NCBI GenBank assembly: GCA_937936325.1
Contig: CALGWV010000031.1
Location: 1-47,855 of the forward strand
DNA from: an uncultured Bdellovibrionales bacterium
Lineage (GTDB): Bacteria; Bdellovibrionota; Bdellovibrionia; Bdellovibrionales; UBA1609
Reading direction: 5' to 3'
DNA length: 47,855 nt
In this document: piece after piece, positions 1 through 47,855 of the stretch
Layout of the letters: each line of letters opens with the position of its first letter
Position numbering within the stretch: the first letter of the stretch is position 1
The notes under the pieces: model-generated
The model's database searches: none
What the model was told of the DNA's origin: nothing
Seen by the model: only the letters and a program-made list of their open reading frames with translations
Translations under genes and position numbers: made by a program

Positions 1-342
1 GCCCTATTAGGAACTGGGGTGCTCTCGATCTTTATCTCAAGTGTGGCCGGGCAACTGGTGTGTTTAGCACTGCTTCTTTTTCTAATCTTTGTACTCTTTG
101 AAAAATTTGTTAAAAAATCTAAAGTGGGATCAGGTTACAGGAGCAATATTGATGGTTTGATGAACTACACCACCGTTCTGACAGCGGATCTTCCTAAGAT
201 GGGGGCTAAACGCATTAAAATTTATGGAGACTCTTGGACCGTGAAACCCACCTCACCGAATACCGTGTTTTTAAAAGGGGACCGCATTAAAGTGGTTGAG
301 GTTTCAGGCAATCAATTAATCATAGAAAAAGTGAATACGTAG
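1..342 (+). CDS. NfeD-family membrane protein, C-terminal part (5' end lies outside the window)
   Basis: The frame is open from base 1. A hydrophobic segment is followed by a soluble tail (GDSWTVKP...GDRIKVVEVSGNQLIIEK) typical of the NfeD OB-fold. It lies directly upstream of an SPFH gene, the canonical NfeD-SPFH pairing. Confidence 0.6.
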   Translation, partial: ALLGTGVLSIFISSVAGQLVCLALLLFLIFVLFEKFVKKSKVGSGYRSNIDGLMNYTTVLTADLPKMGAKRIKIYGDSWTVKPTSPNTVFLKGDRIKVVEVSGNQLIIEKVNT

Positions 343-379
343 AATCTGAAAGTAAATTAATAATTAAGGAGAGTACTTT

Positions 380-1327
380 ATGGGAATCAGTATGTTTTTA
401 GCAATAAGTATTGTTTTTGTGGCTTTGATCCTCGTGGTTAAAGGTGTCCGAGTGATTAAACAAAGTGAATGTATGGTCATTGAGCGTTTAGGCTCTTATC
501 GAACCACCCTTCATAATGGGCTCAACTTTGTCATTCCTTTTGTGGATCAGGCTCGACCCATTTATTGGGTTTTAGGAGGAGTTTCCTTCCCTACTTCACG
601 AATCGACTTAAGAGAGACCGTCTTAGATATCCCAGAGCAAAGTGTGATTACAAAAGATAATGTGTCCATCAGTATTGATGCTTTGATGTACATCCAGATT
701 ACGGATCCCACCAAAGCCACTTATGAGATTTCAAATTTGCCAGTAGCCGTAACTCAGCTTTCTCAAACCTCACTCAGAAATGTTATTGGTGAAATGGACC
801 TCGATGAAACACTCGCCTCAAGAGACATCATCAACACCAAGCTCAAAATGATTTTGGATGAAGCCACAGACAAATGGGGCACAAAAGTAAACCGTGTGGA
901 GCTTAGAAACATCACTCCTCCTAAAGACATTCAGCATGCCATGGAAAAACAAATGCAAGCCGAGCGTGAAAGACGTGCCAAAGTCCTCGAGGCCGAAGGT
1001 GATAAACAAGCTCGTATCGCTAGATCTGAAGGTCAAAAGTTAGAAAAAATTAACTTAGCCGACGGTGACAGAGAAAGCCGCGTGAGAGAAGCCAACGGTG
1101 AAGCCGCTGCCATTGAAAAAGTGGCCACAGCCAAAAAAATGGCTATTCAAGCTATCACAGACGTAGTTGGCGATAGCAAACTCGCCACCCAGTACCTTGT
1201 GGCCAATAGCTATATTGACGCTATGGAAAGGTTTGTGAGCAAGCCTGGAGATAAGGTCTATATCCCTTATGAGTCTAGCACTGTGTTAAGTAGCCTGGGT
1301 GGGATTAAGGAGATCTTAGGCAAATAG
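380..1327 (+). CDS. SPFH/band-7 (stomatin/prohibitin-like) membrane protein
   Basis: N-terminal TM helix, SPFH core (VIKQSECMVIERLGSY...TKDNVSISIDALMYIQITDP) and a charged coiled-coil tail (EKQMQAERERRAKVLEAEG). AGGAG-type RBS at 367-372. Confidence 0.9.
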   Translation: MGISMFLAISIVFVALILVVKGVRVIKQSECMVIERLGSYRTTLHNGLNFVIPFVDQARPIYWVLGGVSFPTSRIDLRETVLDIPEQSVITKDNVSISIDALMYIQITDPTKATYEISNLPVAVTQLSQTSLRNVIGEMDLDETLASRDIINTKLKMILDEATDKWGTKVNRVELRNITPPKDIQHAMEKQMQAERERRAKVLEAEGDKQARIARSEGQKLEKINLADGDRESRVREANGEAAAIEKVATAKKMAIQAITDVVGDSKLATQYLVANSYIDAMERFVSKPGDKVYIPYESSTVLSSLGGIKEILGK

Positions 1328-1352
1328 ATTTAATTTTTTCTAAATAATAAAA

Positions 1353-1382
1353 GTCCAAATTTCAGATTTGGGCTTTTTTTTT
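1353..1382 (+). terminator. Rho-independent terminator after the SPFH gene
   Basis: Stem GTCCAAAT/ATTTGGGC (one G-U pair) with a 5-nt loop, followed by a run of 9 T. Confidence 0.6.
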
Positions 1383-1393
1383 GCTTTCATTCT

Positions 1394-1577
1394 AGGGGCT
1401 GTGGAAGATTCGTTTATCCACTACAAAAAACATCTTAAGTCGAAACCAAAGTGGGCAACTGAGAAAGTGACACTCGACTGAGTCATAACTAGAGCCTTCA
1501 TTTCATTTTCTCAGTTCGCCATCTACTTTTCGTGAGCTACTTTTCTCATTTGGAAAAACAAATCTTCCACAACCCCT
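1394..1577. repeat. MITE-like palindromic element, family A, full-length copy (184 bp)
   Basis: Terminal inverted repeats AGGGGCTGTGGAAGATTCGTTT (1394-1415) and AAACAAATCTTCCACAACCCCT (1556-1577) match at 20/22. Internal arms are also self-complementary (GGCAACTGAGAAA / TTTCTCAGTTCGCC). A second copy lies at 4850-4952. Confidence 0.7.
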
Positions 1578-1734
1578 ACTCAACTTTAAGTCAGAGCTTT
1601 AGTGAAAGTCTGATAAAAAAATGTACAAGTGGTTTGTACACATTCATATCCCTGGATCTGGGCACTTAGCTTTTAGAATGTTTATACGTGACACAACACT
1701 TAAGGGCAGAGTCATACTTCTGCGCCAAGCTCAA

Positions 1735-4494
1735 TCAGCTTTGGAAACATTGATTGACGATGGCCTCTTGCTCTTGCTTGTGCACCGATGGTGAACCTGT
1801 GGCTGGGCTGGCTCTTTCAGTACGGCCAGCATAAAACAACTCGAAGCTCTCTTCTTTCTCATCTGAGATTTCAGTTAAGAGGTCATTGAGCTTTGGTGCT
1901 ATATAAGTATAAGCTCCCATGTTTTGAGGCTCTTCTTGAGCCCAGACGAACTCCCCGGCATTAGGGTAAGACTTCAGCACGTCTTTAAGAACAGCCTTCG
2001 CTAAAGGATATAGCTGCTCCACACGAACCAGTGCGACAGTCTTAATCTCAGAGTCTTCTTGCTTTTTTAGTAAGTCATAATAGATCTTGCCACTACATAA
2101 AACGATACGCTGAACTTTTGCCTTATCTTGTTTAGCATCATCAATGACGCTTTTAAAGTAGCCCTCTGTAAAGTCACTCACTTTTGACACTACTTGTGAA
2201 TGTCTCAAAAGTGACTTTGGAGTCATAACGATCAGAGGTTTTCTAAAGTTGCGCTTCATTTGCCGACGGATCATGTGAAAGAACTGCGCGGGAGTGCTAG
2301 GATTGCAGACCTGCATATTAGTTTGAGCACAAAGTGTGAGAAACCTCTCTAGCCTTGCACTGGAATGCTCAGGACCTTGCCCCTCATAACCGTGAGGTAA
2401 AAGCAGAACCAGTCCATTCATCTGAAACCATTTGGATTCTCCGCTGGATAAAAACTGATCAATGATAATCTGTGCCCCGTTAGCAAAATCACCAAACTGA
2501 GCTTCCCAAATTGTTAAAAAACTCGGGTCGGATATGGCGTTTCCGTACTCAAAACCCAGAACTGCCATCTCTGACAAGGGGCTGTTATAAACACAAAATT
2601 CATTATTAGATTTAATGAGATTTTTTAAAGGTGTGATTTTCTCTGCTGTTCTAGAATCAAAGTACGAGCTATGCCTGTGGGAAAAAGTCCCACGAATACA
2701 GTCTTGCCCGGAGATTCGAATCGACGTCCCCTCTTGGAGCAAACTTCCGTAAGCCAAAAGCTCACCTAATCCCCAATCAATTCGGTCTTCATCCCACATG
2801 CTTTTACGCTGGCCAATGAGTTTTTGAATCTTACGGTGGATCTCCCCATCCTTAGGAACTTCAGTTAGAACTTGAGCCACCTTAGATAATTCTGTTTGGG
2901 CAACATGGGTCTCTACTGGTTCATCAAAGTCACTCAGGTGACCTTTTTTATAATCCTTCCAGGCTCCTACAAATGGATTAGGTTGGTTTTCTGGAGGGTT
3001 TTTACGAACCTGATCCAAGATGCCTTGAAGGTTTGTGAGCTTTTTATCAAAAAACTCTTTGGCTTCTTTTTGAGAAATTACTTTTTTTTCATCAAGCTGC
3101 TTTGAGTAATGAGCATGAAGTGTCGGGTGTTTTTTAATTACGCTGTACATATGAGGTTGAGTAAAAGCGGGCTCATCCCCCTCGTTATGGCCATACCGAC
3201 GATAGCCTGAAAGTTCGATCATTATATCTTGACCAAACTTTTGACGAAACCTCAAAGCCATATCCATCGCTCGCACACTGGCTTCCACATCATCTGCGTT
3301 GACAATAATAACCGGGGCCTTAATGGTTTTTGCAATATCTGAGCAATAGACTGTTGAGCGAGCATCATCAGGATTAGTCGTAAATCCAATTTGATTGTTT
3401 AAAATAATATGAAGACTTCCCCCGACGCTATAACCTGGAAGTTGGGAGAGTTGAAAGTTCTCACTCACTACGCCTTGGCCAATCACTGCAGCATCTCCGT
3501 GGATCAAAACAGGGATGACTTTTTTTCGAAGCTCCGTATCTTGCCGACGTCTCTGGCTGGCTCTCACCATCCCACAAACAACAGGGCTTACGGCTTCAAG
3601 GTGGCTTGGATTAAAAGCCAAAGACACATGACACGTCCCGTGGTCATAGTGCTTATCCGTTACAAAACCAAGATGGTATTTCACATCCGCATCGTAGTCT
3701 TCAGAAGCCCCCATTTTGCCGTCAAATTCAGCAAAAATATTTTCTAGATTTTTACTCATAAAGTTGGCCAATACATTGATGCGGCCACGATGGGCCATAC
3801 CAATGGCTATCTCCTCAGCTCCCAACTTAATCGATTCAGAAGACAAATGCTCCAACATAGGGATTAAAGCATCACAACCTTCAATGGAAAACCTTTTTGT
3901 TCCCACATAACGAGTATGGATGAATTTTTCAAGACTTTCAGTGCGAGCCACTTGGCTGAGTATTGCTTTTTGCTGTTCAGGCTTTAAGTTGAACTCTGAG
4001 TTTTCCATTTCAGTGATAAACCACTGACGCACTTCTGGCTCACAAGCTGCCACCTGGACAGTGAGAGTACCACAATAGTTGTCTTCGAGTTTTTCAATCA
4101 GTTCTTTGAGAGTTCGAGAACCCGCCCCCCCAAAATCTACTGACGAATTAAGATCAGACTCACTCAGTCCATAACGCTCTGGCGATAACACGTCTGCGTT
4201 TCTTTTTTTAATCCCAAGGGGGTCAATTTGAGCCTTAAGATGTCCATAATCACGGTAAGCCTGAAGCAATTGGAAGGCTCCCAACGAGAGACTTTGCTCT
4301 GAAGGAGTTGATGAAGTTGAAGACTCAGACTTTGATGAGCCCAAATGTTTGGCAAATTCAAGACCTTCAAAAAATTTTTGCCACTCAGCACTTAAGCTCT
4401 CTGGCTCTGTCCTGTAGGTCTCCCAAAGAGATTCGACATATTCCATATTCGGTCTGTTTAAATAACTATAGGTTTTTTCCATGGGATCCTTCAT
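1735..4494 (-). CDS. sucA: 2-oxoglutarate dehydrogenase E1 component
   Basis: 919-aa ORF with E1o signatures: HRGRINVLAN, GDAAVIGQGVV (ThDP binding), YRRYGHNEGDEP, LLLPHGYEGQGPEHSSARLERFL. The start may be the internal MEKTY four codons downstream. Confidence 0.95.
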   Translation of the reverse strand: MKDPMEKTYSYLNRPNMEYVESLWETYRTEPESLSAEWQKFFEGLEFAKHLGSSKSESSTSSTPSEQSLSLGAFQLLQAYRDYGHLKAQIDPLGIKKRNADVLSPERYGLSESDLNSSVDFGGAGSRTLKELIEKLEDNYCGTLTVQVAACEPEVRQWFITEMENSEFNLKPEQQKAILSQVARTESLEKFIHTRYVGTKRFSIEGCDALIPMLEHLSSESIKLGAEEIAIGMAHRGRINVLANFMSKNLENIFAEFDGKMGASEDYDADVKYHLGFVTDKHYDHGTCHVSLAFNPSHLEAVSPVVCGMVRASQRRRQDTELRKKVIPVLIHGDAAVIGQGVVSENFQLSQLPGYSVGGSLHIILNNQIGFTTNPDDARSTVYCSDIAKTIKAPVIIVNADDVEASVRAMDMALRFRQKFGQDIMIELSGYRRYGHNEGDEPAFTQPHMYSVIKKHPTLHAHYSKQLDEKKVISQKEAKEFFDKKLTNLQGILDQVRKNPPENQPNPFVGAWKDYKKGHLSDFDEPVETHVAQTELSKVAQVLTEVPKDGEIHRKIQKLIGQRKSMWDEDRIDWGLGELLAYGSLLQEGTSIRISGQDCIRGTFSHRHSSYFDSRTAEKITPLKNLIKSNNEFCVYNSPLSEMAVLGFEYGNAISDPSFLTIWEAQFGDFANGAQIIIDQFLSSGESKWFQMNGLVLLLPHGYEGQGPEHSSARLERFLTLCAQTNMQVCNPSTPAQFFHMIRRQMKRNFRKPLIVMTPKSLLRHSQVVSKVSDFTEGYFKSVIDDAKQDKAKVQRIVLCSGKIYYDLLKKQEDSEIKTVALVRVEQLYPLAKAVLKDVLKSYPNAGEFVWAQEEPQNMGAYTYIAPKLNDLLTEISDEKEESFELFYAGRTERASPATGSPSVHKQEQEAIVNQCFQS

Positions 4495-4610
4495 CTCTCT
4501 AATTTGGCTTTGCCTCTATCTTATCTCTAAACCAGAGACAGTGACCAGTTCTGTCGCAAATATTAATATGAATATTTTCCACCTGAATGGTTGAAAGTCA
4601 GAATACTTTT

Positions 4611-4793
4611 AACCCAGATTCGCGGATAAGCGGTGAGGGAAAACTCATCAAACGTGCTTCAGCAGTGTCTAGCGCAGAAATTTTCTCGTGAATCGTACTC
4701 ACCTGTACACGGTGAAAAGAGAACATTTTGAGCACGACGCTGAGGGAGGGCGTTTCATGGGTTTTTACCGCCGCATATCCGCGGATCTGGGTT
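4611..4793. repeat. Long imperfect hairpin / MITE-like element, family B (about 183 bp)
   Basis: AACCCAGATTCGCGGATA (4611-4628) is the reverse complement of TATCCGCGGATCTGGGTT (4776-4793) at 17/18. Adjacent sub-arms are also partly complementary. Intergenic, with no credible ORF. Confidence 0.55.
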
Positions 4794-4849
4794 TTAAGTA
4801 CCTTAACAAAGAAATTATAAGGCTTTTGTAGTTTTTAATAAAGATTATT

Positions 4850-4952
4850 AGGGGCTGTGGAAGATTCATCTGTCTAAACGAGAAAAGCAGCTCACGAGAA
4901 AGTAGACTTGAGATGTTTTTTTGCAGTAGACAAACGAATCTTCCATAGCCAC
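4850..4952. repeat. MITE-like element, family A, internally deleted copy in inverted orientation (about 103 bp)
   Basis: Begins AGGGGCTGTGGAAGATTC and ends AAACGAATCTTCCATAGCC. Its interior (GAGAAAAGCAGCTCACGAGAAAGTAGA) is the reverse complement of 1521-1547 in copy 1. About 80 bp of the copy-1 core is missing. Confidence 0.65.
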
Positions 4953-5000
4953 TATAAGGCCAATATTGAAAAGCTATCCATAGATAATAATCTGAAGACA

Positions 5001-6086
5001 CTATTGAAAGTAACTTAAAGGTCTAAAAGTGTAGGCCTGTGCAAGACGGCCCAACTCTCCATCAACTGAAGGGTCATCATTAAGAATATCTTTAAGTTCA
5101 TTTAGAAAAAAACCATAAGCTTCAACTCTTTTAGATAGTTCAGCTTTGGCCTTTGAGATTTTTTTCGAACTTACAGGGGGTGCTTCAGCTTGAAGTCTTC
5201 GAACTTTTAACTGAGCTTTCTCGATATACACCCCATGTGCTAAGGCCCTATCATGTATAAGCTTTAAAAATTCAGCAGGAGCAGATTCATATTTTAAAGT
5301 ATATAAAAATCTCAACAAACCTGGTTGAGTGTCAAACTGAGATATATAAAAACTCTTCTCCGGATCAAACCTAAGTGCTAATTTTTCTCTCATTATCTCG
5401 CGCTTGTCCGAAGTAGGGCCGTAAGGACTTTCATCAATTTTTTTTAATAGTGGTAGTATCCAAGTATTGTTCCGATCATACTCAAGAAAAAAATCATGTA
5501 ACTCGGGTTTGGTAAAATTTGAACGCTCCATTGTCAAAGCTCGAGCCAAAAAATGCGCTGGCAGATTATTAAAATGAGACCTCTGAAAAGCATATGGATC
5601 TAAGGTCCTCCTTGCTCTTTCATAGGTTAACTTAAGGATTTGATAAAAATGTTTCTCATAGACTGGTAACACGTAGTTAGCTTCTGCGCTATCAGAAATA
5701 GCAGCAAATACTTTTTCAAAGTAATCATTCATATGAGCTATTGAAAAGTCAAAGTTGCGAAAATAAAGCTCGGCCAAGCGTGCTCTTTGACTTGAGATTG
5801 CATTTTCATCTAAGCCGTCGGTTCGCATAGACTCCCCAAATAGGGAGAAAACTACAGTTCCATTAGGGGAGGTTACATCCCCAGTAAAAGGATTCACAGC
5901 TTGAGCTACTACAGCAAAATCTGTGCTTGCTGCCAATTTTGCCATAAAATACTCTGCCGACTCATCAGGTCTCGCCTGCTTAACAAAATACCTTTGACAG
6001 GCAGTTTCAACTTGAGAAATATCTAGAACGTTTGCAAAAGATATAGAGGTAAAAAATAAAATTGAAATGAGCAATGATTTTTTCAT
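5001..6086 (-). CDS. Secreted protein of unknown function, paralog 1 of a local family
   Basis: Signal peptide MKKSLLISILFFTSISFA (start moved to the ATG at 6086). Shares the motifs LYFRNFD, SHF..LPAHFLARAL, ESPYG and LLRFLY with the next two genes. C-terminal coiled-coil. Confidence 0.75.
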   Translation of the reverse strand: MKKSLLISILFFTSISFANVLDISQVETACQRYFVKQARPDESAEYFMAKLAASTDFAVVAQAVNPFTGDVTSPNGTVVFSLFGESMRTDGLDENAISSQRARLAELYFRNFDFSIAHMNDYFEKVFAAISDSAEANYVLPVYEKHFYQILKLTYERARRTLDPYAFQRSHFNNLPAHFLARALTMERSNFTKPELHDFFLEYDRNNTWILPLLKKIDESPYGPTSDKREIMREKLALRFDPEKSFYISQFDTQPGLLRFLYTLKYESAPAEFLKLIHDRALAHGVYIEKAQLKVRRLQAEAPPVSSKKISKAKAELSKRVEAYGFFLNELKDILNDDPSVDGELGRLAQAYTFRPLSYFQ

Positions 6087-6240
6087 AAGTATCCAGTGTG
6101 AGTTTTTGATCATATATGTTGGTAATAAATAATAAAATTAAATTGTAAAATTAACAGCTCCAAGTGGAATCAGCAATCTCGAATGTAAATTTAACTCATG
6201 AGCATTTTCGGTCCGGATAAAAGCATAATGCCAGACAAGC

Positions 6241-7239
6241 TTAAACATTTTTTATTTTTAGTTCATAAATGGTTAGAGCTCGTTTTAGACGTTTAACTTT
6301 TTTTAAAGCTCTTGATATCGACTGTCGACTTCTTCTCCTTGCAATCAGCCTCTGATGCTCTGAGATTGCCACCTTAAGTTGAGCCTGATGTTCTCTCAAG
6401 GCTGTAGTGACAACCTCATCAAATTGAGCTTTATCTTCAACTAACACATTCTTAAATAAGAAACCAAGCAGATCTGGCTCTTGCAAAAGATGCACTAATT
6501 GAAATTTTTTATTAATACCGAATTGACTCTCCAAATCCTTGAAAGTGAGTTGAGAATAAGGACTTTCAATAACCCCCATAGCAAAGGGCAAAGACCATTG
6601 TCCGATCTTGAAAAAATTCAAATCAAAATAGCGCTTTTCAAACACATGAGAAAGTCGTTGCTGGCTTCTCATGTCCAAAGTTTTGGCCACAAAATGAGCT
6701 TTGAGTCTATAAAAGTGAGAGCTTCTAAATGGCTCATCTTCCATTTTTTTTCTTGCCACTTCCATTGCAGCATCAATTGTTTTAAAAAATAAAGAATTTT
6801 TCATTGGCAGAGCTGAATAGTCAGCTATAAGTTGAGCCTGAAAAAACTTGCGCATAAAATCGTGGATATGTGCCTCATTAGAAACATCAAAACCATAAAA
6901 ATAAAGAAAGCTGAAGAGCTCCCTTTGACGTAATCCAAGTTTGGAACCTATGCTTTCCAGTCTAATTTGCTCATCCAAGGAGTACAGAGACATGCGGGAA
7001 GTTGCAAACACATGTGCCATAAATGGGTCTACAGCATCTATTTTGGGGGTTATGGAGGTGTTTTTTCCATACTCAAGTCCTTTTGACAAAATGCCATTTA
7101 CAACATTTTTTAATTCAGGAACAGGAACAAATGAACCTAAAAAGAACTCTTCACATCTGAACGCTGGACCCTCTGGTTGACCAGAGGAGAAAGCAATGTT
7201 CGAAAGGCAAAATAAAAAAGTAATAAGTAGAGTTTTCAT
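6241..7239 (-). CDS. Secreted protein of unknown function, paralog 2
   Basis: Signal peptide MKTLLITFLFCLSNIAFS. Motifs LYFYGFD, SHFYRLKAHFVAKTL, ESPYS, LLGFLF. Basic coiled-coil C-terminus. Confidence 0.75.
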   Translation of the reverse strand: MKTLLITFLFCLSNIAFSSGQPEGPAFRCEEFFLGSFVPVPELKNVVNGILSKGLEYGKNTSITPKIDAVDPFMAHVFATSRMSLYSLDEQIRLESIGSKLGLRQRELFSFLYFYGFDVSNEAHIHDFMRKFFQAQLIADYSALPMKNSLFFKTIDAAMEVARKKMEDEPFRSSHFYRLKAHFVAKTLDMRSQQRLSHVFEKRYFDLNFFKIGQWSLPFAMGVIESPYSQLTFKDLESQFGINKKFQLVHLLQEPDLLGFLFKNVLVEDKAQFDEVVTTALREHQAQLKVAISEHQRLIARRRSRQSISRALKKVKRLKRALTIYELKIKNV

Positions 7240-7358
7240 ATTTTAGTCACATTATAGAAGTTCTTATTAAAATACAATTTAGTCCTAGTTAAAAATCTTG
7301 AATCTGATGAAAGTTATCAAGTTTAGTGCTGTCTATGAATTCCCACCAAACTTTATAT

Positions 7359-8384
7359 TTAATCTATTTGATAAGACGTGAGCTCTTCCATGGAAAATAG
7401 TCCTTTTTTTATGAGATCACCTAATTGATATAAAGTCATTTTCAGCTGAGATTCTTTGGAGTCGAGTTTTTTCTTAACTCTTAAAAATCTTGGATCATCT
7501 GAATCAAGCTGGTCAGAGGCCATCTGCTGTAATTTTTCACTAATTCTTGCAATTTGCTCTCTATGCCTTTGAATCACAAATAGGATATCATCAAAAAATG
7601 CAGACTTATCTCCTTCATGAATTGTCTCAAATAAAAACTCAAGAAGCTCAGCCTCTCCCAAAACTTGGTCTAAATAAAAGCTTTCACCTTGGCGGTACTG
7701 AAGCCTCAATCTGTTAATATCACCTCTAAAATATTGACTCTCGCTTATTTTTCTAATTCTCTTAAGATTCCAAACTGAAATTGAACTCAACTTTAAAAAT
7801 TTTTTTCTATGATAGGGAGTTATATCCTGAGGACTGAGCTCAAAAGTAGCGGCCATAGTATCAGCTATAAGATGAGTGAGGCGAGGTTTAGCAATAAATC
7901 CGGCTAAATGTAATTCCTTCTCCCTACGAATGGCAAAATTCATAGCTTGAACATAAAGGCCTGGCTTAGGTTTATGAGCCAGACGATTTTCATCATTGAC
8001 TCTTCCAAGATGATGAACCAAGTGTGATGGATTTCCTGGGTCAAAGTTCATAAAGTATAAGTAAGCCATACTTTTAGCCAAACTGTATTGATCTGCATTG
8101 GTCAAATTATATTGATCTGTAGCCGTTTTTAACGAAAGCGCTATGTCTCTAGCTTTAGGATTAAAAATACGTTTATTAATGGGGTCGACGTTAGGTATAA
8201 AATCAATGCTTCCATCTTGGAGGCCCAGGATAATGACCTTCAAGTCTGGGGTGATGGCTGGTGAATTTGAAAATAATATATTGCAATCTAAAATTTCAGG
8301 CTCAATAGACAATGTAGAATCATTAGCCGCAAACAAAAACTGTGAGCAAAATAAAATTAAAATAATTAAATTTAATTTATACAT
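7359..8384 (-). CDS. Secreted protein of unknown function, paralog 3
   Basis: Signal peptide MYKLNLIILILFCSQFLFA. Motifs LYFMNFD, ESQYF, LLEFLF. C-terminal coiled-coil. Confidence 0.75.
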   Translation of the reverse strand: MYKLNLIILILFCSQFLFAANDSTLSIEPEILDCNILFSNSPAITPDLKVIILGLQDGSIDFIPNVDPINKRIFNPKARDIALSLKTATDQYNLTNADQYSLAKSMAYLYFMNFDPGNPSHLVHHLGRVNDENRLAHKPKPGLYVQAMNFAIRREKELHLAGFIAKPRLTHLIADTMAATFELSPQDITPYHRKKFLKLSSISVWNLKRIRKISESQYFRGDINRLRLQYRQGESFYLDQVLGEAELLEFLFETIHEGDKSAFFDDILFVIQRHREQIARISEKLQQMASDQLDSDDPRFLRVKKKLDSKESQLKMTLYQLGDLIKKGLFSMEELTSYQID

Positions 8385-8404
8385 TTAAAAGTTCCTTTAA
8401 TGTT

Positions 8405-8653
8405 TCAGGCTGATGTAGAAAAAGCCAAACTTCTATCGTCCACATCATAAATTGCAACTTGAAAAGGCTTTACAGCATCCCACGAAGGAACTTCACCAGA
8501 CAATATGTTTTCGACAACGATTAAGGCTTTCCCCTCGGGTTCAACTAAAAAATAACCACGACATTCAGTTGTTGGTAATAAATCTGCAGGATTATTTGCA
8601 AACTGGTGCCACGGCGACAAGGTCAGCATTAAGAGTATAAAAATATTTTTCAT
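8405..8653 (-). CDS. Short secreted protein resembling only the N-terminal module of the paralog family (possible relic)
   Basis: Signal peptide followed by ECRGYFLVEP...VVENILSGEVPSWDAVKPFQVAIYD. This parallels FRCEEFFLGS...VVNGILSKG...IDAVDPFMAHVF of paralog 2. The ORF stops after 82 aa. Confidence 0.5.
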   Translation of the reverse strand: MKNIFILLMLTLSPWHQFANNPADLLPTTECRGYFLVEPEGKALIVVENILSGEVPSWDAVKPFQVAIYDVDDRSLAFSTSA

Positions 8654-8745
8654 AGGCCTGAGAGCCTATATAATGAACCCCAGTTTTGCAATGCTAAATT
8701 ATACAGGACAATAAGCTCATCAACGCTTCATTAAAGCATGGGGGA

Positions 8746-10161
8746 TTAGATCTTTATTTTGGGCTTTCCGAAACGCTTGCTGAGTCTGGATTTTTTAGGT
8801 GGTGCAGGTGTTGGGGCCTGCCTGGAGCCTTTGCCTCCTCCCATAAGGCCTCCCAGCCCACCGCCTCCATTCATCATTTGGGCCATCATGGTTTGGGCTT
8901 GCTCAAACTGTTTGATGAATTTATTCACCTTTTGAATGTCTTGGCCAGAACCTTTGGCAATTCTGATTTTTCTAGAGCCATTGAGGATCTTATGATCAGC
9001 ACGTTCCTGCTTGGTCATGGAGCCGATCATAGCTTCAATCTTTTTCATTTCGTCTTCTGGTAGGGCCTGGTCTTTCATTTGCTTCATGGCTTGGCCCATT
9101 CCTGGGAGCATGCCCATGAGGCTGGATATTCCTCCCATTTTCTTCATCATGTGGAGCTGTTTGAGAAAATCCTCAACAGTGAACTTATTTTTAGCCATTT
9201 TTTCTGCGGCTTTTTTGGCTTCATCTTCATCAAAAACCTCCTGGGCTTTTTCAACAAGACTGACCACATCTCCTCGGTCTAAAATACGGGAAGCCAGGCG
9301 ATCCGGGTGAAAGACTTCTAAGGCTGTGAGTTTTTCACCCACACCCATGAGTTTTATAGGGACACCCACTGAGTGGCGAATACTTAAGGCCGCACCACCT
9401 CGAGCGTCCCCGTCCATCTTTGTCATCACAAGACCTGTGAGCTCCAAATCTTGGTGAAAACCCTGGGCTACATTCACAGACTGCTGCCCTAACATGGCAT
9501 CGGCCACAAGTAAGACTTCAGAGGGTTTGGCTATTTGTTTTAAATCTTTAAGCTCTCCCATGAGAGCCTCATCAATTTGCAACCTTCCGGCAGTATCCAA
9601 AATCATCACATCATAATTGTTATCTTTTGCCCACTGAGTGGCCTCTTTTAGAATATCTGGAGGGGAAGACTCAGCAGAAGATCCAAAACAGGGAACTCCA
9701 ATTTGAGCCCCCAAAGTTTGAAGCTGATCTATGGCTGCTGGACGATAGACATCCAAAGGGACAAGACAGGGTTTGCGTTTGAGCTTTTTTCTTAAGTGCA
9801 GAGCCAGTTTTCCACAAGTTGTGGTTTTCCCCACACCCTGGAGCCCGACAAGCATCACTGAAGATAAACCTGAAGTGAGATTCAACTCTCCTGTGCCCCC
9901 ACCTAAAATGTCGACAAGTTCATCAAAAATAATTTTAGTGAATTGCTGATCTGGAGTGACACTTTTGATGACATCTTCACCCAGGGCTTTTTCTTTAACC
10001 CTAGATATGAACTCTTTAACGACCTTGAAGTTCACATCGGCTTCCAGCAAGCCCATGCGAATGTCTTTAATCACAGCTTCAATATTTTTTTCGGATAAGC
10101 GGCCTTGGCCTCTTAAGTTTTTAATGGATCCTAACAGTTTATCTGAAAGCTGTGTAAACAT
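8746..10161 (-). CDS. ffh: Signal recognition particle protein Ffh
   Basis: N domain, SRP54 GTPase motifs (GLQGVGKTTTCGKLA, DTAGRL, TKMDGDARGG) and a Met-rich M domain (MKKMGGISSLMGMLPGMG). Confidence 0.95.
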   Translation of the reverse strand: MFTQLSDKLLGSIKNLRGQGRLSEKNIEAVIKDIRMGLLEADVNFKVVKEFISRVKEKALGEDVIKSVTPDQQFTKIIFDELVDILGGGTGELNLTSGLSSVMLVGLQGVGKTTTCGKLALHLRKKLKRKPCLVPLDVYRPAAIDQLQTLGAQIGVPCFGSSAESSPPDILKEATQWAKDNNYDVMILDTAGRLQIDEALMGELKDLKQIAKPSEVLLVADAMLGQQSVNVAQGFHQDLELTGLVMTKMDGDARGGAALSIRHSVGVPIKLMGVGEKLTALEVFHPDRLASRILDRGDVVSLVEKAQEVFDEDEAKKAAEKMAKNKFTVEDFLKQLHMMKKMGGISSLMGMLPGMGQAMKQMKDQALPEDEMKKIEAMIGSMTKQERADHKILNGSRKIRIAKGSGQDIQKVNKFIKQFEQAQTMMAQMMNGGGGLGGLMGGGKGSRQAPTPAPPKKSRLSKRFGKPKIKI

Positions 10162-10181
10162 ATTTTATTGCCTTAAAAAAA

Positions 10182-10997
10182 TTACCATCTTTGAAATCTT
10201 CCGTTTTTTACAGAATAATAAGCCGCTGCGTGGAAGGCCACTAAGCTTAAACACGACACCACAATGGATTTAACCAAGGGCACATCGGTCTGACCTAGAA
10301 CAGCGTACCTGACCCCATTTATAAAATAAAGCATGGGATTATACAAAGAAACATTTTGCCAAAATTCAGACAAGTTTTCCAAGGAGAAAAACACCCCCCC
10401 TAAAAAAATCAATGGCGTGATCACAAAAGCCCCGATAGCGGACATTTGATCGAAGGTTTTAGCATAAAAAGCGGCAATCAAGCCGATTTTAGCAAAAGCC
10501 AAGCCTCCAATCATAAGGAAAAAAAGCAATGTCATTGGCGAATGTATCCCAAGATACTCCCCGATTTCGACCTTCATAAAGACTTGTCCCACTAAAAATG
10601 TCAGGGCTGCGACCATCAAACCCCTAATAAGGCCCCCAAAGCTCAAAGCCCAAACAATTTGTGAAGGACTTAAAGGGACCACCTTCCAATCCTCAACATC
10701 TCCGCTGAACTTACCACTCACAATAGAGCTCGACGCGTTTTGAAAGGCATTATTCAGGCAGGCCATCATCACCAAGCCCGGAATTAAAAAGGCCAAATAA
10801 GGAATACCACTTTGCAGCTGGATGCTACTCCCCAAGCTCACTCCAAAAATCAATAAATAGAGTGCTGAGTTTACAAGAGGGGTCATCACTGTTTGGAAGA
10901 CCACCTTAAGATACCTGCGGATCTCTCTCCATAAAAGGGATAAAAATGGATTCCACCTAAGGTGACTAAAATTATCTGATGATGGTTTTTGCTTCAT
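10182..10997 (-). CDS. ABC-2 type transporter permease
   Basis: 271 aa with about 6 TM helices. Placed 1 nt after the upstream ATPase gene (stop 10999, start 10997). Confidence 0.8.
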   Translation of the reverse strand: MKQKPSSDNFSHLRWNPFLSLLWREIRRYLKVVFQTVMTPLVNSALYLLIFGVSLGSSIQLQSGIPYLAFLIPGLVMMACLNNAFQNASSSIVSGKFSGDVEDWKVVPLSPSQIVWALSFGGLIRGLMVAALTFLVGQVFMKVEIGEYLGIHSPMTLLFFLMIGGLAFAKIGLIAAFYAKTFDQMSAIGAFVITPLIFLGGVFFSLENLSEFWQNVSLYNPMLYFINGVRYAVLGQTDVPLVKSIVVSCLSLVAFHAAAYYSVKNGRFQRW

Positions 10998-10998
10998 A

Positions 10999-11889
10999 CT
11001 AAGCTCTCCCTAAAATATTTAAAAAGGCTTCTTCGAGACTCCCCTCTTGAATAGAAATATCTAGAATGGCCTCAAGGGGCAAACCTGTTTTAGCGAGTAA
11101 GGCCCCTAGGCTTTCTTCAGACGGAATTTTAAAATTAAGGGTCGAGCCCATGAGACTGTATTCTCCTTTTACTTTTTTTAAGTCTTCTGCGCTGAGATTC
11201 GTTTTAATTTGAACCCTTCGAAAGGTCAGATCTTGAATCAATTCTTTTGTCGGCCCTACTTTTTGTAAACGCCCTTGGTGTAAAATACCAACACGGTCAC
11301 AAAGAGCTTCTGCTTCTTCTAGATAATGGGTGGTGAGCAAAATTGTCACACCCGAATCTCTGAGCTCACGAACAAACTCCCAAAGAGAATTTCTCAACTC
11401 AATATCCACACCGGCCGTAGGCTCATCCAGCAAAAGAAGCTTAGGCTTATGCACTAGAGCTTTAGCAATGAGTAGACGTCGCTTCATCCCCCCGCTCAGG
11501 TGTTTCACTTTTTTATCTTTGTGGGGCATAAGCCCCAAGCGTTCAAGTAAAAAATGGATTTGCTTTTTGTTGTTAAGTCTTCCGAAGTATCCGGAGTGAA
11601 ACTTTAAAATTTCTTCTACACTGAAATACCCGTGGTTGACGATCTCTTGGGGGACATAGCCCAAAAGACTTTTCACTTTCTTGGGACTATCCGCCACTTC
11701 GAAACCAAAAACTTTCACAGACCCCGAGGTCGGCTCTTCTAAGCTCACAATTGTGGCGATGGTTGAGGTTTTTCCCGCTCCATTTGGACCTAAAAGTCCA
11801 AATATTTCACCAGGCTGTAGGGCTATCGAAAGATGATCCACAGCTGTGAAGTCACCATATTTTTTGACAAGATCTTGAATCACTAACAT
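10999..11889 (-). CDS. ABC transporter ATP-binding protein (ABC-2 exporter partner)
   Basis: Walker A GPNGAGKTS, signature LSGGMKRRL, Walker B LLLLDEPTAG. Start moved to the ATG at 11889 (MLVIQDLVKKYGD), because the longer ORF reaches into a repeat element. Confidence 0.9.
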   Translation of the reverse strand: MLVIQDLVKKYGDFTAVDHLSIALQPGEIFGLLGPNGAGKTSTIATIVSLEEPTSGSVKVFGFEVADSPKKVKSLLGYVPQEIVNHGYFSVEEILKFHSGYFGRLNNKKQIHFLLERLGLMPHKDKKVKHLSGGMKRRLLIAKALVHKPKLLLLDEPTAGVDIELRNSLWEFVRELRDSGVTILLTTHYLEEAEALCDRVGILHQGRLQKVGPTKELIQDLTFRRVQIKTNLSAEDLKKVKGEYSLMGSTLNFKIPSEESLGALLAKTGLPLEAILDISIQEGSLEEAFLNILGRA

Positions 11890-11967
11890 GAAAACAGTAT
11901 ACACGTGGAGATTGAGAAACTTAAGTCTCGCCTGCACCGAATAGAGCTGTACCCAATGGCTAGAGTT

Positions 11968-12138
11968 AATCATTTATCAGAATTTTTAAGTTCCTAGAAT
12001 CCAAACGAAGCCCACTTACGGCCGCAGAGCATCTCCCGGAGTGCGCTATGAATACATATCACACTCCAAGATATGCACTGTCGCGACGCTCAATGCTTCT
12101 TTTGGATTCTAGGAACTTAAAAATTCTGATAAATGATT
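11968..12138. repeat. Hairpin/MITE-like element with perfect 38-bp terminal inverted repeats (171 bp)
   Basis: AATCATTTATCAGAATTTTTAAGTTCCTAGAATCCAAA (11968-12005) is the exact reverse complement of 12101-12138. The 95-bp core is GC-richer and has internal pairing (GGAGTG...CACTCC). Confidence 0.8.
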
Positions 12139-12249
12139 AACTCCTTCAAAAAAGGAGGCAAAATCCCCGTACAGAATAGAATATTTACATAGCTTGTGGA
12201 TTCCATTAGTATTCAGTAAAAAATTAGGAAATTAAGGATACTGGTTGTT

Positions 12250-13179
12250 TTGAAGACTTTCTCTATTGCTACCTTTTATAAATTTTTCTCTTGGCCTGAA
12301 AGCTTGGATCTCATCCAAGAGGCTGAGAACTTGGAAATATGGTGTGTCTCTCAAAATTTACTGGGCCTTATTATTATGGGACCGGAAGGGATAAATGCCA
12401 CTATTTCTGGTGAGACAGAAGCTGAAGTTTTGAAGCTGAAGATTAAGCTAGAGAACCTGGCTCAATGTGGAGAGCTTCACTTTAAGTTTTCGAGCTCACC
12501 TATAAGATCTTTCAAACGCATGAGGGTGAAACACAAAACTGAAATCGTGACCTTAGGGGATCCGTCTATAAGGCCTGAGGCCAAGATAAACTCTCATCTG
12601 ACTCCGGAAGAGTGGAAACAAAGTTTGACTGAGGATGCTGTTGTTATAGATGTTCGCAACGAATTTGAAATTGAGCTCGGTCGATTTAAAGGGGCTCTAG
12701 ATCTAAAAATGCAGGAGTTCACAGAATTTCCTGAAATTATAAAAAATTCTAAAATAAATAAAGATCAAAAAGTTCTGATGTATTGCACCGGCGGCATTCG
12801 CTGTGAAAAAGCTTCTATTGAAATGAAGCGCCAAGGCTATAAAAATGTTTATCAGCTTAAGGGGGGTATCCTTGAGTACATCAAAGAATTTCCGAATACT
12901 GATTTTGAAGGTGAGTGTTTTGTTTTTGATCATCGTGTGGCTTTAGATCAAAAGCTTCAACCGACTAAAACAAAGTTTCTTTGCCCCCATTGTGGGCAAC
13001 CTGGTGAGGGAAAGGGCTTTGGTTGTCTTCATTGTAAGAGTGAGTCTCAAGTTTGCAAAAAATGCTTAAAACTAGGAGAAGTTAAAGAAGATCAAAGCCT
13101 TAAAACCTGCAGCAAAAACTGTCGTCATCATTACAATAGAGTCCAAGATCTAAAGACAAAAACTGAATCTCACTTATAA
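12250..13179 (+). CDS. trhO: Rhodanese-domain tRNA uridine(34) hydroxylase (UPF0176/YceA family)
   Basis: N-terminal UPF0176 domain (ATFYKF...GLIIMGPEGINATISG), rhodanese active-site loop YCTGGIRCEKAS and a Cys-rich C-terminal tail. TTG start as given in the ORF track. Confidence 0.85.
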   Translation: MKTFSIATFYKFFSWPESLDLIQEAENLEIWCVSQNLLGLIIMGPEGINATISGETEAEVLKLKIKLENLAQCGELHFKFSSSPIRSFKRMRVKHKTEIVTLGDPSIRPEAKINSHLTPEEWKQSLTEDAVVIDVRNEFEIELGRFKGALDLKMQEFTEFPEIIKNSKINKDQKVLMYCTGGIRCEKASIEMKRQGYKNVYQLKGGILEYIKEFPNTDFEGECFVFDHRVALDQKLQPTKTKFLCPHCGQPGEGKGFGCLHCKSESQVCKKCLKLGEVKEDQSLKTCSKNCRHHYNRVQDLKTKTESHL

Positions 13180-13235
13180 TGTTTTTTTAAGGCTGTTGAC
13201 AAACTTCGGAGCTACGGGCAGTGTTGTCTTTCAGG

Positions 13236-13312
<77 letters not shown>

Positions 13313-13333
13313 ATTTTCATTGGTAAAATATCC

Positions 13334-13364
13334 AAAAAGCCCTCATCGAAAGAGGGCTTTTTTG
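13334..13364. terminator. Bidirectional rho-independent terminator after the tRNA
   Basis: AAAAA-GCCCTC-ATCGAAA-GAGGGC-TTTTTT. Confidence 0.7.
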
Positions 13365-13443
13365 TTTGAAGTCTAAGCATTCAATATCACTACATTTAAC
13401 AAGCTAGGTGTCTATTGGCCGTCAGTTTTTCTAAGTTGGCTTG

Positions 13444-13536
13444 AGGTCACTGTAGGTCACAGTGAAATCAAGTAAGTGGTTCCTCGATGGTTCCTTTGTG
13501 GTTCCTCCGATTTTGGAGGGGTCAAAAAGTGGTTCC
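13444..13536. promoter_or_regulatory. Cluster of helically phased direct repeats (candidate protein-binding array)
   Basis: TGGTTCC occurs at 13477, 13488, 13499 and 13530 (spacings 11, 11, 31 bp). AGGTCAC occurs twice, at 13444 and 13454 (10 bp apart). The cluster lies between the tRNA and the first accessory gene. Confidence 0.5.
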
Positions 13537-13607
13537 CTCAGGAGCGAGTCACCACTTGGAGATATTCGGCTGCTTTCTCTCATTTGAAACGATAAGGAGG
13601 AATACAG

Positions 13608-14048
13608 ATGAGCAAAAAGACAGAGAAGAAAAATAGAAACATTTTTAAGGCCATTAGGGTTAAAGATGAAACGAAGAAAGTTGTAGATTCTTTTTTGAAA
13701 GATATTAACTCCAAAAAAGAAAGTGGCAAGATTACACACGATATCTTGCTTAACTTTTTAATTCAAAATGTCACAAAGGAGGAGATTGAATGCCTCAAAC
13801 TGACAAATCTGACATGGGAAATTGAAGGTTCCAGAATCAGACAACTTTATGAAAAAGAAAATAACAAAGTTTCAGACAATATGTGGATGCAGTTTATTCA
13901 AACTGATGAATACAGAGGTTTTGCAAAACTACATTCGAGACTCCCTTTACCTTGGGAGCAACCACTTGAAATGTTCACTTCTAAGAGCAGAAAAAAGAAC
14001 TTGACCAAGAATAACAATAATGTTATTCTTGAGGCTGAGTCGGCATGA
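13608..14048 (+). CDS. Hypothetical basic protein (possible ribbon-helix-helix-like N-terminus)
   Basis: GGAGG RBS at 13596-13600. Its stop overlaps the next gene's start (ATGA at 14045). No recognisable catalytic motif. Confidence 0.55.
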
Positions 14049-14359
14049 AGCAGATAAAAATGTTTTATTCCTCAAAAGGCTTTGTTCCCTTTGAGGAATG
14101 GCTTTTGAAACTACCGGATGTCATACAAGGGAGTATTTTAAAATACGTTAATCGTGTGGCAGCTGGCGGCTCAAGGAAAAATATTCGCTCTCTTGGAAAT
14201 GGAGTTTTTGAGATCAAAATAGATCAAGGCCCTGGCTACAGGATCTACTTTGGAGAAGTTGAAAATGTAATAATTCTTCTTCTCTTAGGTGGAGATAAAT
14301 CTACTCAGAAACGAGACATTTCGACAGCGAAAAAGTATTGGAGGCTATACAATGTATAG
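14045..14359 (+). CDS. Type II toxin, RelE/ParE superfamily, HigB/Gp49-like
   Basis: 104 aa. The pattern FEEWL...[43 protein letters not shown] is typical of the Gp49/HigB-like killer family. The toxin-first order and 8-nt overlap with the next ORF also fit. Confidence 0.7.
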
Positions 14360-14648
14360 AACAAAATCATTTGATAAATTGTTATCTAAGCAGCTCCAAA
14401 ACTCTGAAGTTGCTAGAGGCTATATAATAGAGTCTATGTCTGGAGATGAACCACTAACTTTAGTAGAAGCGTTACTAGATCTAATGGACACGATGGGACA
14501 TAAGGAGTACGCCAAACTTGTTAAAATGCAACCTTCAGCTATCGCTAGAATTGTTGCAAAAGGTGACATTCCAAAAATTGAAACCCTCAATAGACTTCTT
14601 GCTCCTTTTCAACTTCGAGCAAAACTTGATGTTGAAAAAGTTGCTTAA
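14352..14648 (+). CDS. Cognate antitoxin (addiction-module antidote, HTH-type)
   Basis: Start ATG at 14352 overlaps the toxin stop (ATGTATAG). About 98 aa. The segment [33 protein letters not shown] resembles an HTH region. Confidence 0.65.
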
Positions 14649-14675
14649 CTTTCTTATCAACCTAGAGGAAGTGGT

Positions 14676-15143
14676 CTAAACCACTTCCTCTTTTAAGTTG
14701 TCACAAATATACTTTTGAATATCACTACGCCAGTAGTCTTCACCTGCGATTTCGATTATTTCATTGTCTTCTTTTAGCATATCGATATGTTCGTTGACGG
14801 CAATTTGAAAAGAAATAGGATCTAGTCTCTTGATTGCATCAATTGGGTCTACCTCAACCCAGCCAACCTTAACTGTTTCAGGATAACAATCTCGCAGTGA
14901 CTCTTCAGCAAAATCTTCATCTACGGGTGAACAATTTTCTGAAATAAGCTGTTCAATAATCCAATCAGTGCCGTATTCAACTCCATAGCCTTCTAACAAT
15001 CTCATATTGTCATTAGAGCCACATTTCTGACAGTGAATGCCTTTTACTGAAATATAGCACGTGTAGCAAAATGGCTTTGATTTCTGATATGCGATAGTTT
15101 CTAAATTGTTAAAAAGTTCTGAGTTTTCATTTTCTATGTTCAT
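14676..15143 (-). CDS. Hypothetical acidic protein with a putative zinc-ribbon (CxxC...CxxC)
   Basis: Start moved to the ATG at 15143 (MNIENEN). Contains CYTCYISVKGIHCQKCG. Strongly acidic C-terminal half. Confidence 0.5.
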   Translation of the reverse strand: MNIENENSELFNNLETIAYQKSKPFCYTCYISVKGIHCQKCGSNDNMRLLEGYGVEYGTDWIIEQLISENCSPVDEDFAEESLRDCYPETVKVGWVEVDPIDAIKRLDPISFQIAVNEHIDMLKEDNEIIEIAGEDYWRSDIQKYICDNLKEEVV

Positions 15144-15180
15144 AGATAAAAATCCCTTTCTTAAGCCAAAAGGCCCCCGC

Positions 15181-15408
15181 TTAAGCGGAAGCCTTTTTGT
15201 TATTTTTAATGGCTGCAATGTAGTTTTGTTTTGAGAGTTCTTTTCTCTCCTTTATCTGTTTTTCAGATACAAACTCCCCATCCTTTTTGGTGTAAGCAAT
15301 CCCAAGGTGGTACTTGATTAAGTTTGTGCTGAAGAAAGCTGTTTGATCTCCAATTTTTACTACGAATGTGTTTCCGTCTCTGCTTAGTTTGATTGATGTG
15401 TTTTCCAT
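15181..15408 (-). CDS. Hypothetical small protein
   Basis: 75-aa ORF with a GGAGG-containing RBS (reverse complement of 15416-15422). Probably co-transcribed with 14676-15143. Confidence 0.45.
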   Translation of the reverse strand: MENTSIKLSRDGNTFVVKIGDQTAFFSTNLIKYHLGIAYTKKDGEFVSEKQIKERKELSKQNYIAAIKNNKKASA

Positions 15409-15927
15409 ATTATTACCCTCCTAAAGGTTTCGGTTTCGAGGTCTTCCGAAGTGGAAGGCCCTTTCACCCCAGCTGAAGGGCCCTTCTAACGTAGGCTTTT
15501 TAGCTTCAGAATTGATTTGTTGCCCATTCGTAAGTGAAACGGCAATCATGAATGACAGGAGTCCCTACAAGGGCGTATGGCGTGAATGATGCAGAAATGG
15601 ATCAGCTACAAATTAATGGCGAAGCTTTTTACGAAACTAGGAGCGTGATAGATAAAACACTTAATCTTTTAAAACTTAAGAGGAACTCAATTTAAAAAAA
15701 TAGATCAGCTTTTCTCAAACAACCTCCTCAATGCCTGGGCAAAAGGAGGCTGTTATCGAAAATAAAACTGATAATAATGAAATTACAATTAAGTTGAACA
15801 TCAAGTTCCAAGCTAGAAAATATGAGCTTAAAATTACATCCAAGAGAAAATGGATTTTAGCCGTAATAATTTTGGGGATAAAATTCTTAACTAGATTTTT
15901 TACATACTAAGTATGAATAAAATAGTA

Positions 15928-16305
15928 TCAATCATGTTCAATAAATGTTTTTGCTTCTATAGTACCATTGCAAAATATTTTCGTATGATGAGTTAGGTCA
16001 TAACCCTCTTCTCCATACCCATAGGTTATAAACAGATGGAACCCCTCTTTAGGGTGAAACTTATAATCACTGTTTAAGAATAGATCTACCATTCCACCAA
16101 GAGTTTCATCATGGCCACCATAATTAATTGTAATTGAGTATTGATCATCGAAAATTTGACTAAGTGGTGATTCTGAAGAAGATAAAAAATACTCGTAGTA
16201 CATTATATTTGCAGCGTATTTCGCAGCAAAATCTTTCGACATACAATCTGCATTCGCATTAAAATTAAATATAAACAGAAAAAAAATAATTTTTAAAATG
16301 AACAT
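15928..16305 (-). CDS. Small secreted protein of unknown function
   Basis: Signal peptide MFILKIIFFLFIFNFNANA. GGAGAGG RBS upstream. Confidence 0.55.
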   Translation of the reverse strand: MFILKIIFFLFIFNFNANADCMSKDFAAKYAANIMYYEYFLSSSESPLSQIFDDQYSITINYGGHDETLGGMVDLFLNSDYKFHPKEGFHLFITYGYGEEGYDLTHHTKIFCNGTIEAKTFIEHD

Positions 16306-16558
16306 AACCTCTCCTTTTTTACTCAGCCTTAGTTAACAAGAAGATTCATTGACTTCAATAAAAATTAATTTACATAGTCTATACACATCCTAGACTAGTT
16401 AGAAATTATAGCCGGTCAATACCTATGGCTCTTTGGGGGGCGTTTGATAAGTGAAAATGACCCTTTCTAATAACTATTTACAGCACACATCCTTGAAGAA
16501 TGGATTTCTTTAGAAGAAAAATCTTCAAAATTCCCACTAAAACTGATAGTTTAATGAG

Positions 16559-17371
16559 ATGTCTTCTTCTGCTGTCACAAAATCTAAGGTCTTAATTTCT
16601 AAAATGGATTGCCCCTCTGAAATTAAAATCATAGAAAGCTCAATTGAAAATAAGTACCCTGACATAGTTATTGAATTTGATTTAAGCACTCAGTCAGCCT
16701 GTTTTTACCATCGGTGTGAGATAGAAAATATATTAGACATTTTAAAAAAAATTAATCTGCCAGGGAAACTTCTGTCAACAGCGCAAATTTCAAAGAAAGA
16801 AGCTCCTGTAAAAAAGCCAAGCATTGAGTCAAAAACACTAATTATTTTACTACTAATTAATTTAATTATGTTTTTTGTAGAAGTTTTTTTAGGTTTAATC
16901 TCAAGTTCAACGGGGCTTATAGCAGATGGATTAGATATGCTTGCGGACGCTTTCGTGTATGGAGTCAGCTTATATGCAGTTCATAGGAGTATTAAAGCTA
17001 AAAAAAGAGCTGCTTTAATTAGTGGTATAGCTCAAATTAGTTTGGGTGTACTTTGCATAGCAGAAGTAACTAGAAAATTTATATATGGAAGTGAACCACT
17101 GTCTACTTATATGATCCTTGTTTCGGTGATCGCTTTGGCTGCAAACCTTACTTGTCTGGCGTTGATTTATAAACACAAGGATGGCGAAGTTCATATGAAA
17201 GCTAGCTGGATATTTTCAGCGAATGATGTCTTGGTAAACTTGAGTGTTATTTTTTCAGGACTATTGGTATATTTTTTAGATTCAAATTATCCAGACCTAG
17301 CTGTTGGCACTATCGTGTCTATTGTCGTTATTAGAGGTGGTTTTTCTATAGTTAAAATGTCGAAAGAGTAG
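16559..17371 (+). CDS. Cation-diffusion-facilitator-type membrane domain with an N-terminal HMA-like domain (no cytoplasmic C-terminal domain)
   Basis: N-terminal SKMDCPSEIKIIESSI... resembles a heavy-metal-associated fold. Six TM helices carry the CDF-like site GLIADGLDMLADAFVY. The protein ends right after TM6. Confidence 0.65.
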   Translation: MSSSAVTKSKVLISKMDCPSEIKIIESSIENKYPDIVIEFDLSTQSACFYHRCEIENILDILKKINLPGKLLSTAQISKKEAPVKKPSIESKTLIILLLINLIMFFVEVFLGLISSSTGLIADGLDMLADAFVYGVSLYAVHRSIKAKKRAALISGIAQISLGVLCIAEVTRKFIYGSEPLSTYMILVSVIALAANLTCLALIYKHKDGEVHMKASWIFSANDVLVNLSVIFSGLLVYFLDSNYPDLAVGTIVSIVVIRGGFSIVKMSKE

Positions 17372-17573
17372 TGGTGTTTTAAACCTAAAGTAAATATAAA
17401 AATAGCCTCGGCAAGACAAGATTGCCAATAGTCAAAGTTATGATATAATCTTTAACGTAAACAGAAGTCTCAAGTTTTTTCTTGTTCGATCTTGAATTAA
17501 AGGCACTCAAAATTATAAAATTTTTGCTCCGGGTGAACGTACACGCTAGCTGCACGCTTTTTCAAAATCTAAT

Positions 17574-17939
17574 CTAATTAATTTTGAGTACGCCTGCTTT
17601 CATGCCCATTCCACAAAGAAGCTTCACCTCTTTTTTTTCTTTGTAATCGCCAATTTCAAACTTTACTTTTTTATTCAATGGCAATTCTATTAATTTCCCA
17701 GTCTTTGGATGCTTCAGGTTTTTCATACAAGTTTTGTCTGTAGTTCTTGTTATATTTAGAACAATCTTCTCTCCTTTCTTGAACTTTAATTCTGATTTTG
17801 GAACGAACCCTTTTTTCCCGATTTCAACAGAGACGGCCTTAACAACAATCTCTTGATGATGATCCTCATCTTCGTGCCCATAGTCCGCAAAACCAGAACT
17901 GCCAAAAACTAAAATTGTCACAAAAAATAATGCTTTCAT
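17574..17939 (-). CDS. Periplasmic cupredoxin-like metal-binding protein
   Basis: Signal peptide, a His/Asp/Glu-rich start (YGHEDEDHHQE), a beta-rich body and a C-terminal CGMGM motif. It overlaps the cusA stop by 4 nt, so it is the last gene of the operon. Confidence 0.6.
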   Translation of the reverse strand: MKALFFVTILVFGSSGFADYGHEDEDHHQEIVVKAVSVEIGKKGFVPKSELKFKKGEKIVLNITRTTDKTCMKNLKHPKTGKLIELPLNKKVKFEIGDYKEKKEVKLLCGMGMKAGVLKIN

Positions 17940-20900
17940 ATTACCTCCTCAGGTGTTGTTATTATTTTTTTATTAAACTCATATCCTTTCCAAAGAGCAA
18001 AAACAGCAGGATAGACTAGAAGTTCGAGAAGAAAAGAAGTGAATATTCCTCCCACCATGGGGGCCGCCATTCTTTTCATGACATCGGCTCCGCTATTTGC
18101 AGAACTTGCGAGTAGAATTGGAAGTAAAGCCATAAATGTTGTTAGGACCGTCATCATCTTTGGCCTAATTCTTTTAACAGCTCCCTCATGAATTGCTTCT
18201 TTTAGATCCCCAAAGCTATTCATCGCTCCAGCTTTCTTTTTCTTTTCGTAGGCTAAATCTAAATACAGGAGCATATATATAGCCATTTCAGCGTCTATTC
18301 CAAGAAGCGCAATAAGACCTACCCAAACAGCAATACTCATGTTGTATCCAAGGATATACAATAGCCAAACAGCGCCTACAGCTGAGAAGGGTACTGATAA
18401 CAAAACTATAGTTGTTTTAATCGCAGAACCGGTATTCATGTAGATAAGAATGAGTATAATTAAAAAAGTTATAGGCAGAACTACTTTTAACTTCTCTTTA
18501 ACTCTGGACATATTCTCATACTGCCCACTCCAATTTAAAGAATAACCAGATGGCAAATTTAACTTTTCTTTAACAATACCTTTTGCCTTTTTGACAAAAC
18601 TTCCAACATCAGTAGAGTGAAGATCGACGTAAACATATCCTGTTAGCAAACCATTATCATTTCTGATCATTCCAGGGCCATTGAGTTTTTCTATTGTTGC
18701 AACTTCAGACAAAGGAATTTGATAGCCCTTAGGTGAATCTAGTAAAATTCTCTTAATATCCTCTTTGTCTTGCCTAAACCCGCGAGCATACCTGACATTG
18801 ACCGAATATCTTTCACGCCCCTCTACAGTAGTAGTAACATTTTTTCCACCAAGAGCTGTCGATAAAGTTTGTTGTGCATCAGAAATCGAAATTCCGTGCC
18901 TCGCTAAAGACTCCCTATTAAAGTTGAAATCAAAAAAGAAACCGCCAGCTACACGTTCTGCAAAAACACTTCTTGGTCCTTCAACTTTGTTTAAGATTTT
19001 CTCTATATCTATTCCAATACGCTCTATTTCTTTTATATTAGAACCGGATACTTTAATTCCAATAGGAGTTCTAATTCCCGTTGTCAGCATATCTATTCTG
19101 CCTTTAATGGGAAGAGTCCATGCATTTGTCAATCCGGGAAATTTCATTTTGCTGTTCATTTCACTAATTAACTCATCCCAGCTCATAAAAGTTGGAGTAA
19201 TGAGTTGAAATGGCCACTCTAGGAAATCTGGTAGAAAGGAAAACCACCTTTCTTTTGTCCGCCACTCTCTTTGGTCTTTTAAAACAATTACTGTTTCCAT
19301 CATCGAAAGTGGAGCTGGGTCTGTAGCTGTAGTTGCTCTGCCTGCTTTTCCATGGACACTCAAAACTTCAGGAAAGCTTTTAAGTATAGCATCTTGTTTT
19401 TGAAGGATATCTTGAGCTTCGGTTACAGAAATACCCGGCATGGTTGTAGGCATGTATAAAATTGTGCCTTCATTTAAAGGCGGCATAAATTCTGAGCCAA
19501 GCTTCATAAAGGCTGGTATCGTCGCTAGAACCATCAAAACAGCTATTCCTAGCACTTTCTTCCGGTGCTCTACGACCCAATCTACCGTGGGCCCATAAAT
19601 TTTAAATAAAAATCTGCTAATTGGGTGATCTTCTTCCGAGCGAGTGTTTGCACCGAGTAAGAAATTTGCAGATTTTGTGAACCAGCTAGGCCCTTTTGTA
19701 AATTCACGAGTTCTAGTGAAAATTATCAATAGGGCTGGTACGAGTGTAATAGAAAGAACTGATGCTACAAGCATCGCCAATGTTTTCGTATAGGCTAGAG
19801 GCTTAAAAAGCCTTCCTTCCTGAGCTTCAAGAGCAAATATTGGAATAAAGGACACTGCAATTACAAGTAATGAATAAAAGCTCGCCGGGCCGACTTCCTT
19901 TATCGCTGAGATAATAACTTCGCTAACATCTCCTTTTCCACCTTCTTCACGCCATTCCTCCATTTTTTTATGGCAGTTTTCAACGACCACAATAGCGGCA
20001 TCAACCATAGCCCCAATTGCAATAGCAATACCTCCTAAAGACATAATGTTGGCTGACACGCCCATGTAGTACATTAAAATAAAGGAAATAACGACAGCAG
20101 TGGGCAATGTTATGATTGGAACCAAAGCACTCGGTATGTGTAATAGAAAAATTAAAATTATGAGTGCAACCACTAGCATCTCTAAAAACAATTCATGAGT
20201 TAGAGTGTCTACGGAACGTTGTATAAGGTCTGCTCTATTGTATGTTTCTACAATTTCAACACCTTCAGGCAAAGAGCTTTTTAACTCTTCAATTTTTTTC
20301 TCTACTCGCTGAATCACACTATTGGCATTTTCACCGAATCTCATAACGACAATTCCGCCGACTACATCTCCTAAACCATTCAAGTCTCCCACACCTCGTC
20401 TGATCTCAGGCCCTAAGGATACTTTTGCAATATTTTTTACATAGATTGGAACACCATTTTTGTTTGCACCAACTACAATGTTTTCAATGTCCTTTAGACT
20501 TTTTGCATAGCCCTTTGCCCTGACCATGTACTCAGTTCCAGAAAACTCAATAACCCTAGCTCCAGTTTCACTATTTCCCTGCCTAATTGCCTTGGAGACT
20601 TTAGTAAGCGGAATGTTATAAATTCTAAGTGACTCAGGGTTAACTTGGACTTGATACTGTTTTTCAAAACCTCCAAATGAAGCAACCTCTGAAACCCCAG
20701 GAACTGATTGTAATTGATAGCGTAAGAACCAATCTTGAAATGATCTGAGATCTGCAAGTGAATTTTTACCTGAAACATCTTTTAAAGCATATTGGTAAAC
20801 CCAACCAACACCAGTCGCATCCGGCCCAAGTTCAGTCTTAACCCCCTCGGGCAATTGAGGCGTAATTTTTGAGAGGTATTCAAGAACTCTTGATCTTGCC

Positions 20901-21211
20901 CAGTATATATCAGTGCCATCTTCAAAAATTGCATAAACATAGGAAACACCGAATGCAGAAAGCCCTCTAATGTCTTTTACCTTTGGAACTCCAAGAAGAC
21001 TTGTAACGATTGGATATGTTACCTGATCTTCAATAATATCTGGACTCACATTCCATTTTGAGTAAACTATTACCTGTGTGTCTGACAGATCAGGAATAGC
21101 ATCAATAGGAATTTTTTGCATACTGAACCAGCCACCTATCAATGCTATCAATACAATAAATAGCGTGATGAATCTGTTTCTGGCACTAAAATCAATTATT
21201 TTTAATAACAT
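17936..21211 (-). CDS. cusA: HME-RND inner-membrane pump, CusA-type (Cu/Ag)
   Basis: 1091 aa. TM4 signature GGIAIAIGAMVDAAIVVVEN matches the CusA type. The segment EFMPPLNEGTILYMPTTMPGISV matches the CusA periplasmic Met-rich cleft region. Confidence 0.9.
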   Translation of the reverse strand: MLLKIIDFSARNRFITLFIVLIALIGGWFSMQKIPIDAIPDLSDTQVIVYSKWNVSPDIIEDQVTYPIVTSLLGVPKVKDIRGLSAFGVSYVYAIFEDGTDIYWARSRVLEYLSKITPQLPEGVKTELGPDATGVGWVYQYALKDVSGKNSLADLRSFQDWFLRYQLQSVPGVSEVASFGGFEKQYQVQVNPESLRIYNIPLTKVSKAIRQGNSETGARVIEFSGTEYMVRAKGYAKSLKDIENIVVGANKNGVPIYVKNIAKVSLGPEIRRGVGDLNGLGDVVGGIVVMRFGENANSVIQRVEKKIEELKSSLPEGVEIVETYNRADLIQRSVDTLTHELFLEMLVVALIILIFLLHIPSALVPIITLPTAVVISFILMYYMGVSANIMSLGGIAIAIGAMVDAAIVVVENCHKKMEEWREEGGKGDVSEVIISAIKEVGPASFYSLLVIAVSFIPIFALEAQEGRLFKPLAYTKTLAMLVASVLSITLVPALLIIFTRTREFTKGPSWFTKSANFLLGANTRSEEDHPISRFLFKIYGPTVDWVVEHRKKVLGIAVLMVLATIPAFMKLGSEFMPPLNEGTILYMPTTMPGISVTEAQDILQKQDAILKSFPEVLSVHGKAGRATTATDPAPLSMMETVIVLKDQREWRTKERWFSFLPDFLEWPFQLITPTFMSWDELISEMNSKMKFPGLTNAWTLPIKGRIDMLTTGIRTPIGIKVSGSNIKEIERIGIDIEKILNKVEGPRSVFAERVAGGFFFDFNFNRESLARHGISISDAQQTLSTALGGKNVTTTVEGRERYSVNVRYARGFRQDKEDIKRILLDSPKGYQIPLSEVATIEKLNGPGMIRNDNGLLTGYVYVDLHSTDVGSFVKKAKGIVKEKLNLPSGYSLNWSGQYENMSRVKEKLKVVLPITFLIILILIYMNTGSAIKTTIVLLSVPFSAVGAVWLLYILGYNMSIAVWVGLIALLGIDAEMAIYMLLYLDLAYEKKKKAGAMNSFGDLKEAIHEGAVKRIRPKMMTVLTTFMALLPILLASSANSGADVMKRMAAPMVGGIFTSFLLELLVYPAVFALWKGYEFNKKIITTPEEVI

Positions 21212-21220
21212 TATCGACTC

Positions 21221-22378
21221 CTAATGGTTGTGACCGCTGGAGGAGTCTCCACCTTGAATGACTGATTTGAGTCTGGACTCTGAGTCCAACATAAAGTTTG
21301 CACCAACGACAACCTCTTCTCCTGGCTCAACACCTCCAAGCAGGGCTGCTTCAGAGTTCGTCTCTAGTACAATATTTACTTTTCTCGGTTCAAACTTTCC
21401 CTTATCTTTTTTGACAAAGATAAATGCCTCTCGCCCTGTATCCATAATCGCCTCTAATGGAACGGAAAGGTGTTTTCCTACGGGAGCAAATATGGTTACG
21501 TTCACATAAGACTCTGGACGAATTGATGTATCTTTTTCTAGTAATTTAATTCTAACTTTCGCTGTCCTTGTATCAGTGCTAATGACCTGATCCACAGATA
21601 TGACTTCTCCAGAGAGCGTTTTTCCTTGTAAAAAGTTTGCAGTTATTTTTGCAGACAGACCTTTTTTAATGTAAGGAAGGTCAACTTCAAATACATCAGC
21701 GTAGATCCAGTTGTCTTGTCCTTTACCTGATACAAGCAAACCTTCTGATTGTGATCCCTTTTTGGCAAGATCTTTGATTTGATCATCAGAAAGACCCAAA
21801 ACTTTCAGCCGAATTTTAGATGATTTTATCATCTGATTAGTATTTTCACGTACAGCACTTATGGGTGAGTTTCTAACTCTTCGCCATTGCTTTAAAGCTT
21901 CTAAGTATTCACTTTGAGCAGTATAAAGCTCTGGATCAAATGCAATTCTTCCGGGCGCACTTATGGATTTAAAGAGTTCTTTTTTCTGAACCTTACCTAT
22001 TTTAACTCCAATCATCTGTTGCTTCTTAAGAGATAATTTAAATCCAGCGTGATTCTCAGGTTTCTGACTCTCCATAGTTTGATGGTCTTGATTTGAACCG
22101 GCATTTTGAGAGTCTTCATGTTCTTCCTGATCATGGTCGCTATGCTCTTCTTCTTGATCAGCCGGAACTAGGTCCATTCCACAAATTGAACAAGATCCCG
22201 GCTTATCAGAACTTATTTGTGGATGCATTGGACAAATATATTTGCTCACTTTTTTTTGAGATTTATCTCCACTTTTGTGGCCTGAGTGGTCCATCTTATG
22301 ATTTCCCATCATGAAAACAGATACGCCAAGAACAAGTAAGACAACACTAACAGTTGCAATTATAATTTTTGATTTCAT
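21221..22378 (-). CDS. cusB: RND periplasmic adaptor, CusB-type, with an N-terminal CxxC heavy-metal-binding domain
   Basis: YICPMHPQISSDKPGSCSICGMDL (HMBD/YHS-like), a His/Glu-rich linker and an MFP beta-barrel/MP domain (EAFIFVKKDKGKFEPRKVNI...GEEVVVGANFMLDSE). Confidence 0.85.
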   Translation of the reverse strand: MKSKIIIATVSVVLLVLGVSVFMMGNHKMDHSGHKSGDKSQKKVSKYICPMHPQISSDKPGSCSICGMDLVPADQEEEHSDHDQEEHEDSQNAGSNQDHQTMESQKPENHAGFKLSLKKQQMIGVKIGKVQKKELFKSISAPGRIAFDPELYTAQSEYLEALKQWRRVRNSPISAVRENTNQMIKSSKIRLKVLGLSDDQIKDLAKKGSQSEGLLVSGKGQDNWIYADVFEVDLPYIKKGLSAKITANFLQGKTLSGEVISVDQVISTDTRTAKVRIKLLEKDTSIRPESYVNVTIFAPVGKHLSVPLEAIMDTGREAFIFVKKDKGKFEPRKVNIVLETNSEAALLGGVEPGEEVVVGANFMLDSESRLKSVIQGGDSSSGHNH

Positions 22379-23628
22379 TATCGAACCTCATTTTTAAAAT
22401 TCATATCAGAAACCGTAAAACCTAACTGCGTTTCTAATTTAGTAACATAACCAATGTATTGCCTTAGAGATTTATAGAATCCTTTTTTTACTCGGTAGAG
22501 AGATCTCTCACTATCGAGTAAATCCAGAAACGATGTTTTACTCGCCCTATAAGCAGCACGACTTGAGTTGTAGGCCCCTTGTGCTTGTGGAATGAGGCTT
22601 GTTTCATATATTTTAAGAGTCTTTTTACCACTTTCTACTTTCCCTGATAAATCCCTAACTTTCGCTATAAGTCTTCGGGTTACATCATTGAGCTTAAACT
22701 CTTGAGCCATTTTCATTGAGTTAGCAGCAGAAGACTTTGAATTTTTTTTCCAAAACCACAGGGGAATCGTAATGCCAACCGAGAATATGTGAGAGTCCAC
22801 GGGCTCTCCAGCCAACCTTTGTTGATACTGGACTTGAAAATCAGGGGCATACTCCCACTTAGCGAGTTTACTTCTATATTCCGACTCCTTAACAACTGAG
22901 ACCTGAGCCTTTATCTTAGGAGATTTTTGAAGCATCTCGGATTCTAACTTGCTATCGCTACCAGTGATAAAATTAGTGTCAAAGTCTGGCACTGGCAATT
23001 TTAGACTGACTAAATTAAGACTTTCGAAGCTATCCTCACCAACAACTGCTTTTAACATTTCTTGAAGAGAGTCTTCTTCTTGTTTTAAATTAATTAAATC
23101 TAGCTCAAGCTGAGTCAATTCCAAGTGAGCCTTCATGGAATCACCTTGAGTTGAGTTTCCTGCTGCGTATTTCTTTTCAGCTATCCTTGCAAAATCTTTA
23201 ACGGCTTGCATATTAGCTCTAGTCAGTCCCATTATTTTTTGGACAGAATAGATTGAGTAGTACAAGGATATAACTTCTTGCCTTACCATCAAACGGGTCA
23301 TATCAAGATTAGATTTAAAACTGTCAGCTCTTTTAGACTGTGCTTTTTTCTGCAAAAAATACTTATTAGGAAAACGTATTTTTTGACTAATGGTCCCGTA
23401 CCGAGTTTTCACGTTTCTATCTAGCGTCGATATTCCTATAACAGGATCGTCCATTGCGGCGCTTGATGAGATGAGGGATTCCTCAGCATTGGCCCGATGC
23501 TCACTAGATTGAATAGCCGGGCTGTTTTTATATGCGATCTCTAGTATGTCTTCTAGCGATCGCCGCTCGCTAGCAAAAGTATGGCATGACAGAGCAATGC
23601 CCATCGACACCATTAAAATTGATTTCAT
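22378..23628 (-). CDS. cusC: TolC-family outer-membrane factor (CusC-like)
   Basis: 416 aa with a signal peptide and a two-repeat OEP architecture. Its stop overlaps the cusB start by 1 nt. Confidence 0.8.
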   Translation of the reverse strand: MKSILMVSMGIALSCHTFASERRSLEDILEIAYKNSPAIQSSEHRANAEESLISSSAAMDDPVIGISTLDRNVKTRYGTISQKIRFPNKYFLQKKAQSKRADSFKSNLDMTRLMVRQEVISLYYSIYSVQKIMGLTRANMQAVKDFARIAEKKYAAGNSTQGDSMKAHLELTQLELDLINLKQEEDSLQEMLKAVVGEDSFESLNLVSLKLPVPDFDTNFITGSDSKLESEMLQKSPKIKAQVSVVKESEYRSKLAKWEYAPDFQVQYQQRLAGEPVDSHIFSVGITIPLWFWKKNSKSSAANSMKMAQEFKLNDVTRRLIAKVRDLSGKVESGKKTLKIYETSLIPQAQGAYNSSRAAYRASKTSFLDLLDSERSLYRVKKGFYKSLRQYIGYVTKLETQLGFTVSDMNFKNEVR

Positions 23629-23704
23629 TTAAAATCTCCTCATAAATCAATAATTGGACCAGTACAGTTCTATTCAAGAACCGCACTATCAAAAAAAATT
23701 AGAT

Positions 23705-24121
23705 TTATGAAAAGCTCGGTAAAATTAACTTTTTGTAGAAAAGGTAAAGTGGGACTTTGGGCGCACTGGTGCCCCGATCTGTTGAAACAATAAAATTTGC
23801 ATCTTTAATATTGCTATCAGGATAAAAGCTATAGTCGGGAACATTGGCGACAAAACTATTAACATTGTTATTAGTAGTCTCTTGCTCCGCAACGACCACT
23901 ACCGATGAGTCAAATATGTATGAAATTGAACACATCTCAGCATTACATTCGTGTTGGTTTTCCTCATCTGAATTATTACTCTTTTCAGTTGGACAGCACT
24001 CATGAGAGGACTCTTTTTCTGAGCTTATTTGATGGTGTTCGCAAAAAGCAGAGCAAGCAGCCCCTAAGCCCTGGCTGCTTATGAATGTTAATCCAATAAA
24101 TAGAGTTAGCAATGCTTTCAT
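23705..24121 (-). CDS. Small exported Cys/His-rich protein, first gene of the cus operon
   Basis: Signal peptide followed by CSAFCEHHQISSEKESSHECCPTEKSNNSDEENQHECNAEMC. Located 76 nt upstream of cusC on the same strand. Confidence 0.6.
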   Translation of the reverse strand: MKALLTLFIGLTFISSQGLGAACSAFCEHHQISSEKESSHECCPTEKSNNSDEENQHECNAEMCSISYIFDSSVVVVAEQETTNNNVNSFVANVPDYSFYPDSNIKDANFIVSTDRGTSAPKVPLYLFYKKLILPSFS

Positions 24122-24138
24122 AATTTACTCATGTTACA

Positions 24139-24155
24139 ATACCCTACAGGGGTAT
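24139..24155. promoter_or_regulatory. CsoR-type operator (ATACCC-N5-GGGTAT)
   Basis: ATACCCTACAGGGGTAT sits 18 bp upstream of the Cys/His-rich gene start and 19 bp downstream of the csoR-like stop. From memory it closely resembles the B. subtilis copZA CsoR operator. Confidence 0.65.
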
Positions 24156-24173
24156 GTCAATCAGCTCATCGGG

Positions 24174-24464
24174 CTATTTATTCACTTTCTTTAGCAAATC
24201 CTTAATTTCGACAAGCATCCTATCACTTTCGCCCTTACTTTTACTCTTAATAGCTACTTCAACACAATGGTCTAAATGCCGTTCAATTACATTTTGTTCG
24301 ACCGAGGAAAGGGCAGATTTAATAGCTTTTATTTGATGTATAATATCGATACAGTACCGGCCTTCCTCAACCATTGAGCCAATTCCTCGAACTTGCCCCT
24401 CAATCCTTTTCAATCGGTTCAATTGTTTCTTGTGATCTGCGCCTTTGAGCCCTTCTTTAGCCAT
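24174..24464 (-). CDS. csoR: CsoR/RcnR-family metal-sensing repressor with a Cu(I)-type C-H-C ligand set
   Basis: 96 aa, LNRLKRIEGQVRGI...YCIDIIHQI...RHLDHC. The Cys, then His at +25 and Cys at +29, match the Cys36/His61/Cys65 spacing of M. tuberculosis CsoR. Confidence 0.85.
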   Translation of the reverse strand: MAKEGLKGADHKKQLNRLKRIEGQVRGIGSMVEEGRYCIDIIHQIKAIKSALSSVEQNVIERHLDHCVEVAIKSKSKGESDRMLVEIKDLLKKVNK

Positions 24465-24531
24465 TATACCGTCCCTATTTATTACTTCAATTGTAGTTTA
24501 AGCACTATTGTTCAACAACAGAATAAATTAT

Positions 24532-24966
24532 CTAACTGCTAGCTTTTTCTCCCTTTAAAAGGCTATTTCCACTATCAAAAAAGAAAATTAGAAATACACC
24601 AATAGCTACATCAAATCCTATGCAAAAGGGAATCCACCAACTAGGCACTGATGAGTTTTTTATTAAATTTAAGTGCAATAGATCAATCAATACATGAGAA
24701 ATATAAAGACCACCTAGCAGCTTTGGCACTCTAATTCCAAAATAGACTGATAAAGAAATAAAAACTATAGCGATTAAGGATTCTAAAATAAGAGACTCGC
24801 CAGAAAGAAACGCAAATAATACGTAGTATCCGGCAATAAATGAAAGAACCGTGGGCAGGAAAGATATATCTCTGAGAAATCTCACAGTCGAAGCTACAAA
24901 TATCAAAATCAAAGCTAAAACTACACCTACAAAGCATTGGACAAGATTGTCGTACATATAAACCAC
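24532..24966 (-). CDS. Integral membrane protein of unknown function (4-5 TM)
   Basis: Hydrophobic 144-aa ORF between the Grx-MauE gene and csoR on the same strand. Confidence 0.55.
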   Translation of the reverse strand: MVYMYDNLVQCFVGVVLALILIFVASTVRFLRDISFLPTVLSFIAGYYVLFAFLSGESLILESLIAIVFISLSVYFGIRVPKLLGGLYISHVLIDLLHLNLIKNSSVPSWWIPFCIGFDVAIGVFLIFFFDSGNSLLKGEKASS

Positions 24967-24986
24967 AACTTAAAACTCTAATTAGA

Positions 24987-25718
24987 TCAGATGAGCATCC
25001 ATACGCCCATCGCTATCATCATTATATTTTCTGTTAGTGAAATAAAACCTAAGGGAACATTACTGTTTCCACCAACACAGGCGCACTTTAGATCTCTTTT
25101 ATCAATATACACAGCCTTAATGACTGAAACAGCTCCTATTGTACCGATAAATATAGCTAATGGTGAAGATACGATAAGTCCAACTTTAGCAGTCATTGAC
25201 AGTCCCGCAGCAGCTTCAGCAAATGGATAAAAGTAGGCATACCTAACGTTTCTCATGGCCAAAAGATCATAAGTGATAAATTGATTTGTGAAAGAAAAAA
25301 GGTCTCGAAGCTTTTGAATGGCCAGAACACACATCGAGAAAGAAATAAAAAGCTCTAGCATAGAAATCGAGAATAATTGCTTTGTAGCATACCAGTTTAC
25401 AGCTAAAGCCAACAAAAACGTTACCGAAAAAATCGCAACAATCGGCTTATAAGTAACTCCATCTTGATTTTGCTCTTTTGGCTTTCCAAAAAAACTTCTT
25501 AAATCGTCGTAGCCTCCGACTTTTTTTTCGCCAATGAAAGTTTGTGGTGTCGTTTTAACAGAATGCTTTTCTTTAAATTTATCTGTTTCCTCTCTGCTCT
25601 TTAGGTGAATATCTTCAACTTTATAACCATTTCTTTCGAGCAAGTCCTTCGACTTAATGCCAAAAGGACAGATATGTTCATCTGTAACCATTCTATACAA
25701 TTTAGCTGCTTTTTTCAT
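24987..25718 (-). CDS. Glutaredoxin-like domain fused to a MauE/DoxX-type membrane domain
   Basis: Start moved to MKKAAKLY (ATG at 25718). The N-terminus has ICPFGIKSKDLL...TTPQTFIGEKKVGGYDDL (glutaredoxin fold with a single Cys). The C-terminal half has 4 TM helices and ends with KCACVGG, as in MauE-like proteins. Confidence 0.65.
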   Translation of the reverse strand: MKKAAKLYRMVTDEHICPFGIKSKDLLERNGYKVEDIHLKSREETDKFKEKHSVKTTPQTFIGEKKVGGYDDLRSFFGKPKEQNQDGVTYKPIVAIFSVTFLLALAVNWYATKQLFSISMLELFISFSMCVLAIQKLRDLFSFTNQFITYDLLAMRNVRYAYFYPFAEAAAGLSMTAKVGLIVSSPLAIFIGTIGAVSVIKAVYIDKRDLKCACVGGNSNVPLGFISLTENIMMIAMGVWMLI

Positions 25719-25747
25719 AAAACCTCTAGGGAGCCCAAATATCGAAA

Positions 25748-25764
25748 ATACTCTATGGGGGTAT
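25748..25764. promoter_or_regulatory. Degenerate CsoR-type operator upstream of the Grx-MauE/membrane/csoR operon
   Basis: ATACTCTATGGGGGTAT has one good GGGTAT half-site and one weak half (ATACTC). It lies 30 bp upstream of the 25718 start on the minus strand. Confidence 0.4.
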
Positions 25765-25929
25765 TTTTGAATTGTCAATAAATATGGAACTATTACTCTT
25801 CATGGACTTTTCTAGTTGCCTTTCTAGCTTTAGAGGGTTTCAACGATCTTCTTCAGACGGTCAAAAAAATAAAACTGAAGAGAAAAGAAAAGATTGTCAA
25901 AGATCGAAGTTGTGATAAAATCACAACTA

Positions 25930-26394
25930 ATGTTAAAACTGATTCTTAGCGTCTATTTAGTACTCTTCTCATCATTCGACCTTCTTCTTGAGGGCCAAGA
26001 GTCTTTTTCTACAGCACATGACATTTCAGTATCAGCACATAGTTCGATGCAGTCGTCTGATTTTGAAACGCCTCCAAGGCTTTCTAGTGATAATGATGAG
26101 AACTGCCCTGACCCCGACAATTGTCCAGATTGTCACGAATGTCACCTTGGCCACTGTGGCTTCATTCTAACTACGACAGTAACCCTTCAACCAACAATCA
26201 GCAGGAATGAATACGATCCTAAAGCGGAAGTCTTTATATCCAGAAATTTTCATTCAGTCTTTCGGCCTCCTATAAAACTTAGACTTTTAAGCTTATTTCA
26301 TAAATTAAAATTAAAAAAACGAGGTAGATATGAGTGGATACCCACTTGCTTTTGCCCTCATCGTTCTGACATGTTCGTCAGTCTATGGGAGTGA
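25930..26394 (+). CDS. Small exported/membrane-anchored Cys/His-rich protein, first gene of the czc operon
   Basis: Start taken at the ATG at 25930 (MLKLILSVYLVLFSSF). The motif is NCPDPDNCPDCHECHLGHCGF. Its 3' end overlaps the czcC-like start by 65 nt. Confidence 0.5.
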   Translation: MLKLILSVYLVLFSSFDLLLEGQESFSTAHDISVSAHSSMQSSDFETPPRLSSDNDENCPDPDNCPDCHECHLGHCGFILTTTVTLQPTISRNEYDPKAEVFISRNFHSVFRPPIKLRLLSLFHKLKLKKRGRYEWIPTCFCPHRSDMFVSLWE

Positions 26395-27571
26395 AACTGA
26401 TTGTAATCAGTCTAATAACGTAGATCAGCTTGTTGAATGTTTCATAGGAAAACATCCAGCATTGAGTATATCAAAAGCTGATATTGAAATTTCATCAAGT
26501 GAGATCAAACGAGCTTCTCAGCGCATAAACCCATCCTTAGATTGGGAGTTAACCGAAGCCCAAGGTGCTAGTGGTCTCATGAACGAGTTGAACCTAATGC
26601 ATACAATTGAGCTTGGCTCGAAGAGGTCCGCAAGAATAAAACTTGCCGAGGTTAAAAAAAATATTACGTCTTTAGGTTATGAGAAAAGTTATAATCAAAT
26701 TAAAACTGAGCTTATTCTAGCACTTTATAGATTACGACAGATTGACCACGAAGCCGAAGTGATAGAGGAAAATCAAACTACTTTTAGGAGGATGATTCGC
26801 CAGTATAAAAGAATTGGGAGAATGAATCCTGAACAAGAAATATCTGTAAACGTATTTACTATGGCAGCAGAAGAGGTCAGGCTAAAGCTTCAAAAACTTA
26901 AAAATGAGAAAGAACAGCTTCTATCGGAGTTTGAAATTCTTAATGGCTCTGCCTTCATTCCAAAGAAAAATCTTTTGCCTCCAATAGACCACAGCTGGCC
27001 AGAATTATCAACCGAGCAAATGAATGGTGCTTTACTTAGAGAGGCCAATCTAAAATTGCTAGAATCTGAGAAAAACTATGATTTAGAACGTGCTAAGTCT
27101 TGGCCAAACTTATCGATTGGACCAAGGGTAATAACTACACCAGGAACGAATGGAGGCACTTTTTGGGGAGGCGCTCTATCTATTAATATTCCTATTTTGA
27201 ATCTTAACAAAGGTGGCAGAGAAAAGGCCTCAGCTATTGGAAAGAAAGCTCATCTGAATAAGACATTTTTAACCCGTAGAATAAAAGTGGAAGCAAAACG
27301 ACTTAAAAATATCTACAATAACTCTTCAAAAACTTACACGCAGTCACTAAAGACCAATAAAATTCATGAAAAACATGCAAAAATTCATAGAATGATCAAA
27401 AGAGGTGTCGTCTCTCCACCTTTAGTAATTGAACTTCACCGTCAAACTATTGAATTTTATGAAGCCTTACACCAGCAAGAACTTGAAGCTGTTAGTGCTA
27501 GGTGGAGTTACTATTCACTTTTCTCAAATTTGAACACTAAATCTGTTCTTGCAAAAGGAAGTGGCACATGA
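26330..27571 (+). CDS. czcC: TolC-family outer-membrane factor (CzcC-like)
   Basis: 413 aa with a signal peptide and OEP repeats. ATGA overlap with the next gene. Confidence 0.8.
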   Translation: MSGYPLAFALIVLTCSSVYGSETDCNQSNNVDQLVECFIGKHPALSISKADIEISSSEIKRASQRINPSLDWELTEAQGASGLMNELNLMHTIELGSKRSARIKLAEVKKNITSLGYEKSYNQIKTELILALYRLRQIDHEAEVIEENQTTFRRMIRQYKRIGRMNPEQEISVNVFTMAAEEVRLKLQKLKNEKEQLLSEFEILNGSAFIPKKNLLPPIDHSWPELSTEQMNGALLREANLKLLESEKNYDLERAKSWPNLSIGPRVITTPGTNGGTFWGGALSINIPILNLNKGGREKASAIGKKAHLNKTFLTRRIKVEAKRLKNIYNNSSKTYTQSLKTNKIHEKHAKIHRMIKRGVVSPPLVIELHRQTIEFYEALHQQELEAVSARWSYYSLFSNLNTKSVLAKGSGT

Positions 27572-27993
27572 AATTTAAAAAGTATCTCACTACAACTATC
27601 CAAATTTTATTTTTATCCACGCTCTCTTCGCCTATCCTTGCAGAAGATGAACATCACTTAGAAACCAACTCAAGTGAAGAATTTGAGATAAGCAAAAAAG
27701 CAGAAATAACTTTAGGTATAAAGACCAATGAAATTATAAGTCTTGGAAGAAATTTATTTGAGGTTCCGAGTCAGTCTATAGTTTATTTTGGTGAAAACAA
27801 AGGTATCTATCTCTATGATGGACGCCACTATCAACTTATAAAAATATTAATAAAAAAATCTAAAAAATCTGTAGTTAAAATCGAATCATCTGAATTAAAA
27901 AAGGGAGATAAAATAGTTACCAAAGGAGTTCCCCTTCTTAGAGTTGCTCATCTTCAAGCATCAGGACAGGGAGGAGAAGGTCATGGCCATTAA
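27568..27993 (+). CDS. Drastically shortened RND adaptor-like protein (141 aa)
   Basis: Signal peptide, N-terminal MFP-like strand (FEISKKAEITLGIKTNEI), then directly the C-terminal MFP segment (FEVPSQSIVYFGENKGIYLYDG...VKIESSELKKGDKIVTKGVPLL) and a GGEGHGH tail. There is no room for lipoyl and alpha-hairpin domains. Confidence 0.6.
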   Translation: MKFKKYLTTTIQILFLSTLSSPILAEDEHHLETNSSEEFEISKKAEITLGIKTNEIISLGRNLFEVPSQSIVYFGENKGIYLYDGRHYQLIKILIKKSKKSVVKIESSELKKGDKIVTKGVPLLRVAHLQASGQGGEGHGH

Positions 27994-28017
27994 AATAATC
28001 GATAAGGGAGGGCTATC

Positions 28018-31000
28018 ATGATTAACTCACTCATAGAGCTTTCAGTAAAAAACAAGTCTATTGTTCTGATTTTTACTTTCTTTGGTATTCTACTAGGCTG
28101 GTCTTCCTATACTACCTTACCCATAGATGCAGTTCCAGATATAACGAACGTACAAGTTCAAGTTAATACTTCCGTCAAAGGTTTAGTTCCAAGTGAAATT
28201 GAAAAATTCATTACATTTCCCATAGAAAGACAAATGGGAGGGATACCCGACATAGCTGAGATACGATCCATTAGTAGATTTGGACTATCACAAGTTACAA
28301 TTGTTTTTAAAGATGGAACCGACATCTACAGAGCACGACAGTTGGTATCAGAAAAACTCCAAGGTATTCAAAGTGAACTACCAGGTAATGTTCAGCCTAC
28401 TATGGGGCCTATAACAACTGGACTAGGAGAGGTTTATTTTTATTCTCTTGATGCAAAGACACCTAAAACAGGTGATGAACGTGTTAAGCAACTTATGGAG
28501 CTTCGCGCTCTAAATGAATGGAGCATCCAATCACGCCTACTTAAGGTCGAAGGTGTGGCAGAAGTTAATACTATTGGAGGATACGAAAAGCAGTTTTTTG
28601 TTCAACCAAAAATGAAACAACTTGCTAGATATGGCATCCATCTTCATGAGCTTGTTGATGCAATAAAATCAAACAATCGAAACACTGGAGGCGGTTACAT
28701 TCAACAAACCGCAGAGCAACTTCTTATTCAATCTAATGGTTTGCTACAGACTATTGATGACATAAAAGACATTCCCATTAAAAAACTTGCAAGCTTTCAA
28801 ACTGTTTCAGTTAAGGATGTTGCTGAAGTTACACTTGATAAAGAAATTAGGACAGGGGCAGCACTTGTAAACGGAAAAGAAGCAGTCATGGGAACTGTTC
28901 TGATGCTTTTAAACGAAAACAGTAGATCGGTCTCTGAAGACGTTGATTTAAAGGTTCAGGAGATAAAAAAGTCCCTACCTGAATGGGTAGAAATGACAAC
29001 TCTCTACAATCGCTCAAAGCTAGTAAACTCTACTCTTTCAACTGTTCAACACAATCTTATATTTGGAGCACTTCTAGTCGCATTTTTCTTGCTAATTCTC
29101 TTAGGAGATCTAAGAGTTGCAACCATAACAGTAATTACTATTCCCTTATCTTTGCTTGGAACTTTTATATGGATGAAGGTTTTTAACATCTCTGGAAACC
29201 TTATGAGCTTAGGGGCACTAGATTTTGGAATCATAATTGATGGCGCAGTGATTGTGATGGACAATTGCGTGAGAGTTGTCAGAAATCGTGCTAATGAAAT
29301 GGGAAGAAAGCTTTCGCGACAAGAGATCAAGGACGCAGTCATCTTCGCCACAAAAGAAATTCGTTCAGCAGCGGGTTTTGGACAATTAATCATCGTAATT
29401 GTTTTTCTTCCTTTATTTGCATTAACAGGAGTCGAATCTAAGATGTTTACGCCAATGGCTGCAACTTTTTGCTTTGCTCTTGGGTCCGCGTTTATACTTT
29501 CCTTTTCCACGGTTCCTGCTCTGGCTTCTATTTTTCTCTCTGGAGAAGTTAGAAAAAAAGAACCCATCTTTATGCATATATTGTCCAAAATTTATAGTCC
29601 CGTGATTGATTTCGCCCTTAAGTTTAGAGCATTAATCATTACATTTGGAATCGTCAGTATTTTACTTGGCGGGTTTCTTTTTTCAAAGCTTGGTGCCGAC
29701 TTTCTACCGCAACTTGATGAAGGCTCTATAGCAATACAGTTTATTCGACCAACAAACATTTCTATTGATCAGTCCGTGGAGCTTCAAAAACTATCGGAGA
29801 AATTGATTTTGGAGTTTGATGAGGTAGACAAAGTTTTGTCTCGGATTGGTGTTTCCGAAATTGCCACAGACCCTATGGGTGTAAATATTTCTGATACCTA
29901 TATATTACTTAAAGAAAAAGAACTATGGCCTGAAGTAGATGGAACCAAAAGAAATAAAGAAAGTCTAATTGAAGAGCTCAAAGTTCGCCTTGAAGAATCC
30001 ATTCCAGGACAATCATTGGTTTTTTCTCAACCCGTTCAGCTTAGATTCAATGAACTTTTAGAAGGTGTACGAGCCGATGTCTCATTTAAAATATTTGGTG
30101 AGGACATGGACGTTTTAAGCAAGCTCGCTATGGAGGCTTCAGAGATTATTGAAAAAATTGATGGTGCCGGTGATGCTGAAGCAGAGATAAAAGGAAAGTC
30201 TCCTGTTTTACGAATCACTCCTAATACAAATGAACTGTCAGGTCTAGGAATTTCAAAAGAAAATGTGTTAACCACCGTTGAAACAGCAATCGGAGGTACT
30301 GAAGCTGGACACCTATACGAAGGAGTTATGAGATTTCCCATTGTCGTAAGACTAAGCGAAAGAGATAGATCTGATATTGAATCTATCAAAAAAGTCCCTG
30401 TTGGTGTTTCCGACAGTTTGACTGTCCCCATAGAGCAAGTAGCTAGTGTGAAGATTGAGGACACCTTTAATGACATAAGACGAGAATCAGCTAATAAAAG
30501 AGTTGCCGTTCTTATAAATGTAAGAGGTAGAGACACGCAGAGTTTTGTAAAAGAAGCCAAAGAAAAAATCAAAAATCAGCTGAAAATTCCCACTGGGTTT
30601 TATGTTGAATGGGGCGGAAGTTTTAAAAACCTTGAAAAAGCAAAAAAGAGATTAAAGCTTTTGGTTCCTTTAGCTCTTTGCCTTGTTTTATTTATGATCT
30701 ACATGGCTTTTGGTAGTATCTTACAAACAGCAATTGTAGCTAGCTGCATCCCTATGGCTCTTGTTGGTGGGGTCCTGGGACTCATGCTCAATGGTCTAGA
30801 GTTTAGTATCTCCGCCGCCGTTGGATTTATTGCTCTTTCTGGAATCGCCGTGCTTAATGGTGTTGTTCTTGTTAGTTATTTCAATCAACTCAAACTAGCA
30901 GGAGAGTCTGGCGATGGCCTGATTAGAAAAGGAACGAGTTTAAGGCTTCGCCCAGTCATGATGACGGCCCTTACAGATATATTTGGATTTGTTCCCATGA

Positions 31001-31161
31001 TGCTTGCAACTGGAGCTGGAGCAAGTGTTCAGAGGCCACTCGCCTCTGTGGTAGTAGGAGGGATCGTGTCGGCTACAATCTTGACCTTGATTGTTCTACC
31101 GATTGTCTATAGAAGCCTTGAACATAAAATGACTATTAAACCCTCTAACCTATCTCACTGA
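28018..31161 (+). CDS. czcA: HME-RND inner-membrane pump, CzcA-type (divalent cations)
   Basis: 1047 aa. The TM4 signature SLGALDFGIIIDGAVIVMDN is the CzcA-type D-x-x-x-D-x-x-x-(E/D) variant, which distinguishes it from the CusA-type pump at 17936-21211. Confidence 0.9.
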   Translation: MINSLIELSVKNKSIVLIFTFFGILLGWSSYTTLPIDAVPDITNVQVQVNTSVKGLVPSEIEKFITFPIERQMGGIPDIAEIRSISRFGLSQVTIVFKDGTDIYRARQLVSEKLQGIQSELPGNVQPTMGPITTGLGEVYFYSLDAKTPKTGDERVKQLMELRALNEWSIQSRLLKVEGVAEVNTIGGYEKQFFVQPKMKQLARYGIHLHELVDAIKSNNRNTGGGYIQQTAEQLLIQSNGLLQTIDDIKDIPIKKLASFQTVSVKDVAEVTLDKEIRTGAALVNGKEAVMGTVLMLLNENSRSVSEDVDLKVQEIKKSLPEWVEMTTLYNRSKLVNSTLSTVQHNLIFGALLVAFFLLILLGDLRVATITVITIPLSLLGTFIWMKVFNISGNLMSLGALDFGIIIDGAVIVMDNCVRVVRNRANEMGRKLSRQEIKDAVIFATKEIRSAAGFGQLIIVIVFLPLFALTGVESKMFTPMAATFCFALGSAFILSFSTVPALASIFLSGEVRKKEPIFMHILSKIYSPVIDFALKFRALIITFGIVSILLGGFLFSKLGADFLPQLDEGSIAIQFIRPTNISIDQSVELQKLSEKLILEFDEVDKVLSRIGVSEIATDPMGVNISDTYILLKEKELWPEVDGTKRNKESLIEELKVRLEESIPGQSLVFSQPVQLRFNELLEGVRADVSFKIFGEDMDVLSKLAMEASEIIEKIDGAGDAEAEIKGKSPVLRITPNTNELSGLGISKENVLTTVETAIGGTEAGHLYEGVMRFPIVVRLSERDRSDIESIKKVPVGVSDSLTVPIEQVASVKIEDTFNDIRRESANKRVAVLINVRGRDTQSFVKEAKEKIKNQLKIPTGFYVEWGGSFKNLEKAKKRLKLLVPLALCLVLFMIYMAFGSILQTAIVASCIPMALVGGVLGLMLNGLEFSISAAVGFIALSGIAVLNGVVLVSYFNQLKLAGESGDGLIRKGTSLRLRPVMMTALTDIFGFVPMMLATGAGASVQRPLASVVVGGIVSATILTLIVLPIVYRSLEHKMTIKPSNLSH

Positions 31162-31172
31162 GGTAAAAAATT

Positions 31173-32048
31173 ATGGGACATCAACACACTCATCAAAAAA
31201 ATGGAAAAGCACTCTTTTGGGCGATTTTAATTAACCTCCTTCTCACTGTCGCCCAAGTGATAGGAGGAGTGATTTCAGGAAGTCTTTCTTTACTTGCTGA
31301 TGCACTCCATAACTTCAGTGATGCCGGAGCCCTGATCATTGCTTACATTGCTCAAAGAGTTTCCGGCCTTCCTGCAAATAAAGAGATGACTTTCGGTTAT
31401 GGAAGGGCCCAGATTCTAGGCGCCCTTATCAACAGCGTCACATTAGTTATAGTTGGCTTATACCTAATTTATGAATCATGGGAGCGATTTTACTCTCCGT
31501 CCAGTATAGATGGCTGGATGGTGGTTTGGATTGCAGGTCTAGCTCTAGTGATTGACCTATTCACTGCTTGGCTCACCCATGAAGGCTCAAAACATAGTAT
31601 AAATATGAGGGCTGCGTTTATCCACAATCTATCAGACGCACTCGCTTCTGTAGTTGTAATTATCTCAGGGGTATTGATAATTAATTATAAAATATTCTGG
31701 GTTGATCTTGCCGCAACCTTGCTCATTTCAGCGTATATTTTATACCAGTCAATTGGGCTAATAAAAAGTAGTGTAAAAACTCTTATGCAAGGTGTTCCTG
31801 AAGACTTAAATCAAAGTGAAATAGTAGAAGAGTTAAAAAAAATAGATGGCATCAAAGATATTCATCATATACACATTTGGGAAATTCATGAAAAATTTAG
31901 ATCTTTTGAGTCCCATATAGTAATCAATTCAAAAGATCTTGAAAAAGCGATCCAAGTGAAAAAAAGCGTTAAAAAGAAACTCAAGCAGATTTTTAAAATT
32001 GACCATTCAACACTTGAAATAGAATTCTCAAAAGACGAGTGCAAGTAG
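31173..32048 (+). CDS. czcD: Cation diffusion facilitator (CzcD/ZitB-like) with a cytoplasmic C-terminal domain
   Basis: N-terminal MGHQHTHQ. Site A residues in LLADALHNFSDA (TM2) and FIHNLSDALAS (TM5). C-terminal ferredoxin-like domain (IKDIHHIHIWE). Confidence 0.85.
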   Translation: MGHQHTHQKNGKALFWAILINLLLTVAQVIGGVISGSLSLLADALHNFSDAGALIIAYIAQRVSGLPANKEMTFGYGRAQILGALINSVTLVIVGLYLIYESWERFYSPSSIDGWMVVWIAGLALVIDLFTAWLTHEGSKHSINMRAAFIHNLSDALASVVVIISGVLIINYKIFWVDLAATLLISAYILYQSIGLIKSSVKTLMQGVPEDLNQSEIVEELKKIDGIKDIHHIHIWEIHEKFRSFESHIVINSKDLEKAIQVKKSVKKKLKQIFKIDHSTLEIEFSKDECK

Positions 32049-32204
32049 CATTTAATTTTTTTACCCACCGCCAGCTTCCTATTTATTTAAAAAATCCGCT
32101 TTGATTCTTGGAGTGGATTTTGTATGAGTTTTAAATATGCTCCCACAACTTTTTACTCTGATTTATGGTAATTCATACTTATTTATGTTTAGACTATATT
32201 AGAC

Positions 32205-32759
32205 ATGCATTTTTTTGAGACAACACTCTTTATTTTAGCACTGTTCTCCGGTTCGGTTATATTGATCCTAGGACTGTGTACTGCATTTATAAAAGGCTTT
32301 AATTTCTGGCCACCTCCAAAACTGAATAGTTGGCAAAAAAGAGTTTCTTGGTTTCTTTTTCGTTTTCTATCATATCCACTTTTTACAATTGTCATTTTAA
32401 ACTTAAAGACAATCGACTGGAATAACACATTTTCGTTACTAGGCGGCCTAACATTTGGTTTTTGTCTTCTCCTTGCGTTCAGAATATCAATCAAATTGGG
32501 AATAAAGAACACCTACGGCGACAGGCAAGGTTTAATAACTGATGGTTGGTATTCCATAAGTAGAAACCCTGTTTATTTAGTCACTATTATCGCATTGCTC
32601 GGTCTTATAATTTGCATGCCCATATTTGAGGTCGTCACAGTGTCGCTACTTTGGATTTTGATTTATATACTTATTCCTTTTGTTGAAGAGCCTTGGTTAG
32701 AAAAACAATATGGGAAAAAATATTTGGAATATAAAAAACGAGTTGGAAGGTTCATGTAA
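32205..32759 (+). CDS. ICMT/phospholipid-methyltransferase-family membrane protein (CzcN-like)
   Basis: LITDGWYSISRNPVYLVTII...EEPWLEKQYGKKYLEYKKRVGRF matches the isoprenylcysteine carboxyl methyltransferase family signature. This family is known next to czc clusters (CzcN of Cupriavidus). Confidence 0.7.
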   Translation: MHFFETTLFILALFSGSVILILGLCTAFIKGFNFWPPPKLNSWQKRVSWFLFRFLSYPLFTIVILNLKTIDWNNTFSLLGGLTFGFCLLLAFRISIKLGIKNTYGDRQGLITDGWYSISRNPVYLVTIIALLGLIICMPIFEVVTVSLLWILIYILIPFVEEPWLEKQYGKKYLEYKKRVGRFM

Positions 32760-33143
32760 CTTAATTGGCTATCACCAAATTAAATTTAAGGACCGTTCAT
32801 AAATGATGCAACATGCTTCAGATCAGAATTTGCTTCATAAGCATATGATATTATATCTCTTGTACCACCCATTTATTAGGCCTTAGCAGCTATAACAAAT
32901 TTTTCTATATAAAATTTTCACGAAAATAAAGATAAAAACTTTTCTTGTTTATTTCCCACTGAATTATGGATAGCGTCATGTGAGCCGTACCAAGATTGGG
33001 ACGTAGGGGCAGAAATTAATAATCATCAGTGAATTCAACATGCTAACCGCCAAAAAGTTATAAAAAGCACACGTGCTGTCCCAAGGCTGGAACGAGAAGA
33101 AAAAGGGGCAAGCTACTACAATCATTAATTTTTTAAAAAATTC

Positions 33144-33159
33144 GTCCCAAACGTGGGAC
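33144..33159. promoter_or_regulatory. Perfect palindrome GTCCCA-AACG-TGGGAC (candidate enhancer/UAS)
   Basis: Exact 6+4+6 inverted repeat about 50 bp upstream of the -24 element. Related half-sites lie at 32997-33002 and 33078-33083. Confidence 0.55.
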
Positions 33160-33208
33160 AAAAAATAAAAATTAGAACGCTAAGCTCGTGTTTATTGACG
33201 TTAGAAGC

Positions 33209-33223
33209 TGGCATCAGTCTTGC
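33209..33223 (+). promoter_or_regulatory. Sigma-54 (-24/-12) promoter
   Basis: TGGCAT-CAGTC-TTGC has exact consensus spacing (GG and GC 10 nt apart). It lies directly upstream of the operon, whose first gene is itself a sigma-54 activator. Confidence 0.7.
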
Positions 33224-33258
33224 CTATAGAGGGAGTGAGTATGATTGAAGGGGAACAA

Positions 33259-34698
33259 ATGAATTACAATATCCTTATAGCAGATGATGAAGAGCATATC
33301 TTATTAGACTACGAATCCAAGCTCGTTCGTCACTTAGACATAAACACAACTTTTGTAAGCTCCCCTGAAGAAGTAATAGAAATTTATAATAAAAATATAG
33401 ATAAGTATGCTGTGGTAGTTCTCGATTATAATTATCGTGACTCGAACTTAAATGGGGCATCTCTTGCAAAAAAAATCAAAGCAGTTAACCCTAAACAAGC
33501 AATACTCATTTGCTCTGGCCTAAATGATCAAGACCCTGCAATTGAAAGCTTCAAAGCTGGCGCAGTCGATTTTATAAAGAAAGGCTGCGACGTTAGCGAT
33601 ATTGTTGAAAAAATTCGAAGTCACTTCAAAAAATATGATGAAACGAGACGGGTTCTTGATTTTAATACATCTAAAAAAGCAAGGCTAACTAAAAACTCAA
33701 ACTTAATCTCAAAAATTGGCTTAGTGGGACAGTCGGACTCATTAGCTGAAGTCGCAAAGCAAATTGGAATTATAAGTGATTACGGATCTAATTCAACCGT
33801 CTTGATAAGAGGTGAATCAGGTACAGGAAAGGAGTTACTTGCAAAAGCTGTACATAAGTTTTCTTCTAGAAGCAATAAAATGTTCCTACCAATTAATTGT
33901 GGTGCAATACCTAAAGACCTTCTTGAAAGTGAACTTTTTGGTCATGAGAAAGGATCTTTTACTGGGGCAGTTACAAAAAAAATTGGAAAATTTCAACTAG
34001 CAAACGGTGGCACAATTTTTCTTGATGAAATTGGCGATCTTGATAGGCAGTTACAAGTTAAGTTACTGCGAGTCTTGCAGGAAGGAACAATAGAGCCTAT
34101 TGGCTCTAATAGCTCAATGACGGTAGATGTAAAAATAATTGCGGCTACACACGTCAATCTTGAAGATGCAATTGAGAGAGGAGACTTCCGAGAAGATCTT
34201 TATTATAGGTTAAATGTAATACCTCTCACCGTTGCTCCTTTGAGGCAAAGGTTAGAGGATATTGAGCCTCTAGTACTACACTTCATGGAGAAGCACCCGA
34301 ACGGAAAAGATAAAAAGTTCTTATACAAAACTATTCAATATCTTAAATCGTATCCTTGGAGAGGAAATGTAAGAGAACTAGAAAATATCGTAAACGGATT
34401 GCTAACAATGACTCTTAGTAATGAAATAAGACCGGAGCACCTGAGCGAAGATTTTTTTGTTACTGATGATGTGCAATTTGAAGATTTTAAAGGGAGCTTC
34501 GAAGAACTCAAAATCAGACTCCAAGACTACAGTGACAAGGTCCAAAAAGACTATATTTTAAAGAAGATTAGAAACCTGCCTACTCCGCTTTCATTCAGAA
34601 CTGCCGCGGAAAAAATAAATATTTCAAAGAGTTCCTTGAAAAGAAAACTCGACTCATGGGGATATTCATCAAAAGAGGTTTTTAACGATGGCAATTAG
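33259..34698 (+). CDS. NtrC-family sigma-54-dependent response regulator (REC + AAA+ + Fis-type HTH)
   Basis: REC domain (NILIADDEE...VVLDYNY). Walker A GESGTGKE, GAFTGA-type loop EKGSFTGA, Walker B IFLDEIG, R-finger region. C-terminal HTH (FRTAAEKINISKSSLKRKL). Start chosen at MNYNILI (33259) because the ATG at 33241 would leave almost no leader after the predicted promoter. 33241 remains possible. Confidence 0.9.
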   Translation: MNYNILIADDEEHILLDYESKLVRHLDINTTFVSSPEEVIEIYNKNIDKYAVVVLDYNYRDSNLNGASLAKKIKAVNPKQAILICSGLNDQDPAIESFKAGAVDFIKKGCDVSDIVEKIRSHFKKYDETRRVLDFNTSKKARLTKNSNLISKIGLVGQSDSLAEVAKQIGIISDYGSNSTVLIRGESGTGKELLAKAVHKFSSRSNKMFLPINCGAIPKDLLESELFGHEKGSFTGAVTKKIGKFQLANGGTIFLDEIGDLDRQLQVKLLRVLQEGTIEPIGSNSSMTVDVKIIAATHVNLEDAIERGDFREDLYYRLNVIPLTVAPLRQRLEDIEPLVLHFMEKHPNGKDKKFLYKTIQYLKSYPWRGNVRELENIVNGLLTMTLSNEIRPEHLSEDFFVTDDVQFEDFKGSFEELKIRLQDYSDKVQKDYILKKIRNLPTPLSFRTAAEKINISKSSLKRKLDSWGYSSKEVFNDGN

Positions 34699-35773
34699 TT
34701 CAATCAAAAATTTTCTGATAACTCAACTCTTGAAAACTGTTAGAAGTCAGAATTTTTTGTCTATTCAACTCGATATTACAAATGCATGTAATCTAAACTG
34801 CTCGCATTGTTATCACTCCCATCACAAAAATAAGGGGGCGATAAATCTAAGTCAGTGGAAAGAGATTATTGATCAGTATGATTTGCTGTTGCAAAAACTT
34901 ATCCTGAAGCCAAGGATAGTTATCTGTGGTGGGGAACCCTTGGTAAGCCCTATGCTTTTACCTTTAATCGAGTATATTAACCATAAGTGGCCAAAAACAG
35001 AAATTTCAATATTAACTAATGGAACAACTATAAATCGTAAATTATTAGAAAAACTAATTGATTATAATGTTGAATTTCAAGTTTCTATTGATGGCCCAGA
35101 TTCAAATAGACATGATGAAATCAGAGGAGCAGGAAATTTCCTAAAAGCATTATCTGGTATAAAGTTATCCCAACAATATGGAATTAGAGTTGCAGTCCTC
35201 ACCGTTCTATCTAAAAAAACATCATTTTGGATATATGATTTCTTTGATTTAGCTAAAACCATTGGCGTATGTTCAATGAATTTTACTAGATTCATTCCCC
35301 AAGGTAATGGGTATAAGCTGGTTGAAAATGGTTTAGATCGTGCTTTAACTGCTTTTGAGCTGAAAGAGTCATTTACGAAAATTTATGAAACTGGAAAATT
35401 ATTAAAAGTTAAGACAGGAACAAATCAGCCTTTATTTCATTTAGTAGATAGCTCTTTAGGTTCCAATGGAAATTTTGGTTTTCAAGGAATTGTAGTTGAT
35501 TATAAGGGAAATTTTAAAATCTCAAGTAGAGCTGATTACATAATTGGAAATATACTAGAAACAGGGCTTGAAAACTTATTTTTGAAAAATCCAATCATGA
35601 AAGAGCTTAGAAAAGGCAATATAGAAAAATGTGGATCATGTGTTCACTACTCAAGATGTGGTGGAGATAGAAATATAAGTTTCGCAGAAACTGGAAGTTT
35701 TTTAAAAGCCGACAGTGGTTGTTGGTTTAATTTAGAGAGTACATCTATAGACCTAGGAGGGAAGGTTATATGA
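34688..35773 (+). CDS. Radical SAM enzyme with a C-terminal SPASM/twitch-type Cys cluster (peptide/protein maturase class)
   Basis: CNLNCSHCY (CxxxCxxC), GGEPL and NGT motifs. C-terminal CGSCVHYSRCGG...SGCW. Overlaps the regulator gene by 11 nt. Confidence 0.85.
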   Translation: MAISSIKNFLITQLLKTVRSQNFLSIQLDITNACNLNCSHCYHSHHKNKGAINLSQWKEIIDQYDLLLQKLILKPRIVICGGEPLVSPMLLPLIEYINHKWPKTEISILTNGTTINRKLLEKLIDYNVEFQVSIDGPDSNRHDEIRGAGNFLKALSGIKLSQQYGIRVAVLTVLSKKTSFWIYDFFDLAKTIGVCSMNFTRFIPQGNGYKLVENGLDRALTAFELKESFTKIYETGKLLKVKTGTNQPLFHLVDSSLGSNGNFGFQGIVVDYKGNFKISSRADYIIGNILETGLENLFLKNPIMKELRKGNIEKCGSCVHYSRCGGDRNISFAETGSFLKADSGCWFNLESTSIDLGGKVI

Positions 35774-36111
35774 AAAATTTAAGAAAAGTGTATTTGATTT
35801 TATTATCAATTCTACCAATTTCATCAGTTTCATTTGCTGCTGAATTTGAAAGACAAATTGGAAATGCCTATAATGAGGCTGAATTCGATTTTTCAGGAGA
35901 GATGTTGAGAAAGCTAGAAGCTGAAAGTGATCAAGATATGAGTCCATATTATGAGTTTATGGATAAATACGAGATTGAAAGTCTAGAAACCTTAAAAACG
36001 AGAGAGTATAAACCACACTTAAACAGAATGCTTAAGTTCTACGTTGATGAAAAATTTGGAAATAACTCAAGTGTAGCAGCATCTCTAAGTCAAATTACTG
36101 GAGAGCACTAA
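35770..36111 (+). CDS. Small acidic exported protein of unknown function (113 aa)
   Basis: ATGA overlap with the radical SAM stop. GGAGG RBS. Signal peptide MKNLRKVYLILLSILPISSVSFA. The mature part is rich in Glu/Asp/Tyr/Phe. Confidence 0.7.
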   Translation: MKNLRKVYLILLSILPISSVSFAAEFERQIGNAYNEAEFDFSGEMLRKLEAESDQDMSPYYEFMDKYEIESLETLKTREYKPHLNRMLKFYVDEKFGNNSSVAASLSQITGEH

Positions 36112-36114
36112 ATA

Positions 36115-37641
36115 ATGAAAAAGATAGCATTAGCTCTTACTGGAGCATTTCTCATCACGGTGACATATATGACAATCCAAAATAATAAAGAAACTAAAAC
36201 AGTATTAAATGTTGGTTTTCCTGGATATTGGAAAGACTTGATTCCAGCACTACAACATACAGCATTAGCTGATGCTATTCTACATAACCAATTTGAAGCA
36301 CTTGTTGGAGGCGGTCATGGTGGTGCAATTGTTCCTCATGCGGCAAAGTCATGGAAAATTAGTGAAGATAAGAAAGTGATTGTATTTAAAATAGATACGT
36401 CTAAAAAATTTTCCAATGGGAAAAAATTAAAGGCTAAGCATTTTAAGGAATCTTGGGAGCATGGCTTATCATTGGAATCAAAATCAGCGAATAGTAGTTT
36501 ACAAGACGTTATTTACAAAATTGTCGGTTATCAAGATTTTAAAAATACGGGAAAGCTTTCAGGCGTGTCGGCTCCAGATGATGAAACTCTTATTGTAGAA
36601 TTTGAAAAACCTTTCAGAATGGGTCTTGCACACTTGATGGGTGCAAGAATGGCCGCATTTATTATCGAAGACGGAAAATATCTTGGCACAGGCCCGTATA
36701 TTATCCATGACTCAACTGAAAAAAAAGTACATTTAACCAAAAATCCATTTAACAAATCAGATGCTTATTTCGAAAGAATTAATATTGAAGTTGTTCCTTC
36801 TAGTGAGGCTGAAAGCGCTCTTCAAAGTGGGAAAATTGATTTATATGCATTTGCCGAAATTACTAAATTAAAAGATTGCTTCTTAGAAAATAAAAAAACA
36901 GGTTGCCAGTCTGGTATGGAAAGCAGACATATGACTCTAAATGTTAATGGCAAAAAAGGAAGGTTTTTTAGTAATCCCAACTACAGAAAAGCTCTTCAGT
37001 ATCTTCTACATCAGGGGATAGAAGATTCTTTTCCGAACGAAGAAAAGTTCAAGACTAAGGTAGATCCTCAAATATACCTACCCTTGCAATCTGGACGAAT
37101 TGAAAGTGACAGAGCAAATGAAATAATTGAAGATGGAAAAAAATACGTAGATGATTTTATTAAGGCTACTGAAAAAAATCCGTTATTTTTCGCAACTTTT
37201 AATAAACATTCATGGATTAAAGGTATTCTCGAAAATAAAGGGGTTAAACTTTCACAAGAGTCTGTCAAAATTAAAGGCTCTCGTGTTTTAGAAATGTTTT
37301 ATAAAACCCACGAGCCTGACTTGTTATTTACTTTTGCTAGCGTTGCAAGTGGAGATCCAGATGGAATCTATCACGTGCTTGGAAAACACGGCTCTATTTC
37401 ATCGCCTATGATACAACGAAGTAAGGTAGCGGAAATTCTTGAAAGTGGTCGGAGTATAACTGATCCAAGTGAAGTGAACCGTCACTATAAAAAAGTGAGT
37501 GAAGTCGTTTTAGAAGAAGTTCCTTTTGTACATCTTGGCTTTTTAAAGACTGTTGTCGTTTTTAGAAAAGACAGAATTAATGTAAGAAAGAAGTTTGTTG
37601 AACGATCAGACAATCAATTTACAGCATATGAAGCCTTGTGA
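36115..37641 (+). CDS. Family-5 (peptide/nickel type) solute-binding protein, orphan (no ABC permease/ATPase nearby)
   Basis: 508 aa with an N-terminal signal anchor. The length and N-terminal region (LNVGFPGYWKDLIPALQHT...LVGG...AKSWKISEDKK) resemble SBP_bac_5. Starts 3 nt after the previous stop. Confidence 0.7.
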   Translation: MKKIALALTGAFLITVTYMTIQNNKETKTVLNVGFPGYWKDLIPALQHTALADAILHNQFEALVGGGHGGAIVPHAAKSWKISEDKKVIVFKIDTSKKFSNGKKLKAKHFKESWEHGLSLESKSANSSLQDVIYKIVGYQDFKNTGKLSGVSAPDDETLIVEFEKPFRMGLAHLMGARMAAFIIEDGKYLGTGPYIIHDSTEKKVHLTKNPFNKSDAYFERINIEVVPSSEAESALQSGKIDLYAFAEITKLKDCFLENKKTGCQSGMESRHMTLNVNGKKGRFFSNPNYRKALQYLLHQGIEDSFPNEEKFKTKVDPQIYLPLQSGRIESDRANEIIEDGKKYVDDFIKATEKNPLFFATFNKHSWIKGILENKGVKLSQESVKIKGSRVLEMFYKTHEPDLLFTFASVASGDPDGIYHVLGKHGSISSPMIQRSKVAEILESGRSITDPSEVNRHYKKVSEVVLEEVPFVHLGFLKTVVVFRKDRINVRKKFVERSDNQFTAYEAL

Positions 37642-39320
37642 AAGATGAACAGATGATAAGCCTTAATAAATGGTTTGCTAGAAATGCTAGATACCCATTA
37701 ATTTTATCATCTGTCTTTATAGCGATAGTCACAATTGTTTTTATCTCAACAGCTTTTATTAAGAAAGAACGAAACCAAATAAGTGTTATAAAACAACTTA
37801 CTCAAAGTATTTTTGCAGTTGCTATTACACAAAACAACAGACCATTGTTGGAGTCTGCTTTTACTGTTGCTGCCGAAGACCTTGGAGTTAACGTTATTAT
37901 ACTTTGTAACAATGATGAAGAAATGCTTTCAATTCCCTTCTCTATAGAAAGCTGCAAAAAGCTACCCAAAGCAAAAATCACAGAGAAGTTTGTAACATTT
38001 CAGCCTTCGGGATTTTCATCGTACAGAGTATATGCATATATAGACAGGTTGCACAATTCTTGGTCATTGATATATACTGCTGCTTTCACGTTTTTCTTCT
38101 TAATAATAACATTCTTACTAACTTATCGAGTCCAATGGATTTTTGATAAGGAAATAATTTCTCCAATTGCAAATCAATTGTTATCAGAAAAAGAAATTAA
38201 AATTTTAGAGATAAACGATTTGCGAAAAAACTTAAAACAAAAAGAGATGCTGATGGAAAAGGAATTATCTGCCAGCTCAGCCATTGCGCACAAAAAAAGT
38301 TTAGCTCATAATATAAAATCCAAAATTCATACATTAAGGAGTGTTCACAGTGAAATCAACAAACTAATTCCTGAAAGAAGTAACAAAACACTTTCTAGTT
38401 TAATCAAGTCCTTCACAACTATGCATAATAATCTCAACGATATAGTTCAGAAAGAAGTAGAGGATATTCCATTATCAAAAGAATCATTCGATGAAACTAT
38501 TTCTCTTGTTAATAGAAATAGGTCTTTCGTTAATATTATAGAGGTACTAAATTCTTGCATTGAACACAAAAAAAGCGAATTTAAAAAAATTAAAATTCAC
38601 TTTGATCTAACACCTAATCTTTTAGTTTTTTCAAAAATTTCAGAGTTGCAATTTAGACACATAATTTCGAACTTAATTAATAATTCAATCGAAGCAAATG
38701 CCTTAGAAATAAATTTTGAAATAAAGATAGATTCAGAAATAATTATTAGAGTAATAGATAATGGAAACGGGATTGCGCCTGACGTGATAGACAGCTTGTT
38801 TGAAAAAGACATAACTGCTGGGAAAATAGGTGGAACTGGATTTGGCTTATTTCATGCTAAAAGATTTTTAGAGTCCTGGAATGGAACCATCAAAGTGCTT
38901 AAAACAGATAATGCAGGATCAACATTTGAGCTTAGCTTGCCTAAATGGGAGCCTCAGAGAATAGAAATACCATTAAACTCGAAAGTATCAATTCTTGATG
39001 ACGACCCAAATGTACATGAAAACTGGGAAAACTTATTGGGTAAAAGAAAAGATGTCACAATAACTAAGTTTAATAATACAAATGATTTTGAAAGATGGAT
39101 TGATGAAGACGTTACTGACTATTCAAATCTACTCTGCTTCATAGATAATGACTTAGGCGAAAAGACTACTGGATCTGAATTAATAGTCTCTCTTGGTATA
39201 CAAAATATTTGCTCTTTGGTAAGTAACAGTTTCGATGACCCAGTAGTTGTTAGTCGTTGCGAAAGTAGCAACATTCCAATAATTCCAAAAATAGCTTTAG
39301 AAAAATACATTTCAATCTGA
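37638..39320 (+). CDS. Hybrid sensor histidine kinase (2 TM + periplasmic loop + HisKA-like + HATPase_c + C-terminal receiver)
   Basis: GTGA overlap with the SBP stop (alternative ATG at 37653). H-box-like LAHNIKSKIHTL, N box SNLINNSIEAN, G1 DNGNGI, G2 GGTGFGL. Receiver-like tail (VSILDDDP...CFIDNDLG). Confidence 0.8.
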   Translation: MKDEQMISLNKWFARNARYPLILSSVFIAIVTIVFISTAFIKKERNQISVIKQLTQSIFAVAITQNNRPLLESAFTVAAEDLGVNVIILCNNDEEMLSIPFSIESCKKLPKAKITEKFVTFQPSGFSSYRVYAYIDRLHNSWSLIYTAAFTFFFLIITFLLTYRVQWIFDKEIISPIANQLLSEKEIKILEINDLRKNLKQKEMLMEKELSASSAIAHKKSLAHNIKSKIHTLRSVHSEINKLIPERSNKTLSSLIKSFTTMHNNLNDIVQKEVEDIPLSKESFDETISLVNRNRSFVNIIEVLNSCIEHKKSEFKKIKIHFDLTPNLLVFSKISELQFRHIISNLINNSIEANALEINFEIKIDSEIIIRVIDNGNGIAPDVIDSLFEKDITAGKIGGTGFGLFHAKRFLESWNGTIKVLKTDNAGSTFELSLPKWEPQRIEIPLNSKVSILDDDPNVHENWENLLGKRKDVTITKFNNTNDFERWIDEDVTDYSNLLCFIDNDLGEKTTGSELIVSLGIQNICSLVSNSFDDPVVVSRCESSNIPIIPKIALEKYISI

Positions 39321-39368
39321 TTTATTTTTATTCACTCAAAACTCTTTAATTCTTTCCTCTTTAAACAT

Positions 39369-39461
39369 TGTCCCAAGGCTGGTTTTCGTGTTTCAGGCGC
39401 GGGACACCAAAAAATATAACTATTCCAATGAGTTATAAAAACTTGTTCCAGTCATGGGACG
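39369..39461. promoter_or_regulatory. Second cluster of GTCCCA/TGGGAC motifs (candidate enhancer sites)
   Basis: TGTCCCAAGGCTGG (39369-39382) is identical to 33077-33090. CGGGAC lies at 39400-39405 and CCAGTCATGGGACG at 39448-39461. Confidence 0.5.
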
Positions 39462-39523
39462 TTTTATAACTTTCAAAATTTTATAAAAACTAAAATAACC
39501 AATGTTATCAGTAGCTTAGCTGT

Positions 39524-39538
39524 TGGCACATGCCTTGT
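39524..39538 (+). promoter_or_regulatory. Sigma-54-like promoter (imperfect -12)
   Basis: TGGCAC-ATGCC-TTGT has a perfect -24 element and correct spacing, but the -12 reads GT instead of GC. It sits about 57 nt before the ATG at 39595. Confidence 0.5.
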
Positions 39539-39594
39539 AATAGTAAGTCATGAAATCAAACAGTCAAGTTTGGTTTTTTAAAAAGGGAGAGGAA

Positions 39595-39882
39595 ATGAAA
39601 AGCCTATTTTTACTTACAGTTCTAGTACAAGGCACAAACAGTTTTGCATTTGAAGCAAATCTTAAAGGCTCAGAGACGCTCACTACTAAAGAGATCGTTG
39701 AATCAGGAGCAACGTCAGTTTCATGCAAAGACAGCAAGCCTACCTGTGTTCTCCAAGGTGACGTTTACGGCATACATTATGCCGGACAAGAGTTTAAAGA
39801 CATAGTTTGGATTGAAAAACCACTCGGTTCAACGACTAGAGAGGCATTAAAACAACTTAAAGCGGATGGCTTTTGTAACTAA
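39595..39882 (+). CDS. Small secreted protein of unknown function
   Basis: Start moved to MKSLFLLTVLVQGTNSFA (GGGAGAGG RBS). 95 aa with three Cys. Confidence 0.55.
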   Translation: MKSLFLLTVLVQGTNSFAFEANLKGSETLTTKEIVESGATSVSCKDSKPTCVLQGDVYGIHYAGQEFKDIVWIEKPLGSTTREALKQLKADGFCN

Positions 39883-39904
39883 CTAAAAATAATTGGGAGA
39901 AAAT

Positions 39905-40147
39905 ATGAATTTACTAAAAATAGCATCATCACAGCCAGACTGTCCTTTTGATTGCTCTAACCTAGATAAGTACATTTCAAGTGATGAGCTTTGGAGTTTC
40001 ATCAATGAAAACGTCAATAGATTGGTTCGTAAAGTACCAAAAAGTGAAGAGATAGAAAGATCGCTTTGGGAGATTAAAAAAGAGTTAAATTTTATTTTCT
40101 CCCAATATTCAATCGTAGAGATTAACAACTCACAGGAGATTAAATAA
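39905..40147 (+). CDS. Hypothetical small cytoplasmic protein
   Basis: ATG at 39905 with a GGGAGA RBS. Its stop abuts the next start (TAATG junction at 40145-40149). Confidence 0.5.
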   Translation: MNLLKIASSQPDCPFDCSNLDKYISSDELWSFINENVNRLVRKVPKSEEIERSLWEIKKELNFIFSQYSIVEINNSQEIK

Positions 40148-40338
40148 TGACACCAAAACTTATTAAAGAAATGACTGAACTACTAGAGAAAATCGAAGAT
40201 CAAAATCTTCACCATAGGGATTCAGAGACTCATGAAAGTTTTACCCTCTTAGATAAACTGATTTGCGAGATCAATGACTTTTGGGACGGCTTTAGAGAGC
40301 CGCGCTATGTAGAAAAATATGAACAACTGGTTTCTTAA
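40147..40338 (+). CDS. Hypothetical small acidic protein
   Basis: 63-aa ORF, translationally coupled upstream. Confidence 0.45.
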   Translation: MTPKLIKEMTELLEKIEDQNLHHRDSETHESFTLLDKLICEINDFWDGFREPRYVEKYEQLVS

Positions 40339-40347
40339 GGGGGAACG

Positions 40348-40581
40348 ATGAATAAGTTTAACAAACGAAAATTTGAAAAAGAAGAAATTGAAAGATTTGC
40401 CAACAAGTTGGTGGAAGTTTTTAAAAATCATTATGGGATTGATATTACTTATGGAAATTTGAACTTTGTCTACCACCAAGGGGTCTGTAAAAGTGTAACT
40501 CTTGAATCAAGAAATCGAATTTGTAATTTCAGAGAATCAGTAGACAAGCCCGTAATTAAGTTTGCAAAGAAGGTGTCATGA
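40348..40581 (+). CDS. Hypothetical small basic protein
   Basis: GGGGGA RBS. ATGA overlap with the following large gene. Confidence 0.5.
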   Translation: MNKFNKRKFEKEEIERFANKLVEVFKNHYGIDITYGNLNFVYHQGVCKSVTLESRNRICNFRESVDKPVIKFAKKVS

Positions 40582-43500
40582 ATACAGATAAAGACATAAG
40601 TCTTCCAATCGCACTATTGCTTTTCGGAGCAATAGTCGCTGTTTTCTTAGGACTGCACTTTAAAGCAGATATTTACGGGATCTTAGAGATTTCAGATATT
40701 TTGTATAAGGAGTACAGAACCTATATTCTAATTTTCTTAAGTATCATATTTTTAAACACGATCATATCGTCTTTATATTTAAGAAGGCTTCTGGGCCTCT
40801 CTAAACAAGGGGCAAGATTAAACTCGATTAGACCTAATGGAGCCAGTGTATCTCAACGAGGGATAATTTTTCTAGTAACTCTTCTGACCTCAATTCTAAT
40901 GATGACTTTGGTTAGTGATCAATTCATCCCAAAATTTCCAGAAGCGATTGGGGCTTTAGAGATTTTCAAATGGCAATCGTTTTTCTTCAAGTTCAACTTA
41001 GGACTTTTTGCTGCATTTGTATTTTACAGAATAATAGGATTTCTAAAGGTTGATGATCTTTTTTCATCAAGAGTTAAAATTAAAAGATTCCCTAAGGCCA
41101 AGAGTCAAATCACTCTAGGCACATCCCCAGCAGATAAGAAAGAAAAATGGGTCAGTTTAGATAGAAAGGCCTTAAACGGTTCAATATTAATCACCGGCTC
41201 AATTGGCTCGGGTAAAACTGCTGGTGCCATGCTCCCGTACTTTAAACAAGTACTCACTAATTTTGATCGAAAATCTATTTTAGCAATTGATCCTAAAAGA
41301 ACTTTCGTTGATGAAGCACAAAATCTTATAGACCAGTACAATCCAGAATCTATTGTAAGAAGAATAACTCTCGGTGGAACCGAAAAATACAATCCAATTT
41401 ATCTGAATAAGGTTCTTAAAAATACAAGATTTCTGGTTGTCACAAAGATGTTGATGCAAAGTGCTGCTAACTTTTCAAATGATGGGAGCAAAAATTCTTT
41501 TTGGGATCAAAGTGCGTTCAACCTTGTCAAAAATTCTTTGATCTACTGTGCGGCAATGAGCGAGTACTATACTCTCAATGAGCTATACAGTGCTTTAATT
41601 AGGGCCACAACTGTAGACCTCGCTGATGACTTAGAAAAAATGCTTTTAACTAAAAAGAGTGATTCTAAATTTGATGAAGAGGAACTCTTTAACATCAATT
41701 GCGCCATAAATTACTTTAAGCTTGAATTTAAATGCTATGACCAGAAAATAAAAACTAGTGTTTTGGCCACAGCAACAAGTTTTCTAAATCAGTTTCAAGA
41801 ATACCAAGCTTCACAGATCTTTTGCCCTCCTAAGGATGAACGAACCATATTGAGCATTGATGAGGTTGTGGACAAGGGAGAAATCATTCTATTTGATGTA
41901 GATAACCCTGCTTTAGCTAAATCAATGGGAACAATTATAAAGCTTCAATACGAAGATTCAATTTTAACCAGAGTTGCTGATAAAAAACGAGGTAAAGAAG
42001 TTCCGGCCTTTCTCATAATAGATGAGGCACAAGACGTTGTGAGTTCTGCTGGAGGTGATGGGCTTGGAGATGACAGATTCTTAGCTAAGTGTCGTGAAGC
42101 AAATGCCATTTGTATTATGGCCTCTCAAAGTTATTCATCTATTCAAAGTACATTTAAAAGTGAGGTGGCAACAAGAGAGCTTGTTCAAAACTTTAGAACA
42201 AGAATCGCTTTTCACTCCGCAGATGAGAAAACCATAAACAATTACAAAGAATTAGTAGGCCAATCTGAAAGTGAAAAGAAATCTCACAGCATTTCAGAGA
42301 TAGCCCAAAAAACAGAGAAAAACTATTTACTAGGAGGTTTTGATTCAAAAGACGCAAATATCAGTGAGTCGATTAACATCAGCACACAAAAAGAATGGGA
42401 TATTACAGGAAGAGAGTTCACAAGCTTAGGAACTTTTGAAGCTTGGGGGCTAGTTTATAATGGGAAAAGGACAGAGCTTAAGAAGCTCTATATGAAACCA
42501 AACTTTCTTGAAAGGCCCGAGACTGTCCATAGCAAGGTTCTAGATTCATTGTCACCAGAGGCAACTGGTCTACTTAGGAAGTCAGTGAGGTGGATTCTCG
42601 GAGCTTTAACAGGCCTTGCAATAACATCTTCGGCAAATGCTTTTCCATCTATTTGCTCAGTGATTAATCAGCCTAGCTTTAGGTCCTGCTTTTCTTTTAA
42701 CGTAAGTCCAACGATGTGTGGAAGTTTCCCGCCAAGGCCATGTGCGAGACTTAGCTATTATGTGCCTCAAACTTTCATTGAAACGACCAGCAGCAAAGGA
42801 CTTTCTCACTTCTCATCTCTTCCCATAGCAGCGGCCCAGTTAGCGGGAGTCATCAAGAAAAAGCCTTACGGGGCCGTGAATGATGATGACACTCAGTCAT
42901 TTCAGGCAAGGACAATTGCAGTCCCGCTAACGCAAATGGCTTTTTCAGGGATGCCTTGTGGCGGGGCAAGGCAAGAAAAAATGTGTTTCGATGGCATGAG
43001 CGAACACATAGACACTCACTGGTCTACGGGCAAAGGCGATCTCTTGCAGCCTGCTTTTCTAGCATGGAAAGTTAGTCCAAAGCTCTGCCTCTTGAAAGGG
43101 GCCGCCACCTCCGTGGTAGGCGGCCCCACTGGGGTTGTAGGAGCTGGATCACCTAGTTGCAGTATGCCGTTTCAAACCCTTCCAGTATTTCCTCCATCGG
43201 GTATGCCAGTATGTACAGGCTGGGGTGTGATGTTTCCAAGATACGGAACAACTGTTGGCGGCTCAGAGGTAATGGGCTCACTTAATATAGCGAGCAGAAT
43301 TAAAAGTCTCTCTGTTGAGGTTTTTAAAAATATGCCTGCTGGCTTTGATGAAAAATGGTCTATGCTCTCACCAAATTCAAGTCAGTGCTTCAGAGAATTT
43401 GAAAACATGGGAAAGCTTGAAACATTCAACCTCGTGAATAACCGAGGAAGAACTATCGGAAAAGATTTACGTGGAAACTTATTCACCACATGGAAGAGAG

Positions 43501-43586
43501 TCAGTTGCACAAGAGATTGGGCGGCAGTTCCTTTTTATAAAGCTCAAGTCGAGCTTTTAAGTGCAATATGTAAGGGGCTTAACTAA
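40578..43586 (+). CDS. Type IV coupling-protein-like ATPase (TraD/VirD4-like) continuous in frame with a TraU-like periplasmic domain
   Basis: N-terminal TM helices, Walker A GSIGSGKTAG and Walker B FLIIDEAQD. Then an internal signal-peptide-like segment RWILGALTGLAITSSANA. The Cys-rich C-terminal 330 aa is collinear with my recollection of F TraU (MFPRYGTT..SEVMGSL / MYPFNGWV..SSPLQSS; SQCFREF / GQCHPFG; TTWKRVSC / LMWRKRNC). Confidence 0.6.
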   Translation: MNTDKDISLPIALLLFGAIVAVFLGLHFKADIYGILEISDILYKEYRTYILIFLSIIFLNTIISSLYLRRLLGLSKQGARLNSIRPNGASVSQRGIIFLVTLLTSILMMTLVSDQFIPKFPEAIGALEIFKWQSFFFKFNLGLFAAFVFYRIIGFLKVDDLFSSRVKIKRFPKAKSQITLGTSPADKKEKWVSLDRKALNGSILITGSIGSGKTAGAMLPYFKQVLTNFDRKSILAIDPKRTFVDEAQNLIDQYNPESIVRRITLGGTEKYNPIYLNKVLKNTRFLVVTKMLMQSAANFSNDGSKNSFWDQSAFNLVKNSLIYCAAMSEYYTLNELYSALIRATTVDLADDLEKMLLTKKSDSKFDEEELFNINCAINYFKLEFKCYDQKIKTSVLATATSFLNQFQEYQASQIFCPPKDERTILSIDEVVDKGEIILFDVDNPALAKSMGTIIKLQYEDSILTRVADKKRGKEVPAFLIIDEAQDVVSSAGGDGLGDDRFLAKCREANAICIMASQSYSSIQSTFKSEVATRELVQNFRTRIAFHSADEKTINNYKELVGQSESEKKSHSISEIAQKTEKNYLLGGFDSKDANISESINISTQKEWDITGREFTSLGTFEAWGLVYNGKRTELKKLYMKPNFLERPETVHSKVLDSLSPEATGLLRKSVRWILGALTGLAITSSANAFPSICSVINQPSFRSCFSFNVSPTMCGSFPPRPCARLSYYVPQTFIETTSSKGLSHFSSLPIAAAQLAGVIKKKPYGAVNDDDTQSFQARTIAVPLTQMAFSGMPCGGARQEKMCFDGMSEHIDTHWSTGKGDLLQPAFLAWKVSPKLCLLKGAATSVVGGPTGVVGAGSPSCSMPFQTLPVFPPSGMPVCTGWGVMFPRYGTTVGGSEVMGSLNIASRIKSLSVEVFKNMPAGFDEKWSMLSPNSSQCFREFENMGKLETFNLVNNRGRTIGKDLRGNLFTTWKRVSCTRDWAAVPFYKAQVELLSAICKGLN

Positions 43587-44755
43587 TGGCAATAAAAGTA
43601 ATAAATGGTCTAACAACAACCTACACACTTTCTTCTGAGGAGAAACTTGAAAGCAGTGGAACTTATACAGGGCTTATAAGAGACTCAATTGATGAGGCGA
43701 TAAGATTGAACGCCAGTGACATTCATTTTGAACCTACAGAAAAAGGTTTTGTAATTCGGCACCGTATTTGTGGAAATCTTAAACTATTTTTTAATTTAGA
43801 AGAATCTAAAGATATTAAAATGCCGCCGGAGATTTTAAAAAATGGAATCACTACAACATTAAAATCTATTTCAAATATACCACTTGGAAGACAAAACGTT
43901 GCTCAAGACAGTGGAGTCAGTTTACCTAAACGAGGAGTAGACATTAGAGTTAACAAAATGCCGACCATTTATGGTGAAAAGTTTGTTTACCGCCTCTTTG
44001 ATAAAAATCAATCAACTGATCTAACCAAAATTGGCCTAACTCCTCAATCACTAAAGGACGTTATTGCAGCAACGAACAAGAAATCAGGACTGATTATTAT
44101 TACTAGTGAAACAGGAAGTGGTAAAACTTCTACAATTTATTCAATGATTGAGGCCATTGATAGGGGTTCACTAAATGTTTCAACTTTAGAAAATCCAGTT
44201 GAAAGAAACTTAAAAGGTGTGAATCACACAGCAGTAAATGACTCCTTCAGTTTTGCTGATGGGCTTAGAGCATTGATGAGGCAAGACCCAGATGTCATCG
44301 TTGTTGGAGAAATTAGAGATGAAGTGACCGCTAAACTTGCTGTAAGGGCAGCATCTACAGGGCACTTAGTTATCTCAACCATGCACACCAACACTGCTCT
44401 AAATATTCCTATGGTTTTTGAATACTATGGTGCTGACAAATTACAGATGATGAGATCGTTAATTTTAGGTGCGAATCAAAGACTAGTAAAAAGAATATGT
44501 CAAAACTGTGCATTATCTACCGAGAATGGATTCAAGAGAGCAAATGAAAAAGGATGTAGGCAATGTTTTTCTGGTTTTGAAAACAAAAGAGAGCTTCTCT
44601 TTGAATATTTCACAAGCGAGCAAATCAAAGAAAATATGGAATTGGGACTTAAGGTTTCAATGAATGAAATTTTTAACAATCTAGCAAAAAAAGGAGTCAT
44701 TGATGAACGTGAAATCTATCGTCAAGGTAGTTTGTTTAATTCAGACAGTGCTTAG
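43586..44755 (+). CDS. PilB/GspE-family secretion ATPase (short form, ATPase domain plus tetracysteine C-terminus)
   Basis: ASDIHFEP, Walker A SETGSGKTST, Asp box/Walker B LRALMRQDPDVIVVGEIRD, His box GHLVISTMHTN, CQNC...CRQC. TAATG overlap with the upstream gene. Confidence 0.8.
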   Translation: MAIKVINGLTTTYTLSSEEKLESSGTYTGLIRDSIDEAIRLNASDIHFEPTEKGFVIRHRICGNLKLFFNLEESKDIKMPPEILKNGITTTLKSISNIPLGRQNVAQDSGVSLPKRGVDIRVNKMPTIYGEKFVYRLFDKNQSTDLTKIGLTPQSLKDVIAATNKKSGLIIITSETGSGKTSTIYSMIEAIDRGSLNVSTLENPVERNLKGVNHTAVNDSFSFADGLRALMRQDPDVIVVGEIRDEVTAKLAVRAASTGHLVISTMHTNTALNIPMVFEYYGADKLQMMRSLILGANQRLVKRICQNCALSTENGFKRANEKGCRQCFSGFENKRELLFEYFTSEQIKENMELGLKVSMNEIFNNLAKKGVIDEREIYRQGSLFNSDSA

Positions 44756-45460
44756 TTTAAATCAAGCACTGGCAATTGATTTTTATAACGAGGGAATAGA
44801 CTACTGGCCTGAAGAAAAAAAGAAATAGCAGATACCACCAACAAAGGCTCTGCTAAAAAAATGCCAGACAAGTCTAAGAAAAAGTTTTCTTGGAAAGAAC
44901 ATTTAAACCCAAACAATGAGGAATTTTATAAAGAAGGAAACCATAGGCCACCAGCTCCATTTGTAGAGGTGGCAAAAAATCCTACAGATAAAAATATCTC
45001 AATGTGGCTTAAGTATCTTGAGATGAAAAATAAATTAGCATCAAGACTACAGAATAGAATTTCTGAGTACGTGCAAAAAAACAACAAAGTACCTATAGAG
45101 GTCAACTTAAAGGAGGTAAAGAAAGTAAATATTAAAAACGCAGGAAGGTTTAAGATCAGAATGTACTTTGAATCGACTTGTCCACACTGCAAGAGGATGA
45201 TGGCAACCCTAAACCAATTGCAAAATGAAGGATACTACGTTGAAGCTTTACAGCTAAACAAAGGCCCACTACTCAGGGCCAGTTATCCTTTAAGGTTAAG
45301 TAGTGCAAAAGCTGGTGATGCAACAAAACACAAAATAACAAGTGTTCCGTTTACATTAATAGCTGATCTTAAAAATAAAGTGATTTCAAAGCCGATTACT
45401 GGTTTTCAATCACCGGAACAAATTAAAAATATACTTCTTCTAATGGAGAAGAAAAACTAA
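44703..45460 (+). CDS. TraF/TrbB-like periplasmic thioredoxin-fold protein, split into two frames at a poly-A tract
   Basis: Frame 0 (44703-44825) encodes a signal peptide plus DFYNEGIDYWPEE, comparable to the GWQWYNE motif of F TraF. Frame -1 (open from 44813; annotated ORF 44861-45460) encodes the body with CPHC and a C-terminus collinear with TraF. The frames switch at A AAA AAG. Confidence 0.6.
44816..44822 (+). promoter_or_regulatory. Candidate -1 frameshift site A AAA AAG
   Basis: The heptamer is in the correct zero-frame phase (GAA AAA AAG). A TAG stop lies one codon (3 nt) downstream of the heptamer. The inverted repeat TAGCAG (44826-44831) / CTGCTA (44850-44855) follows. Confidence 0.4.
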
Positions 45461-45519
45461 ACAATAGCAAATCTCTACTACCACAAAAGCGAGCGAGCTA
45501 AAAAACACTAGGAGTTAAG

Positions 45520-45915
45520 ATGAATAGCATCTTATTGCACTCCCGTGGTTCGCTGAATGTACTCTACGAGCTGTGGGATAAACATAAACATTGGTTGATT
45601 ATTCTTGGAGCACTCTTGCTTCCACTACTTGTCATTGTAGCGGAGACGCACGCACAGGTAAAAATTCCAGGCCAAGATCAGTCTCAGAAATTGCAAGCAG
45701 CCGGAACACTGCTGCGTTTGATAGACACTGCTCTTTTTGTATGGCTTGCAAGAATTTTTGCAGGGCTATGTATCTTAAGTGCAGGCTGGCTCATTAAAGA
45801 ACAAAAATTCGGCCCTGCCGTAGTTTGCGTCTTAGGAGCTTTAATAATCGGAACCTCACCATTGTGGGTGATTAATATATTTGAAGTCGGCGGTGGCGGC
45901 GGTGTCTTTAGATAA
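45520..45915 (+). CDS. Conjugative-type (TraA/VirB2/TrbC-like) propilin
   Basis: Long leader ending AETHA|Q. The mature part has two hydrophobic helices separated by the basic loop KEQKFG. Gly5 C-terminal tail. It sits immediately upstream of TraL/TraE/TraK-like genes, the F-type order. Confidence 0.6.
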   Translation: MNSILLHSRGSLNVLYELWDKHKHWLIILGALLLPLLVIVAETHAQVKIPGQDQSQKLQAAGTLLRLIDTALFVWLARIFAGLCILSAGWLIKEQKFGPAVVCVLGALIIGTSPLWVINIFEVGGGGGVFR

Positions 45916-45929
45916 GGGAGGTATTAGAT

Positions 45930-46241
45930 ATGTATGATTATGATGAATTAAGAAAAACCCATCAAACCAAGATTAGTCAAACTCTAGACTCACCAATCAT
46001 GTTCGCTGATTTGTGGGAACTTAGAGACATTTTATTAAGTTTGATTTCAATTCTTGTATTCGGACTTATTTTCTACTCTTGGAAACTGTTAATTCTTTCG
46101 TTGATTTGGACTCTTTTAATAAATCCAAGGATTAAAAGAAATAACAACAGAGGGATTCTAATTCATTGGCCATACAAAATTTTTGGAATGGGCCTTAGAG
46201 GGTTAATGAACCCCAAAGGAAACAAACGGTATTCAGATTAA
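45930..46241 (+). CDS. traL: TraL-like type-F pilus assembly protein
   Basis: 103 aa. TLDSPIMFADLWELRDI followed by one long TM region, then NRGILIHWPYKIFGM, matching my recollection of the TraL family pattern. Confidence 0.6.
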   Translation: MYDYDELRKTHQTKISQTLDSPIMFADLWELRDILLSLISILVFGLIFYSWKLLILSLIWTLLINPRIKRNNNRGILIHWPYKIFGMGLRGLMNPKGNKRYSD

Positions 46242-46252
46242 GGAGAAAAATT

Positions 46253-46489
46253 ATGAGTAATTCAAATGATTCAAAAAATGAAACGAAAGGGAGAGATTTT
46301 TATGACCACAAACCTATTAGAGAATTTAAAGCGAGTATTTCTAAAAACGGAAAATTCTGGCTCTTTAAAGACATCACAACCCATATTGTCCCGAGGAAGT
46401 ATGTATCTAAAATTGATATGGACTTCAATCAAGAGCAAGTTGCTGATTCTAGCAGTGGCGATCAAAAGGCTGAACAACGAAATGCTTAG
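46253..46489 (+). CDS. Hypothetical small protein
   Basis: Strong AGGAG RBS 8 nt upstream. Its stop overlaps the next start (ATGCTTAG). Preferred over the competing long ORF that starts at 46266. Confidence 0.5.
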   Translation: MSNSNDSKNETKGRDFYDHKPIREFKASISKNGKFWLFKDITTHIVPRKYVSKIDMDFNQEQVADSSSGDQKAEQRNA

Positions 46490-47171
46490 TTCAATTGATA
46501 AGGGGGTTAAAGCGGCTGAAATCAGTCGCCCCCCTGCTGGAGTTTATGGTGATGTTGATCTCAGGGTGCTACCAAAATATATCAGCTATAAGGCATCAAA
46601 CTTAAGGGAGAAAACAAATCTTCATTTCGTGATGGGGCTTATGCTTTTAGCATGGATCTCAACTTTCGTTATTCAAAATAATAGAGTTGAGTATTGGCAG
46701 ACAAAATTTAGAGAAAAAGAGTTTATTCTTGTTCCATCTAAGATTGTCGGTCACACTCCCGCTACCCCACAATCAGTTCCAGACTCTTATGTGAAATTTG
46801 CTGTTAAGTCATTTATTCAAATGTCAGGTACAACAACGCCAAGTGGAATCAGGGATCAGCTAGAACGCTTTGCTGGCTATATGGAGAAAAAGCTTGGGTC
46901 TCGGTACTTAGCTGATATGGAGGAATGGATTGAGCTTTCTGAAAAGAAAGGACTCTATGAACAAGTTGAACATACCAATCTTAAATTTGCCTATCATAAA
47001 AAAAGTGGCGTCATTGATGTTGATGTTGTCTTAAGACGAGATCGAAGAGAGAACGCTGATTTTCTAGGAACGGCAATGGAAAAAATGAAGATGACCCTAC
47101 TTGTACAGCAACCCAAACCGGATCAAGAGTGGACGTTTAAGATCGTTAAATATTCACGAAAACCAATGTAG
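46482..47171 (+). CDS. traE: TraE-like type-F pilus assembly protein
   Basis: Single N-terminal TM (LHFVMGLMLLAWISTFVIQ) followed by a periplasmic domain. Position between the TraL-like and TraK-like genes. Start chosen at the ATG at 46482. Confidence 0.55.
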   Translation: MLSSIDKGVKAAEISRPPAGVYGDVDLRVLPKYISYKASNLREKTNLHFVMGLMLLAWISTFVIQNNRVEYWQTKFREKEFILVPSKIVGHTPATPQSVPDSYVKFAVKSFIQMSGTTTPSGIRDQLERFAGYMEKKLGSRYLADMEEWIELSEKKGLYEQVEHTNLKFAYHKKSGVIDVDVVLRRDRRENADFLGTAMEKMKMTLLVQQPKPDQEWTFKIVKYSRKPM

Positions 47172-47180
47172 AGGAGAAAC

Positions 47181-47768
47181 ATGAGATATTTTTATTTATT
47201 ATTTTATATGGCATTTTCTGTAAATGCGTTTGCAGAAGAAACTAAAGAAGTCTTTTTTGGAACATCAACTGAAACCATTACGATTCCATTTGGAGAGCCA
47301 ACGGTTTTAAAGTTTGAAAAGCGTATTAAAAGGTACAGTAATTCTTCAAGTTATATCATTAATCCTGAAGATGAGCTAAACCCCGATTATACTACTTTGA
47401 GTGTTGTTCCAAAATTCACTAAAGGAAGTGAGAAGATCACTTTCATTTTAGAAAACGAGAAAATCGCAAGGATCAGGTTTAAAACAGAGTTCAATGAAGA
47501 AAAAGAGTTTAAAGAACTCACATTTGAACTTCGAGCTAAATCACACCTTGATAAGTCAAAGGCCCCTCCCATTGGTGAGGTAGAATTATTAAAAGCGATG
47601 GTTGGAGACAATGAAGTTGCAGGGTTTTCTAGAAAAGTAGTTTCTAAAACTCTCAGATCGGGTCAAAAAGGCGTATCAAAGAAGCTTGTAAGGATCTATG
47701 AGGGAAGAAATATGAATGGGTATGTTTTTAAGCTCACAAGTCATTTGTACAGAAATAAGAGCCTGTAA
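47181..47768 (+). CDS. traK: TraK-like (secretin-like) T4SS protein, probably C-terminally short
   Basis: Signal peptide. KITFILENEKI parallels PFTFILETERG of F TraK. 195 aa versus about 240 aa for F TraK. Confidence 0.5.
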   Translation: MRYFYLLFYMAFSVNAFAEETKEVFFGTSTETITIPFGEPTVLKFEKRIKRYSNSSSYIINPEDELNPDYTTLSVVPKFTKGSEKITFILENEKIARIRFKTEFNEEKEFKELTFELRAKSHLDKSKAPPIGEVELLKAMVGDNEVAGFSRKVVSKTLRSGQKGVSKKLVRIYEGRNMNGYVFKLTSHLYRNKSL

Positions 47769-47855
47769 TTTAAATTGTGTAACTGCGATTTAATTTTTAT
47801 CGAATCTGTCACCGTATTCAATAGCGAACCTGTTCATGGCAGGTTTCCAATCTCT

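Follow-up and report, generated by a model that had tools for sequence, protein, structure and literature searches.

The window analysed here, that is the whole 47,855-nt stretch of contig CALGWV010000031.1 (assembly GCA_937936325.1, from an uncultured Bdellovibrionales bacterium), contains a conserved and undescribed five-gene signalling cassette followed by genes of a divergent F-type type IV secretion system (T4SS). The features of the locus are as follows, with the evidence for each in brackets.

32987..33002, no strand: distal enhancer-like palindrome upstream of P1, GTACCA-AGAT-TGGGAC (palindrome scan)
33078..33093, no strand: middle palindrome upstream of P1, GTCCCA-AGGC-TGGAAC (palindrome scan, relatives)
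33144..33159, no strand: proximal perfect palindrome upstream of P1, GTCCCA-AACG-TGGGAC (palindrome scan)
33209..33224, + strand: P1, sigma-54-type -24/-12 promoter, TGGCAT-N5-TTGCC, with TGGCATCAGTCTTGC at 33209-33223 (motif scan, conserved position)
33259..34698, + strand: NtrC-type response regulator, a sigma-54 enhancer-binding protein (domain search; start from homologues)
34688..35773, + strand: radical SAM enzyme of an unnamed clade (domain search, alignments, model)
35770..36111, + strand: 113-aa acidic pre-protein, presumed substrate or signal precursor (motif and homologue comparison)
36115..37641, + strand: orphan family-5 solute-binding protein (SBP), presumed kinase co-sensor (domain search, synteny)
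37638..39320, + strand: membrane sensor histidine kinase (domain search, homologues)
39370..39385, no strand: half-site GTCCCAAGGCTGG (13-mer in common with the site at 33078)
39445..39460, no strand: palindrome upstream of P2, GTTCCA-GTCA-TGGGAC (palindrome scan, relatives)
39524..39539, + strand: P2, sigma-54-type promoter heading the tra operon, TGGCAC-N5-TTGTA (motif scan, counterparts in relatives)
39595..39882, + strand: small secreted Cys-containing protein, first gene of the output operon, ORF open from 39550 (homologues)
39893..40581, + strand: three small packed ORFs of 84, 63 and 77 aa (no family matches)
40578..43586, + strand: TraD/TrwB-like type IV coupling protein, extended at its C-terminus by a Cys-rich segment (domain search, homologues)
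43586..47768, + strand: PilB/GspE-like ATPase, TraF/TrbB-like thioredoxin and TraL-, TraE- and TraK-like genes of the divergent F-type T4SS (family searches)

The five cassette genes are tightly packed, as the preliminary description had it, and every ORF and junction was recovered on the plus strand of the window sequence. The TAG stop of the regulator (34696-34698) overlaps the ATG of the radical SAM gene at 34688, the latter is joined to the small gene by ATGA (35770-35773), the TAA of the small gene (36109-36111) is followed by ata and then by the SBP ATG at 36115, and the SBP and kinase genes meet at GTGA (37638-37641). This last overlap may really be an 11-nt gap, as the kinase probably starts, like its homologues, at ATG 37653 (MISLNKWF). 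For the regulator, ATG 33259 (MNYNILIADDE), where its homologues start, is the most likely start; TTG 33220 was rejected because it lies inside the -12 element and disagrees with the homologues.

A -24/-12 promoter had been proposed before the operon, and P1 fits this proposal, with a counterpart 55-58 nt ahead of the regulator start in the related loci L001, L005, L008 and L092. Only two matches to TGGCAY-N5-TKGY occur in the 47.8-kb window, P1 and P2, both intergenic, on the plus strand and ahead of operons; shuffled windows average 0.57 matches. Counterparts of P2 precede the same operon in L001 (13672), L005 (12899) and L008 (12838). The palindrome GTCCCA-N4-TGGGAC is found four times in the window with at most one mismatch, always upstream of P1 or P2, and six times with at most two mismatches, where 0.78 are expected. 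Measured from start to start, the proximal palindrome precedes the P1 motif (33209) by 65 bp, or by 66 bp in each of L001, L005 and L008, and the palindrome at 39445 precedes P2 by 79 bp, or by 78 bp in L001. Three-site arrays stand at the equivalent place upstream of P1 in L001, L005 and L008, and the GTCCCA-N4-TGGGAC layout at both promoters is also kept in L001 and L008; L005 carries a different palindrome, GTGGCCG-N6-CGGACAC, at P1 and P2 alike. The enhancer-like sites are common to the two promoters and co-vary between them. As the sigma-54 promoter is conserved and has palindromic sites upstream, the positive autoregulation suggested earlier is well founded, and the regulator would bind at GTCCCA-N4-TGGGAC. 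The earlier idea of a self-contained loop does not hold, as P2 and its matching enhancer-like palindrome stand ahead of the adjacent tra/T4SS operon, and palindromes that are shared and co-vary at P1 and P2 give the module an output. The first gene of that operon has homologues at the equivalent position in L001 (40% identity) and L005 (36%), and the coupling protein is 41-50% identical to the products of downstream genes in L001, L005 and L008. On the best reading, the cassette is carried on an integrative conjugative element.

The genes for the radical SAM enzyme, small ORF, family-5 SBP and kinase occur in the same order in about 25 loci, and this order is held in every related locus with sufficient downstream DNA (L001-L017, L025, L087-L096, L102 and L134); the related loci come from Bdellovibrionota, Oligoflexia and Elusimicrobia. 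In many of them a sigma-54 response regulator adjoins the core, directly upstream, divergent or downstream. The gene block is syntenic in many genomes. The divergent L097 has no small ORF between enzyme and SBP, and L020 no clear one. Neither the enzyme clade nor the small protein is covered by a Pfam or NCBIfam model, and no paper on either was found in the literature.

The regulator has REC, Sigma54_activat (E=1.4e-68) and AAA_lid domains, with a GSFTGA motif in its AAA+ domain and a C-terminal segment that by eye reads like a helix-turn-helix; it scores under every NCBIfam equivalog cut-off (NtrC 332 versus 559, LuxO 288 versus 800). The enzyme, which has no signal peptide and is therefore placed in the cytoplasm, matches Radical_SAM (E=2.3e-22) and carries CX3CX2C and a single auxiliary-cluster motif, CX2CX5CX20C. 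It had been described as of SPASM type: its descent from SPASM ancestors stands, but the SPASM domain is degenerate, with all four AuxI cysteines gone and no Pfam SPASM match. Its predicted structure (pLDDT 87.7) is nearest to SuiB, anSME, SkfB, ChlB, TigE and CteB (TM 0.63-0.72), a list biased to peptide-modifying enzymes because AhbD/NirJ-type enzymes, to our knowledge, have no solved structure. Its leading NCBIfam matches, TIGR04053, AhbD and NirJ2, are far under cut-off (115 bits versus 395; 109 versus 500), and the peptide maturases ACGX, MftC and WgkB score nearly as high. anSME aligns with it across the full length; the enzyme falls in a separate clade that is neither anSME nor housekeeping, an assignment that the preliminary description had asked to be checked.

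The 113-aa protein has no family match in the domain search and no Cys. A conserved N-terminus that resembles a Sec signal (LLSILPISSVSFA|AE) leads into a variable mature part, and small residues and Ser abound in the C-terminal tail. Of 29 small ORFs collected by hand, 28 have LLxLLxxLP[ILV]xxV[SA]FAA; a strict pattern for it has 27 matches in family loci, one per locus and always directly after the enzyme gene, and one match in 1.24 Mb of outgroup loci. The 17-aa signal-like segment (LLxLLxxLPIxSVSFAA) is conserved as strongly as the enzyme (mean pairwise identity 0.45 versus 0.47), and the mature part is near random (0.18, with 0.14 for shuffled sequence). A soft small-small-x-Ser motif occurs in 17 of 30 tails and in about 10% of other windows. 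Given the strict adjacency, the conserved N-terminus and the structural likeness of the enzyme to peptide-modifying radical SAM enzymes, the 113-aa protein may be the substrate of the enzyme and its product the ligand of the SBP.

The SBP, which has an N-terminal hydrophobic anchor or signal, matches SBP_bac_5 (E=2.1e-33), with NikA as its best NCBIfam match (9e-18, far under cut-off). No peptide-type ABC permease or ATPase occurs in the window, whose only ABC genes are an ABC-2 exporter pair (10182-11973) outside the element, and no ABC permease lies beside the SBP in any related locus. The kinase always comes next, which agrees with the earlier view of an orphan SBP paired with a kinase. The kinase has a HATPase_c domain (E=9.6e-19), a conserved periplasmic domain, the H-box AHNIKS and a divergent C-terminal receiver; its description as a hybrid kinase needs qualifying, as the Pfam score of the receiver is below cut-off (17.5 bits versus 30.2), though the receiver signature residues (DD, D, T/S, K) are conserved across homologues.

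We propose a model in which the cassette is a portable, autoinduced sensing switch of an integrative conjugative element, a reading that we consider about evenly balanced between right and wrong. P1, with three palindromic sites upstream, would transcribe regulator, enzyme, pre-protein, SBP and kinase as a single operon. Before export, the pre-protein most likely receives from the cytoplasmic enzyme a modification that is small and compatible with Sec, with the conserved signal-like N-terminus perhaps serving as the handle for the enzyme. Signal peptidase would cut at SFA|A, and the periplasmic product, whole or as a fragment, would be captured by the orphan SBP, which would gate the kinase; phosphate would then pass to the NtrC-type regulator, which on GTCCCA-N4-TGGGAC would activate both P1, as positive feedback, and P2 of the F-like tra/T4SS operon. 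On this view the cassette seems to activate its own expression along with that of the adjoining DNA-transfer genes. This production, modification and sensing could run between cells or within a single periplasm; an 85-aa periplasmic protein cannot pass unaided through the outer membrane, which argues against classical quorum sensing. Counting against the model, a hybrid kinase normally requires an Hpt protein and none is encoded in the five-gene operon, no RRE/PqqD domain was found in the enzyme, the mature parts of the small proteins have no strict core motif in common, the small ORF is missing from L097 and doubtful in L020, and some related loci are without tra genes, where the output may differ. 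At P2 itself, the -12 element in the window is TTGT, not TTGC, and the palindrome at 39445 was also scored as a weak terminator-like hairpin in a simple scan.

The alternative that survives best, though we think it rather unlikely, is that an exogenous cue is what SBP and kinase detect, for instance a peptide, metal chelate or oligosaccharide from prey or environment. Enzyme and small protein would then be accessory and not the source of the signal, perhaps acting in the periplasm to modulate or inhibit the SBP-kinase complex in the manner of CpxP/ExoR. The ligands of family-5 SBPs are very diverse, the best-known kinase-coupled member (CBP/ChiS) senses an external sugar and the SBP here has NikA as its best NCBIfam match; moreover, a specific ligand would hardly be expected to have so poorly conserved a mature part, the small ORF is missing from L097 and the 85-aa product would be trapped by the outer membrane. 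However, the enzyme and small genes are translationally coupled to the sensor genes nearly everywhere and share their promoter, and a mere modulator does not obviously need a signal-like segment conserved like the enzyme.

An enzyme that acts elsewhere, on the SBP or kinase pre-protein (anSME-like) or on a small molecule such as a tetrapyrrole (AhbD/NirJ-like), would leave the small protein as an unrelated periplasmic partner. TIGR04053, AhbD and NirJ2 at the top of the NCBIfam list, the missing RRE domain, the full-length alignment with anSME and the single CX2CX5CX20C motif, which resembles that of AhbD, are all consistent with this. We nevertheless hold it to be improbable, as those matches are far below cut-off with peptide maturases nearly equal in score, the window ORFs that were scanned include neither haem nor sulfatase genes and the invariable immediate neighbour of the enzyme gene is the small ORF and no other gene.

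Enterococcal sex pheromones originate as fragments of lipoprotein signal peptides that the OppA-like PrgZ captures, and by analogy the conserved signal peptide, enzyme-modified or not, could itself be the signal: cleavage would free a hydrophobic fragment that reaches the peptide-type SBP and turns the transfer genes on. This would account for strong conservation of the signal-like segment alone, including its invariant Pro and VSFAA end, and would suit an SBP of the peptide/nickel family and the conjugation-type output operons of L001, L005, L008 and the window. It leaves both the need for a radical SAM enzyme and the soft C-terminal motif unexplained, a signal-peptide peptidase or release of the fragment is without support, and a motif that hardly varies from phylum to phylum could not tell one element from another; we consider it very doubtful. 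Finally, chance juxtaposition of unrelated genes with a fortuitous promoter match is extremely improbable, for although lone -24/-12 matches can arise randomly (0.57 per shuffled window), the synteny data, with gene order kept across three phyla, already contradict it, as do the conserved promoter position and enhancer arrays and the specificity of the small-ORF motif to family loci.

Parts of the cassette resemble known systems. As in the AI-2 circuit of Vibrio (LuxS/LuxP-LuxQ/LuxU/LuxO), a periplasmic binding protein, hybrid kinase and sigma-54-dependent NtrC-type regulator are combined, and the LuxO model matches our regulator at 1.2e-85, below the equivalog cut-off; however, LuxP is of the ribose-binding type and not family 5, the cassette has no Hpt protein (LuxU), a radical SAM enzyme and a ribosomal pre-protein take the role of putative signal maker in it and its regulator appears to activate its own operon. 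In the Gram-positive agrBDCA and comCDE systems, precursor, processing enzyme, kinase and regulator share an autoinduced operon and the output has its own, second promoter (agr P2/P3), as here, but the cassette is Gram-negative and sigma-54 dependent, has a Sec-exported precursor, an SBP co-receptor and radical SAM chemistry, and shows no sequence relationship to them. The anSME/sulfatase system and the SPASM maturases SuiB, CteB and SkfB share the fold of the enzyme, and anSME also modifies a Sec pre-protein ahead of export; the cassette enzyme differs by the loss of the four AuxI cysteine ligands and has no RRE domain and no Pfam SPASM match, and its partner has no (C/S)xPxR motif, with no sulfatase gene found. 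AioX/AioS/AioR likewise joins binding protein, kinase and sigma-54 regulator, but AioX is of the phosphonate-binding family.

Two precedents speak for the proposed chain. Bufferins are 80-120-aa RiPP precursors with Sec signal peptides, comparable in kind to the 113-aa protein, that undergo modification in the cytoplasm and Sec export, with cleavage at the signal-peptidase site, although their enzymes are MNIO plus DUF2063 and they are conserved-Cys copper chelators without SBP, kinase or regulator (PMC11626156). In CBP/ChiS of Vibrio a family-5 SBP gates a sensor kinase, but CBP also feeds an ABC importer and senses chitin sugars (PMC8050422); unlike the cassette, neither CBP/ChiS nor AioXSR includes a radical SAM enzyme or precursor gene.

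Other parallels are signalling modules that adjoin and control the transfer genes of a mobile element, namely those of the enterococcal pheromone plasmids, where PrgZ is an OppA-type family-5 SBP, TraR/TraI of Ti plasmids and Rap-Phr of ICEBs1. These differ in using cytoplasmic receptors after import, or LuxR-type regulators, and none is known to have a kinase, sigma-54 dependence or a radical SAM enzyme. If our model is correct, the cassette may represent peptide-pheromone-like control of conjugation in Gram-negative bacteria.

We propose a model for the five-gene module at 33209-39320 in which a small ribosomal pre-protein, exported by Sec, would be tailored by a radical SAM enzyme with a single auxiliary cluster. 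The product or a fragment of it would be sensed by an orphan family-5 solute-binding protein (SBP) together with a histidine kinase, and the sigma-54 activator would then turn on its own operon as well as the transfer genes of a putative integrative conjugative element. We consider the regulatory half of this model, comprising the sigma-54 promoters P1 (before the module operon) and P2 (before the adjacent tra operon), with autoregulation of the module and with the tra operon serving as its output, to be quite probable. The biochemical half, in which the pre-protein is the enzyme's substrate and the SBP binds the modified form or part of it, is tentative and falls a little short of an even balance, which is where we place the combined model.

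Features of the module and the adjacent operon
32987, 33078 and 33144: palindromes 5′ of P1 (GTCCCA-N4-TGGGAC, at most one mismatch)
33209, + strand: predicted promoter P1, 50 nt 5′ of ATG 33259, in full agreement with the sigma-54 consensus TGGCAC-N5-TTGC and its spacing
33220/33259-34698, + strand: NtrC-type regulator, start revised
34688-35773, + strand: radical SAM enzyme
35770-36111, + strand: 113-aa protein
36115-37641, + strand: SBP
37638-39320, + strand: histidine kinase, likelier start ATG 37653
39370: half-site, with a 13-mer common to it and the 33078 site
39445: palindrome 5′ of P2 (GTCCCA-N4-TGGGAC, at most one mismatch)
39524, + strand: predicted promoter P2, between the kinase gene and the next operon, with GT at -12
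39595-39882, + strand: small secreted protein, first gene of the P2 operon
following 39595-39882, + strand: three small ORFs
40578-43586, + strand: TraD/TrwB-like coupling protein, 1002 aa
43586-44755, + strand: PilB/GspE-like ATPase, closest to PilB/GspE pilus-assembly ATPases (8e-75)
remainder of the P2 operon, + strand: TraF/TrbB-, TraL-, TraE- and TraK-like genes

The five packed ORFs are all present on the + strand as the preliminary description had them, and their junctions can be read directly. ATG 34688 of the enzyme is overlapped by the regulator's TAG at 34696-34698, the enzyme and small genes share ATGA at 35770, TAA 36109-36111 of the small gene is followed by 'ata' and then ATG 36115 of the SBP, and GTGA lies at 37638, at the junction of the SBP and kinase genes. 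The regulator most likely starts at ATG 33259 rather than TTG 33220, because homologues begin MNYKILIADD and TTG 33220 sits within the -12 element, and for the kinase ATG 37653 is the likeliest start, because its homologues open with MISLxxWF. In Pfam the regulator matches Response_reg (4e-13), Sigma54_activat (1.4e-68) and AAA_lid_14, its GSFTGA and GESGTGKE motifs are evident in the sequence, and a weak HTH_50 is recorded in the homologue from L001, one of the related loci that carry homologues of the radical SAM enzyme (family loci). It thereby has the receiver, the AAA+ domain with a GAFTGA-type loop and a putative C-terminal DNA-binding domain, as in NtrC-family sigma-54 enhancer-binding proteins. 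All module proteins score far below every named equivalog cut-off in NCBIfam, where the small protein has no model, and an Rfam scan of the whole window matched a tRNA only, with neither leader RNA nor riboswitch. A PEMT/ICMT-like membrane methyltransferase gene lies at 32205-32759, just 5′ of the P1 enhancer region, an adjacency not kept in other loci.

The pattern TGGCAY-N5-TKGY occurs just twice in the 47.8-kb window, both times intergenic and on the + strand, and P1 and P2 answer to the description of sigma-54-type promoters; scans of the window for sigma-70 promoters and terminators gave background levels. Promoter position is conserved in L001, L005, L008 and L092. The palindrome GTCCCA-N4-TGGGAC is found four times in the window with at most one mismatch, and with at most two mismatches six matches are observed vs 0.78 expected. 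Two of the palindromes are the two hairpins flagged by the terminator scan, but their arms keep the same sequence and do not co-vary, and this speaks against plain terminators. Relatives whose proteins share just 40-60% identity have the layout of promoter and palindrome too. In L001, P1 (6526) is preceded by three sites and P2 (13672) by two; in L008 three perfect sites precede P1 (6514), and P2 is at 12838. L005 carries another palindrome, GTGGCCG-N6-CGGACAC, in three copies ahead of P1 (6530), and it recurs ahead of P2 (12899). From the start of the proximal site to the start of the P1 motif the distance is 65-66 bp in all four loci; measured in the same way, the palindrome and P2 are 79 bp apart in the window, and 78 bp apart in L001. 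Where one locus departs in operator sequence, it does so at P1 and P2 alike. This paired change is evidence that one regulator would serve both promoters, and we regard it as the strongest such evidence short of experiment.

On the sensor side, the SBP matches PF00496 (SBP_bac_5) in Pfam with 116 bits (E 2.1e-33) and is a divergent family-5 member, for which the best match among solved structures is a peptide-binding protein (3.5e-11); against the NCBIfam importer models it scores 64 vs a cut-off of 393 (NikA) and 30 vs 947 (OppA). In none of the family loci examined do ABC permease or ATPase genes follow the SBP gene, and the kinase gene follows every time. The earlier claim of an SBP without an ABC partner is thus borne out, and a role as an ABC-importer component is rejected because a permease is absent from every locus. 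The kinase has HATPase_c (68 bits, E 9.6e-19) and no HisKA match in Pfam; its H-box is conserved among homologues (AHNIKS/AHDIRSPL), as is a periplasmic domain in which a QxNRxLIES motif and Cys residues are kept. Although its C-terminal receiver reaches just 17.5 bits vs a cut-off of 30.2, its DD, D, T/S and K residues recur in the homologues, and no Hpt was found in the module operon. A review of SBP-dependent signalling names CBP/ChiS as the only case in which a family-5 SBP acts on a kinase; radical SAM and sigma-54 do not come up in it (PMC8050422). L010 has an extra SBP gene copy (2098-3573) 5′ of the radical SAM gene besides the downstream one, and L004 a second SBP-kinase pair in tandem. 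An exogenous SBP ligand, with the enzyme and small protein together acting as a modulator, is the strongest of the alternatives, yet we judge it unlikely beside a ligand made by the module itself.

The enzyme matches PF04055 (Radical_SAM) in Pfam with 80.4 bits vs a cut-off of 29.5 (E 2.3e-22). Its cluster motif CX3CX2C, which reads CNLNCSHC, is nearly invariant in an alignment of 28 sequences, the exceptions being N-terminally truncated rows. The preliminary description had called it a SPASM-type maturase. SPASM proteins are defined by a 7- or 8-Cys motif for two auxiliary clusters (CX9-15GX4C ... CX2CX5CX3C ... C; PF13186 / TIGR04085), and this part of the claim does not hold, as Pfam gives no PF13186 match and only the set for the second cluster (AuxII) is present. 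C315-X2-C318-X5-C324 ... C345 is kept, together with CX3CX2C, in all aligned family members. At the ligand positions of the first cluster (AuxI) the family reads FGFQG, K(V/I)SSR (KISSR in the window) and CGGDR, where outgroup relatives have FCPVG, LPCRR and CGGCR, the full SPASM cysteine set, so that all four AuxI ligands have been lost and AuxII retained. The fold itself agrees with the claim: the AlphaFold model (pLDDT 87.7) has as its best Foldseek matches SuiB, anSMEcpe, SkfB, ChlB, TigE and CteB (TM 0.63-0.72), and the predicted structure is closest to peptide- or protein-modifying enzymes. In sequence comparison anSME aligns over the full length, and the NCBIfam list is topped by TIGR04053, AhbD (108.6 vs a cut-off of 500) and NirJ2 (107.6 vs 500), with peptide maturases close behind and all far below cut-off; the anSME model is absent among the best 25 of 79 matches. 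No sulfatase domain and no nearby haem genes were found among the window ORFs scanned, and the (C/S)-x-(P/A)-x-R motif is absent from the 113-aa protein as read by eye. Identification as anSME or AhbD is rejected because scores lie far under the cut-offs and partner genes are absent. No RRE/PqqD domain was matched in the enzyme, which has just ~25 residues ahead of the cluster motif, and neither in Pfam nor in NCBIfam does a model for its clade pass the cut-off. That the enzyme has another substrate is improbable beside modification of the pre-protein encoded next to it.

The 113-aa protein has no Pfam match, and its single-sequence AlphaFold model is uninformative (pLDDT 50.8). A small ORF lies immediately 3′ of the enzyme gene in 28 of 29 manually collected loci, and in these its product begins with K/R residues and continues with LLxLL[AST]xLP[ILV][AS][SA]V[SA]FAA[EQKD], which looks like a Sec signal whose cleavage would fall at S-F-A|A. 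Mean pairwise identity of this 17-aa N-terminal segment is 0.45 vs 0.136 for a composition-only shuffle, comparable with 0.47 for the enzyme, and that of the mature part is 0.18 vs 0.14 shuffled; the segment is far too conserved for a signal peptide. A strict form of the motif has 27 matches in family loci, one per locus and always right after the enzyme gene, vs one in 1.24 Mb of outgroup loci. The pair has the arrangement of a RiPP precursor and its maturase, a small ORF beside the maturase with one conserved and one variable part. Mature parts range from ~25 to ~100 residues and their tails are rich in small residues, with a small-small-x-Ser pattern in 17 of 30 tails vs ~10% of other windows, which is suggestive only. 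An alignment of 17 small proteins used as a profile query returned just 14 matches, the family being too short and divergent for word-indexed search. No small ORF lies between enzyme and SBP in L097 (2400-2877), where the SBP gene begins ~14 nt past the enzyme gene, and none is recognisable in L020 (8565-8833); both belong to the most divergent loci of the family (41-43% identity). The bufferins show that RiPP precursors of 80-120 aa with a Sec signal exist, a likeness to the small protein described here, and that SecY export suits compact modifications only (PMC11626156). The conserved N-terminus would also fit a signal-peptide fragment that itself serves as pheromone, which we rate as marginally less probable again than another substrate for the enzyme.

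The enzyme has hundreds of relatives; the best 120, found in Bdellovibrionales, Oligoflexus and Elusimicrobia, have 46-63% identity. Two collection scans gave ~45 family loci (41-62% identity), the nearest of them in MAGs of Bdellovibrionales, and beyond the family identity falls sharply to 32% or less (Clostridia, Thermodesulfobacteriota, archaea). A search of 1.84 billion representatives returned a few dozen clusters above 200 bits, and the family is therefore of modest size. Wherever enough downstream DNA is available, called genes and tblastn give the order radical SAM, small ORF, family-5 SBP, kinase. The sigma-54 regulator lies directly 5′ in L001/2, L005, L008 and L092, and also in L003/7 but interrupted by an IS21 element; it is divergent in L004/L089 and downstream in L006, L011 and L091. 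Of the findings that the preliminary description named as refuting, among them lack of synteny, a housekeeping enzyme clade and an ABC partner for the SBP, none was seen, and chance grouping is scarcely credible. IS21-family insertions split the regulator in L003/L007 (about 3900-7100) and follow the small gene in L022 (1800-3015), and some cassette copies would therefore be inactivated. L004 (6762-7814) and L024 (197-1240) encode, directly 5′ of radical SAM, ~350-aa proteins with the sigma-54 DNA-binding domain only, and a promoter-like TGGCATAAAAATTGCT recurs in these Elusimicrobia loci. TIR-domain genes lie beside the module in L001 (12690-13415) and L003 (16108-17083).

Neighbouring genes differ across lineages. 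L003 has a TonB-dependent receptor, in Elusimicrobia the module is accompanied by an additional SBP-kinase pair and by a truncated RpoN paralogue, and L095 has a full-SPASM radical SAM, PqqD and ABC gene set, itself preceded by additional sigma-54-like promoters; in ten other loci Pfam showed no common output downstream (UDG, SLT, SRAP, or nothing). The cassette thus appears to be a portable sensor with exchangeable outputs. The L095 stretch at 5750-8460, with its second radical SAM gene, PqqD-like gene and ABC ATPase and sigma-54-like promoters at 5751, 5856, 6120 and 7306, could be a RiPP cluster under module control. The earlier proposal of a self-contained loop is consequently not upheld, as a second sigma-54-type promoter heads the adjacent tra operon and outputs are exchangeable.

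In the window the probable output is the tightly packed + strand operon headed by P2. Its ORFs match SXT_TraD, TraL, TraE, TraK_C and TraF/TrbB weakly, almost all below their cut-offs, and homologues of its small secreted first gene and of the coupling protein trail the module in L001, L005 and L008. After a hydrophobic segment the coupling protein has a ~350-aa Cys-rich C-terminal extension with no family match, and in L005 its gene is in two pieces near the N-terminus (280 + 741 aa). The ATPase is not closest to VirB11, TrbB or TraJ, which is unusual for an F-like transfer system. GC is lower from tRNA-Met (13236-13312) to the window end, and 13236-47855 carries, in order, a toxin-antitoxin-like pair, two CDF genes, two RND metal-efflux sets, the module and the tra genes, an order from cargo through module to tra that L001 shares. 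The putative toxin-antitoxin pair lies at 14045-14648, and the RND sets include an HMBD adaptor. Neither integrase nor relaxase lies within the window; given the lower GC and the CDF/RND metal-efflux cargo, the stretch looks like an integrative conjugative element (ICE).

Peptide-based autoinduction is a Gram-positive hallmark. Literature searches returned no paper on ribosomal-peptide control of conjugation in Gram-negative bacteria and none on sigma-54 control of ICE transfer genes, both of which are essentially unknown, nor any description of the module combination or of the enzyme clade; the parts belong to known classes, and the combination and the clade are undescribed in the literature searched. 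A wider reading, in which conjugation in Gram-negative bacteria would here be under a control equivalent to that by peptide pheromones, the signal would be an exported ribosomal peptide or protein or else a fragment of its signal peptide, and the cassette would be re-used for further outputs (in Elusimicrobia, for instance, a RiPP gene cluster), is conceivable but doubtful. The cassette offers a defined, testable regulatory circuit of two promoters and a 16-bp candidate operator, a new radical SAM clade with one of the two SPASM clusters and an obvious candidate substrate, and a putative second example, after bufferins, of a modified small protein bearing a Sec signal. Since the elements that carry the cassette also carry metal-resistance cargo, understanding its trigger bears on when such elements spread.

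Follow-up and report, generated by a model that had tools for sequence, protein, structure and literature searches.

The window analysed here, a 47,855-bp contig that makes up the whole sequence record, carries a signalling operon at 33.2-39.3 kb and, starting at position 39595 in the same orientation, a long run of further genes. The intergenic segment between them raises the question of whether the first operon controls the second. A sequence-only reading had proposed such control on the basis of a 14-mer found upstream of both operons and a promoter-like element of the sigma-54 type, and had described the downstream genes as a T4SS/pilus-like apparatus. The sites, their layout, their covariation with the activator and the linkage of the two operons support this proposal in silico, and we consider it quite probable that positions 39369-39539 form a sigma-54-dependent control region of an F-like T4SS operon, with sites for the activator encoded next to it.

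The downstream operon (39595-47768, + strand) runs beyond the contig end. Counting ORFs of 60 aa or more gives 11, all in one orientation and closely packed. The earlier count was 13 co-oriented genes; the number reaches 12-13 when small genes annotated in relatives are added, for example a 78-aa ORF at 46253-46489. Four small ORFs at the head of the operon, from 39595, are followed on the + strand by a TraD-like coupling protein with a Cys-rich C-terminal extension (40578-43586), a PilB/GspE-like ATPase (43586-44755), a TrbB/TraF-like thioredoxin (44861-45460), a 131-aa ORF (45520-45915), TraL (45930-46241), the 78-aa ORF, TraE (ending at 47171) and a 195-aa ORF (47181-47768); TraL and TraE were each matched with an E value of 1e-4, under the cut-off. 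The window ends ahead of the expected TraB and TraC, with which syntenic relatives continue (F-type TraB, E 4.5e-33; F-type TraC, E 3e-29; both below the equivalog cut-offs). This gene order is conserved in L006, L008, L055-L058, L061 and L062, and no TraK or TraV of the F-type core order (traA-L-E-K-B-...-C) was recognised. Judged by its gene content, which includes a TraD/TrwB-type coupling protein, the machinery is probably an F-like T4SS and not a type IV pilus. A coupling-protein query of the plasmid collection returned remote matches only (23-29% identity), and a metagenome scan with a coupling-protein alignment returned six loci, two of which were informative for the upstream region.

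Palindromic sites in two intergenic regions

The 14-mer TGTCCCAAGGCTGG is present at 39369-39382 and at 33077-33090, as had been reported, and the identity covers exactly 14 nt. Two further TGGGAC-type half-sites had been listed: TGGGAC is present at 39455-39460, but 39400-39405 reads CGGGAC, with C and not T as the first base. The sequences indicate that the functional unit is an 18-bp palindrome, TGTCCCA-N4-TGGGACA, of which the 14-mer is a degenerate copy. Within the window, this palindrome family is restricted to two intergenic regions: region A, which precedes the gene for the NtrC-type activator at the start of the signalling operon, and region B, which precedes the T4SS operon. The 18-bp palindromes, to which no strand is assigned, are predicted binding sites of this activator.

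Region A contains three candidate enhancer sites followed by TGGCAT-N5-TTGC. Site A1 (CGTACCAAGATTGGGACG, 32986-33003, 11.8 bits) is the most distal and the weakest; in position it matches the first site of the triplets in L006, L008, L061 and L062. Site A2 (TGTCCCAAGGCTGGAACG, 33077-33094, 20.6 bits) encloses the upstream copy of the 14-mer, and A3 (CGTCCCAAACGTGGGACA, 33143-33160, 23.1 bits) is a near-perfect palindrome with the -24 element 66 bp downstream. Region B likewise contains three candidate sites, located 63-155 bp upstream of a second promoter, P_B. Site B1 (TGTCCCAAGGCTGGTTTT, 39369-39386), which contains the downstream copy of the 14-mer, has a strong left half-site and a degenerate right half, so that only one half-site is matched; counterparts of equal design and position are found in L008 (TGTCCCACGACTGAAACA), L006 (TGTCCCATTCGTGAAAAA) and L061 (TGTCCCACTTGTGAAACG). 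Site B2 (TGTTTCAGGCGCGGGACA, 39389-39406, 23.2 bits) starts 20 bp after B1 and is the top match in the window. Site B3 (TGTTCCAGTCATGGGACG, 39444-39461, 21.9 bits) is offset by 55 bp from B2, and the -24 element follows 80 bp further on. B3 was also flagged by a terminator scan as a weak hairpin with a T-run; its assignment as a terminator was rejected because the T-run is absent in relatives. Between B3 and P_B lies an A/T-rich ATCA block (39505-39519, + strand), in which T-C-A is invariant beside an A-rich run in a five-locus alignment; it is possibly a DNA-bending site of the IHF type.

The layout of region B is conserved. Sites 1, 2 and 3 and the promoter are located at 39369, 39389, 39444 and 39524 in the window, at 13250, 13270, 13326 and 13395 in L008, at 14238, 14258, 14313 and 14380 in L006, at 14104, 14124, 14181 and 14260 in L061, and at 13379, 13399, about 13452 and 13542 in L062. 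The +20 bp offset of site 2 is identical in all five, and site 3 follows at +55-57 bp in the window, L006, L008 and L061 and at a similar offset in L062. TGGCAC recurs 67-90 bp past site 3 in the four related loci, and the sequence intervening between these blocks is not conserved. In region A, the last site lies 65-68 bp before TGGCA in the window and in L006, L008, L025, L002, L061 and L062. The sequence-only reading had asked for co-occurrence of the 14-mer with orthologous clusters; what recurs is an arrangement of three sites plus a promoter before both the activator and the T4SS operons of L006, L008, L061 and L062. By these alignments, the site layout and the sigma-54-type promoter recur before both operons in several distantly related Bdellovibrio-group genomes.

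Could the repeats nevertheless be chance matches, or remnants of attachment sites left by recombination? The window contains 14 distinct exact direct 14-mer repeats, relative to 11.3 +/- 3.7 in simulations. Because this number is at chance level, a repeated 14-mer as such is unremarkable, and repeat counting was rejected as proof of its significance; only the G+C-rich repeats and their placement are unusual. G+C-rich 14-mers (at least 9/14) were repeated in just 1.5% of simulated windows, and a 14-mer common to these two particular intergenic regions occurred in 3 of 3000 simulations. A matrix was then taken from an independent source, 12 sites from L006 and L008, two loci of the same MAG, another genome with ~45% protein identity. 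Its five best matches in the window (39389, 33143, 39444, 33077 and 32986, in that order) all lie in regions A and B, and four of the five score 20.6-23.2 bits, relative to a maximum of 18.7 in 200 simulations.

A recombination origin draws some support from a second 14-mer of region B, TTTCAGGCGCGGGA at 39391-39404, which is identical to 13229-13242, where it spans the 5' end of a tRNA-Met gene; the G+C content falls past this gene. This 14-mer coincides with site B2, and the B2 form GTTTCA-N4-yGGGACA is kept in genomes with no tRNA gene nearby. No tRNA body follows 39404, and the direct repeats give no consistent integration model. An Rfam scan returned tRNA only, and no integrase was found in the scanned ORFs adjoining the tRNA gene, which cover part of those between 13.3 and 33 kb. 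A tRNA attachment site at 39391-39404 was therefore rejected, since the repeats fit no integration geometry and the stretch coincides with conserved site B2; the match between tRNA-Met and B2 remains an unexplained coincidence. With chance ruled out by the independent matrix and the conserved architecture, it is very improbable that the 14-mers are chance repeats or recombination relics.

Predicted sigma-54-type promoters P_A and P_B

The activator operon is preceded by P_A (TGGCAT-N5-TTGCC, 33209-33224, + strand; TGGCATCAGTCTTGC at 33209-33223), in which GGCA and TTGC are invariant in a five-locus alignment of region A. P_B (TGGCAC-N5-TTGTA, 39524-39539, + strand; TGGCACATGCCTTGT at 39524-39538) precedes the T4SS operon. 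The sequence agrees with the earlier description of this element: the -24 element TGGCAC (39524-39529) is perfect, with GG present, the 10-bp spacing is right, and the -12 element reads TTGTA, with GT in place of the GC of TTGCW. Lacking the conserved C, the -12 element could be weak or non-functional. Other T4SS promoters of the family are also off-consensus at this position (TCGCA, TGGCA, TGGCT, TTGAA and TTGTC).

The score of P_B is not in itself significant. With a family-derived matrix from 15 related promoters, no match in the window scores higher than that at 39524 (16.2 bits), a value within the range that chance gives for 47.8 kb (mean simulated maximum 14.4, 95th percentile 18.5), and the sigma-54 consensus pattern has 5 matches in the window relative to 1.9 expected. 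An argument from score alone was consequently rejected, and the significance of P_B comes from its conserved position. TTGGCAC is invariant and conserved in position in the window, L006, L008, L061 and L062, and TGGCAC-type promoters also precede the T4SS operons of L058 and L059, more distant loci that were found via the coupling protein and in which an activator gene is likewise adjacent. As expected for a sigma-54 promoter, upstream sites and the gene for a putative cognate enhancer-binding protein both accompany P_B. No rpoN gene is recognisable on the contig, so the presence of sigma-54 in the host is implied by the activator alone.

These observations bear on the alternative that the sites are real and TGGCAC-N5-TTGT is not a working promoter, T4SS transcription starting instead at a sigma-70 promoter or reading through from the cassette operon, and the region B sites serving otherwise, e.g. 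in looping or in retaining the activator. The GT at -12 and the unexceptional score would fit this alternative, as would the lack of a clear terminator between the kinase gene that ends the signalling operon and 39595; read-through from P_A could add to T4SS expression for this last reason. Against it, TTGGCAC holds its place relative to site 3 and to the first gene in five loci, and the + strand of 39321-39594 contains no sigma-70-like match. In L061, the cassette and the T4SS operon are separated by a TIR gene in opposite orientation, an arrangement that speaks against read-through as a general route. We regard this alternative as unlikely and P_B as the probable promoter of the T4SS operon.

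The sensor cassette and a proposed circuit

The first gene of the signalling operon (33241-34698, + strand) encodes an NtrC-family response regulator, or bacterial enhancer-binding protein (Pfam Sigma54_activat, 1.4e-68; Response_reg, 4e-13; AAA_lid_14). It combines a receiver domain containing the phospho-acceptor aspartate, which is conserved within VLDY in the alignment, with an AAA+ sigma-54-interaction domain and a C-terminal HTH that contains INISKSSLKRKL, as is characteristic of NtrC-type activators; the loop sequence is GSFTGA, a variant of GAFTGA. All NCBIfam matches to named equivalogs (NtrC, LuxO, AtoC, ZraR, PrsR and others) fell under the curated cut-offs, the best being ntrC with 332 bits relative to a cut-off of 558.

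The four genes that follow, all on the + strand, make the operon more than a two-component system by their predicted products. The second encodes a radical SAM/SPASM-type enzyme (34688-35773; Pfam Radical_SAM, 2.3e-22) that resembles many SPASM peptide maturases, every match being below cut-off, and is kept in the cassette across loci. The third encodes a small protein of 113 aa (35770-36111), predicted to be secreted, whose N-terminus is conserved and resembles a signal peptide and whose Ser/Gly-rich C-terminal tail varies. Family searches with this protein gave no match; most loci have a corresponding ORF in the interval between their radical-SAM and binding-protein genes. The protein may be a substrate of the radical-SAM enzyme or may act as a signal. 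The fourth gene encodes a periplasmic family-5 solute-binding protein of the peptide/nickel type (36115-37641; Pfam SBP_bac_5, 2.1e-33), for which 544 homologues were found, mostly in Bdellovibrionota, Oligoflexia and Elusimicrobia. The last encodes a membrane histidine kinase (37638-39320; HATPase_c, 9.6e-19) with two transmembrane segments around a ~100-aa loop and a receiver-like C-terminal tail. The kinase homologue in L058 has a faint Response_reg match. The binding protein is probably a co-sensor of the kinase.

Linkage of this cassette to an F-like T4SS was found in at least 10 independent loci, in tandem in L002, L006, L008, L025, L061 and L062 and divergently in L007, L018, L019, L028 and L058. 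Region B stays with the T4SS operon where another gene has been inserted behind the kinase gene, as with a 263-aa ORF in L006 and the TIR gene in L061. About one-third of the close cassette relatives (L003, L004, L010, L045) have no T4SS within 10 kb, so T4SS control cannot be the only use of the cassette. The available sequence contains no recognised relaxase or integrase gene, and none was found beside the cassettes of L006, L008, L018 and L025; the neighbouring genes there encode UvrB, a dehydrogenase, an OLD-type nuclease, a reverse transcriptase and an MFS transporter.

The half-site class changes jointly in regions A and B and together with the HTH helix of the activator. GTCCC half-sites (window, L006, L008, L061) occur with the helix [IM]SK..L, GACCC half-sites (region B of L002; region A of L003, L004 and L063) with [IM]P[NK].[ST]LQ, and GGCCG/GTCCG half-sites (L062) with IPKSSLQD. 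These three classes are relevant to whether another regulator binds the palindromes, such as a paralogous enhancer-binding protein or a small protein from the head of the T4SS operon. Binding by the adjacent activator is a prediction from sequence, and cassette paralogues can coexist in one genome with the same half-site, as in L006 and L008; both points leave room for a different protein. The half-site class nevertheless follows the recognition helix of the adjacent activator, and the sites also occur upstream of the gene for this activator, with a constant 65-68 bp between the last of them and the sigma-54-type promoter; binding by a different regulator is quite improbable. Orthogonality of the specificity classes within a genome was considered and is unsupported, L006 and L008 both being of the GTCCC class.

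Taken together, these features suggest a circuit in which the adjacent activator would act on both operons. The family-5 binding protein and the membrane kinase would sense a periplasmic ligand, and the kinase would phosphorylate the receiver domain of the activator, which would then oligomerise on the palindromic sites. Remodelling of the sigma-54 holoenzyme would occur first at P_A, with its near-perfect palindromes and near-consensus promoter; because the activator operon has the same design (A1-A3 and TGGCAT-N5-TTGC) as its target, positive autoregulation is expected. P_B, with half-degenerate sites and an off-consensus -12 element, would fire at higher activator levels and switch on the T4SS.

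A bolder extension, which we offer tentatively and do not favour, is that the five-gene cassette is a self-contained peptide-pheromone circuit on Bdellovibrionota T4SS islands. The radical-SAM/SPASM enzyme would modify the adjacent small protein, with its leader-like N-terminus and Ser/Gly-rich tail, and the product would be exported and then sensed in the periplasm by the binding protein and kinase; the activator would turn on its own promoter in positive feedback and, once a threshold is passed, also the conjugative T4SS operon. If so, the co-diverged helices and half-sites (GTCCC, GACCC, GGCCG) could prevent cross-talk between the circuits of different elements.

Comparison with known systems

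Bdellovibrionota are mostly predatory and largely uncultured, and horizontal transfer among them is poorly understood. Known controls of conjugative elements include SOS-type repressors, LuxR/AHL systems, Rap/Phr or PrgX peptide systems and sigma-70 two-component systems of the VirG type. In the literature, we found no conjugation-type T4SS operon with a sigma-54 promoter and a dedicated enhancer-binding protein; neither conjugation nor T4SS is mentioned in a cross-phylum survey of sigma-54 regulons from 2025. Here the whole predicted circuit, comprising the sensor, the activator, its sites and both promoters, can be read from sequence and is conserved across Bdellovibrionota. The defined 18-bp sites and their three natural specificity classes offer a testable handle on when these bacteria deploy a T4SS, and the circuit lets one ask whether a radical-SAM-modified peptide is the trigger.

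PilS/PilR control of pilA resembles the proposed circuit in that a two-component sigma-54 activator with tandem upstream sites controls the gene for a surface filament; PMC12316311 lists pilA as one of the sigma-54-enriched functions. The genes here are instead TraD-like, TraL and TraE (TraB and TraC in relatives), and only the PilB/GspE-like ATPase is common in kind with type IV pili. The pCF10 PrgZ/PrgX system of Enterococcus and RapI/PhrI of ICEBs1 share peptide-triggered conjugation and an OppA-type family-5 binding protein with the pheromone reading. The quorum control of ICEBs1 is summarised in PMC5812530, in which the term two-component is absent and RpoN occurs only in a reference title. 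Those systems import the peptide and act via cytoplasmic repressors or anti-repressors, whereas the peptide signal here is hypothetical, sensing would be periplasmic via a kinase, and the output would depend on sigma-54.

On Agrobacterium Ti plasmids, VirA/VirG and the periplasmic sugar-binding protein ChvE switch on the virB T4SS and autoregulate. Both systems pair a two-component system aided by a periplasmic binding protein with an adjoining T4SS operon, but VirG is an OmpR-family regulator that acts at sigma-70 promoters via vir boxes, whereas the present regulator belongs to the AAA+ sigma-54 activators; the T4SS resembles the F type (TraL/E/B/C) and not the VirB type, and the binding protein belongs to family 5 (peptide/nickel). 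NtrB/NtrC of enteric bacteria controls glnAp2 and autoregulates glnALG. NtrC binds tandem palindromic sites ~70-150 bp upstream of a -24/-12 promoter and activates its own and target operons, with stronger and weaker sites setting a hierarchy. The present locus shares the response-regulator enhancer-binding protein, the tandem upstream palindromes and the pairing of own and target operons; it differs in its site, TGTCCCA-N4-TGGGACA, in an ntrC score far under the cut-off, in a target that is a T4SS and not nitrogen assimilation, and in an input formed by a solute-binding protein and a membrane kinase. In LuxP/LuxQ-LuxO of Vibrio, as proposed here, a periplasmic binding protein signals through a membrane (hybrid) kinase to an NtrC-type sigma-54 activator, and LuxO is among the NCBIfam matches of the activator (288 bits, cut-off 800). 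Unlike that system, the present one has no LuxU or Qrr sRNA logic, and its predicted output is the structural operon directly downstream.

A palindromic site family upstream of the activator gene and the T4SS operon

The 14-mer TGTCCCAAGGCTGG occurs at 33077-33090, upstream of the NtrC-type activator gene (33241-34698; region A), and again at 39369-39382, upstream of the T4SS operon (region B). As the sequence-only reading had reported, region B also contains TGGGAC-type half-sites (CGGGAC at 39400-39405 and TGGGAC at 39455-39460) and a sigma-54-type element, TGGCAC-N5-TTGT, at 39524-39538 (promoter P_B); TGGCAT-N5-TTGC is located at 33209-33223 in region A (promoter P_A). Neither the 14-mer repeat nor the sigma-54 match is significant alone: the window holds 14 distinct repeated 14-mers (simulations, 11.3 ± 3.7), and its top sigma-54 matrix match, at 39524, scores 16.2 bits, with the 95th percentile of simulated maxima at 18.5. 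The 14-mer stands out by its high G+C in a window of 37.7% G+C, as repeats this G+C-rich occur in 1.5% of simulations, and by its placement: a 14-mer joining these two particular intergenic regions arose in 3 of 3000.

Related loci were collected by a search seeded with the binding protein, which gave 53 loci in genomes of Bdellovibrionota, Oligoflexia and Elusimicrobia; three closer relatives were added from other assemblies. L008, in a Bdellovibrionaceae MAG whose proteins are ~45% identical to those of the window, carries three perfect palindromes, TGTCCCA-N4-TGGGACA, upstream of its activator gene, with TGGCACAGTGCTTGCG 67 bp on. Downstream of its kinase gene lie TGTCCCAcgacTGAAACA, CGTTTCAtccgTGGGACA and CGTTTCActcgTGGGACA, then TGGCACTCTACTCGCA, and then the T4SS genes. 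From these palindromes, the 14-mer reads as the left half, spacer and three right-half bases of an 18-bp site. The window was then scanned with a weight matrix for which the 12 L006 and L008 sites were the only training data. The five best matches were at 39389 (23.2 bits), 33143 (23.1 bits), 39444 (21.9 bits), 33077 (20.6 bits) and 32986 (11.8 bits); the sixth scored 8.2 bits, and the highest score across 200 simulated windows was 18.7 bits.

That the site family reflects chance or the relic of an attachment site is effectively excluded. A second G+C-rich 14-mer, TTTCAGGCGCGGGA, at 39391-39404 inside site 2 of region B, is identical to 13229-13242, a stretch that straddles the 5' end of the tRNA-Met gene (13236-13312) with 7 nt on each side; such repeats are rare by chance (about 1.5% of simulated windows). 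An attachment site at 39391-39404 was considered and rejected: no integration geometry fits, the tRNA body is absent after 39404, and the GTTTCA-N4-yGGGACA form of this site is kept in loci with no tRNA gene nearby.

Conserved layout and covariation with the activator

The co-occurrence of the 14-mer with related clusters had been proposed as a check, and the site family and promoter layout of region B proved to be shared by the window and the related loci L006, L008, L061 and L062. In all five, site 1 combines a strong left half with a weak right one (39369 in the window, 14238 in L006, 13250 in L008, 14104 in L061 and 13379 in L062), site 2, exactly 20 bp further downstream, shows the opposite pattern, weak on the left and strong on the right (39389, 14258, 13270, 14124 and 13399, in the same order), and site 3 is about 53–57 bp downstream of site 2 (39444, 14313, 13326, 14181 and about 13452). 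Next comes an A/T-rich block in which TCA is invariant, followed by TTGGCAC 67–90 bp downstream of site 3 (TGGCAC at 39524, 14380, 13395, 14260 and 13542) and the first T4SS gene with its Shine-Dalgarno sequence. Conservation in the five-way alignment is limited to the sites, the TCA block, TTGGCAC and the Shine-Dalgarno/gene start. Region A also has three sites, and in the window, L006, L008, L025, L002, L061 and L062 the last of them is 65–68 bp upstream of the -24 element. Region B remains beside the T4SS operon both in L006, where a 263-aa gene separates it from the kinase gene, and in L061, where the intervening gene is an oppositely oriented TIR gene. The promoter regions of L025 (14671-14700) and L002 (16456-16485), TraC-type T4SS relatives, contain a conserved overlapping pair, TGGCAC-N4-GGTCC-N8-GCT, with two GG candidates for the -24 element and GG-N10-GC spacing from the second GG only.

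The main alternative, which we regard as improbable, is that P_B is non-functional and the T4SS is transcribed by sigma-70 or by read-through. This alternative draws on the GT at -12 and on the stretch after the kinase gene, which has no clear terminator, but the conserved position of TTGGCAC argues for a working promoter and the inverted TIR gene in L061 argues against read-through as the general route.

Control of both regions by the adjacent activator is supported by their sequence variation. The half-site varies by lineage, and regions A and B shift jointly, in step with the adjacent activator's recognition helix. GTCCC half-sites accompany the helix [IM]SK[ST][STV]L in the window, L006, L008 and L061; GACCC half-sites, in both regions of L002 and in region A of L003, L004 and L063, accompany [IM]P[NK][ST]SLQ; and GGCCG/GTCCG half-sites accompany IPKSSLQD in both regions of L062. 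The class is mixed in L025, in regions A and B alike. Recognition of the palindromes by some other protein is made unlikely by this covariation, the most compelling argument for reading of both regions by the adjacent activator.

L063 (Logan ERR9287621) shares its sample with L001, a contig identical to window 30.7-39.2 kb, and represents a second, paralogous cassette (binding protein, 50% identity) in which the sites are of GACC type and the recognition helix of PN type. Because the two share a sample, cassettes of two specificity classes may be present together in the organism or community.

The sensor cassette, the T4SS operon and their surroundings

The five products of the operon at 33.2-39.3 kb are an enhancer-binding response regulator of the NtrC family (REC, AAA+ sigma-54-interaction domain with GSFTGA loop, C-terminal HTH), a radical-SAM/SPASM-type enzyme, a secreted protein of 113 aa (35770-36111), a family-5 periplasmic solute-binding protein and a membrane histidine kinase. 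No named NCBIfam equivalog is matched above its cut-off by any of the five. Across loci, the N-terminus of the 113-aa protein is conserved and signal-peptide-like, and its tail is variable and rich in Ser and Gly. In this protein and its equivalents in L002–L044, encoded between the radical-SAM and binding-protein genes, the N-terminal LLAILPIxSVSFAA is unusually conserved from Bdellovibrionota to Elusimicrobia, and the tails include SGAISIGGT and GGGGWG; the pattern resembles that of a modified peptide with leader and core.

The 13 co-oriented genes that had been assigned to a T4SS/pilus-like apparatus at 39595-47768 are co-oriented, and comprise 11 closely packed ORFs of 60 aa or more, or 12–13 counting small genes called in relatives. 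The apparatus is probably an F-like T4SS rather than a type IV pilus, judging by its gene content and by syntenic relatives, which run on into F-type TraB and TraC. Four small proteins begin the cluster, followed by a TraD/TrwB-type coupling protein (40578-43586) with a conserved Cys-rich C-terminal extension of ~330 aa, a PilB/GspE-like ATPase, a TrbB/TraF-like thioredoxin, and TraL and TraE. The extension has no Pfam or NCBIfam matches but is kept with strong conservation in relatives, L006 and L008 among them, and includes conserved motifs such as EKMCFDGMSEH and FPRYGT; the L062 coupling protein is 741 aa, with a separate 280-aa gene preceding it. Neither a relaxase nor an integrase turned up in the sequence available, so the system is at most putatively conjugative.

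Among loci retrieved by the binding protein, with the T4SS not used as a criterion, an F-like T4SS adjoins the cassette in 10, downstream in tandem in six (L002, L006, L008, L025, L061, L062) and upstream and divergent in four (L007, L018, L019, L028). A coupling-protein search yielded two further loci: L058, in which the cassette is divergent, an unrelated gene replaces the radical-SAM gene and the first T4SS gene is preceded, at 70 bp, by TGGCACCCCGCTTGAA, and L059, in which the activator gene is divergent and TGGCACAGAAATTGTC is present. In four close relatives of the cassette (L003, L004, L010 and L045), the neighboring genes are unrelated. Linkage is frequent, not obligatory. Defense-type genes (TIR-domain proteins, caspase-like peptidase, OLD-family nuclease, reverse transcriptase) recur beside cassettes (L061 13278-14003, L063 1-791, L010 16576-19083, L025 4838-6631, L008 485-1537), consistent with a mobile-element or defense-island neighborhood.

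Within the window, G+C is about 0.40–0.44 before the tRNA-Met gene versus about 0.31–0.40 after it (13313-47855), where HigB/Gp49-like toxin, two RND efflux pump and two cation-diffusion transporter genes accompany the sensor cassette and T4SS. This segment looks like a genomic island that begins at tRNA-Met; the ORFs scanned beside that gene include no integrase, and the right end of the segment is beyond the contig. Short direct repeats at 13444-13545, between the tRNA-Met terminator and a 146-aa ORF at 13608, comprise (A)AGTGGTTCC(TC) at 13474, 13498 and 13527, an unflagged GGTTCC near 13488, and AGGTCAC(T/A)GT at 13444 and 13454; these could be sites for an island-end protein. A perfect inverted repeat of ~43 bp (11963-12005/12101-12143, arms ~95 bp apart) lies between divergent ABC-transporter ATPase (10999-11973, minus strand) and rhodanese-domain (12250-13179) genes and overlaps the start of the ATPase gene. 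Direct copies of the 19-mer TAGGGGCTGTGGAAGATTC at 1393-1411 and 4849-4867 flank a 919-aa ORF (1735-4494, minus strand), with a partial inverted copy at 4932-4945.

A proposed circuit and its relation to known systems

Site anatomy, conservation and covariation support in silico the proposal that the signaling operon controls the adjacent T4SS. A periplasmic ligand would be sensed by the binding protein and kinase, the kinase would phosphorylate the activator, and the activator would assemble on the palindromes and drive sigma-54 holoenzyme at P_A (autoregulation) and P_B (T4SS). At P_A the palindromes are near-perfect and the -12 element near-consensus; at P_B the sites are half-degenerate and the -12 element is off-consensus in every locus (TTGT, TCGC, TGGC, TTGA). 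These features suggest that P_B requires more active activator and that P_A is activated before P_B: feedback first, machinery second. More speculatively, the signal could be a modified secreted peptide from the 113-aa protein, given the pattern of that protein, the radical-SAM/SPASM enzyme and the peptide-type binding protein.

No instance of a conjugation-type T4SS controlled by sigma-54 or an enhancer-binding protein emerged from a search of the literature. A survey of sigma-54 regulons across phyla, published in 2025 (PMC12316311), does not mention conjugation, T4SS or Bdellovibrio; in a major ICE review (PMC5812530) 'two-component' is absent and the sole 'RpoN' is in a reference title. 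The regulatory principle is well known, here in a poorly studied phylum. The circuit resembles NtrBC-glnAp2 in its enhancer logic, VirA/VirG/ChvE in binding-protein-assisted two-component control of an adjacent T4SS, and LuxPQ-LuxO in the path from binding protein through kinase to sigma-54 activator. It differs from all three in its site sequence, its F-like T4SS and equivalog scores below cut-off, which together place it in none of these families.

What the first reader, a model, noticed from the sequence alone, without database searches (positions are those of the whole stretch)
40578..43586. Coupling-protein-like ATPase fused in frame to a TraU-like periplasmic domain through an internal signal-peptide-like segment
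The 1002-aa ORF has N-terminal TM helices and Walker A/B motifs (GSIGSGKTAG, FLIIDEAQD) like TraD/VirD4-type coupling proteins. From about residue 670 it shows RWILGALTGLAITSSANA|FPS, a textbook signal peptide with an AxA site. A Cys-rich segment of about 330 aa follows, collinear with F-plasmid TraU as I remember it. No stop codon separates the two parts. An in-frame GTG at 42585, preceded by AGGAAG, would give MRWILGALTGLAITSSANA, so TraU could also be made separately from an internal start. A TM-linked cytoplasmic-ATPase/periplasmic-TraU fusion is topologically coherent, but I do not know of a described example.
Basis: partly seen in the sequence, partly recalled or inferred. Interest (0 to 1): 0.7.

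Follow-up and report, generated by a model that had tools for sequence, protein, structure and literature searches.

The report
Conserved coupling-protein–TraU fusion gene
One 1002-codon gene in a Bdellovibrio-like bacterium really does join the cytoplasmic motor that feeds substrates (such as DNA) into a conjugation-type secretion machine to a periplasmic assembly protein (TraU) through an internal export signal; the fusion is conserved in about 70 related genomic loci and in no paper I could find.

Summary
ORF 40578-43586 (+) encodes four N-terminal TM helices and a T4CP ATPase. The ATPase passes the Pfam T4CP thresholds and matches Cagβ and TrwB by Foldseek. A signal-peptide-like linker (aa 665-688, ANA|FPS) follows, then a 314-aa domain with 12 cysteines. 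That domain misses Pfam TraU on its own. However, 16 of 20 homologues at 39-64% identity hit PF06834, and a family profile aligns collinearly with F TraU (hhalign E 3.8e-5).

The fusion is conserved. 97 other proteins of at least 940 aa share it. 69 of the 70 loci examined that carry a T4CP next to TraU (the window included; Bdellovibrionota MAGs) have no stop at the junction. Across 56 non-redundant junctions the linker is otherwise unconserved, yet Ala is enriched at -1 and -3. The conserved FPNVC start of the TraU part follows, as it does after the N-terminal signal peptides of standalone relatives.

The likeliest mechanism is a precursor whose TraU domain is exported through the internal signal and probably released by signal peptidase I. 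An uncleaved tether remains possible. The internal GTG/AGGAAG start exists in the window but is not conserved (21% of junctions against 10% of controls). I rate this a new variant of a known kind. It links TraU to the coupling protein.

The parts
40578..43586 (+). Single 1002-codon gene encoding the T4CP-TraU fusion. Its ATG overlaps the stop of the upstream 77-aa ORF (ATGA).
   Evidence: 97 homologues of at least 940 aa with the same architecture
40578..41051 (+). N-terminal membrane domain, aa 1-158, with four predicted TM helices (7-25, 50-68, 95-113, 135-158). The K/R-rich loops 68-95 and 160-200 place the following ATPase in the cytoplasm.
   Evidence: hydropathy and charge count; helices in the AF2 model
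41103..42527 (+). T4CP nucleotide-binding and all-alpha domain, aa 176-650
   Evidence: Pfam PF10412, PF12696 and PF02534 above gathering score; Foldseek matches to Cagβ, TrwB and DotL; pLDDT about 90
41196..41219 (+). Walker A motif GSIGSGKT (aa 207-214)
   Evidence: G210, G212 and K213 invariant in 28 homologues
42009..42035 (+). Walker B motif FLIIDEAQD (aa 478-486)
   Evidence: E483 and D486 invariant, D482 nearly invariant
42570..42641 (+). Internal signal-peptide-like linker, aa 665-688: LLRKSVR (positive n-region), WILGALTGLAIT (h-region), SSANA (c-region with AxA). The predicted signal peptidase I site is A688|F689.
   Evidence: pLDDT about 40, belonging to neither domain
42576..42587 (+). 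AGGAAG followed by in-frame GTG (42585), a possible internal start that is specific to this lineage
   Evidence: not conserved across the family
42642..43583 (+). TraU-family periplasmic domain, aa 689-1002, with 12 invariant Cys. It starts with the family-conserved FP(N/S)(V/I)C.
   Evidence: AF2 pLDDT 85, pTM 0.88; no solved structural homologue
43586..44755 (+). Context: PilB/GspE-like secretion ATPase (389 aa). Its ATG overlaps the fusion gene's TAA by one base (TAATG). It is conserved directly downstream in relatives.
   Evidence: synteny
44861..45460 (+). Context: TrbB/TraF-like thioredoxin-fold protein with a CPHC motif, a candidate periplasmic disulfide isomerase for the Cys-rich TraU domain
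45930..47768 (+). Context: start of the F-like mating-pair-formation genes: TraL-like (45930-46241), TraE-like (46266-47171) and TraK-like (47181-47768). The window ends here.
   Evidence: weak Pfam and NCBIfam hits; full clusters with TraB, TraC and TraG_N in relatives
33220..39320 (+). Context: conserved upstream regulatory module of sigma54 response regulator, radical SAM protein, small ORF, SBP_bac_5 protein and histidine kinase
   Evidence: the same module lies next to the cluster in L085 and L086

Best explanation
This is one real, anciently conserved gene of an F-like type IV secretion cluster in Bdellovibrionota. It encodes a precursor that joins the coupling protein (T4CP) to TraU. 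Shown: the gene is a single ORF, the architecture is conserved, and both domain identities hold. Inferred: four N-terminal TM helices anchor the protein with its ATPase in the cytoplasm. The hydrophobic segment after the ATPase (aa 671-688) then acts as an internal Sec signal running from cytoplasm to periplasm, so the 314-aa Cys-rich TraU domain is translocated. There it is oxidised, probably with help from the TrbB-like CPHC thioredoxin encoded two genes downstream. Signal peptidase I most likely cuts after ANA (A688|F689). That would release mature TraU starting FPSIC and leave the T4CP with the signal segment as a C-terminal membrane tail. Encoding both in one gene would give 1:1 synthesis and deliver TraU at the periplasmic face of the T4CP. 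This implies that TraU works with the coupling protein at the substrate-transfer step.
For: Single gene: the ORF is intact. 97 other proteins of at least 940 aa at 38-54% identity share the architecture. 69 of the 70 loci with T4CP next to TraU (window included) have one open frame across the junction. An exhaustive search of 1.84 billion representatives finds this TraU subfamily mostly as C-terminal domains of roughly 950-1050-aa proteins: 13 full-length fusions against 2 complete standalone forms. Domain identities. Topology: K/R-rich cytoplasmic loops, 12 invariant Cys only in the TraU part, and a CxxC thioredoxin neighbour. Cleavage: the linker varies in sequence and length, yet at fixed columns Ala is 32/56 at -1 (background 0.16, p about 2e-12) and 30/56 at -3 (p about 2e-10). 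Position -2 is bulky or charged in 38/56, and -4 to -6 are polar or helix-breaking. Standalone TraU relatives carry an N-terminal signal peptide ending at the same place, before the same FPN(V/I)C, so both forms would yield the same mature protein. The linker is a low-confidence helix outside both folded domains. Literature: F TraU is a signal-processed periplasmic protein assigned mainly to DNA transfer (PMC7555446), and TraU swaps between F plasmids restore DNA transfer but not piliation (PMC10939261).
Against: Cleavage is not demonstrated. No dedicated signal-peptide predictor was available. My loose -3/-1 rule is also met at 59% of control TM-helix ends, so only the position-specific pattern counts. 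The p-values ignore phylogenetic relatedness. Hydrophobic-core length (median 14) lies between true signal peptides (11.5) and the T4CP's own TM segments (about 16), so it does not discriminate. In F TraG a predicted internal SPase I site exists, yet the C-terminal domain appears to need to stay anchored (PMC7555446). The window's TraU half fails Pfam PF06834 on its own. No relaxase was seen within 10 kb of the fusion gene or its TraU homologue in the five relatives' loci with gene tables (L001-L003, L085, L086), so the substrate (DNA or protein) is unknown.
Confidence: 0.6

Rival explanations
1. Uncleaved tether. The hydrophobic segment is a fifth transmembrane helix and TraU stays covalently attached, giving a T4CP with a large periplasmic domain sitting above the ATPase hexamer.
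For: The fusion is kept in 69 of 70 T4CP-bearing loci, even in clades where the T4CP gene has split elsewhere. This suggests the covalent link itself may be selected. Hydrophobic cores reach 16-20 residues in about a third of junctions. The F TraG C-terminal domain seems to need membrane anchoring despite a predicted SPase I site (PMC7555446).
Against: A plain anchor does not need the position-specific A-x-A pattern with a bulky -2 residue and a polar c-region. Standalone relatives make a free, signal-peptide-processed TraU with the same mature N-terminus, and F TraU is a processed periplasmic protein (PMC7555446). In the window the core is only about 12 residues, short for a stable TM helix.
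Confidence: 0.27
2. Two products by internal initiation. TraU is made mainly from the in-frame GTG at 42585 (SD AGGAAG) as an ordinary secretory precursor, and read-through from the T4CP is incidental.
For: GTG 42585 with AGGAAG three bases upstream is present and would give MRWILGALTGLAITSSANA. Start plus SD is about twice as frequent at junctions as in control windows (21% against 10%).
Against: 79% of non-redundant fused junctions have no start plus SD in the right place, and only 7% have ATG plus SD. If the two parts were separate cistrons, there would be no reason for 69 of 70 loci to keep them in one frame without a stop. The window's SD-to-start spacing is short.
Confidence: 0.1
3. Artefact or pseudogene. 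A stop codon was lost by sequencing or assembly error, or by recent decay, and the normal state is two genes.
For: One related contig (L002, 2x coverage) has TAA at the junction followed by AAA ATG and a canonical signal peptide.
Against: The open junction recurs in about 70 independent assemblies from several technologies, at 38-66% identity. Both halves are under clear purifying selection, with about 100 invariant columns. Both halves fold confidently.
Confidence: 0.01

Closest known systems
F-plasmid TraD (T4CP) and TraU as separate proteins
   Same: The two protein families are the same. TraU is a Cys-rich periplasmic protein made with a cleavable signal peptide and is assigned mainly to DNA transfer (PMC7555446, PMC10939261). 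The surrounding genes are F-like: TraL, TraE, TraK, TraB, TraC, TraG and a TrbB-like protein.
   Different: In F, traU and traD are separate genes about 11 kb apart. Here they are one ORF. Sequence similarity to the F proteins is remote: BLASTP is not significant and hhalign gives E 3.8e-5 for TraU. The T4CP has four TM helices. A PilB/GspE-like ATPase, absent from F, follows the gene.
VirB3-VirB4 fusions in some T4SSs
   Same: This is a natural fusion of two T4SS subunits, taken as evidence of a strong functional link between them (PMC4027160).
   Different: VirB3-VirB4 joins an inner-membrane protein to a cytoplasmic ATPase on the same side of the membrane. Here the fusion joins a cytoplasmic ATPase to a periplasmic protein and needs an internal export signal.
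F TraG and its proposed TraG* fragment
   Same: It is an F-type T4SS inner-membrane protein with a large periplasmic C-terminal domain preceded by a predicted internal signal peptidase I site, after Ala451 (PMC7555446).
   Different: The protein families differ. For TraG, current evidence suggests the C-terminal domain must stay anchored (PMC7555446). It is therefore a precedent for the site but not for release.
Bradyrhizobium japonicum FbcH cytochrome b/c1 precursor (from my own knowledge, not retrieved here)
   Same: It is a bacterial polyprotein in which a membrane protein is followed by an internal signal peptide that exports, and is cleaved from, a periplasmic C-terminal protein.
   Different: It belongs to an unrelated respiratory system. 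My literature search returned no usable paper on it, so this comparison rests on memory.

Membership tests
Type IV coupling protein (VirD4/TraD/TrwB) | Pfam T4CP domains above gathering score | tested here: met
   PF10412 33.4 bits (cut-off 20.5), PF12696 29.4 (22), PF02534 21.9 (20.1)
Type IV coupling protein (VirD4/TraD/TrwB) | P-loop NTPase with Walker A and Walker B | tested here: met
   GSIGSGKT at aa 207-214 and IIDEAQD at aa 480-486; core residues invariant or nearly invariant in 28 homologues
Type IV coupling protein (VirD4/TraD/TrwB) | N-terminal transmembrane anchor with a cytoplasmic ATPase | tested here: met
   Four predicted TM helices, consistent with the positive-inside rule. 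Prediction only, and four helices instead of the usual two.
Type IV coupling protein (VirD4/TraD/TrwB) | TrwB-like fold (nucleotide-binding plus all-alpha domain) | tested here: met
   Foldseek on the AF2 model: Cagβ 8dol E 5e-14, TrwB 1e9s/1gki E about 1e-11 with TMt 0.64-0.69, DotL 6sz9 E 5e-9
Type IV coupling protein (VirD4/TraD/TrwB) | Encoded with a VirB4/TraC-containing T4SS cluster | tested here: met
   TraC_F_IV, TrbI/TraB, TraE and TraG_N lie downstream in L001, L003 and L085. The window is cut at TraK.
Type IV coupling protein (VirD4/TraD/TrwB) | Partner relaxase or oriT (conjugative role) | tested here: inconclusive
   No relaxase Pfam family is listed within 10 kb of the fusion gene (or its TraU homologue) in L001-L003, L085 and L086, or in the window ORFs scanned.
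SXT-type TraD (NCBIfam TIGR03743) | Score above the curated cut-off | tested here: not met
   38.2 bits against a cut-off of 366. It is the best NCBIfam hit but not a member.
TraU (PF06834) | Direct match to the Pfam model | tested here: not met
   No hit for the window's C-terminal half at E up to 1 or up to 0.01
TraU (PF06834) | Homology to accepted TraU proteins (transitive or by profile) | tested here: met
   16 of 20 full-length homologues at 39-64% identity hit PF06834, best E 9.3e-12. The family profile against F TraU gives hhalign E 3.8e-5, probability 71%, 221 collinear columns.
TraU (PF06834) | Cys-rich periplasmic protein preceded by a Sec signal | tested here: met
   12 invariant Cys, compared with 10 in F TraU (PMC10939261). 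A signal-like segment precedes it, but it is internal. Localisation is inferred.
TraU (PF06834) | Part of an F-like or G-like mating-pair-formation gene set | tested here: met
   TraL, TraE, TraK, TraB, TraC, TraG_N and a TrbB-like protein are neighbours
Sec signal peptide / signal peptidase I substrate | Positive n-region, hydrophobic h-region, c-region with small residues at -3 and -1 | tested here: met
   Window: LLRKSVR / WILGALTGLAIT / SSANA|F. Family: Ala 32/56 at -1 and 30/56 at -3, with a bulky -2.
Sec signal peptide / signal peptidase I substrate | Actual cleavage | not testable with these tools
   Needs protein chemistry. No signal-peptide predictor was available.

The most novel reading that the evidence does not exclude
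The gene encodes a true bacterial polyprotein. A cytoplasmic T4CP ATPase and periplasmic TraU are made as one chain, separated across the membrane by an internal Sec signal, and cut apart by signal peptidase I so that TraU is delivered next to the coupling protein. If so, TraU would be the periplasmic partner of the T4CP at the substrate-transfer step. That would assign a role to an F-specific subunit whose function and structure are still unknown, and it could be tested directly in F (TraD-TraU contacts).
Probability: 0.35. Interest if true: 0.75.

Novelty: new variant of a known kind. Interest (0 to 1): 0.6.

Why it matters
TraU is one of the F-specific periplasmic T4SS proteins. It has no solved structure and no confirmed function (PMC7555446; no PDB match). 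Genetic data tie it more to DNA transfer than to pilus production (PMC7555446, PMC10939261). A fusion with the coupling protein that is conserved over deep divergence is Rosetta-stone evidence that the two act together, so it gives a concrete and testable partner for TraU. It is also an unusual architecture: a large cytoplasmic ATPase and a disulfide-rich periplasmic protein in one chain, joined by an internal export signal. Annotation pipelines name these proteins only as T4SS DNA-binding or VirD4 proteins and miss the TraU half. Finally, it exposes a large, undescribed family of chromosomal F-like T4SS clusters in Bdellovibrionota. They occur in several copies per genome, carry their own sigma54 two-component module and a PilB-like ATPase, and have an unknown substrate.

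Tried and rejected
1. Direct Pfam and NCBIfam scans of the C-terminal half found no TraU hit. I rejected the reading "not TraU" because close homologues hit PF06834 and profile comparison supports it.

2. BLASTP of each half against F TraU and F TraD was not significant. The relationship is too remote for pairwise search.

3. PDB sequence and fold searches for the TraU domain found nothing. The best Foldseek E was about 1, and those hits are noise.

4. Hydrophobic-core length as a test of signal peptide against TM anchor was not decisive.

5. A loose -3/-1 rule (55/56 junctions) was dropped as evidence after a control showed 59% of ordinary TM ends also pass. I replaced it with fixed-column enrichment.

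6. I tested whether standalone-TraU loci keep T4CP remnants, after noticing QVFDGETKGFE upstream of L076. No tblastn or BLASTP support was found, and the upstream 59-aa ORF is in another frame. Not supported.

7. I first read P0032 and P0037 as T4CP-only split forms. This was wrong: they are the C-terminal two-thirds, including TraU, of genes split or frameshifted inside the T4CP.

8. Literature searches for a described T4CP-TraU fusion, or for Bdellovibrionota T4SSs, found nothing relevant. The FbcH precedent and Moore 1990 could not be retrieved.

9. A search of the window for integrase, relaxase or tRNA-flanked island signs found only tRNA-Met at 13236, far from the cluster.
Full report
**1. 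The observation**

ORF 40578-43586 (+) is a 1002-codon ATG-started frame. Its ATG overlaps the stop of a small upstream ORF (ATGA). Its TAA overlaps the ATG of the next gene by one base (TAATG).
- Walker A GSIGSGKT at aa 207-214 and Walker B FLIIDEAQD at aa 478-486.
- The segment RWILGALTGLAITSSANA|FPS at aa 671-688|689.
- An in-frame GTG at 42585 preceded by AGGAAG.
- 12 cysteines in the last 314 residues.

Hydropathy gives four N-terminal TM helices (7-25, 50-68, 95-113, 135-158). The K/R-rich loops at 68-95 and 160-200 place the ATPase in the cytoplasm.

**2. Identity of the two halves**

The N-terminal half passes the Pfam gathering scores of PF10412, PF12696 and PF02534. The AlphaFold2 model of the whole protein (pLDDT 80; ATPase region about 90) matches solved coupling proteins. 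These are H. pylori Cagβ (E 5e-14), TrwB (E about 1e-11, TMt up to 0.69) and Legionella DotL. It is not an SXT-TraD equivalog (38 bits against a cut-off of 366).

The C-terminal half gets no direct PF06834 or NCBIfam hit. The evidence that it is a TraU is indirect but consistent:
- A search with it returns 27 proteins, including standalone proteins of about 330 aa at 39-50% identity that carry PF06834. One is named "TraU family protein" in Bdellovibrionota bacterium FG-2.
- 16 of 20 aligned members hit PF06834, with best E 9.3e-12.
- The family profile aligns collinearly with F-plasmid TraU over 221 columns (hhalign E 3.8e-5, probability 71%).
- The domain folds confidently (pLDDT 85, pTM 0.88) but has no solved homologue by sequence or fold. 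This agrees with the literature statement that TraU has no structure (PMC7555446).

I therefore file it as a divergent TraU-family member.

**3. The fusion is real and conserved**

A search with the whole protein returns 127 relatives. 97 other proteins are at least 940 aa long, at 38-54% identity, and most are pre-annotated with both T4CP domains and PF06834. They come from NCBI, JGI, ENA and Logan assemblies.

In species-representative genomes I recovered 80 loci. Nearly all are labelled Bdellovibrionota (Bdellovibrionia, Bacteriovoracia, Oligoflexia). Many lie on 0.2-3.2 Mb contigs, and there are up to four copies per genome.

The loci classify as follows:
- 69 loci, counting the window and the two ENA metagenome loci L001 and L003, have T4CP and TraU in one frame with no stop at the junction.
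- Only L002, a 2x-coverage contig, has a stop. It reads TAA, then AAA, then ATG-KK and a canonical signal peptide.
- Eight loci (L076-L083) have a standalone TraU and no T4CP within 10 kb. L086, which is L076 with gene calls, shows the same neighbouring genes as fused loci.

An exhaustive HMMER pass over 1.84 billion representatives finds only 49 members of this TraU subfamily. It includes 13 full-length fusions, five shorter proteins (518-824 aa) with TraU at the C-terminus, and 2 complete standalone forms. A neighbour-joining tree of TraU domains places the standalone forms at five or more separate positions among fused ones, and the deepest branch is fused. The tree has no support values, so an old fusion with later losses is only a suggestion. 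A sequencing error or a recent pseudogene is excluded.

**4. The junction**

Across the family the T4CP ends with a conserved LKPxFL...H motif. The TraU part begins with a conserved FPN(V/I)C. The 20-45 residues between them vary in sequence and length but always contain a hydrophobic stretch.

In 56 non-redundant junctions, at columns fixed relative to FPNxC:
- Ala is 32/56 at -1 (local background 0.16, binomial p about 2e-12).
- Ala is 30/56 at -3 (p about 2e-10).
- Position -2 is bulky or charged in 38/56.
- Positions -4 to -6 are Ser, Pro, Gly, Asn or Thr-rich.

This is the signal peptidase I c-region pattern. The p-values ignore relatedness, but the surrounding linker has diverged beyond alignment. 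Standalone relatives have N-terminal signal peptides that end at the same point before the same FPNxC. Fused and standalone forms would therefore give the same mature TraU if the fused form is cut.

Two weaker tests did not help. A loose -3/-1 rule (55/56) is also met at 59% of ordinary TM-helix ends. Hydrophobic-core length (median 14) lies between true signal peptides (11.5) and TM segments (about 16). In the full-length model the linker (661-687) has pLDDT about 40 and belongs to neither domain.

**5. The internal-start idea**

The window's GTG with AGGAAG is real. Across the family, however, a start codon with an SD in the right place occurs at 21% of junctions against 10% of control windows inside the T4CP. 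ATG plus SD occurs at 7% against 3%. Separate cistrons would also not explain why 69 of 70 loci keep one frame without a stop. Internal initiation may add some TraU in this lineage, but it is not the family's mechanism.

**6. Mechanism**

*Shown:* one gene, a conserved architecture, both domain identities, an F-like gene neighbourhood, and a TrbB-like CPHC thioredoxin two genes downstream.

*Inferred:* the ATPase stays in the cytoplasm. The internal signal inserts from cytoplasm to periplasm and the Cys-rich TraU domain is translocated and oxidised. Signal peptidase I most likely releases it after A688.

The main rival is an uncleaved tether. It is supported by how stubbornly the fusion is kept. 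The F TraG precedent also favours it: a predicted internal SPase I site exists there, but the domain appears to need anchoring (PMC7555446). Under either reading the fusion argues that TraU acts with the coupling protein. This fits reports that TraU is needed mainly for DNA transfer (PMC7555446) and that TraU swaps restore transfer but not piliation (PMC10939261).

**7. Context**

The window is chromosomal. It carries sucA, ffh, a tRNA-Met and a metal-efflux region upstream.

The cluster starts with a conserved module of sigma54 response regulator, radical SAM protein, SBP_5 protein and histidine kinase (33220-39320). Four small ORFs follow, then the fusion gene and a PilB/GspE-like ATPase. 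That ATPase scores 252 bits against PilB but only 33 against VirB11. Next come the thioredoxin, a possible pilin, and TraL, TraE and TraK, where the window ends. Relatives continue with TraB, TraC and TraG_N.

No relaxase was seen within 10 kb of the fusion gene (or its TraU homologue) in five relatives' loci, so whether the system conjugates DNA is open.

**8. Comparison and novelty**

In F, traU and traD are separate genes about 11 kb apart. VirB3-VirB4 fusions are the accepted precedent for reading a T4SS fusion as a functional link (PMC4027160). No paper in the searchable library mentions a T4CP-TraU fusion or these Bdellovibrionota clusters. Database names cover only the T4CP half.

I rate it a new variant of a known kind, with interest 0.6. 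It would be notable to T4SS specialists and gives a testable partner for TraU, but it is built from known parts and the processing step is unproven.

Noticed in passing
L001 9288-9394; L003 2001-2044; L024 10815-10837; L031 4615-4628; L038 10707-10729; L039 1366-1388; L049 and L065 10821-10843: In one clade the T4CP itself is a true two-gene split between Walker A and the rest of the ATPase (window aa about 258-269). The upstream ORF ends ...YLGDxNANI*. The DNA reads TTAGGAGAT-N5-ATGCAAACATTTAA, so a conserved SD is followed by an ATG in the +1 frame that overlaps the TAA by 14 nt. The downstream ORF (about 745 aa) still carries the TraU fusion. Splitting a P-loop ATPase between Walker A and Walker B is unusual. 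L042 and L006 are split at other points.
   Followed up: partly
window 43586-44755; L001 11598-12746; L085 13036-14187; L086 11014-12111: A PilB/GspE-like ATPase (252 bits against PilB, 33 against VirB11) always follows the TraU part, and in the window its start overlaps the upstream stop. F-type systems have no such ATPase, so this looks like a hybrid between an F-like T4SS and a type IV pilus or T2SS motor.
   Followed up: partly
window 33220-39320; L085 1615-7857; L086 1551-8479: A module of sigma54 response regulator, radical SAM protein, small ORF, SBP_bac_5 protein and histidine kinase is conserved next to the T4SS cluster across lineages at 40-54% identity. This suggests signal-controlled expression. 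The role of the radical SAM and small-ORF pair (a possible modified peptide) is unknown.
   Followed up: no
L076-L083, L086: Some clusters have a standalone TraU in the same slot, with the same small ORFs upstream and the PilB-like ATPase downstream, but no T4CP within 10 kb. Several of these genomes also carry a fused cluster elsewhere (FG-2, CA_2019_TPBF_116, 3300045789_46).
   Followed up: partly
L045, L047, L051, L053 (Bdellovibrionota bacterium FG-1); other genomes with 2-3 loci: There are up to four paralogous T4CP-TraU clusters per genome, many on Mb-scale contigs. It is unclear whether they are ICEs or resident systems.
   Followed up: no
L007 2967-5438; L011 9989-12406; L048 9782-12406; L055 9932-12421: Fusion proteins of about 805-875 aa start near window aa 187 and so lack the N-terminal four-TM domain. 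I did not check whether that domain is encoded separately upstream.
   Followed up: no
L002 9990-10003: This is the only junction with a stop: GGA CAA TAA AAA ATG, in the same frame as the T4CP, followed by a canonical MKKLF... signal peptide. The contig has 2x coverage, so I could not decide between a real fission and an error.
   Followed up: partly
window 45520-45915: A 131-aa ORF has a long leader ending ETHA|QV and two hydrophobic helices. It sits just before the TraL-like gene and is a likely TraA/VirB2-type pilin, but it has no Pfam or NCBIfam hit.
   Followed up: no
window 14600-32100: A metal-resistance-like region lies upstream. It has two RND (AcrB/CzcA-type) pumps with HlyD (one carrying a heavy-metal-binding domain) and OEP partners, two cation-diffusion-facilitator genes, and a MauE/glutaredoxin protein. 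GC content is lower there (0.33-0.39).
   Followed up: no
L085 7910-8635: In the closest full-length relative, a TIR_2-domain protein is inserted on the opposite strand between the histidine kinase and the small ORFs that precede the fusion gene.
   Followed up: no

What the first reader, a model, noticed from the sequence alone, without database searches (positions are those of the whole stretch)
44703..45460. TraF/TrbB-like gene split exactly at an in-phase A AAA AAG slippery heptamer
Frame 0 from the ATG at 44703 encodes a signal peptide and the motif DFYNEGIDYWPEE, then ends at TAG 44826-44828. The -1 frame is open from 44813 and contains the rest of the protein: the annotated ORF 44861-45460, with CPHC and a TraF-like C-terminus. 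The switch point is GAA AAA AAG (44814-44822). This contains the classical X XXY YYZ heptamer A AAA AAG used by E. coli dnaX, in the correct phase. The zero-frame stop lies one codon after the heptamer, and a 6-bp inverted repeat (TAGCAG/CTGCTA, 44826-44855) follows. Without the shift the thioredoxin-like body lacks a signal peptide, which makes no sense for a periplasmic pilus-assembly factor. The alternatives are programmed -1 frameshifting, transcriptional slippage on the A7 run, phase variation, a decaying gene, or a homopolymer sequencing error.
Basis: partly seen in the sequence, partly recalled or inferred. Interest (0 to 1): 0.7.

Follow-up and report, generated by a model that had tools for sequence, protein, structure and literature searches.

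The report
Conserved frameshift site in conjugation-machinery gene
A gene for a periplasmic thioredoxin-like helper of a DNA-transfer (type IV secretion) machine in predatory Bdellovibrio-type bacteria can only be read in full if the ribosome slips back one base at a conserved A-AAA-AAG site followed by a conserved RNA hairpin, which looks like a previously undescribed case of programmed frameshifting.

Summary
ATG 44703 opens a 41-codon frame (signal peptide plus IDYW motif) that ends at TAG 44826. The -1 frame is open from 44813 and encodes the rest of a CPHC thioredoxin-fold protein (to 45460). A_AAA_AAG (44816-44822) lies in phase inside the 16-nt overlap.

Comparative data argue strongly for programmed -1 ribosomal frameshifting. 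Twenty-four distinct orthologous sequences (37 loci, Bdellovibrionota MAGs and metagenomes, 39-63% amino-acid identity) keep the same two-frame layout at the same codon. Twenty-one have A_AAA_AAG and three have only A_AAG plus a stop. All have a hairpin 5-6 nt downstream with compensatory changes at every stem position; 59 continuous-frame homologues have none. Both frames show dN/dS of 0.02-0.28. Independent assemblies give the same A-run.

This excludes sequencing error, pseudogene and phase variation. Transcriptional slippage does not fit lineages with A6 or A3 runs.

The same clusters carry a second -1 site in the traB/virB10-like gene, beyond this window. In one lineage the two hairpin loops evolve in concert.

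The mechanism is classical (dnaX/IS3-like). I found no earlier description of it in this gene family. No expression data exist.

The parts
44692..44696 (+). Shine-Dalgarno sequence AGGAG, 6 nt before ATG 44703
   Evidence: Read. The equivalent AGGAG/AAGGAG sits before the start codon in L001 and L006. Nothing comparable precedes ATG 44861.
44703..44822 (+). Frame-0 coding segment, codons 1-40: signal peptide, conserved (Y/F)(F/Y)..G-I-D-Y-W motif and the KK dipeptide
   Evidence: It is homologous to the N-termini of uninterrupted homologues P0003, P0006, P0007, P0009, P0012, P0014 and P0020. dN/dS of this segment is 0.02-0.28.
44703..44774 (+). Probable signal peptide (MNVKSIVKVVCLIQTVLSLNQALA, A-L-A cleavage motif)
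   Evidence: By eye; no signal-peptide predictor was run. AF2 models residues 3-29 as one helix.
44810..44812 (+). TGA stop in the -1 frame; 5' limit of the 16-nt window in which the shift must happen
44816..44822 (+). Slippery heptamer A_AAA_AAG, in phase with frame 0
   Evidence: It is identical in 21 of 24 distinct orthologous sites, and AAAG is invariant in all 24.
44826..44828 (+). Frame-0 stop TAG, one codon after the heptamer; also the first 3 nt of the hairpin
   Evidence: The frame-0 stop lies 0-3 codons after AAG in 23 of 24 orthologous sites.
44826..44855 (+). Downstream stimulatory hairpin: arms 44826-44832 / 44849-44855 (7 bp; conserved 5-bp core 44828-44832 / 44849-44853) and inner pairs 44835-44836 / 44846-44847
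   Evidence: -9.1 kcal/mol, z -2.7. The same position and two-tier shape occur in all 24 sequences. Covariation is shown. It is absent from continuous-frame homologues.
44822..45460 (+). -1-frame coding segment (EIADTTNK... to stop TAA 45458-45460): linker, long helix and thioredoxin-fold domain
   Evidence: dN/dS is 0.04-0.21.
45179..45190 (+). CPHC redox motif
   Evidence: C160, P161, H162 and C163 are invariant in alignment A1.

Best explanation
The gene at 44703-45460 is one functional gene. It encodes a secreted, thioredoxin-fold thiol:disulfide oxidoreductase of an F-like type IV secretion cluster, and it is expressed by programmed -1 ribosomal frameshifting. Ribosomes start at ATG 44703 and translate the signal peptide and the IDYW motif. 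With lysyl-tRNAs on AAA (P site) and AAG (A site) of A_AAA_AAG (44816-44822), a fraction slips back one base. The hairpin at 44826-44855 helps by resisting unwinding. Shifted ribosomes continue with GAA 44822 and make the 252-residue precursor ...WPEEKK-EIADTTNK.... Non-shifted ribosomes stop at TAG 44826 and release a 41-residue prepeptide. Shown here: the anatomy; conservation of the site, layout and hairpin; covariation; and purifying selection in both frames. Inferred: that slippage is ribosomal, its efficiency, and its purpose. The likely purpose is a fixed or condition-dependent low output of this protein and of the similarly split TraB-like protein. The likely origin is a 1-nt deletion in an ancestral KK-coding A-run that was rescued by the intrinsic shiftiness of A_AAA_AAG.
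For: (1) The anatomy is in phase and sits inside a 16-nt overlap.

(2) Uninterrupted homologues show that the 41-codon ORF is the true N-terminus. They have the same W+3-codons-KK spacing.

(3) Thirty-seven loci, giving 24 distinct sequences, keep the -1 layout at the same codon. Type A has GAA AAA AAG, type B has GGA AAA AAG and type C has GTA AAG TAG.

(4) The same A-run appears in independent assemblies and runs: L001/L002/L003, L006/L007/L008 and L004/L005.

(5) dN/dS is 0.02-0.28 upstream in frame 0 and 0.04-0.21 downstream in frame -1. dS between lineages is saturated, yet AAAG is invariant.

(6) Every -1 sequence has a hairpin starting 5-6 nt after the heptamer. Mean z is -2.4, against -0.34 for 59 continuous-frame homologues at the same position (Mann-Whitney p = 7e-11).

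(7) Stem covariation is clear. There are 11 stem haplotypes and 54 of 55 cells pair, against 72% in shuffles (0 of 5000 shuffles reach the observed value). The tool count on 8 sequences gives 97.5% paired against 80.6 +/- 4.3, a covariation score of 0.543 against 0.215 (0 of 500), and slid registers of 15-42%.

(8) The lineage with only the A_AAG tetramer has the strongest hairpins (-13 to -20 kcal/mol). A_AAG is the most shift-prone tetramer in E. coli (PMC4066793).

(9) In L006 the conserved KFDW...FFKEGDYTPPEPF stretch lies upstream of any start codon in the -1 frame, so it can only be translated by frameshifting.

(10) The same clusters have a second -1 junction with A_AAA_AAG or A_AAG plus a hairpin in the traB-like gene.
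Against: There is no transcript, proteomic or reporter evidence. The hairpin in this window and in types A and B is modest (-5 to -9 kcal/mol). No conserved Shine-Dalgarno-like stimulator lies 6-17 nt upstream. The lysine-tRNA set of these bacteria is unknown; a tRNA-Lys(CUU) would lower shiftiness at AAG. The window sequence itself comes from a single contig. One continuous-frame relative (L063) groups with type B, so single origin versus reversion is unresolved. An A7 run could also allow some transcriptional slippage in this particular element.
Confidence: 0.8

Rival explanations
1. Programmed transcriptional slippage: RNA polymerase adds one A on the A7 run, so a fraction of mRNAs is in frame.
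For: This window and the other type A loci have A7. An extra A would give the same protein apart from one additional Lys.
Against: Known programmed cases use runs of about 9 or more A or T (Thermus dnaX A9, Shigella mxiE/spa genes; PMC3711429 and PMC5009743). Type B keeps the layout with A6 and type C with A3. The second site in type B is GCA AAG. A covarying hairpin 5-6 nt downstream is the signature of a ribosomal stimulator.
Confidence: 0.07
2. Two separate products: a small secreted peptide from 44703-44828, and a signal-less cytoplasmic thioredoxin-like protein started at ATG 44861, possibly by termination-reinitiation.
For: ATG 44861 lies 33 nt after the frame-0 stop. Gene callers annotate the 199-aa ORF.
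Against: ATG 44861 has no Shine-Dalgarno sequence. The internal start is not conserved: it is GTG in L001 and L004, and in L006 no start occurs before the conserved FFKEG..PP.PF block. Uninterrupted homologues are single secreted proteins. The closest folds are extracytoplasmic oxidoreductases.
Confidence: 0.05
3. Homopolymer sequencing or assembly error, or a recently inactivated pseudogene.
For: A7 runs are error-prone, and the window is a single contig (one search found no second copy).
Against: The same layout appears in 24 distinct sequences at 39-63% identity and in independent assemblies. No further disruptions occur. dN/dS is far below 1 in both frames.
Confidence: 0.02
4. Phase variation: DNA-level slipped-strand changes in the A-run switch the gene ON and OFF.
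For: The homopolymer sits in a surface or secretion-system gene, which is a classical contingency-locus context.
Against: None of the 37 loci is an in-frame length variant of the run, and the run length is fixed within each lineage. Type C has no run. The only in-frame relative, L063, has a T interrupting the run rather than a length change, and it lacks the hairpin.
Confidence: 0.02

Closest known systems
E. coli dnaX -1 programmed frameshift (A_AAA_AAG, upstream SD, downstream stem-loop)
   Same: It has the identical heptamer in phase, a stem-loop about 5-6 nt downstream, and a frame-0 or -1 stop close to the site.
   Different: In dnaX the shift truncates the protein (gamma against tau), and an SD-like element 10 nt upstream contributes. 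Here the shift is needed to make the long functional product, no conserved SD-like element was found, and the hairpin is shorter (5-7 bp outer stem).
IS3-family transposase OrfAB (e.g. IS911, IS3) -1 frameshift
   Same: A_AAA_AAG is followed by a hairpin. The trans-frame fusion is the functional long product, and the frame-0 product is short. The context is a mobile element.
   Different: The gene is a secretion-system accessory protein, not a transposase. The frame-0 product here is only a 41-residue prepeptide.
B. subtilis cdd and other A_AAG tetramer sites (Z_ZZN class; Sharma et al. 2014, PMC4066793)
   Same: Type C orthologues and the type B traB-like site rely on A_AAG alone, next to a stop codon.
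   Different: Here the tetramer sites are evolutionary derivatives of a heptamer site. They are paired with strong hairpins rather than an SD.
F-plasmid TrbB / TraF (thioredoxin-fold periplasmic T4SS assembly factors)
   Same: It has a thioredoxin fold and is encoded in an F-like cluster (TraL, TraE, TraK and TraB/VirB10 homologues follow). A CXXC motif is present as in TrbB. It shows 23% identity (E = 1e-5) to annotated TraF of Klebsiella plasmids.
   Different: Scores are below the curated family cut-offs. It has its own N-terminal IDYW motif and long-helix architecture. In the literature searched, TraF and TrbB are not described as being expressed by frameshifting.
Recoding in secretion or transfer systems: Shigella T3SS transcriptional slippage (mxiE, spa13, spa33) and ICEMlSymR7A FseA +1 frameshift
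   Same: Recoding gates production of secretion or transfer-machinery components.
   Different: Those cases are transcriptional (A9/T9) or +1 events in a regulator. Here a -1 ribosomal shift occurs in structural or assembly genes, at two sites per operon.

Membership tests
Bacterial -1 programmed ribosomal frameshift sites (X_XXY_YYZ / Z_ZZN class) | Slippery heptamer or tetramer in phase with the upstream frame | tested here: met
   A_AAA_AAG is at 44816-44822, with AAA and AAG as frame-0 codons. Twenty-one of 24 orthologous sites have the heptamer and 3 have A_AAG.
Bacterial -1 programmed ribosomal frameshift sites (X_XXY_YYZ / Z_ZZN class) | The -1 ORF overlaps the frame-0 ORF at the site and encodes the homologous continuation of the protein | tested here: met
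   The overlap is 16 nt (44813-44828). The -1 frame aligns with uninterrupted homologues.
Bacterial -1 programmed ribosomal frameshift sites (X_XXY_YYZ / Z_ZZN class) | Site and two-frame layout conserved among diverged orthologues, with reduced synonymous variation at the site | tested here: met
   Entropy is 0 at AAAG, against 1-1.7 bits at neighbouring third positions.
Bacterial -1 programmed ribosomal frameshift sites (X_XXY_YYZ / Z_ZZN class) | Downstream RNA structure at 5-9 nt, supported by covariation (usual, not obligatory) | tested here: met
Bacterial -1 programmed ribosomal frameshift sites (X_XXY_YYZ / Z_ZZN class) | Trans-frame protein produced; measurable frameshift efficiency | not testable with these tools
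   This needs MS or reporter assays.
dnaX-type site specifically | Shine-Dalgarno-like stimulator 6-17 nt upstream of the heptamer | tested here: not met
   Upstream 30 nt of the 24 sequences were inspected. Only Gly/Trp-codon G-runs appear, at variable or too distant positions, and nothing is conserved. This feature is specific to dnaX and is not required for the general class.
TraF (PF13728) / TrbB (TIGR02738) F-type T4SS thioredoxin-like proteins | Score above the curated family threshold | tested here: not met
   PF13728 scores 21.2 bits against a cut-off of 23. TIGR02740 scores 25.9 against 232 and TIGR02738 scores 23.8 against 132. Some clade members carry precomputed PF13728 hits.
TraF (PF13728) / TrbB (TIGR02738) F-type T4SS thioredoxin-like proteins | Thioredoxin fold | tested here: met
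   In the AF2 model, residues 150-251 have pLDDT of about 90 or more. Foldseek top hits are thiol-disulfide oxidoreductases (3hdc, StoA, ResA, CcmG; E about 1e-5).
TraF (PF13728) / TrbB (TIGR02738) F-type T4SS thioredoxin-like proteins | CXXC active site (present in TrbB, absent in F TraF) | tested here: met
   CPHC is invariant.
TraF (PF13728) / TrbB (TIGR02738) F-type T4SS thioredoxin-like proteins | Sec signal peptide (periplasmic location) | tested here: inconclusive
   Residues 1-24 look like a signal peptide by eye, and only when joined by the frameshift. No predictor was available.
TraF (PF13728) / TrbB (TIGR02738) F-type T4SS thioredoxin-like proteins | Encoded within an F-like T4SS gene cluster | tested here: met
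   Neighbours are a T4CP-like gene at 40578-43586, TraL-like at 45930, TraE-like at 46266 and TraK-like at 47181. A TrbI/VirB10-like gene lies downstream in orthologous loci.
Programmed transcriptional realignment | Homopolymeric run of about 9 or more A or T conserved at the junction | tested here: not met
   The run is A7 here, A6 in type B and A3 in type C.
Phase-variable contingency gene | Run-length polymorphism (ON and OFF alleles) among close relatives | tested here: not met
   No length variants occur among 37 loci.

The most novel reading that the evidence does not exclude
The two frameshift cassettes of these T4SS operons (traF-like and traB-like genes) may form a regulon read by a shared trans-acting factor, a protein or an RNA, that recognises the hairpin's apical loop. 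T4SS assembly would then be switched by regulated -1 frameshifting. To my knowledge, trans-activated -1 PRF has so far been described only in viruses. The lead is this. In the type B lineage the apical 15-mer is identical at both sites within each genome but differs between genomes (ACGGCCGC..., ACGGCCAC..., ACGACCAC...). It is translated in different phases at the two sites. This has not been examined for the lineage of this window, whose contig ends before traB.
Probability: 0.1. Interest if true: 0.9.

Novelty: new member of a known kind. Interest (0 to 1): 0.66.

Why it matters
Few bacterial genes outside insertion sequences and phages have well-supported programmed -1 frameshifting; dnaX, cdd, copA and csoS2 are the usual examples. 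This case has unusually complete comparative support: a conserved heptamer, a hairpin with compensatory changes, a heptamer-to-tetramer transition matched by stronger hairpins, and built-in controls in the form of continuous-frame homologues without the hairpin. It sits in the assembly genes of a type IV secretion system of predatory bacteria. It also matters for annotation. Gene callers report a truncated, signal-less 'cytoplasmic' thioredoxin (199, 177 or 168 aa) and a 41-aa orphan, and they split the TraB/VirB10-like protein in two. Two obligatory frameshifts in one operon would make output of the machine depend on frameshift efficiency, and therefore possibly on lysyl-tRNA status or growth state. 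This gives a compact system in which to study why cells keep an obligatory frameshift.

Tried and rejected
- An exact look-up of the 199-aa ORF product in public assemblies found no second copy.
- The covariance model R1 was used to re-align all sites. The alignment stayed ungapped and did not fix the 1-nt register difference of the 3' arm between lineages. Covariation was therefore counted by script and with the tool on the 8 sequences that share one register. The search was still useful because it revealed the second site.
- My regex classifier wrongly called L095 a frameshift locus. It is a continuous-frame gene with an out-of-phase TGG...AAAAAAG, so I excluded it. It is still counted among the 25 'FS' entries, where it weakens the contrast slightly.
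- No conserved upstream SD-like stimulator was seen (inspection).
- No obvious pseudoknot partner for the A/C-rich loop was seen downstream. This was inspection only, not a formal test.
- Readthrough of TAG 44826 is rejected. Frame 0 beyond it is unrelated to the homologues and closes again about 25 codons later.
- I tried to see whether continuous-frame lineages also have a continuous traB-like gene. The loci were too short or too diverged, and only L053 was informative (continuous).
- A Pfam scan of the Cys-rich C-terminal extension of the coupling protein found nothing.
Full report
**1. The observation**

Reading the window confirms every coordinate in the finding.
- ATG 44703 is preceded by AGGAG at 44692-44696. 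It overlaps the 3' end of the upstream GspE/PilB-type ATPase gene (43586-44755).
- It opens a 41-codon frame: MNVKSIVKVVCLIQTVLSLNQALA|IDFYNEGIDYWPEEKKK, ending at TAG 44826-44828.
- The junction reads CCT GAA GAA AAA AAG AAA TAG. A_AAA_AAG (44816-44822) is therefore in X_XXY_YYZ phase.
- The -1 frame is closed by TGA 44810-44812 and open from 44813 to TAA 45458-45460. Any shift must happen within 16 nt.
- The -1 frame carries YFESTCPHC (CPHC at 45179-45190).
It folds at -9.1 kcal/mol, z = -2.7.

The heptamer by itself is not remarkable in this AT-rich DNA: there are 58 copies against 48 +/- 7 expected. Context and conservation carry the argument.

**2. What the protein is**

The fused 252-residue sequence gives only sub-threshold matches to curated families:
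- TraF PF13728: 21.2 bits against a cut-off of 23.
- Thioredoxin_2: 19.6 bits against 27.
- NCBIfam TraF-like and TrbB: about 24-26 bits against cut-offs of 232 and 132.

Other evidence places it more firmly.
- tblastn against plasmids finds annotated TraF of Klebsiella plasmids at 23% identity, E = 1e-5, over residues 93-250.
- An AlphaFold2 model (pLDDT 77) has a confident thioredoxin domain at residues 150-251, a long helix at 96-126, and a disordered linker at 26-54 that contains the shift point at residue 40.
- Foldseek's best PDB matches are extracytoplasmic thiol-disulfide oxidoreductases: 3hdc, StoA, ResA and CcmG/DsbE.
- Neighbouring genes are a coupling-protein homologue and TraL-, TraE- and TraK-like genes. 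Orthologous loci also have a TrbI/VirB10-like gene.

So this is a secreted CXXC thioredoxin-fold accessory protein of an F-like T4SS. It probably works like TrbB. It is not a curated member of either family.

**3. Orthologues**

A protein search with the fused sequence (alignment) returned two kinds of relatives.
- Uninterrupted proteins of 220-281 aa. They have a signal peptide, the (Y/F)F..G-I-D-Y-W motif and, three codons after the Trp, a KK dipeptide.
- Many proteins of 165-201 aa that start where the window's ORF starts, or at an internal Met further downstream.

I fetched the DNA of the second kind by several routes; a species-representative genome scan (53 loci); and a metagenome scan (56 loci). 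A script classified the frames. Thirty-seven loci, giving 24 distinct sequences, have exactly the window's layout. The N-terminal 38-47 codons are in one frame, the rest is in the -1 frame, and the junction always lies five codons after the Trp codon. All come from Bdellovibrionota MAGs (Bacteriovoracia, Bdellovibrionia, Oligoflexia) or from metagenomes.

Three site types exist:

| Type | Junction sequence | Loci |
|---|---|---|
| A | GAA AAA AAG | window, L001, L006, L010, L011, L062 |
| B | GGA AAA AAG NNC TAG (only six A, heptamer still in phase) | L019, L021, L024, L028, L031, L034, L036, L038, L043, L069, L070, L074-076, L080, L082, L089, L090, L094, L116 |
| C | TCN GTA AAG TAG (only the A_AAG tetramer, stop adjacent) | L004, L015, L018 |

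The frame-0 stop lies 0-3 codons after AAG in all but L011.

Identical junctions were recovered from independent assemblies and sequencing runs:
- L001/L002/L003: one NCBI MAG and two Logan assemblies.
- L006/L007/L008: two NCBI MAGs and one Logan assembly.
- L004/L005: one NCBI MAG and one Logan assembly.

**4. The gene is alive in both frames**

For pairs whose synonymous divergence is not saturated, dN/dS is 0.02-0.28 for the 25 frame-0 codons before the site. It is 0.04-0.21 for the -1-frame body. Between lineages dS is saturated, yet AAAG is invariant in all 24 sequences. Neighbouring third codon positions carry 1-1.7 bits of entropy.

In L006 the invariant block KFDW..FFKEGDYTPPEPF lies upstream of any ATG, GTG or TTG in the -1 frame. 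It can only be translated by ribosomes that arrive from frame 0. ATG 44861 in the window has no Shine-Dalgarno sequence, and its counterparts are not conserved.

**5. The hairpin**

RNAfold of the 48 nt after the heptamer gives the same two-tier hairpin in every -1 sequence. It has an outer stem of 5-7 bp whose conserved core begins 5-6 nt after the heptamer, a 2-nt internal loop, and an inner stem of 2-5 bp.

- **Comparison with continuous-frame homologues.** Mean z against dinucleotide shuffles is -2.4. It is -0.34 for 59 continuous-frame homologues at the equivalent position, and those show no common structure (Mann-Whitney p = 7e-11).
- **Pair types seen at each stem position**:

| Stem pair | Pair types observed |
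|---|---|
| 1 | G-C, T-A, A-T, C-G, G·T |
| 2 | C-G, G-C, T·G |
| 3 | A-T, G-C, G·T |
| 4 | G-C, A-T |
| 5 | A-T, C-G, T·G |

- **Stem pairing.** Across 11 stem haplotypes, 54 of 55 cells pair. Shuffles give 72 +/- 4%, and 0 of 5000 reach the observed value.
- **Tool count.** The count on the eight most diverse sequences that share one register gives 97.5% paired against 80.6 +/- 4.3, and a covariation score of 0.543 against 0.215 (0 of 500). Slid registers give 15-42%.
- **Type C.** This lineage has lost the heptamer but has by far the most stable hairpins (-12.8 to -20.2 kcal/mol, against -5 to -9). That is what one expects if a weaker slippery site is compensated by a stronger stimulator.
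- **The A_AAG tetramer.** A_AAG is the most shift-prone tetramer in E. coli (Sharma et al. 2014, PMC4066793).

**6. Phylogeny**

In an NJ tree of genome-scan sequences the -1 genes form one clade nested among continuous-frame genes. With metagenome sequences added (83 distinct proteins), types A, B and C each have 60/60 bootstrap support. One continuous-frame sequence, L063 (identical to L114), is sister to type B. It reads TGG TCT AGT GAT AAA AAA GTT GAA and has no hairpin. The clade of all -1 genes plus L063 is supported 28/60.

This leaves two scenarios: one origin with a later 1-nt restoration in L063, or two origins. The shared hairpin position and architecture favour one origin, but this is not settled. 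The continuous homologues also have KK at the same spacing, encoded by A-rich codons. A 1-nt deletion in that run, rescued by the intrinsic shiftiness of A_AAA_AAG, is therefore a simple origin. This is an inference; the 'savior indel' idea comes from PMC5009743.

**7. Mechanism and rivals**

| Alternative | Why it is rejected |
|---|---|
| Sequencing error | Contradicted by sections 3 and 4 |
| Pseudogene | Contradicted by sections 3 and 4 |
| Phase variation | No run-length variants exist among 37 loci, and type C has no run |
| Separate genes or reinitiation | Contradicted by section 4 |
| TAG readthrough | Frame 0 beyond TAG is unrelated to the homologues and closes about 25 codons later |

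Transcriptional slippage could contribute on the A7 run of this particular element. It cannot explain A6 (type B), A3 (type C) or the covarying hairpin at ribosomal-stimulator spacing.

I therefore put about 0.8 on obligatory programmed -1 ribosomal frameshifting. Efficiency and purpose are not known. Non-shifted ribosomes would make a 41-residue prepeptide, which would leave 17 residues (IDFYNEGIDYWPEEKKK) after signal cleavage.

**8. A second site, outside the window**

The covariance-model search flagged a second place about 3.5 kb downstream in type B loci. Reading the frames shows that the TraB/VirB10-like gene is also split in the -1 direction.
- In types A and C the junction is GGA AAA AAG, for example L006 GGA AAA AAG TAA. 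The conserved (V/A)E(Y/N)(E/Q)(L/I)PLG lies in the -1 frame.
- In type B the junction is GCA AAG TCC TAG.
- Each is followed at +4 to +6 by a hairpin, and these stems also show compensatory changes: L001 TCAAC/GTTGA, L015 TCGAC/GTCGA, L010 and L011 TCGGT/GCCGA.

In type B the apical 15-mer of the two hairpins is the same within a genome and differs between genomes:

| Locus | Apical 15-mer |
|---|---|
| L019 | ACGGCCGCAAACGAG at both sites |
| L034 | ACGGCCACAAACGAG at both sites |
| L036, L038, L043 | ACGACCACAAACGAG at both sites |
| L031 | the two sites differ at one position |

This 15-mer is read in different codon phases at the two sites (TTTTNE against PRPQTS). Its conservation is therefore at the nucleotide level, and the two cassettes evolve in concert. 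Gene conversion and a shared trans-acting partner are the candidate explanations, and neither was tested. The window's contig ends at 47855, before its traB-like gene.

**9. Novelty**

The literature held here gives no description of frameshifting in TraF/TrbB-like or TraB/VirB10-like T4SS genes, or in Bdellovibrionota. This covers the 2016 recoding review (PMC5009743), the GeneTack cluster paper (PMC3711429), the heptamer/tetramer survey (PMC4066793), and full-text searches combining TraF, TrbB, thioredoxin, Bdellovibrio, conjugative and frameshift. The known recoding event in a conjugative element is the +1 shift in the ICEMlSymR7A regulator FseA (PMC4755241).

The mechanism itself is the classical dnaX/IS3 type, so I rate this a new member of a known kind. 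The concerted loops are the one feature that could turn out to be more than that.

Noticed in passing
L006:6330-6420; L001:6440-6570; L010:6590-6700; L015:6480-6560; L036:5860-5911; L038:6525-6576 (beyond the end of the window): There is a second -1 two-frame junction in the TraB/VirB10(TrbI)-like gene of the same clusters. Types A and C have GGA AAA AAG, type B has GCA AAG TCC TAG, and each is followed by a hairpin with compensatory stem changes. Gene callers split this protein into a ~130-158-aa ORF and a 'TrbI' ORF.
   Followed up: partly
L019:1665 and 5212; L034:2944 and 6390; L036:2354 and 5877; L038:3019 and 6542; L043:3019 and 6548: The apical 15-mer of the two frameshift hairpins (traF-like and traB-like sites) is identical within each type B genome. 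It differs between genomes and is translated in different phases at the two sites. This is concerted nucleotide-level evolution and remains unexplained.
   Followed up: partly
window 40578-43586: The coupling-protein (TraD/TraG-like) ORF is 1002 aa. After the ATPase part comes a hydrophobic, signal-like segment and a ~330-aa Cys-rich C-terminal extension with no Pfam match. The same ~1010-aa architecture occurs in L006/L007. In L004 the region following the coupling-protein ORF is instead called as a separate 109-aa ORF.
   Followed up: partly
window 43586-44755: A GspE/PilB-type (T2SSE) ATPase, rather than a VirB11/TraJ-type ATPase, sits inside the F-like T4SS cluster. It overlaps the start of the split gene by 53 nt. 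The arrangement is conserved in L001, L004 and L006.
   Followed up: no
L011 and L034 (both from MAG JAUICP01, Bdellovibrionia 7_bin.39): One genome carries two of these T4SS clusters, one with a type A shift site and one with a type B shift site.
   Followed up: no
L063:211-957 (= L114): This is the only continuous-frame gene that groups with the frameshifted clade, as sister to type B. The A-run is interrupted (GAT AAA AAA GTT) and there is no downstream hairpin. It is either a revertant or evidence for two origins.
   Followed up: partly
window 13236-13312: A single tRNA-Met gene lies about 26 kb upstream of the T4SS genes. Whether it marks an integration site of a mobile element was not examined.
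   Followed up: no
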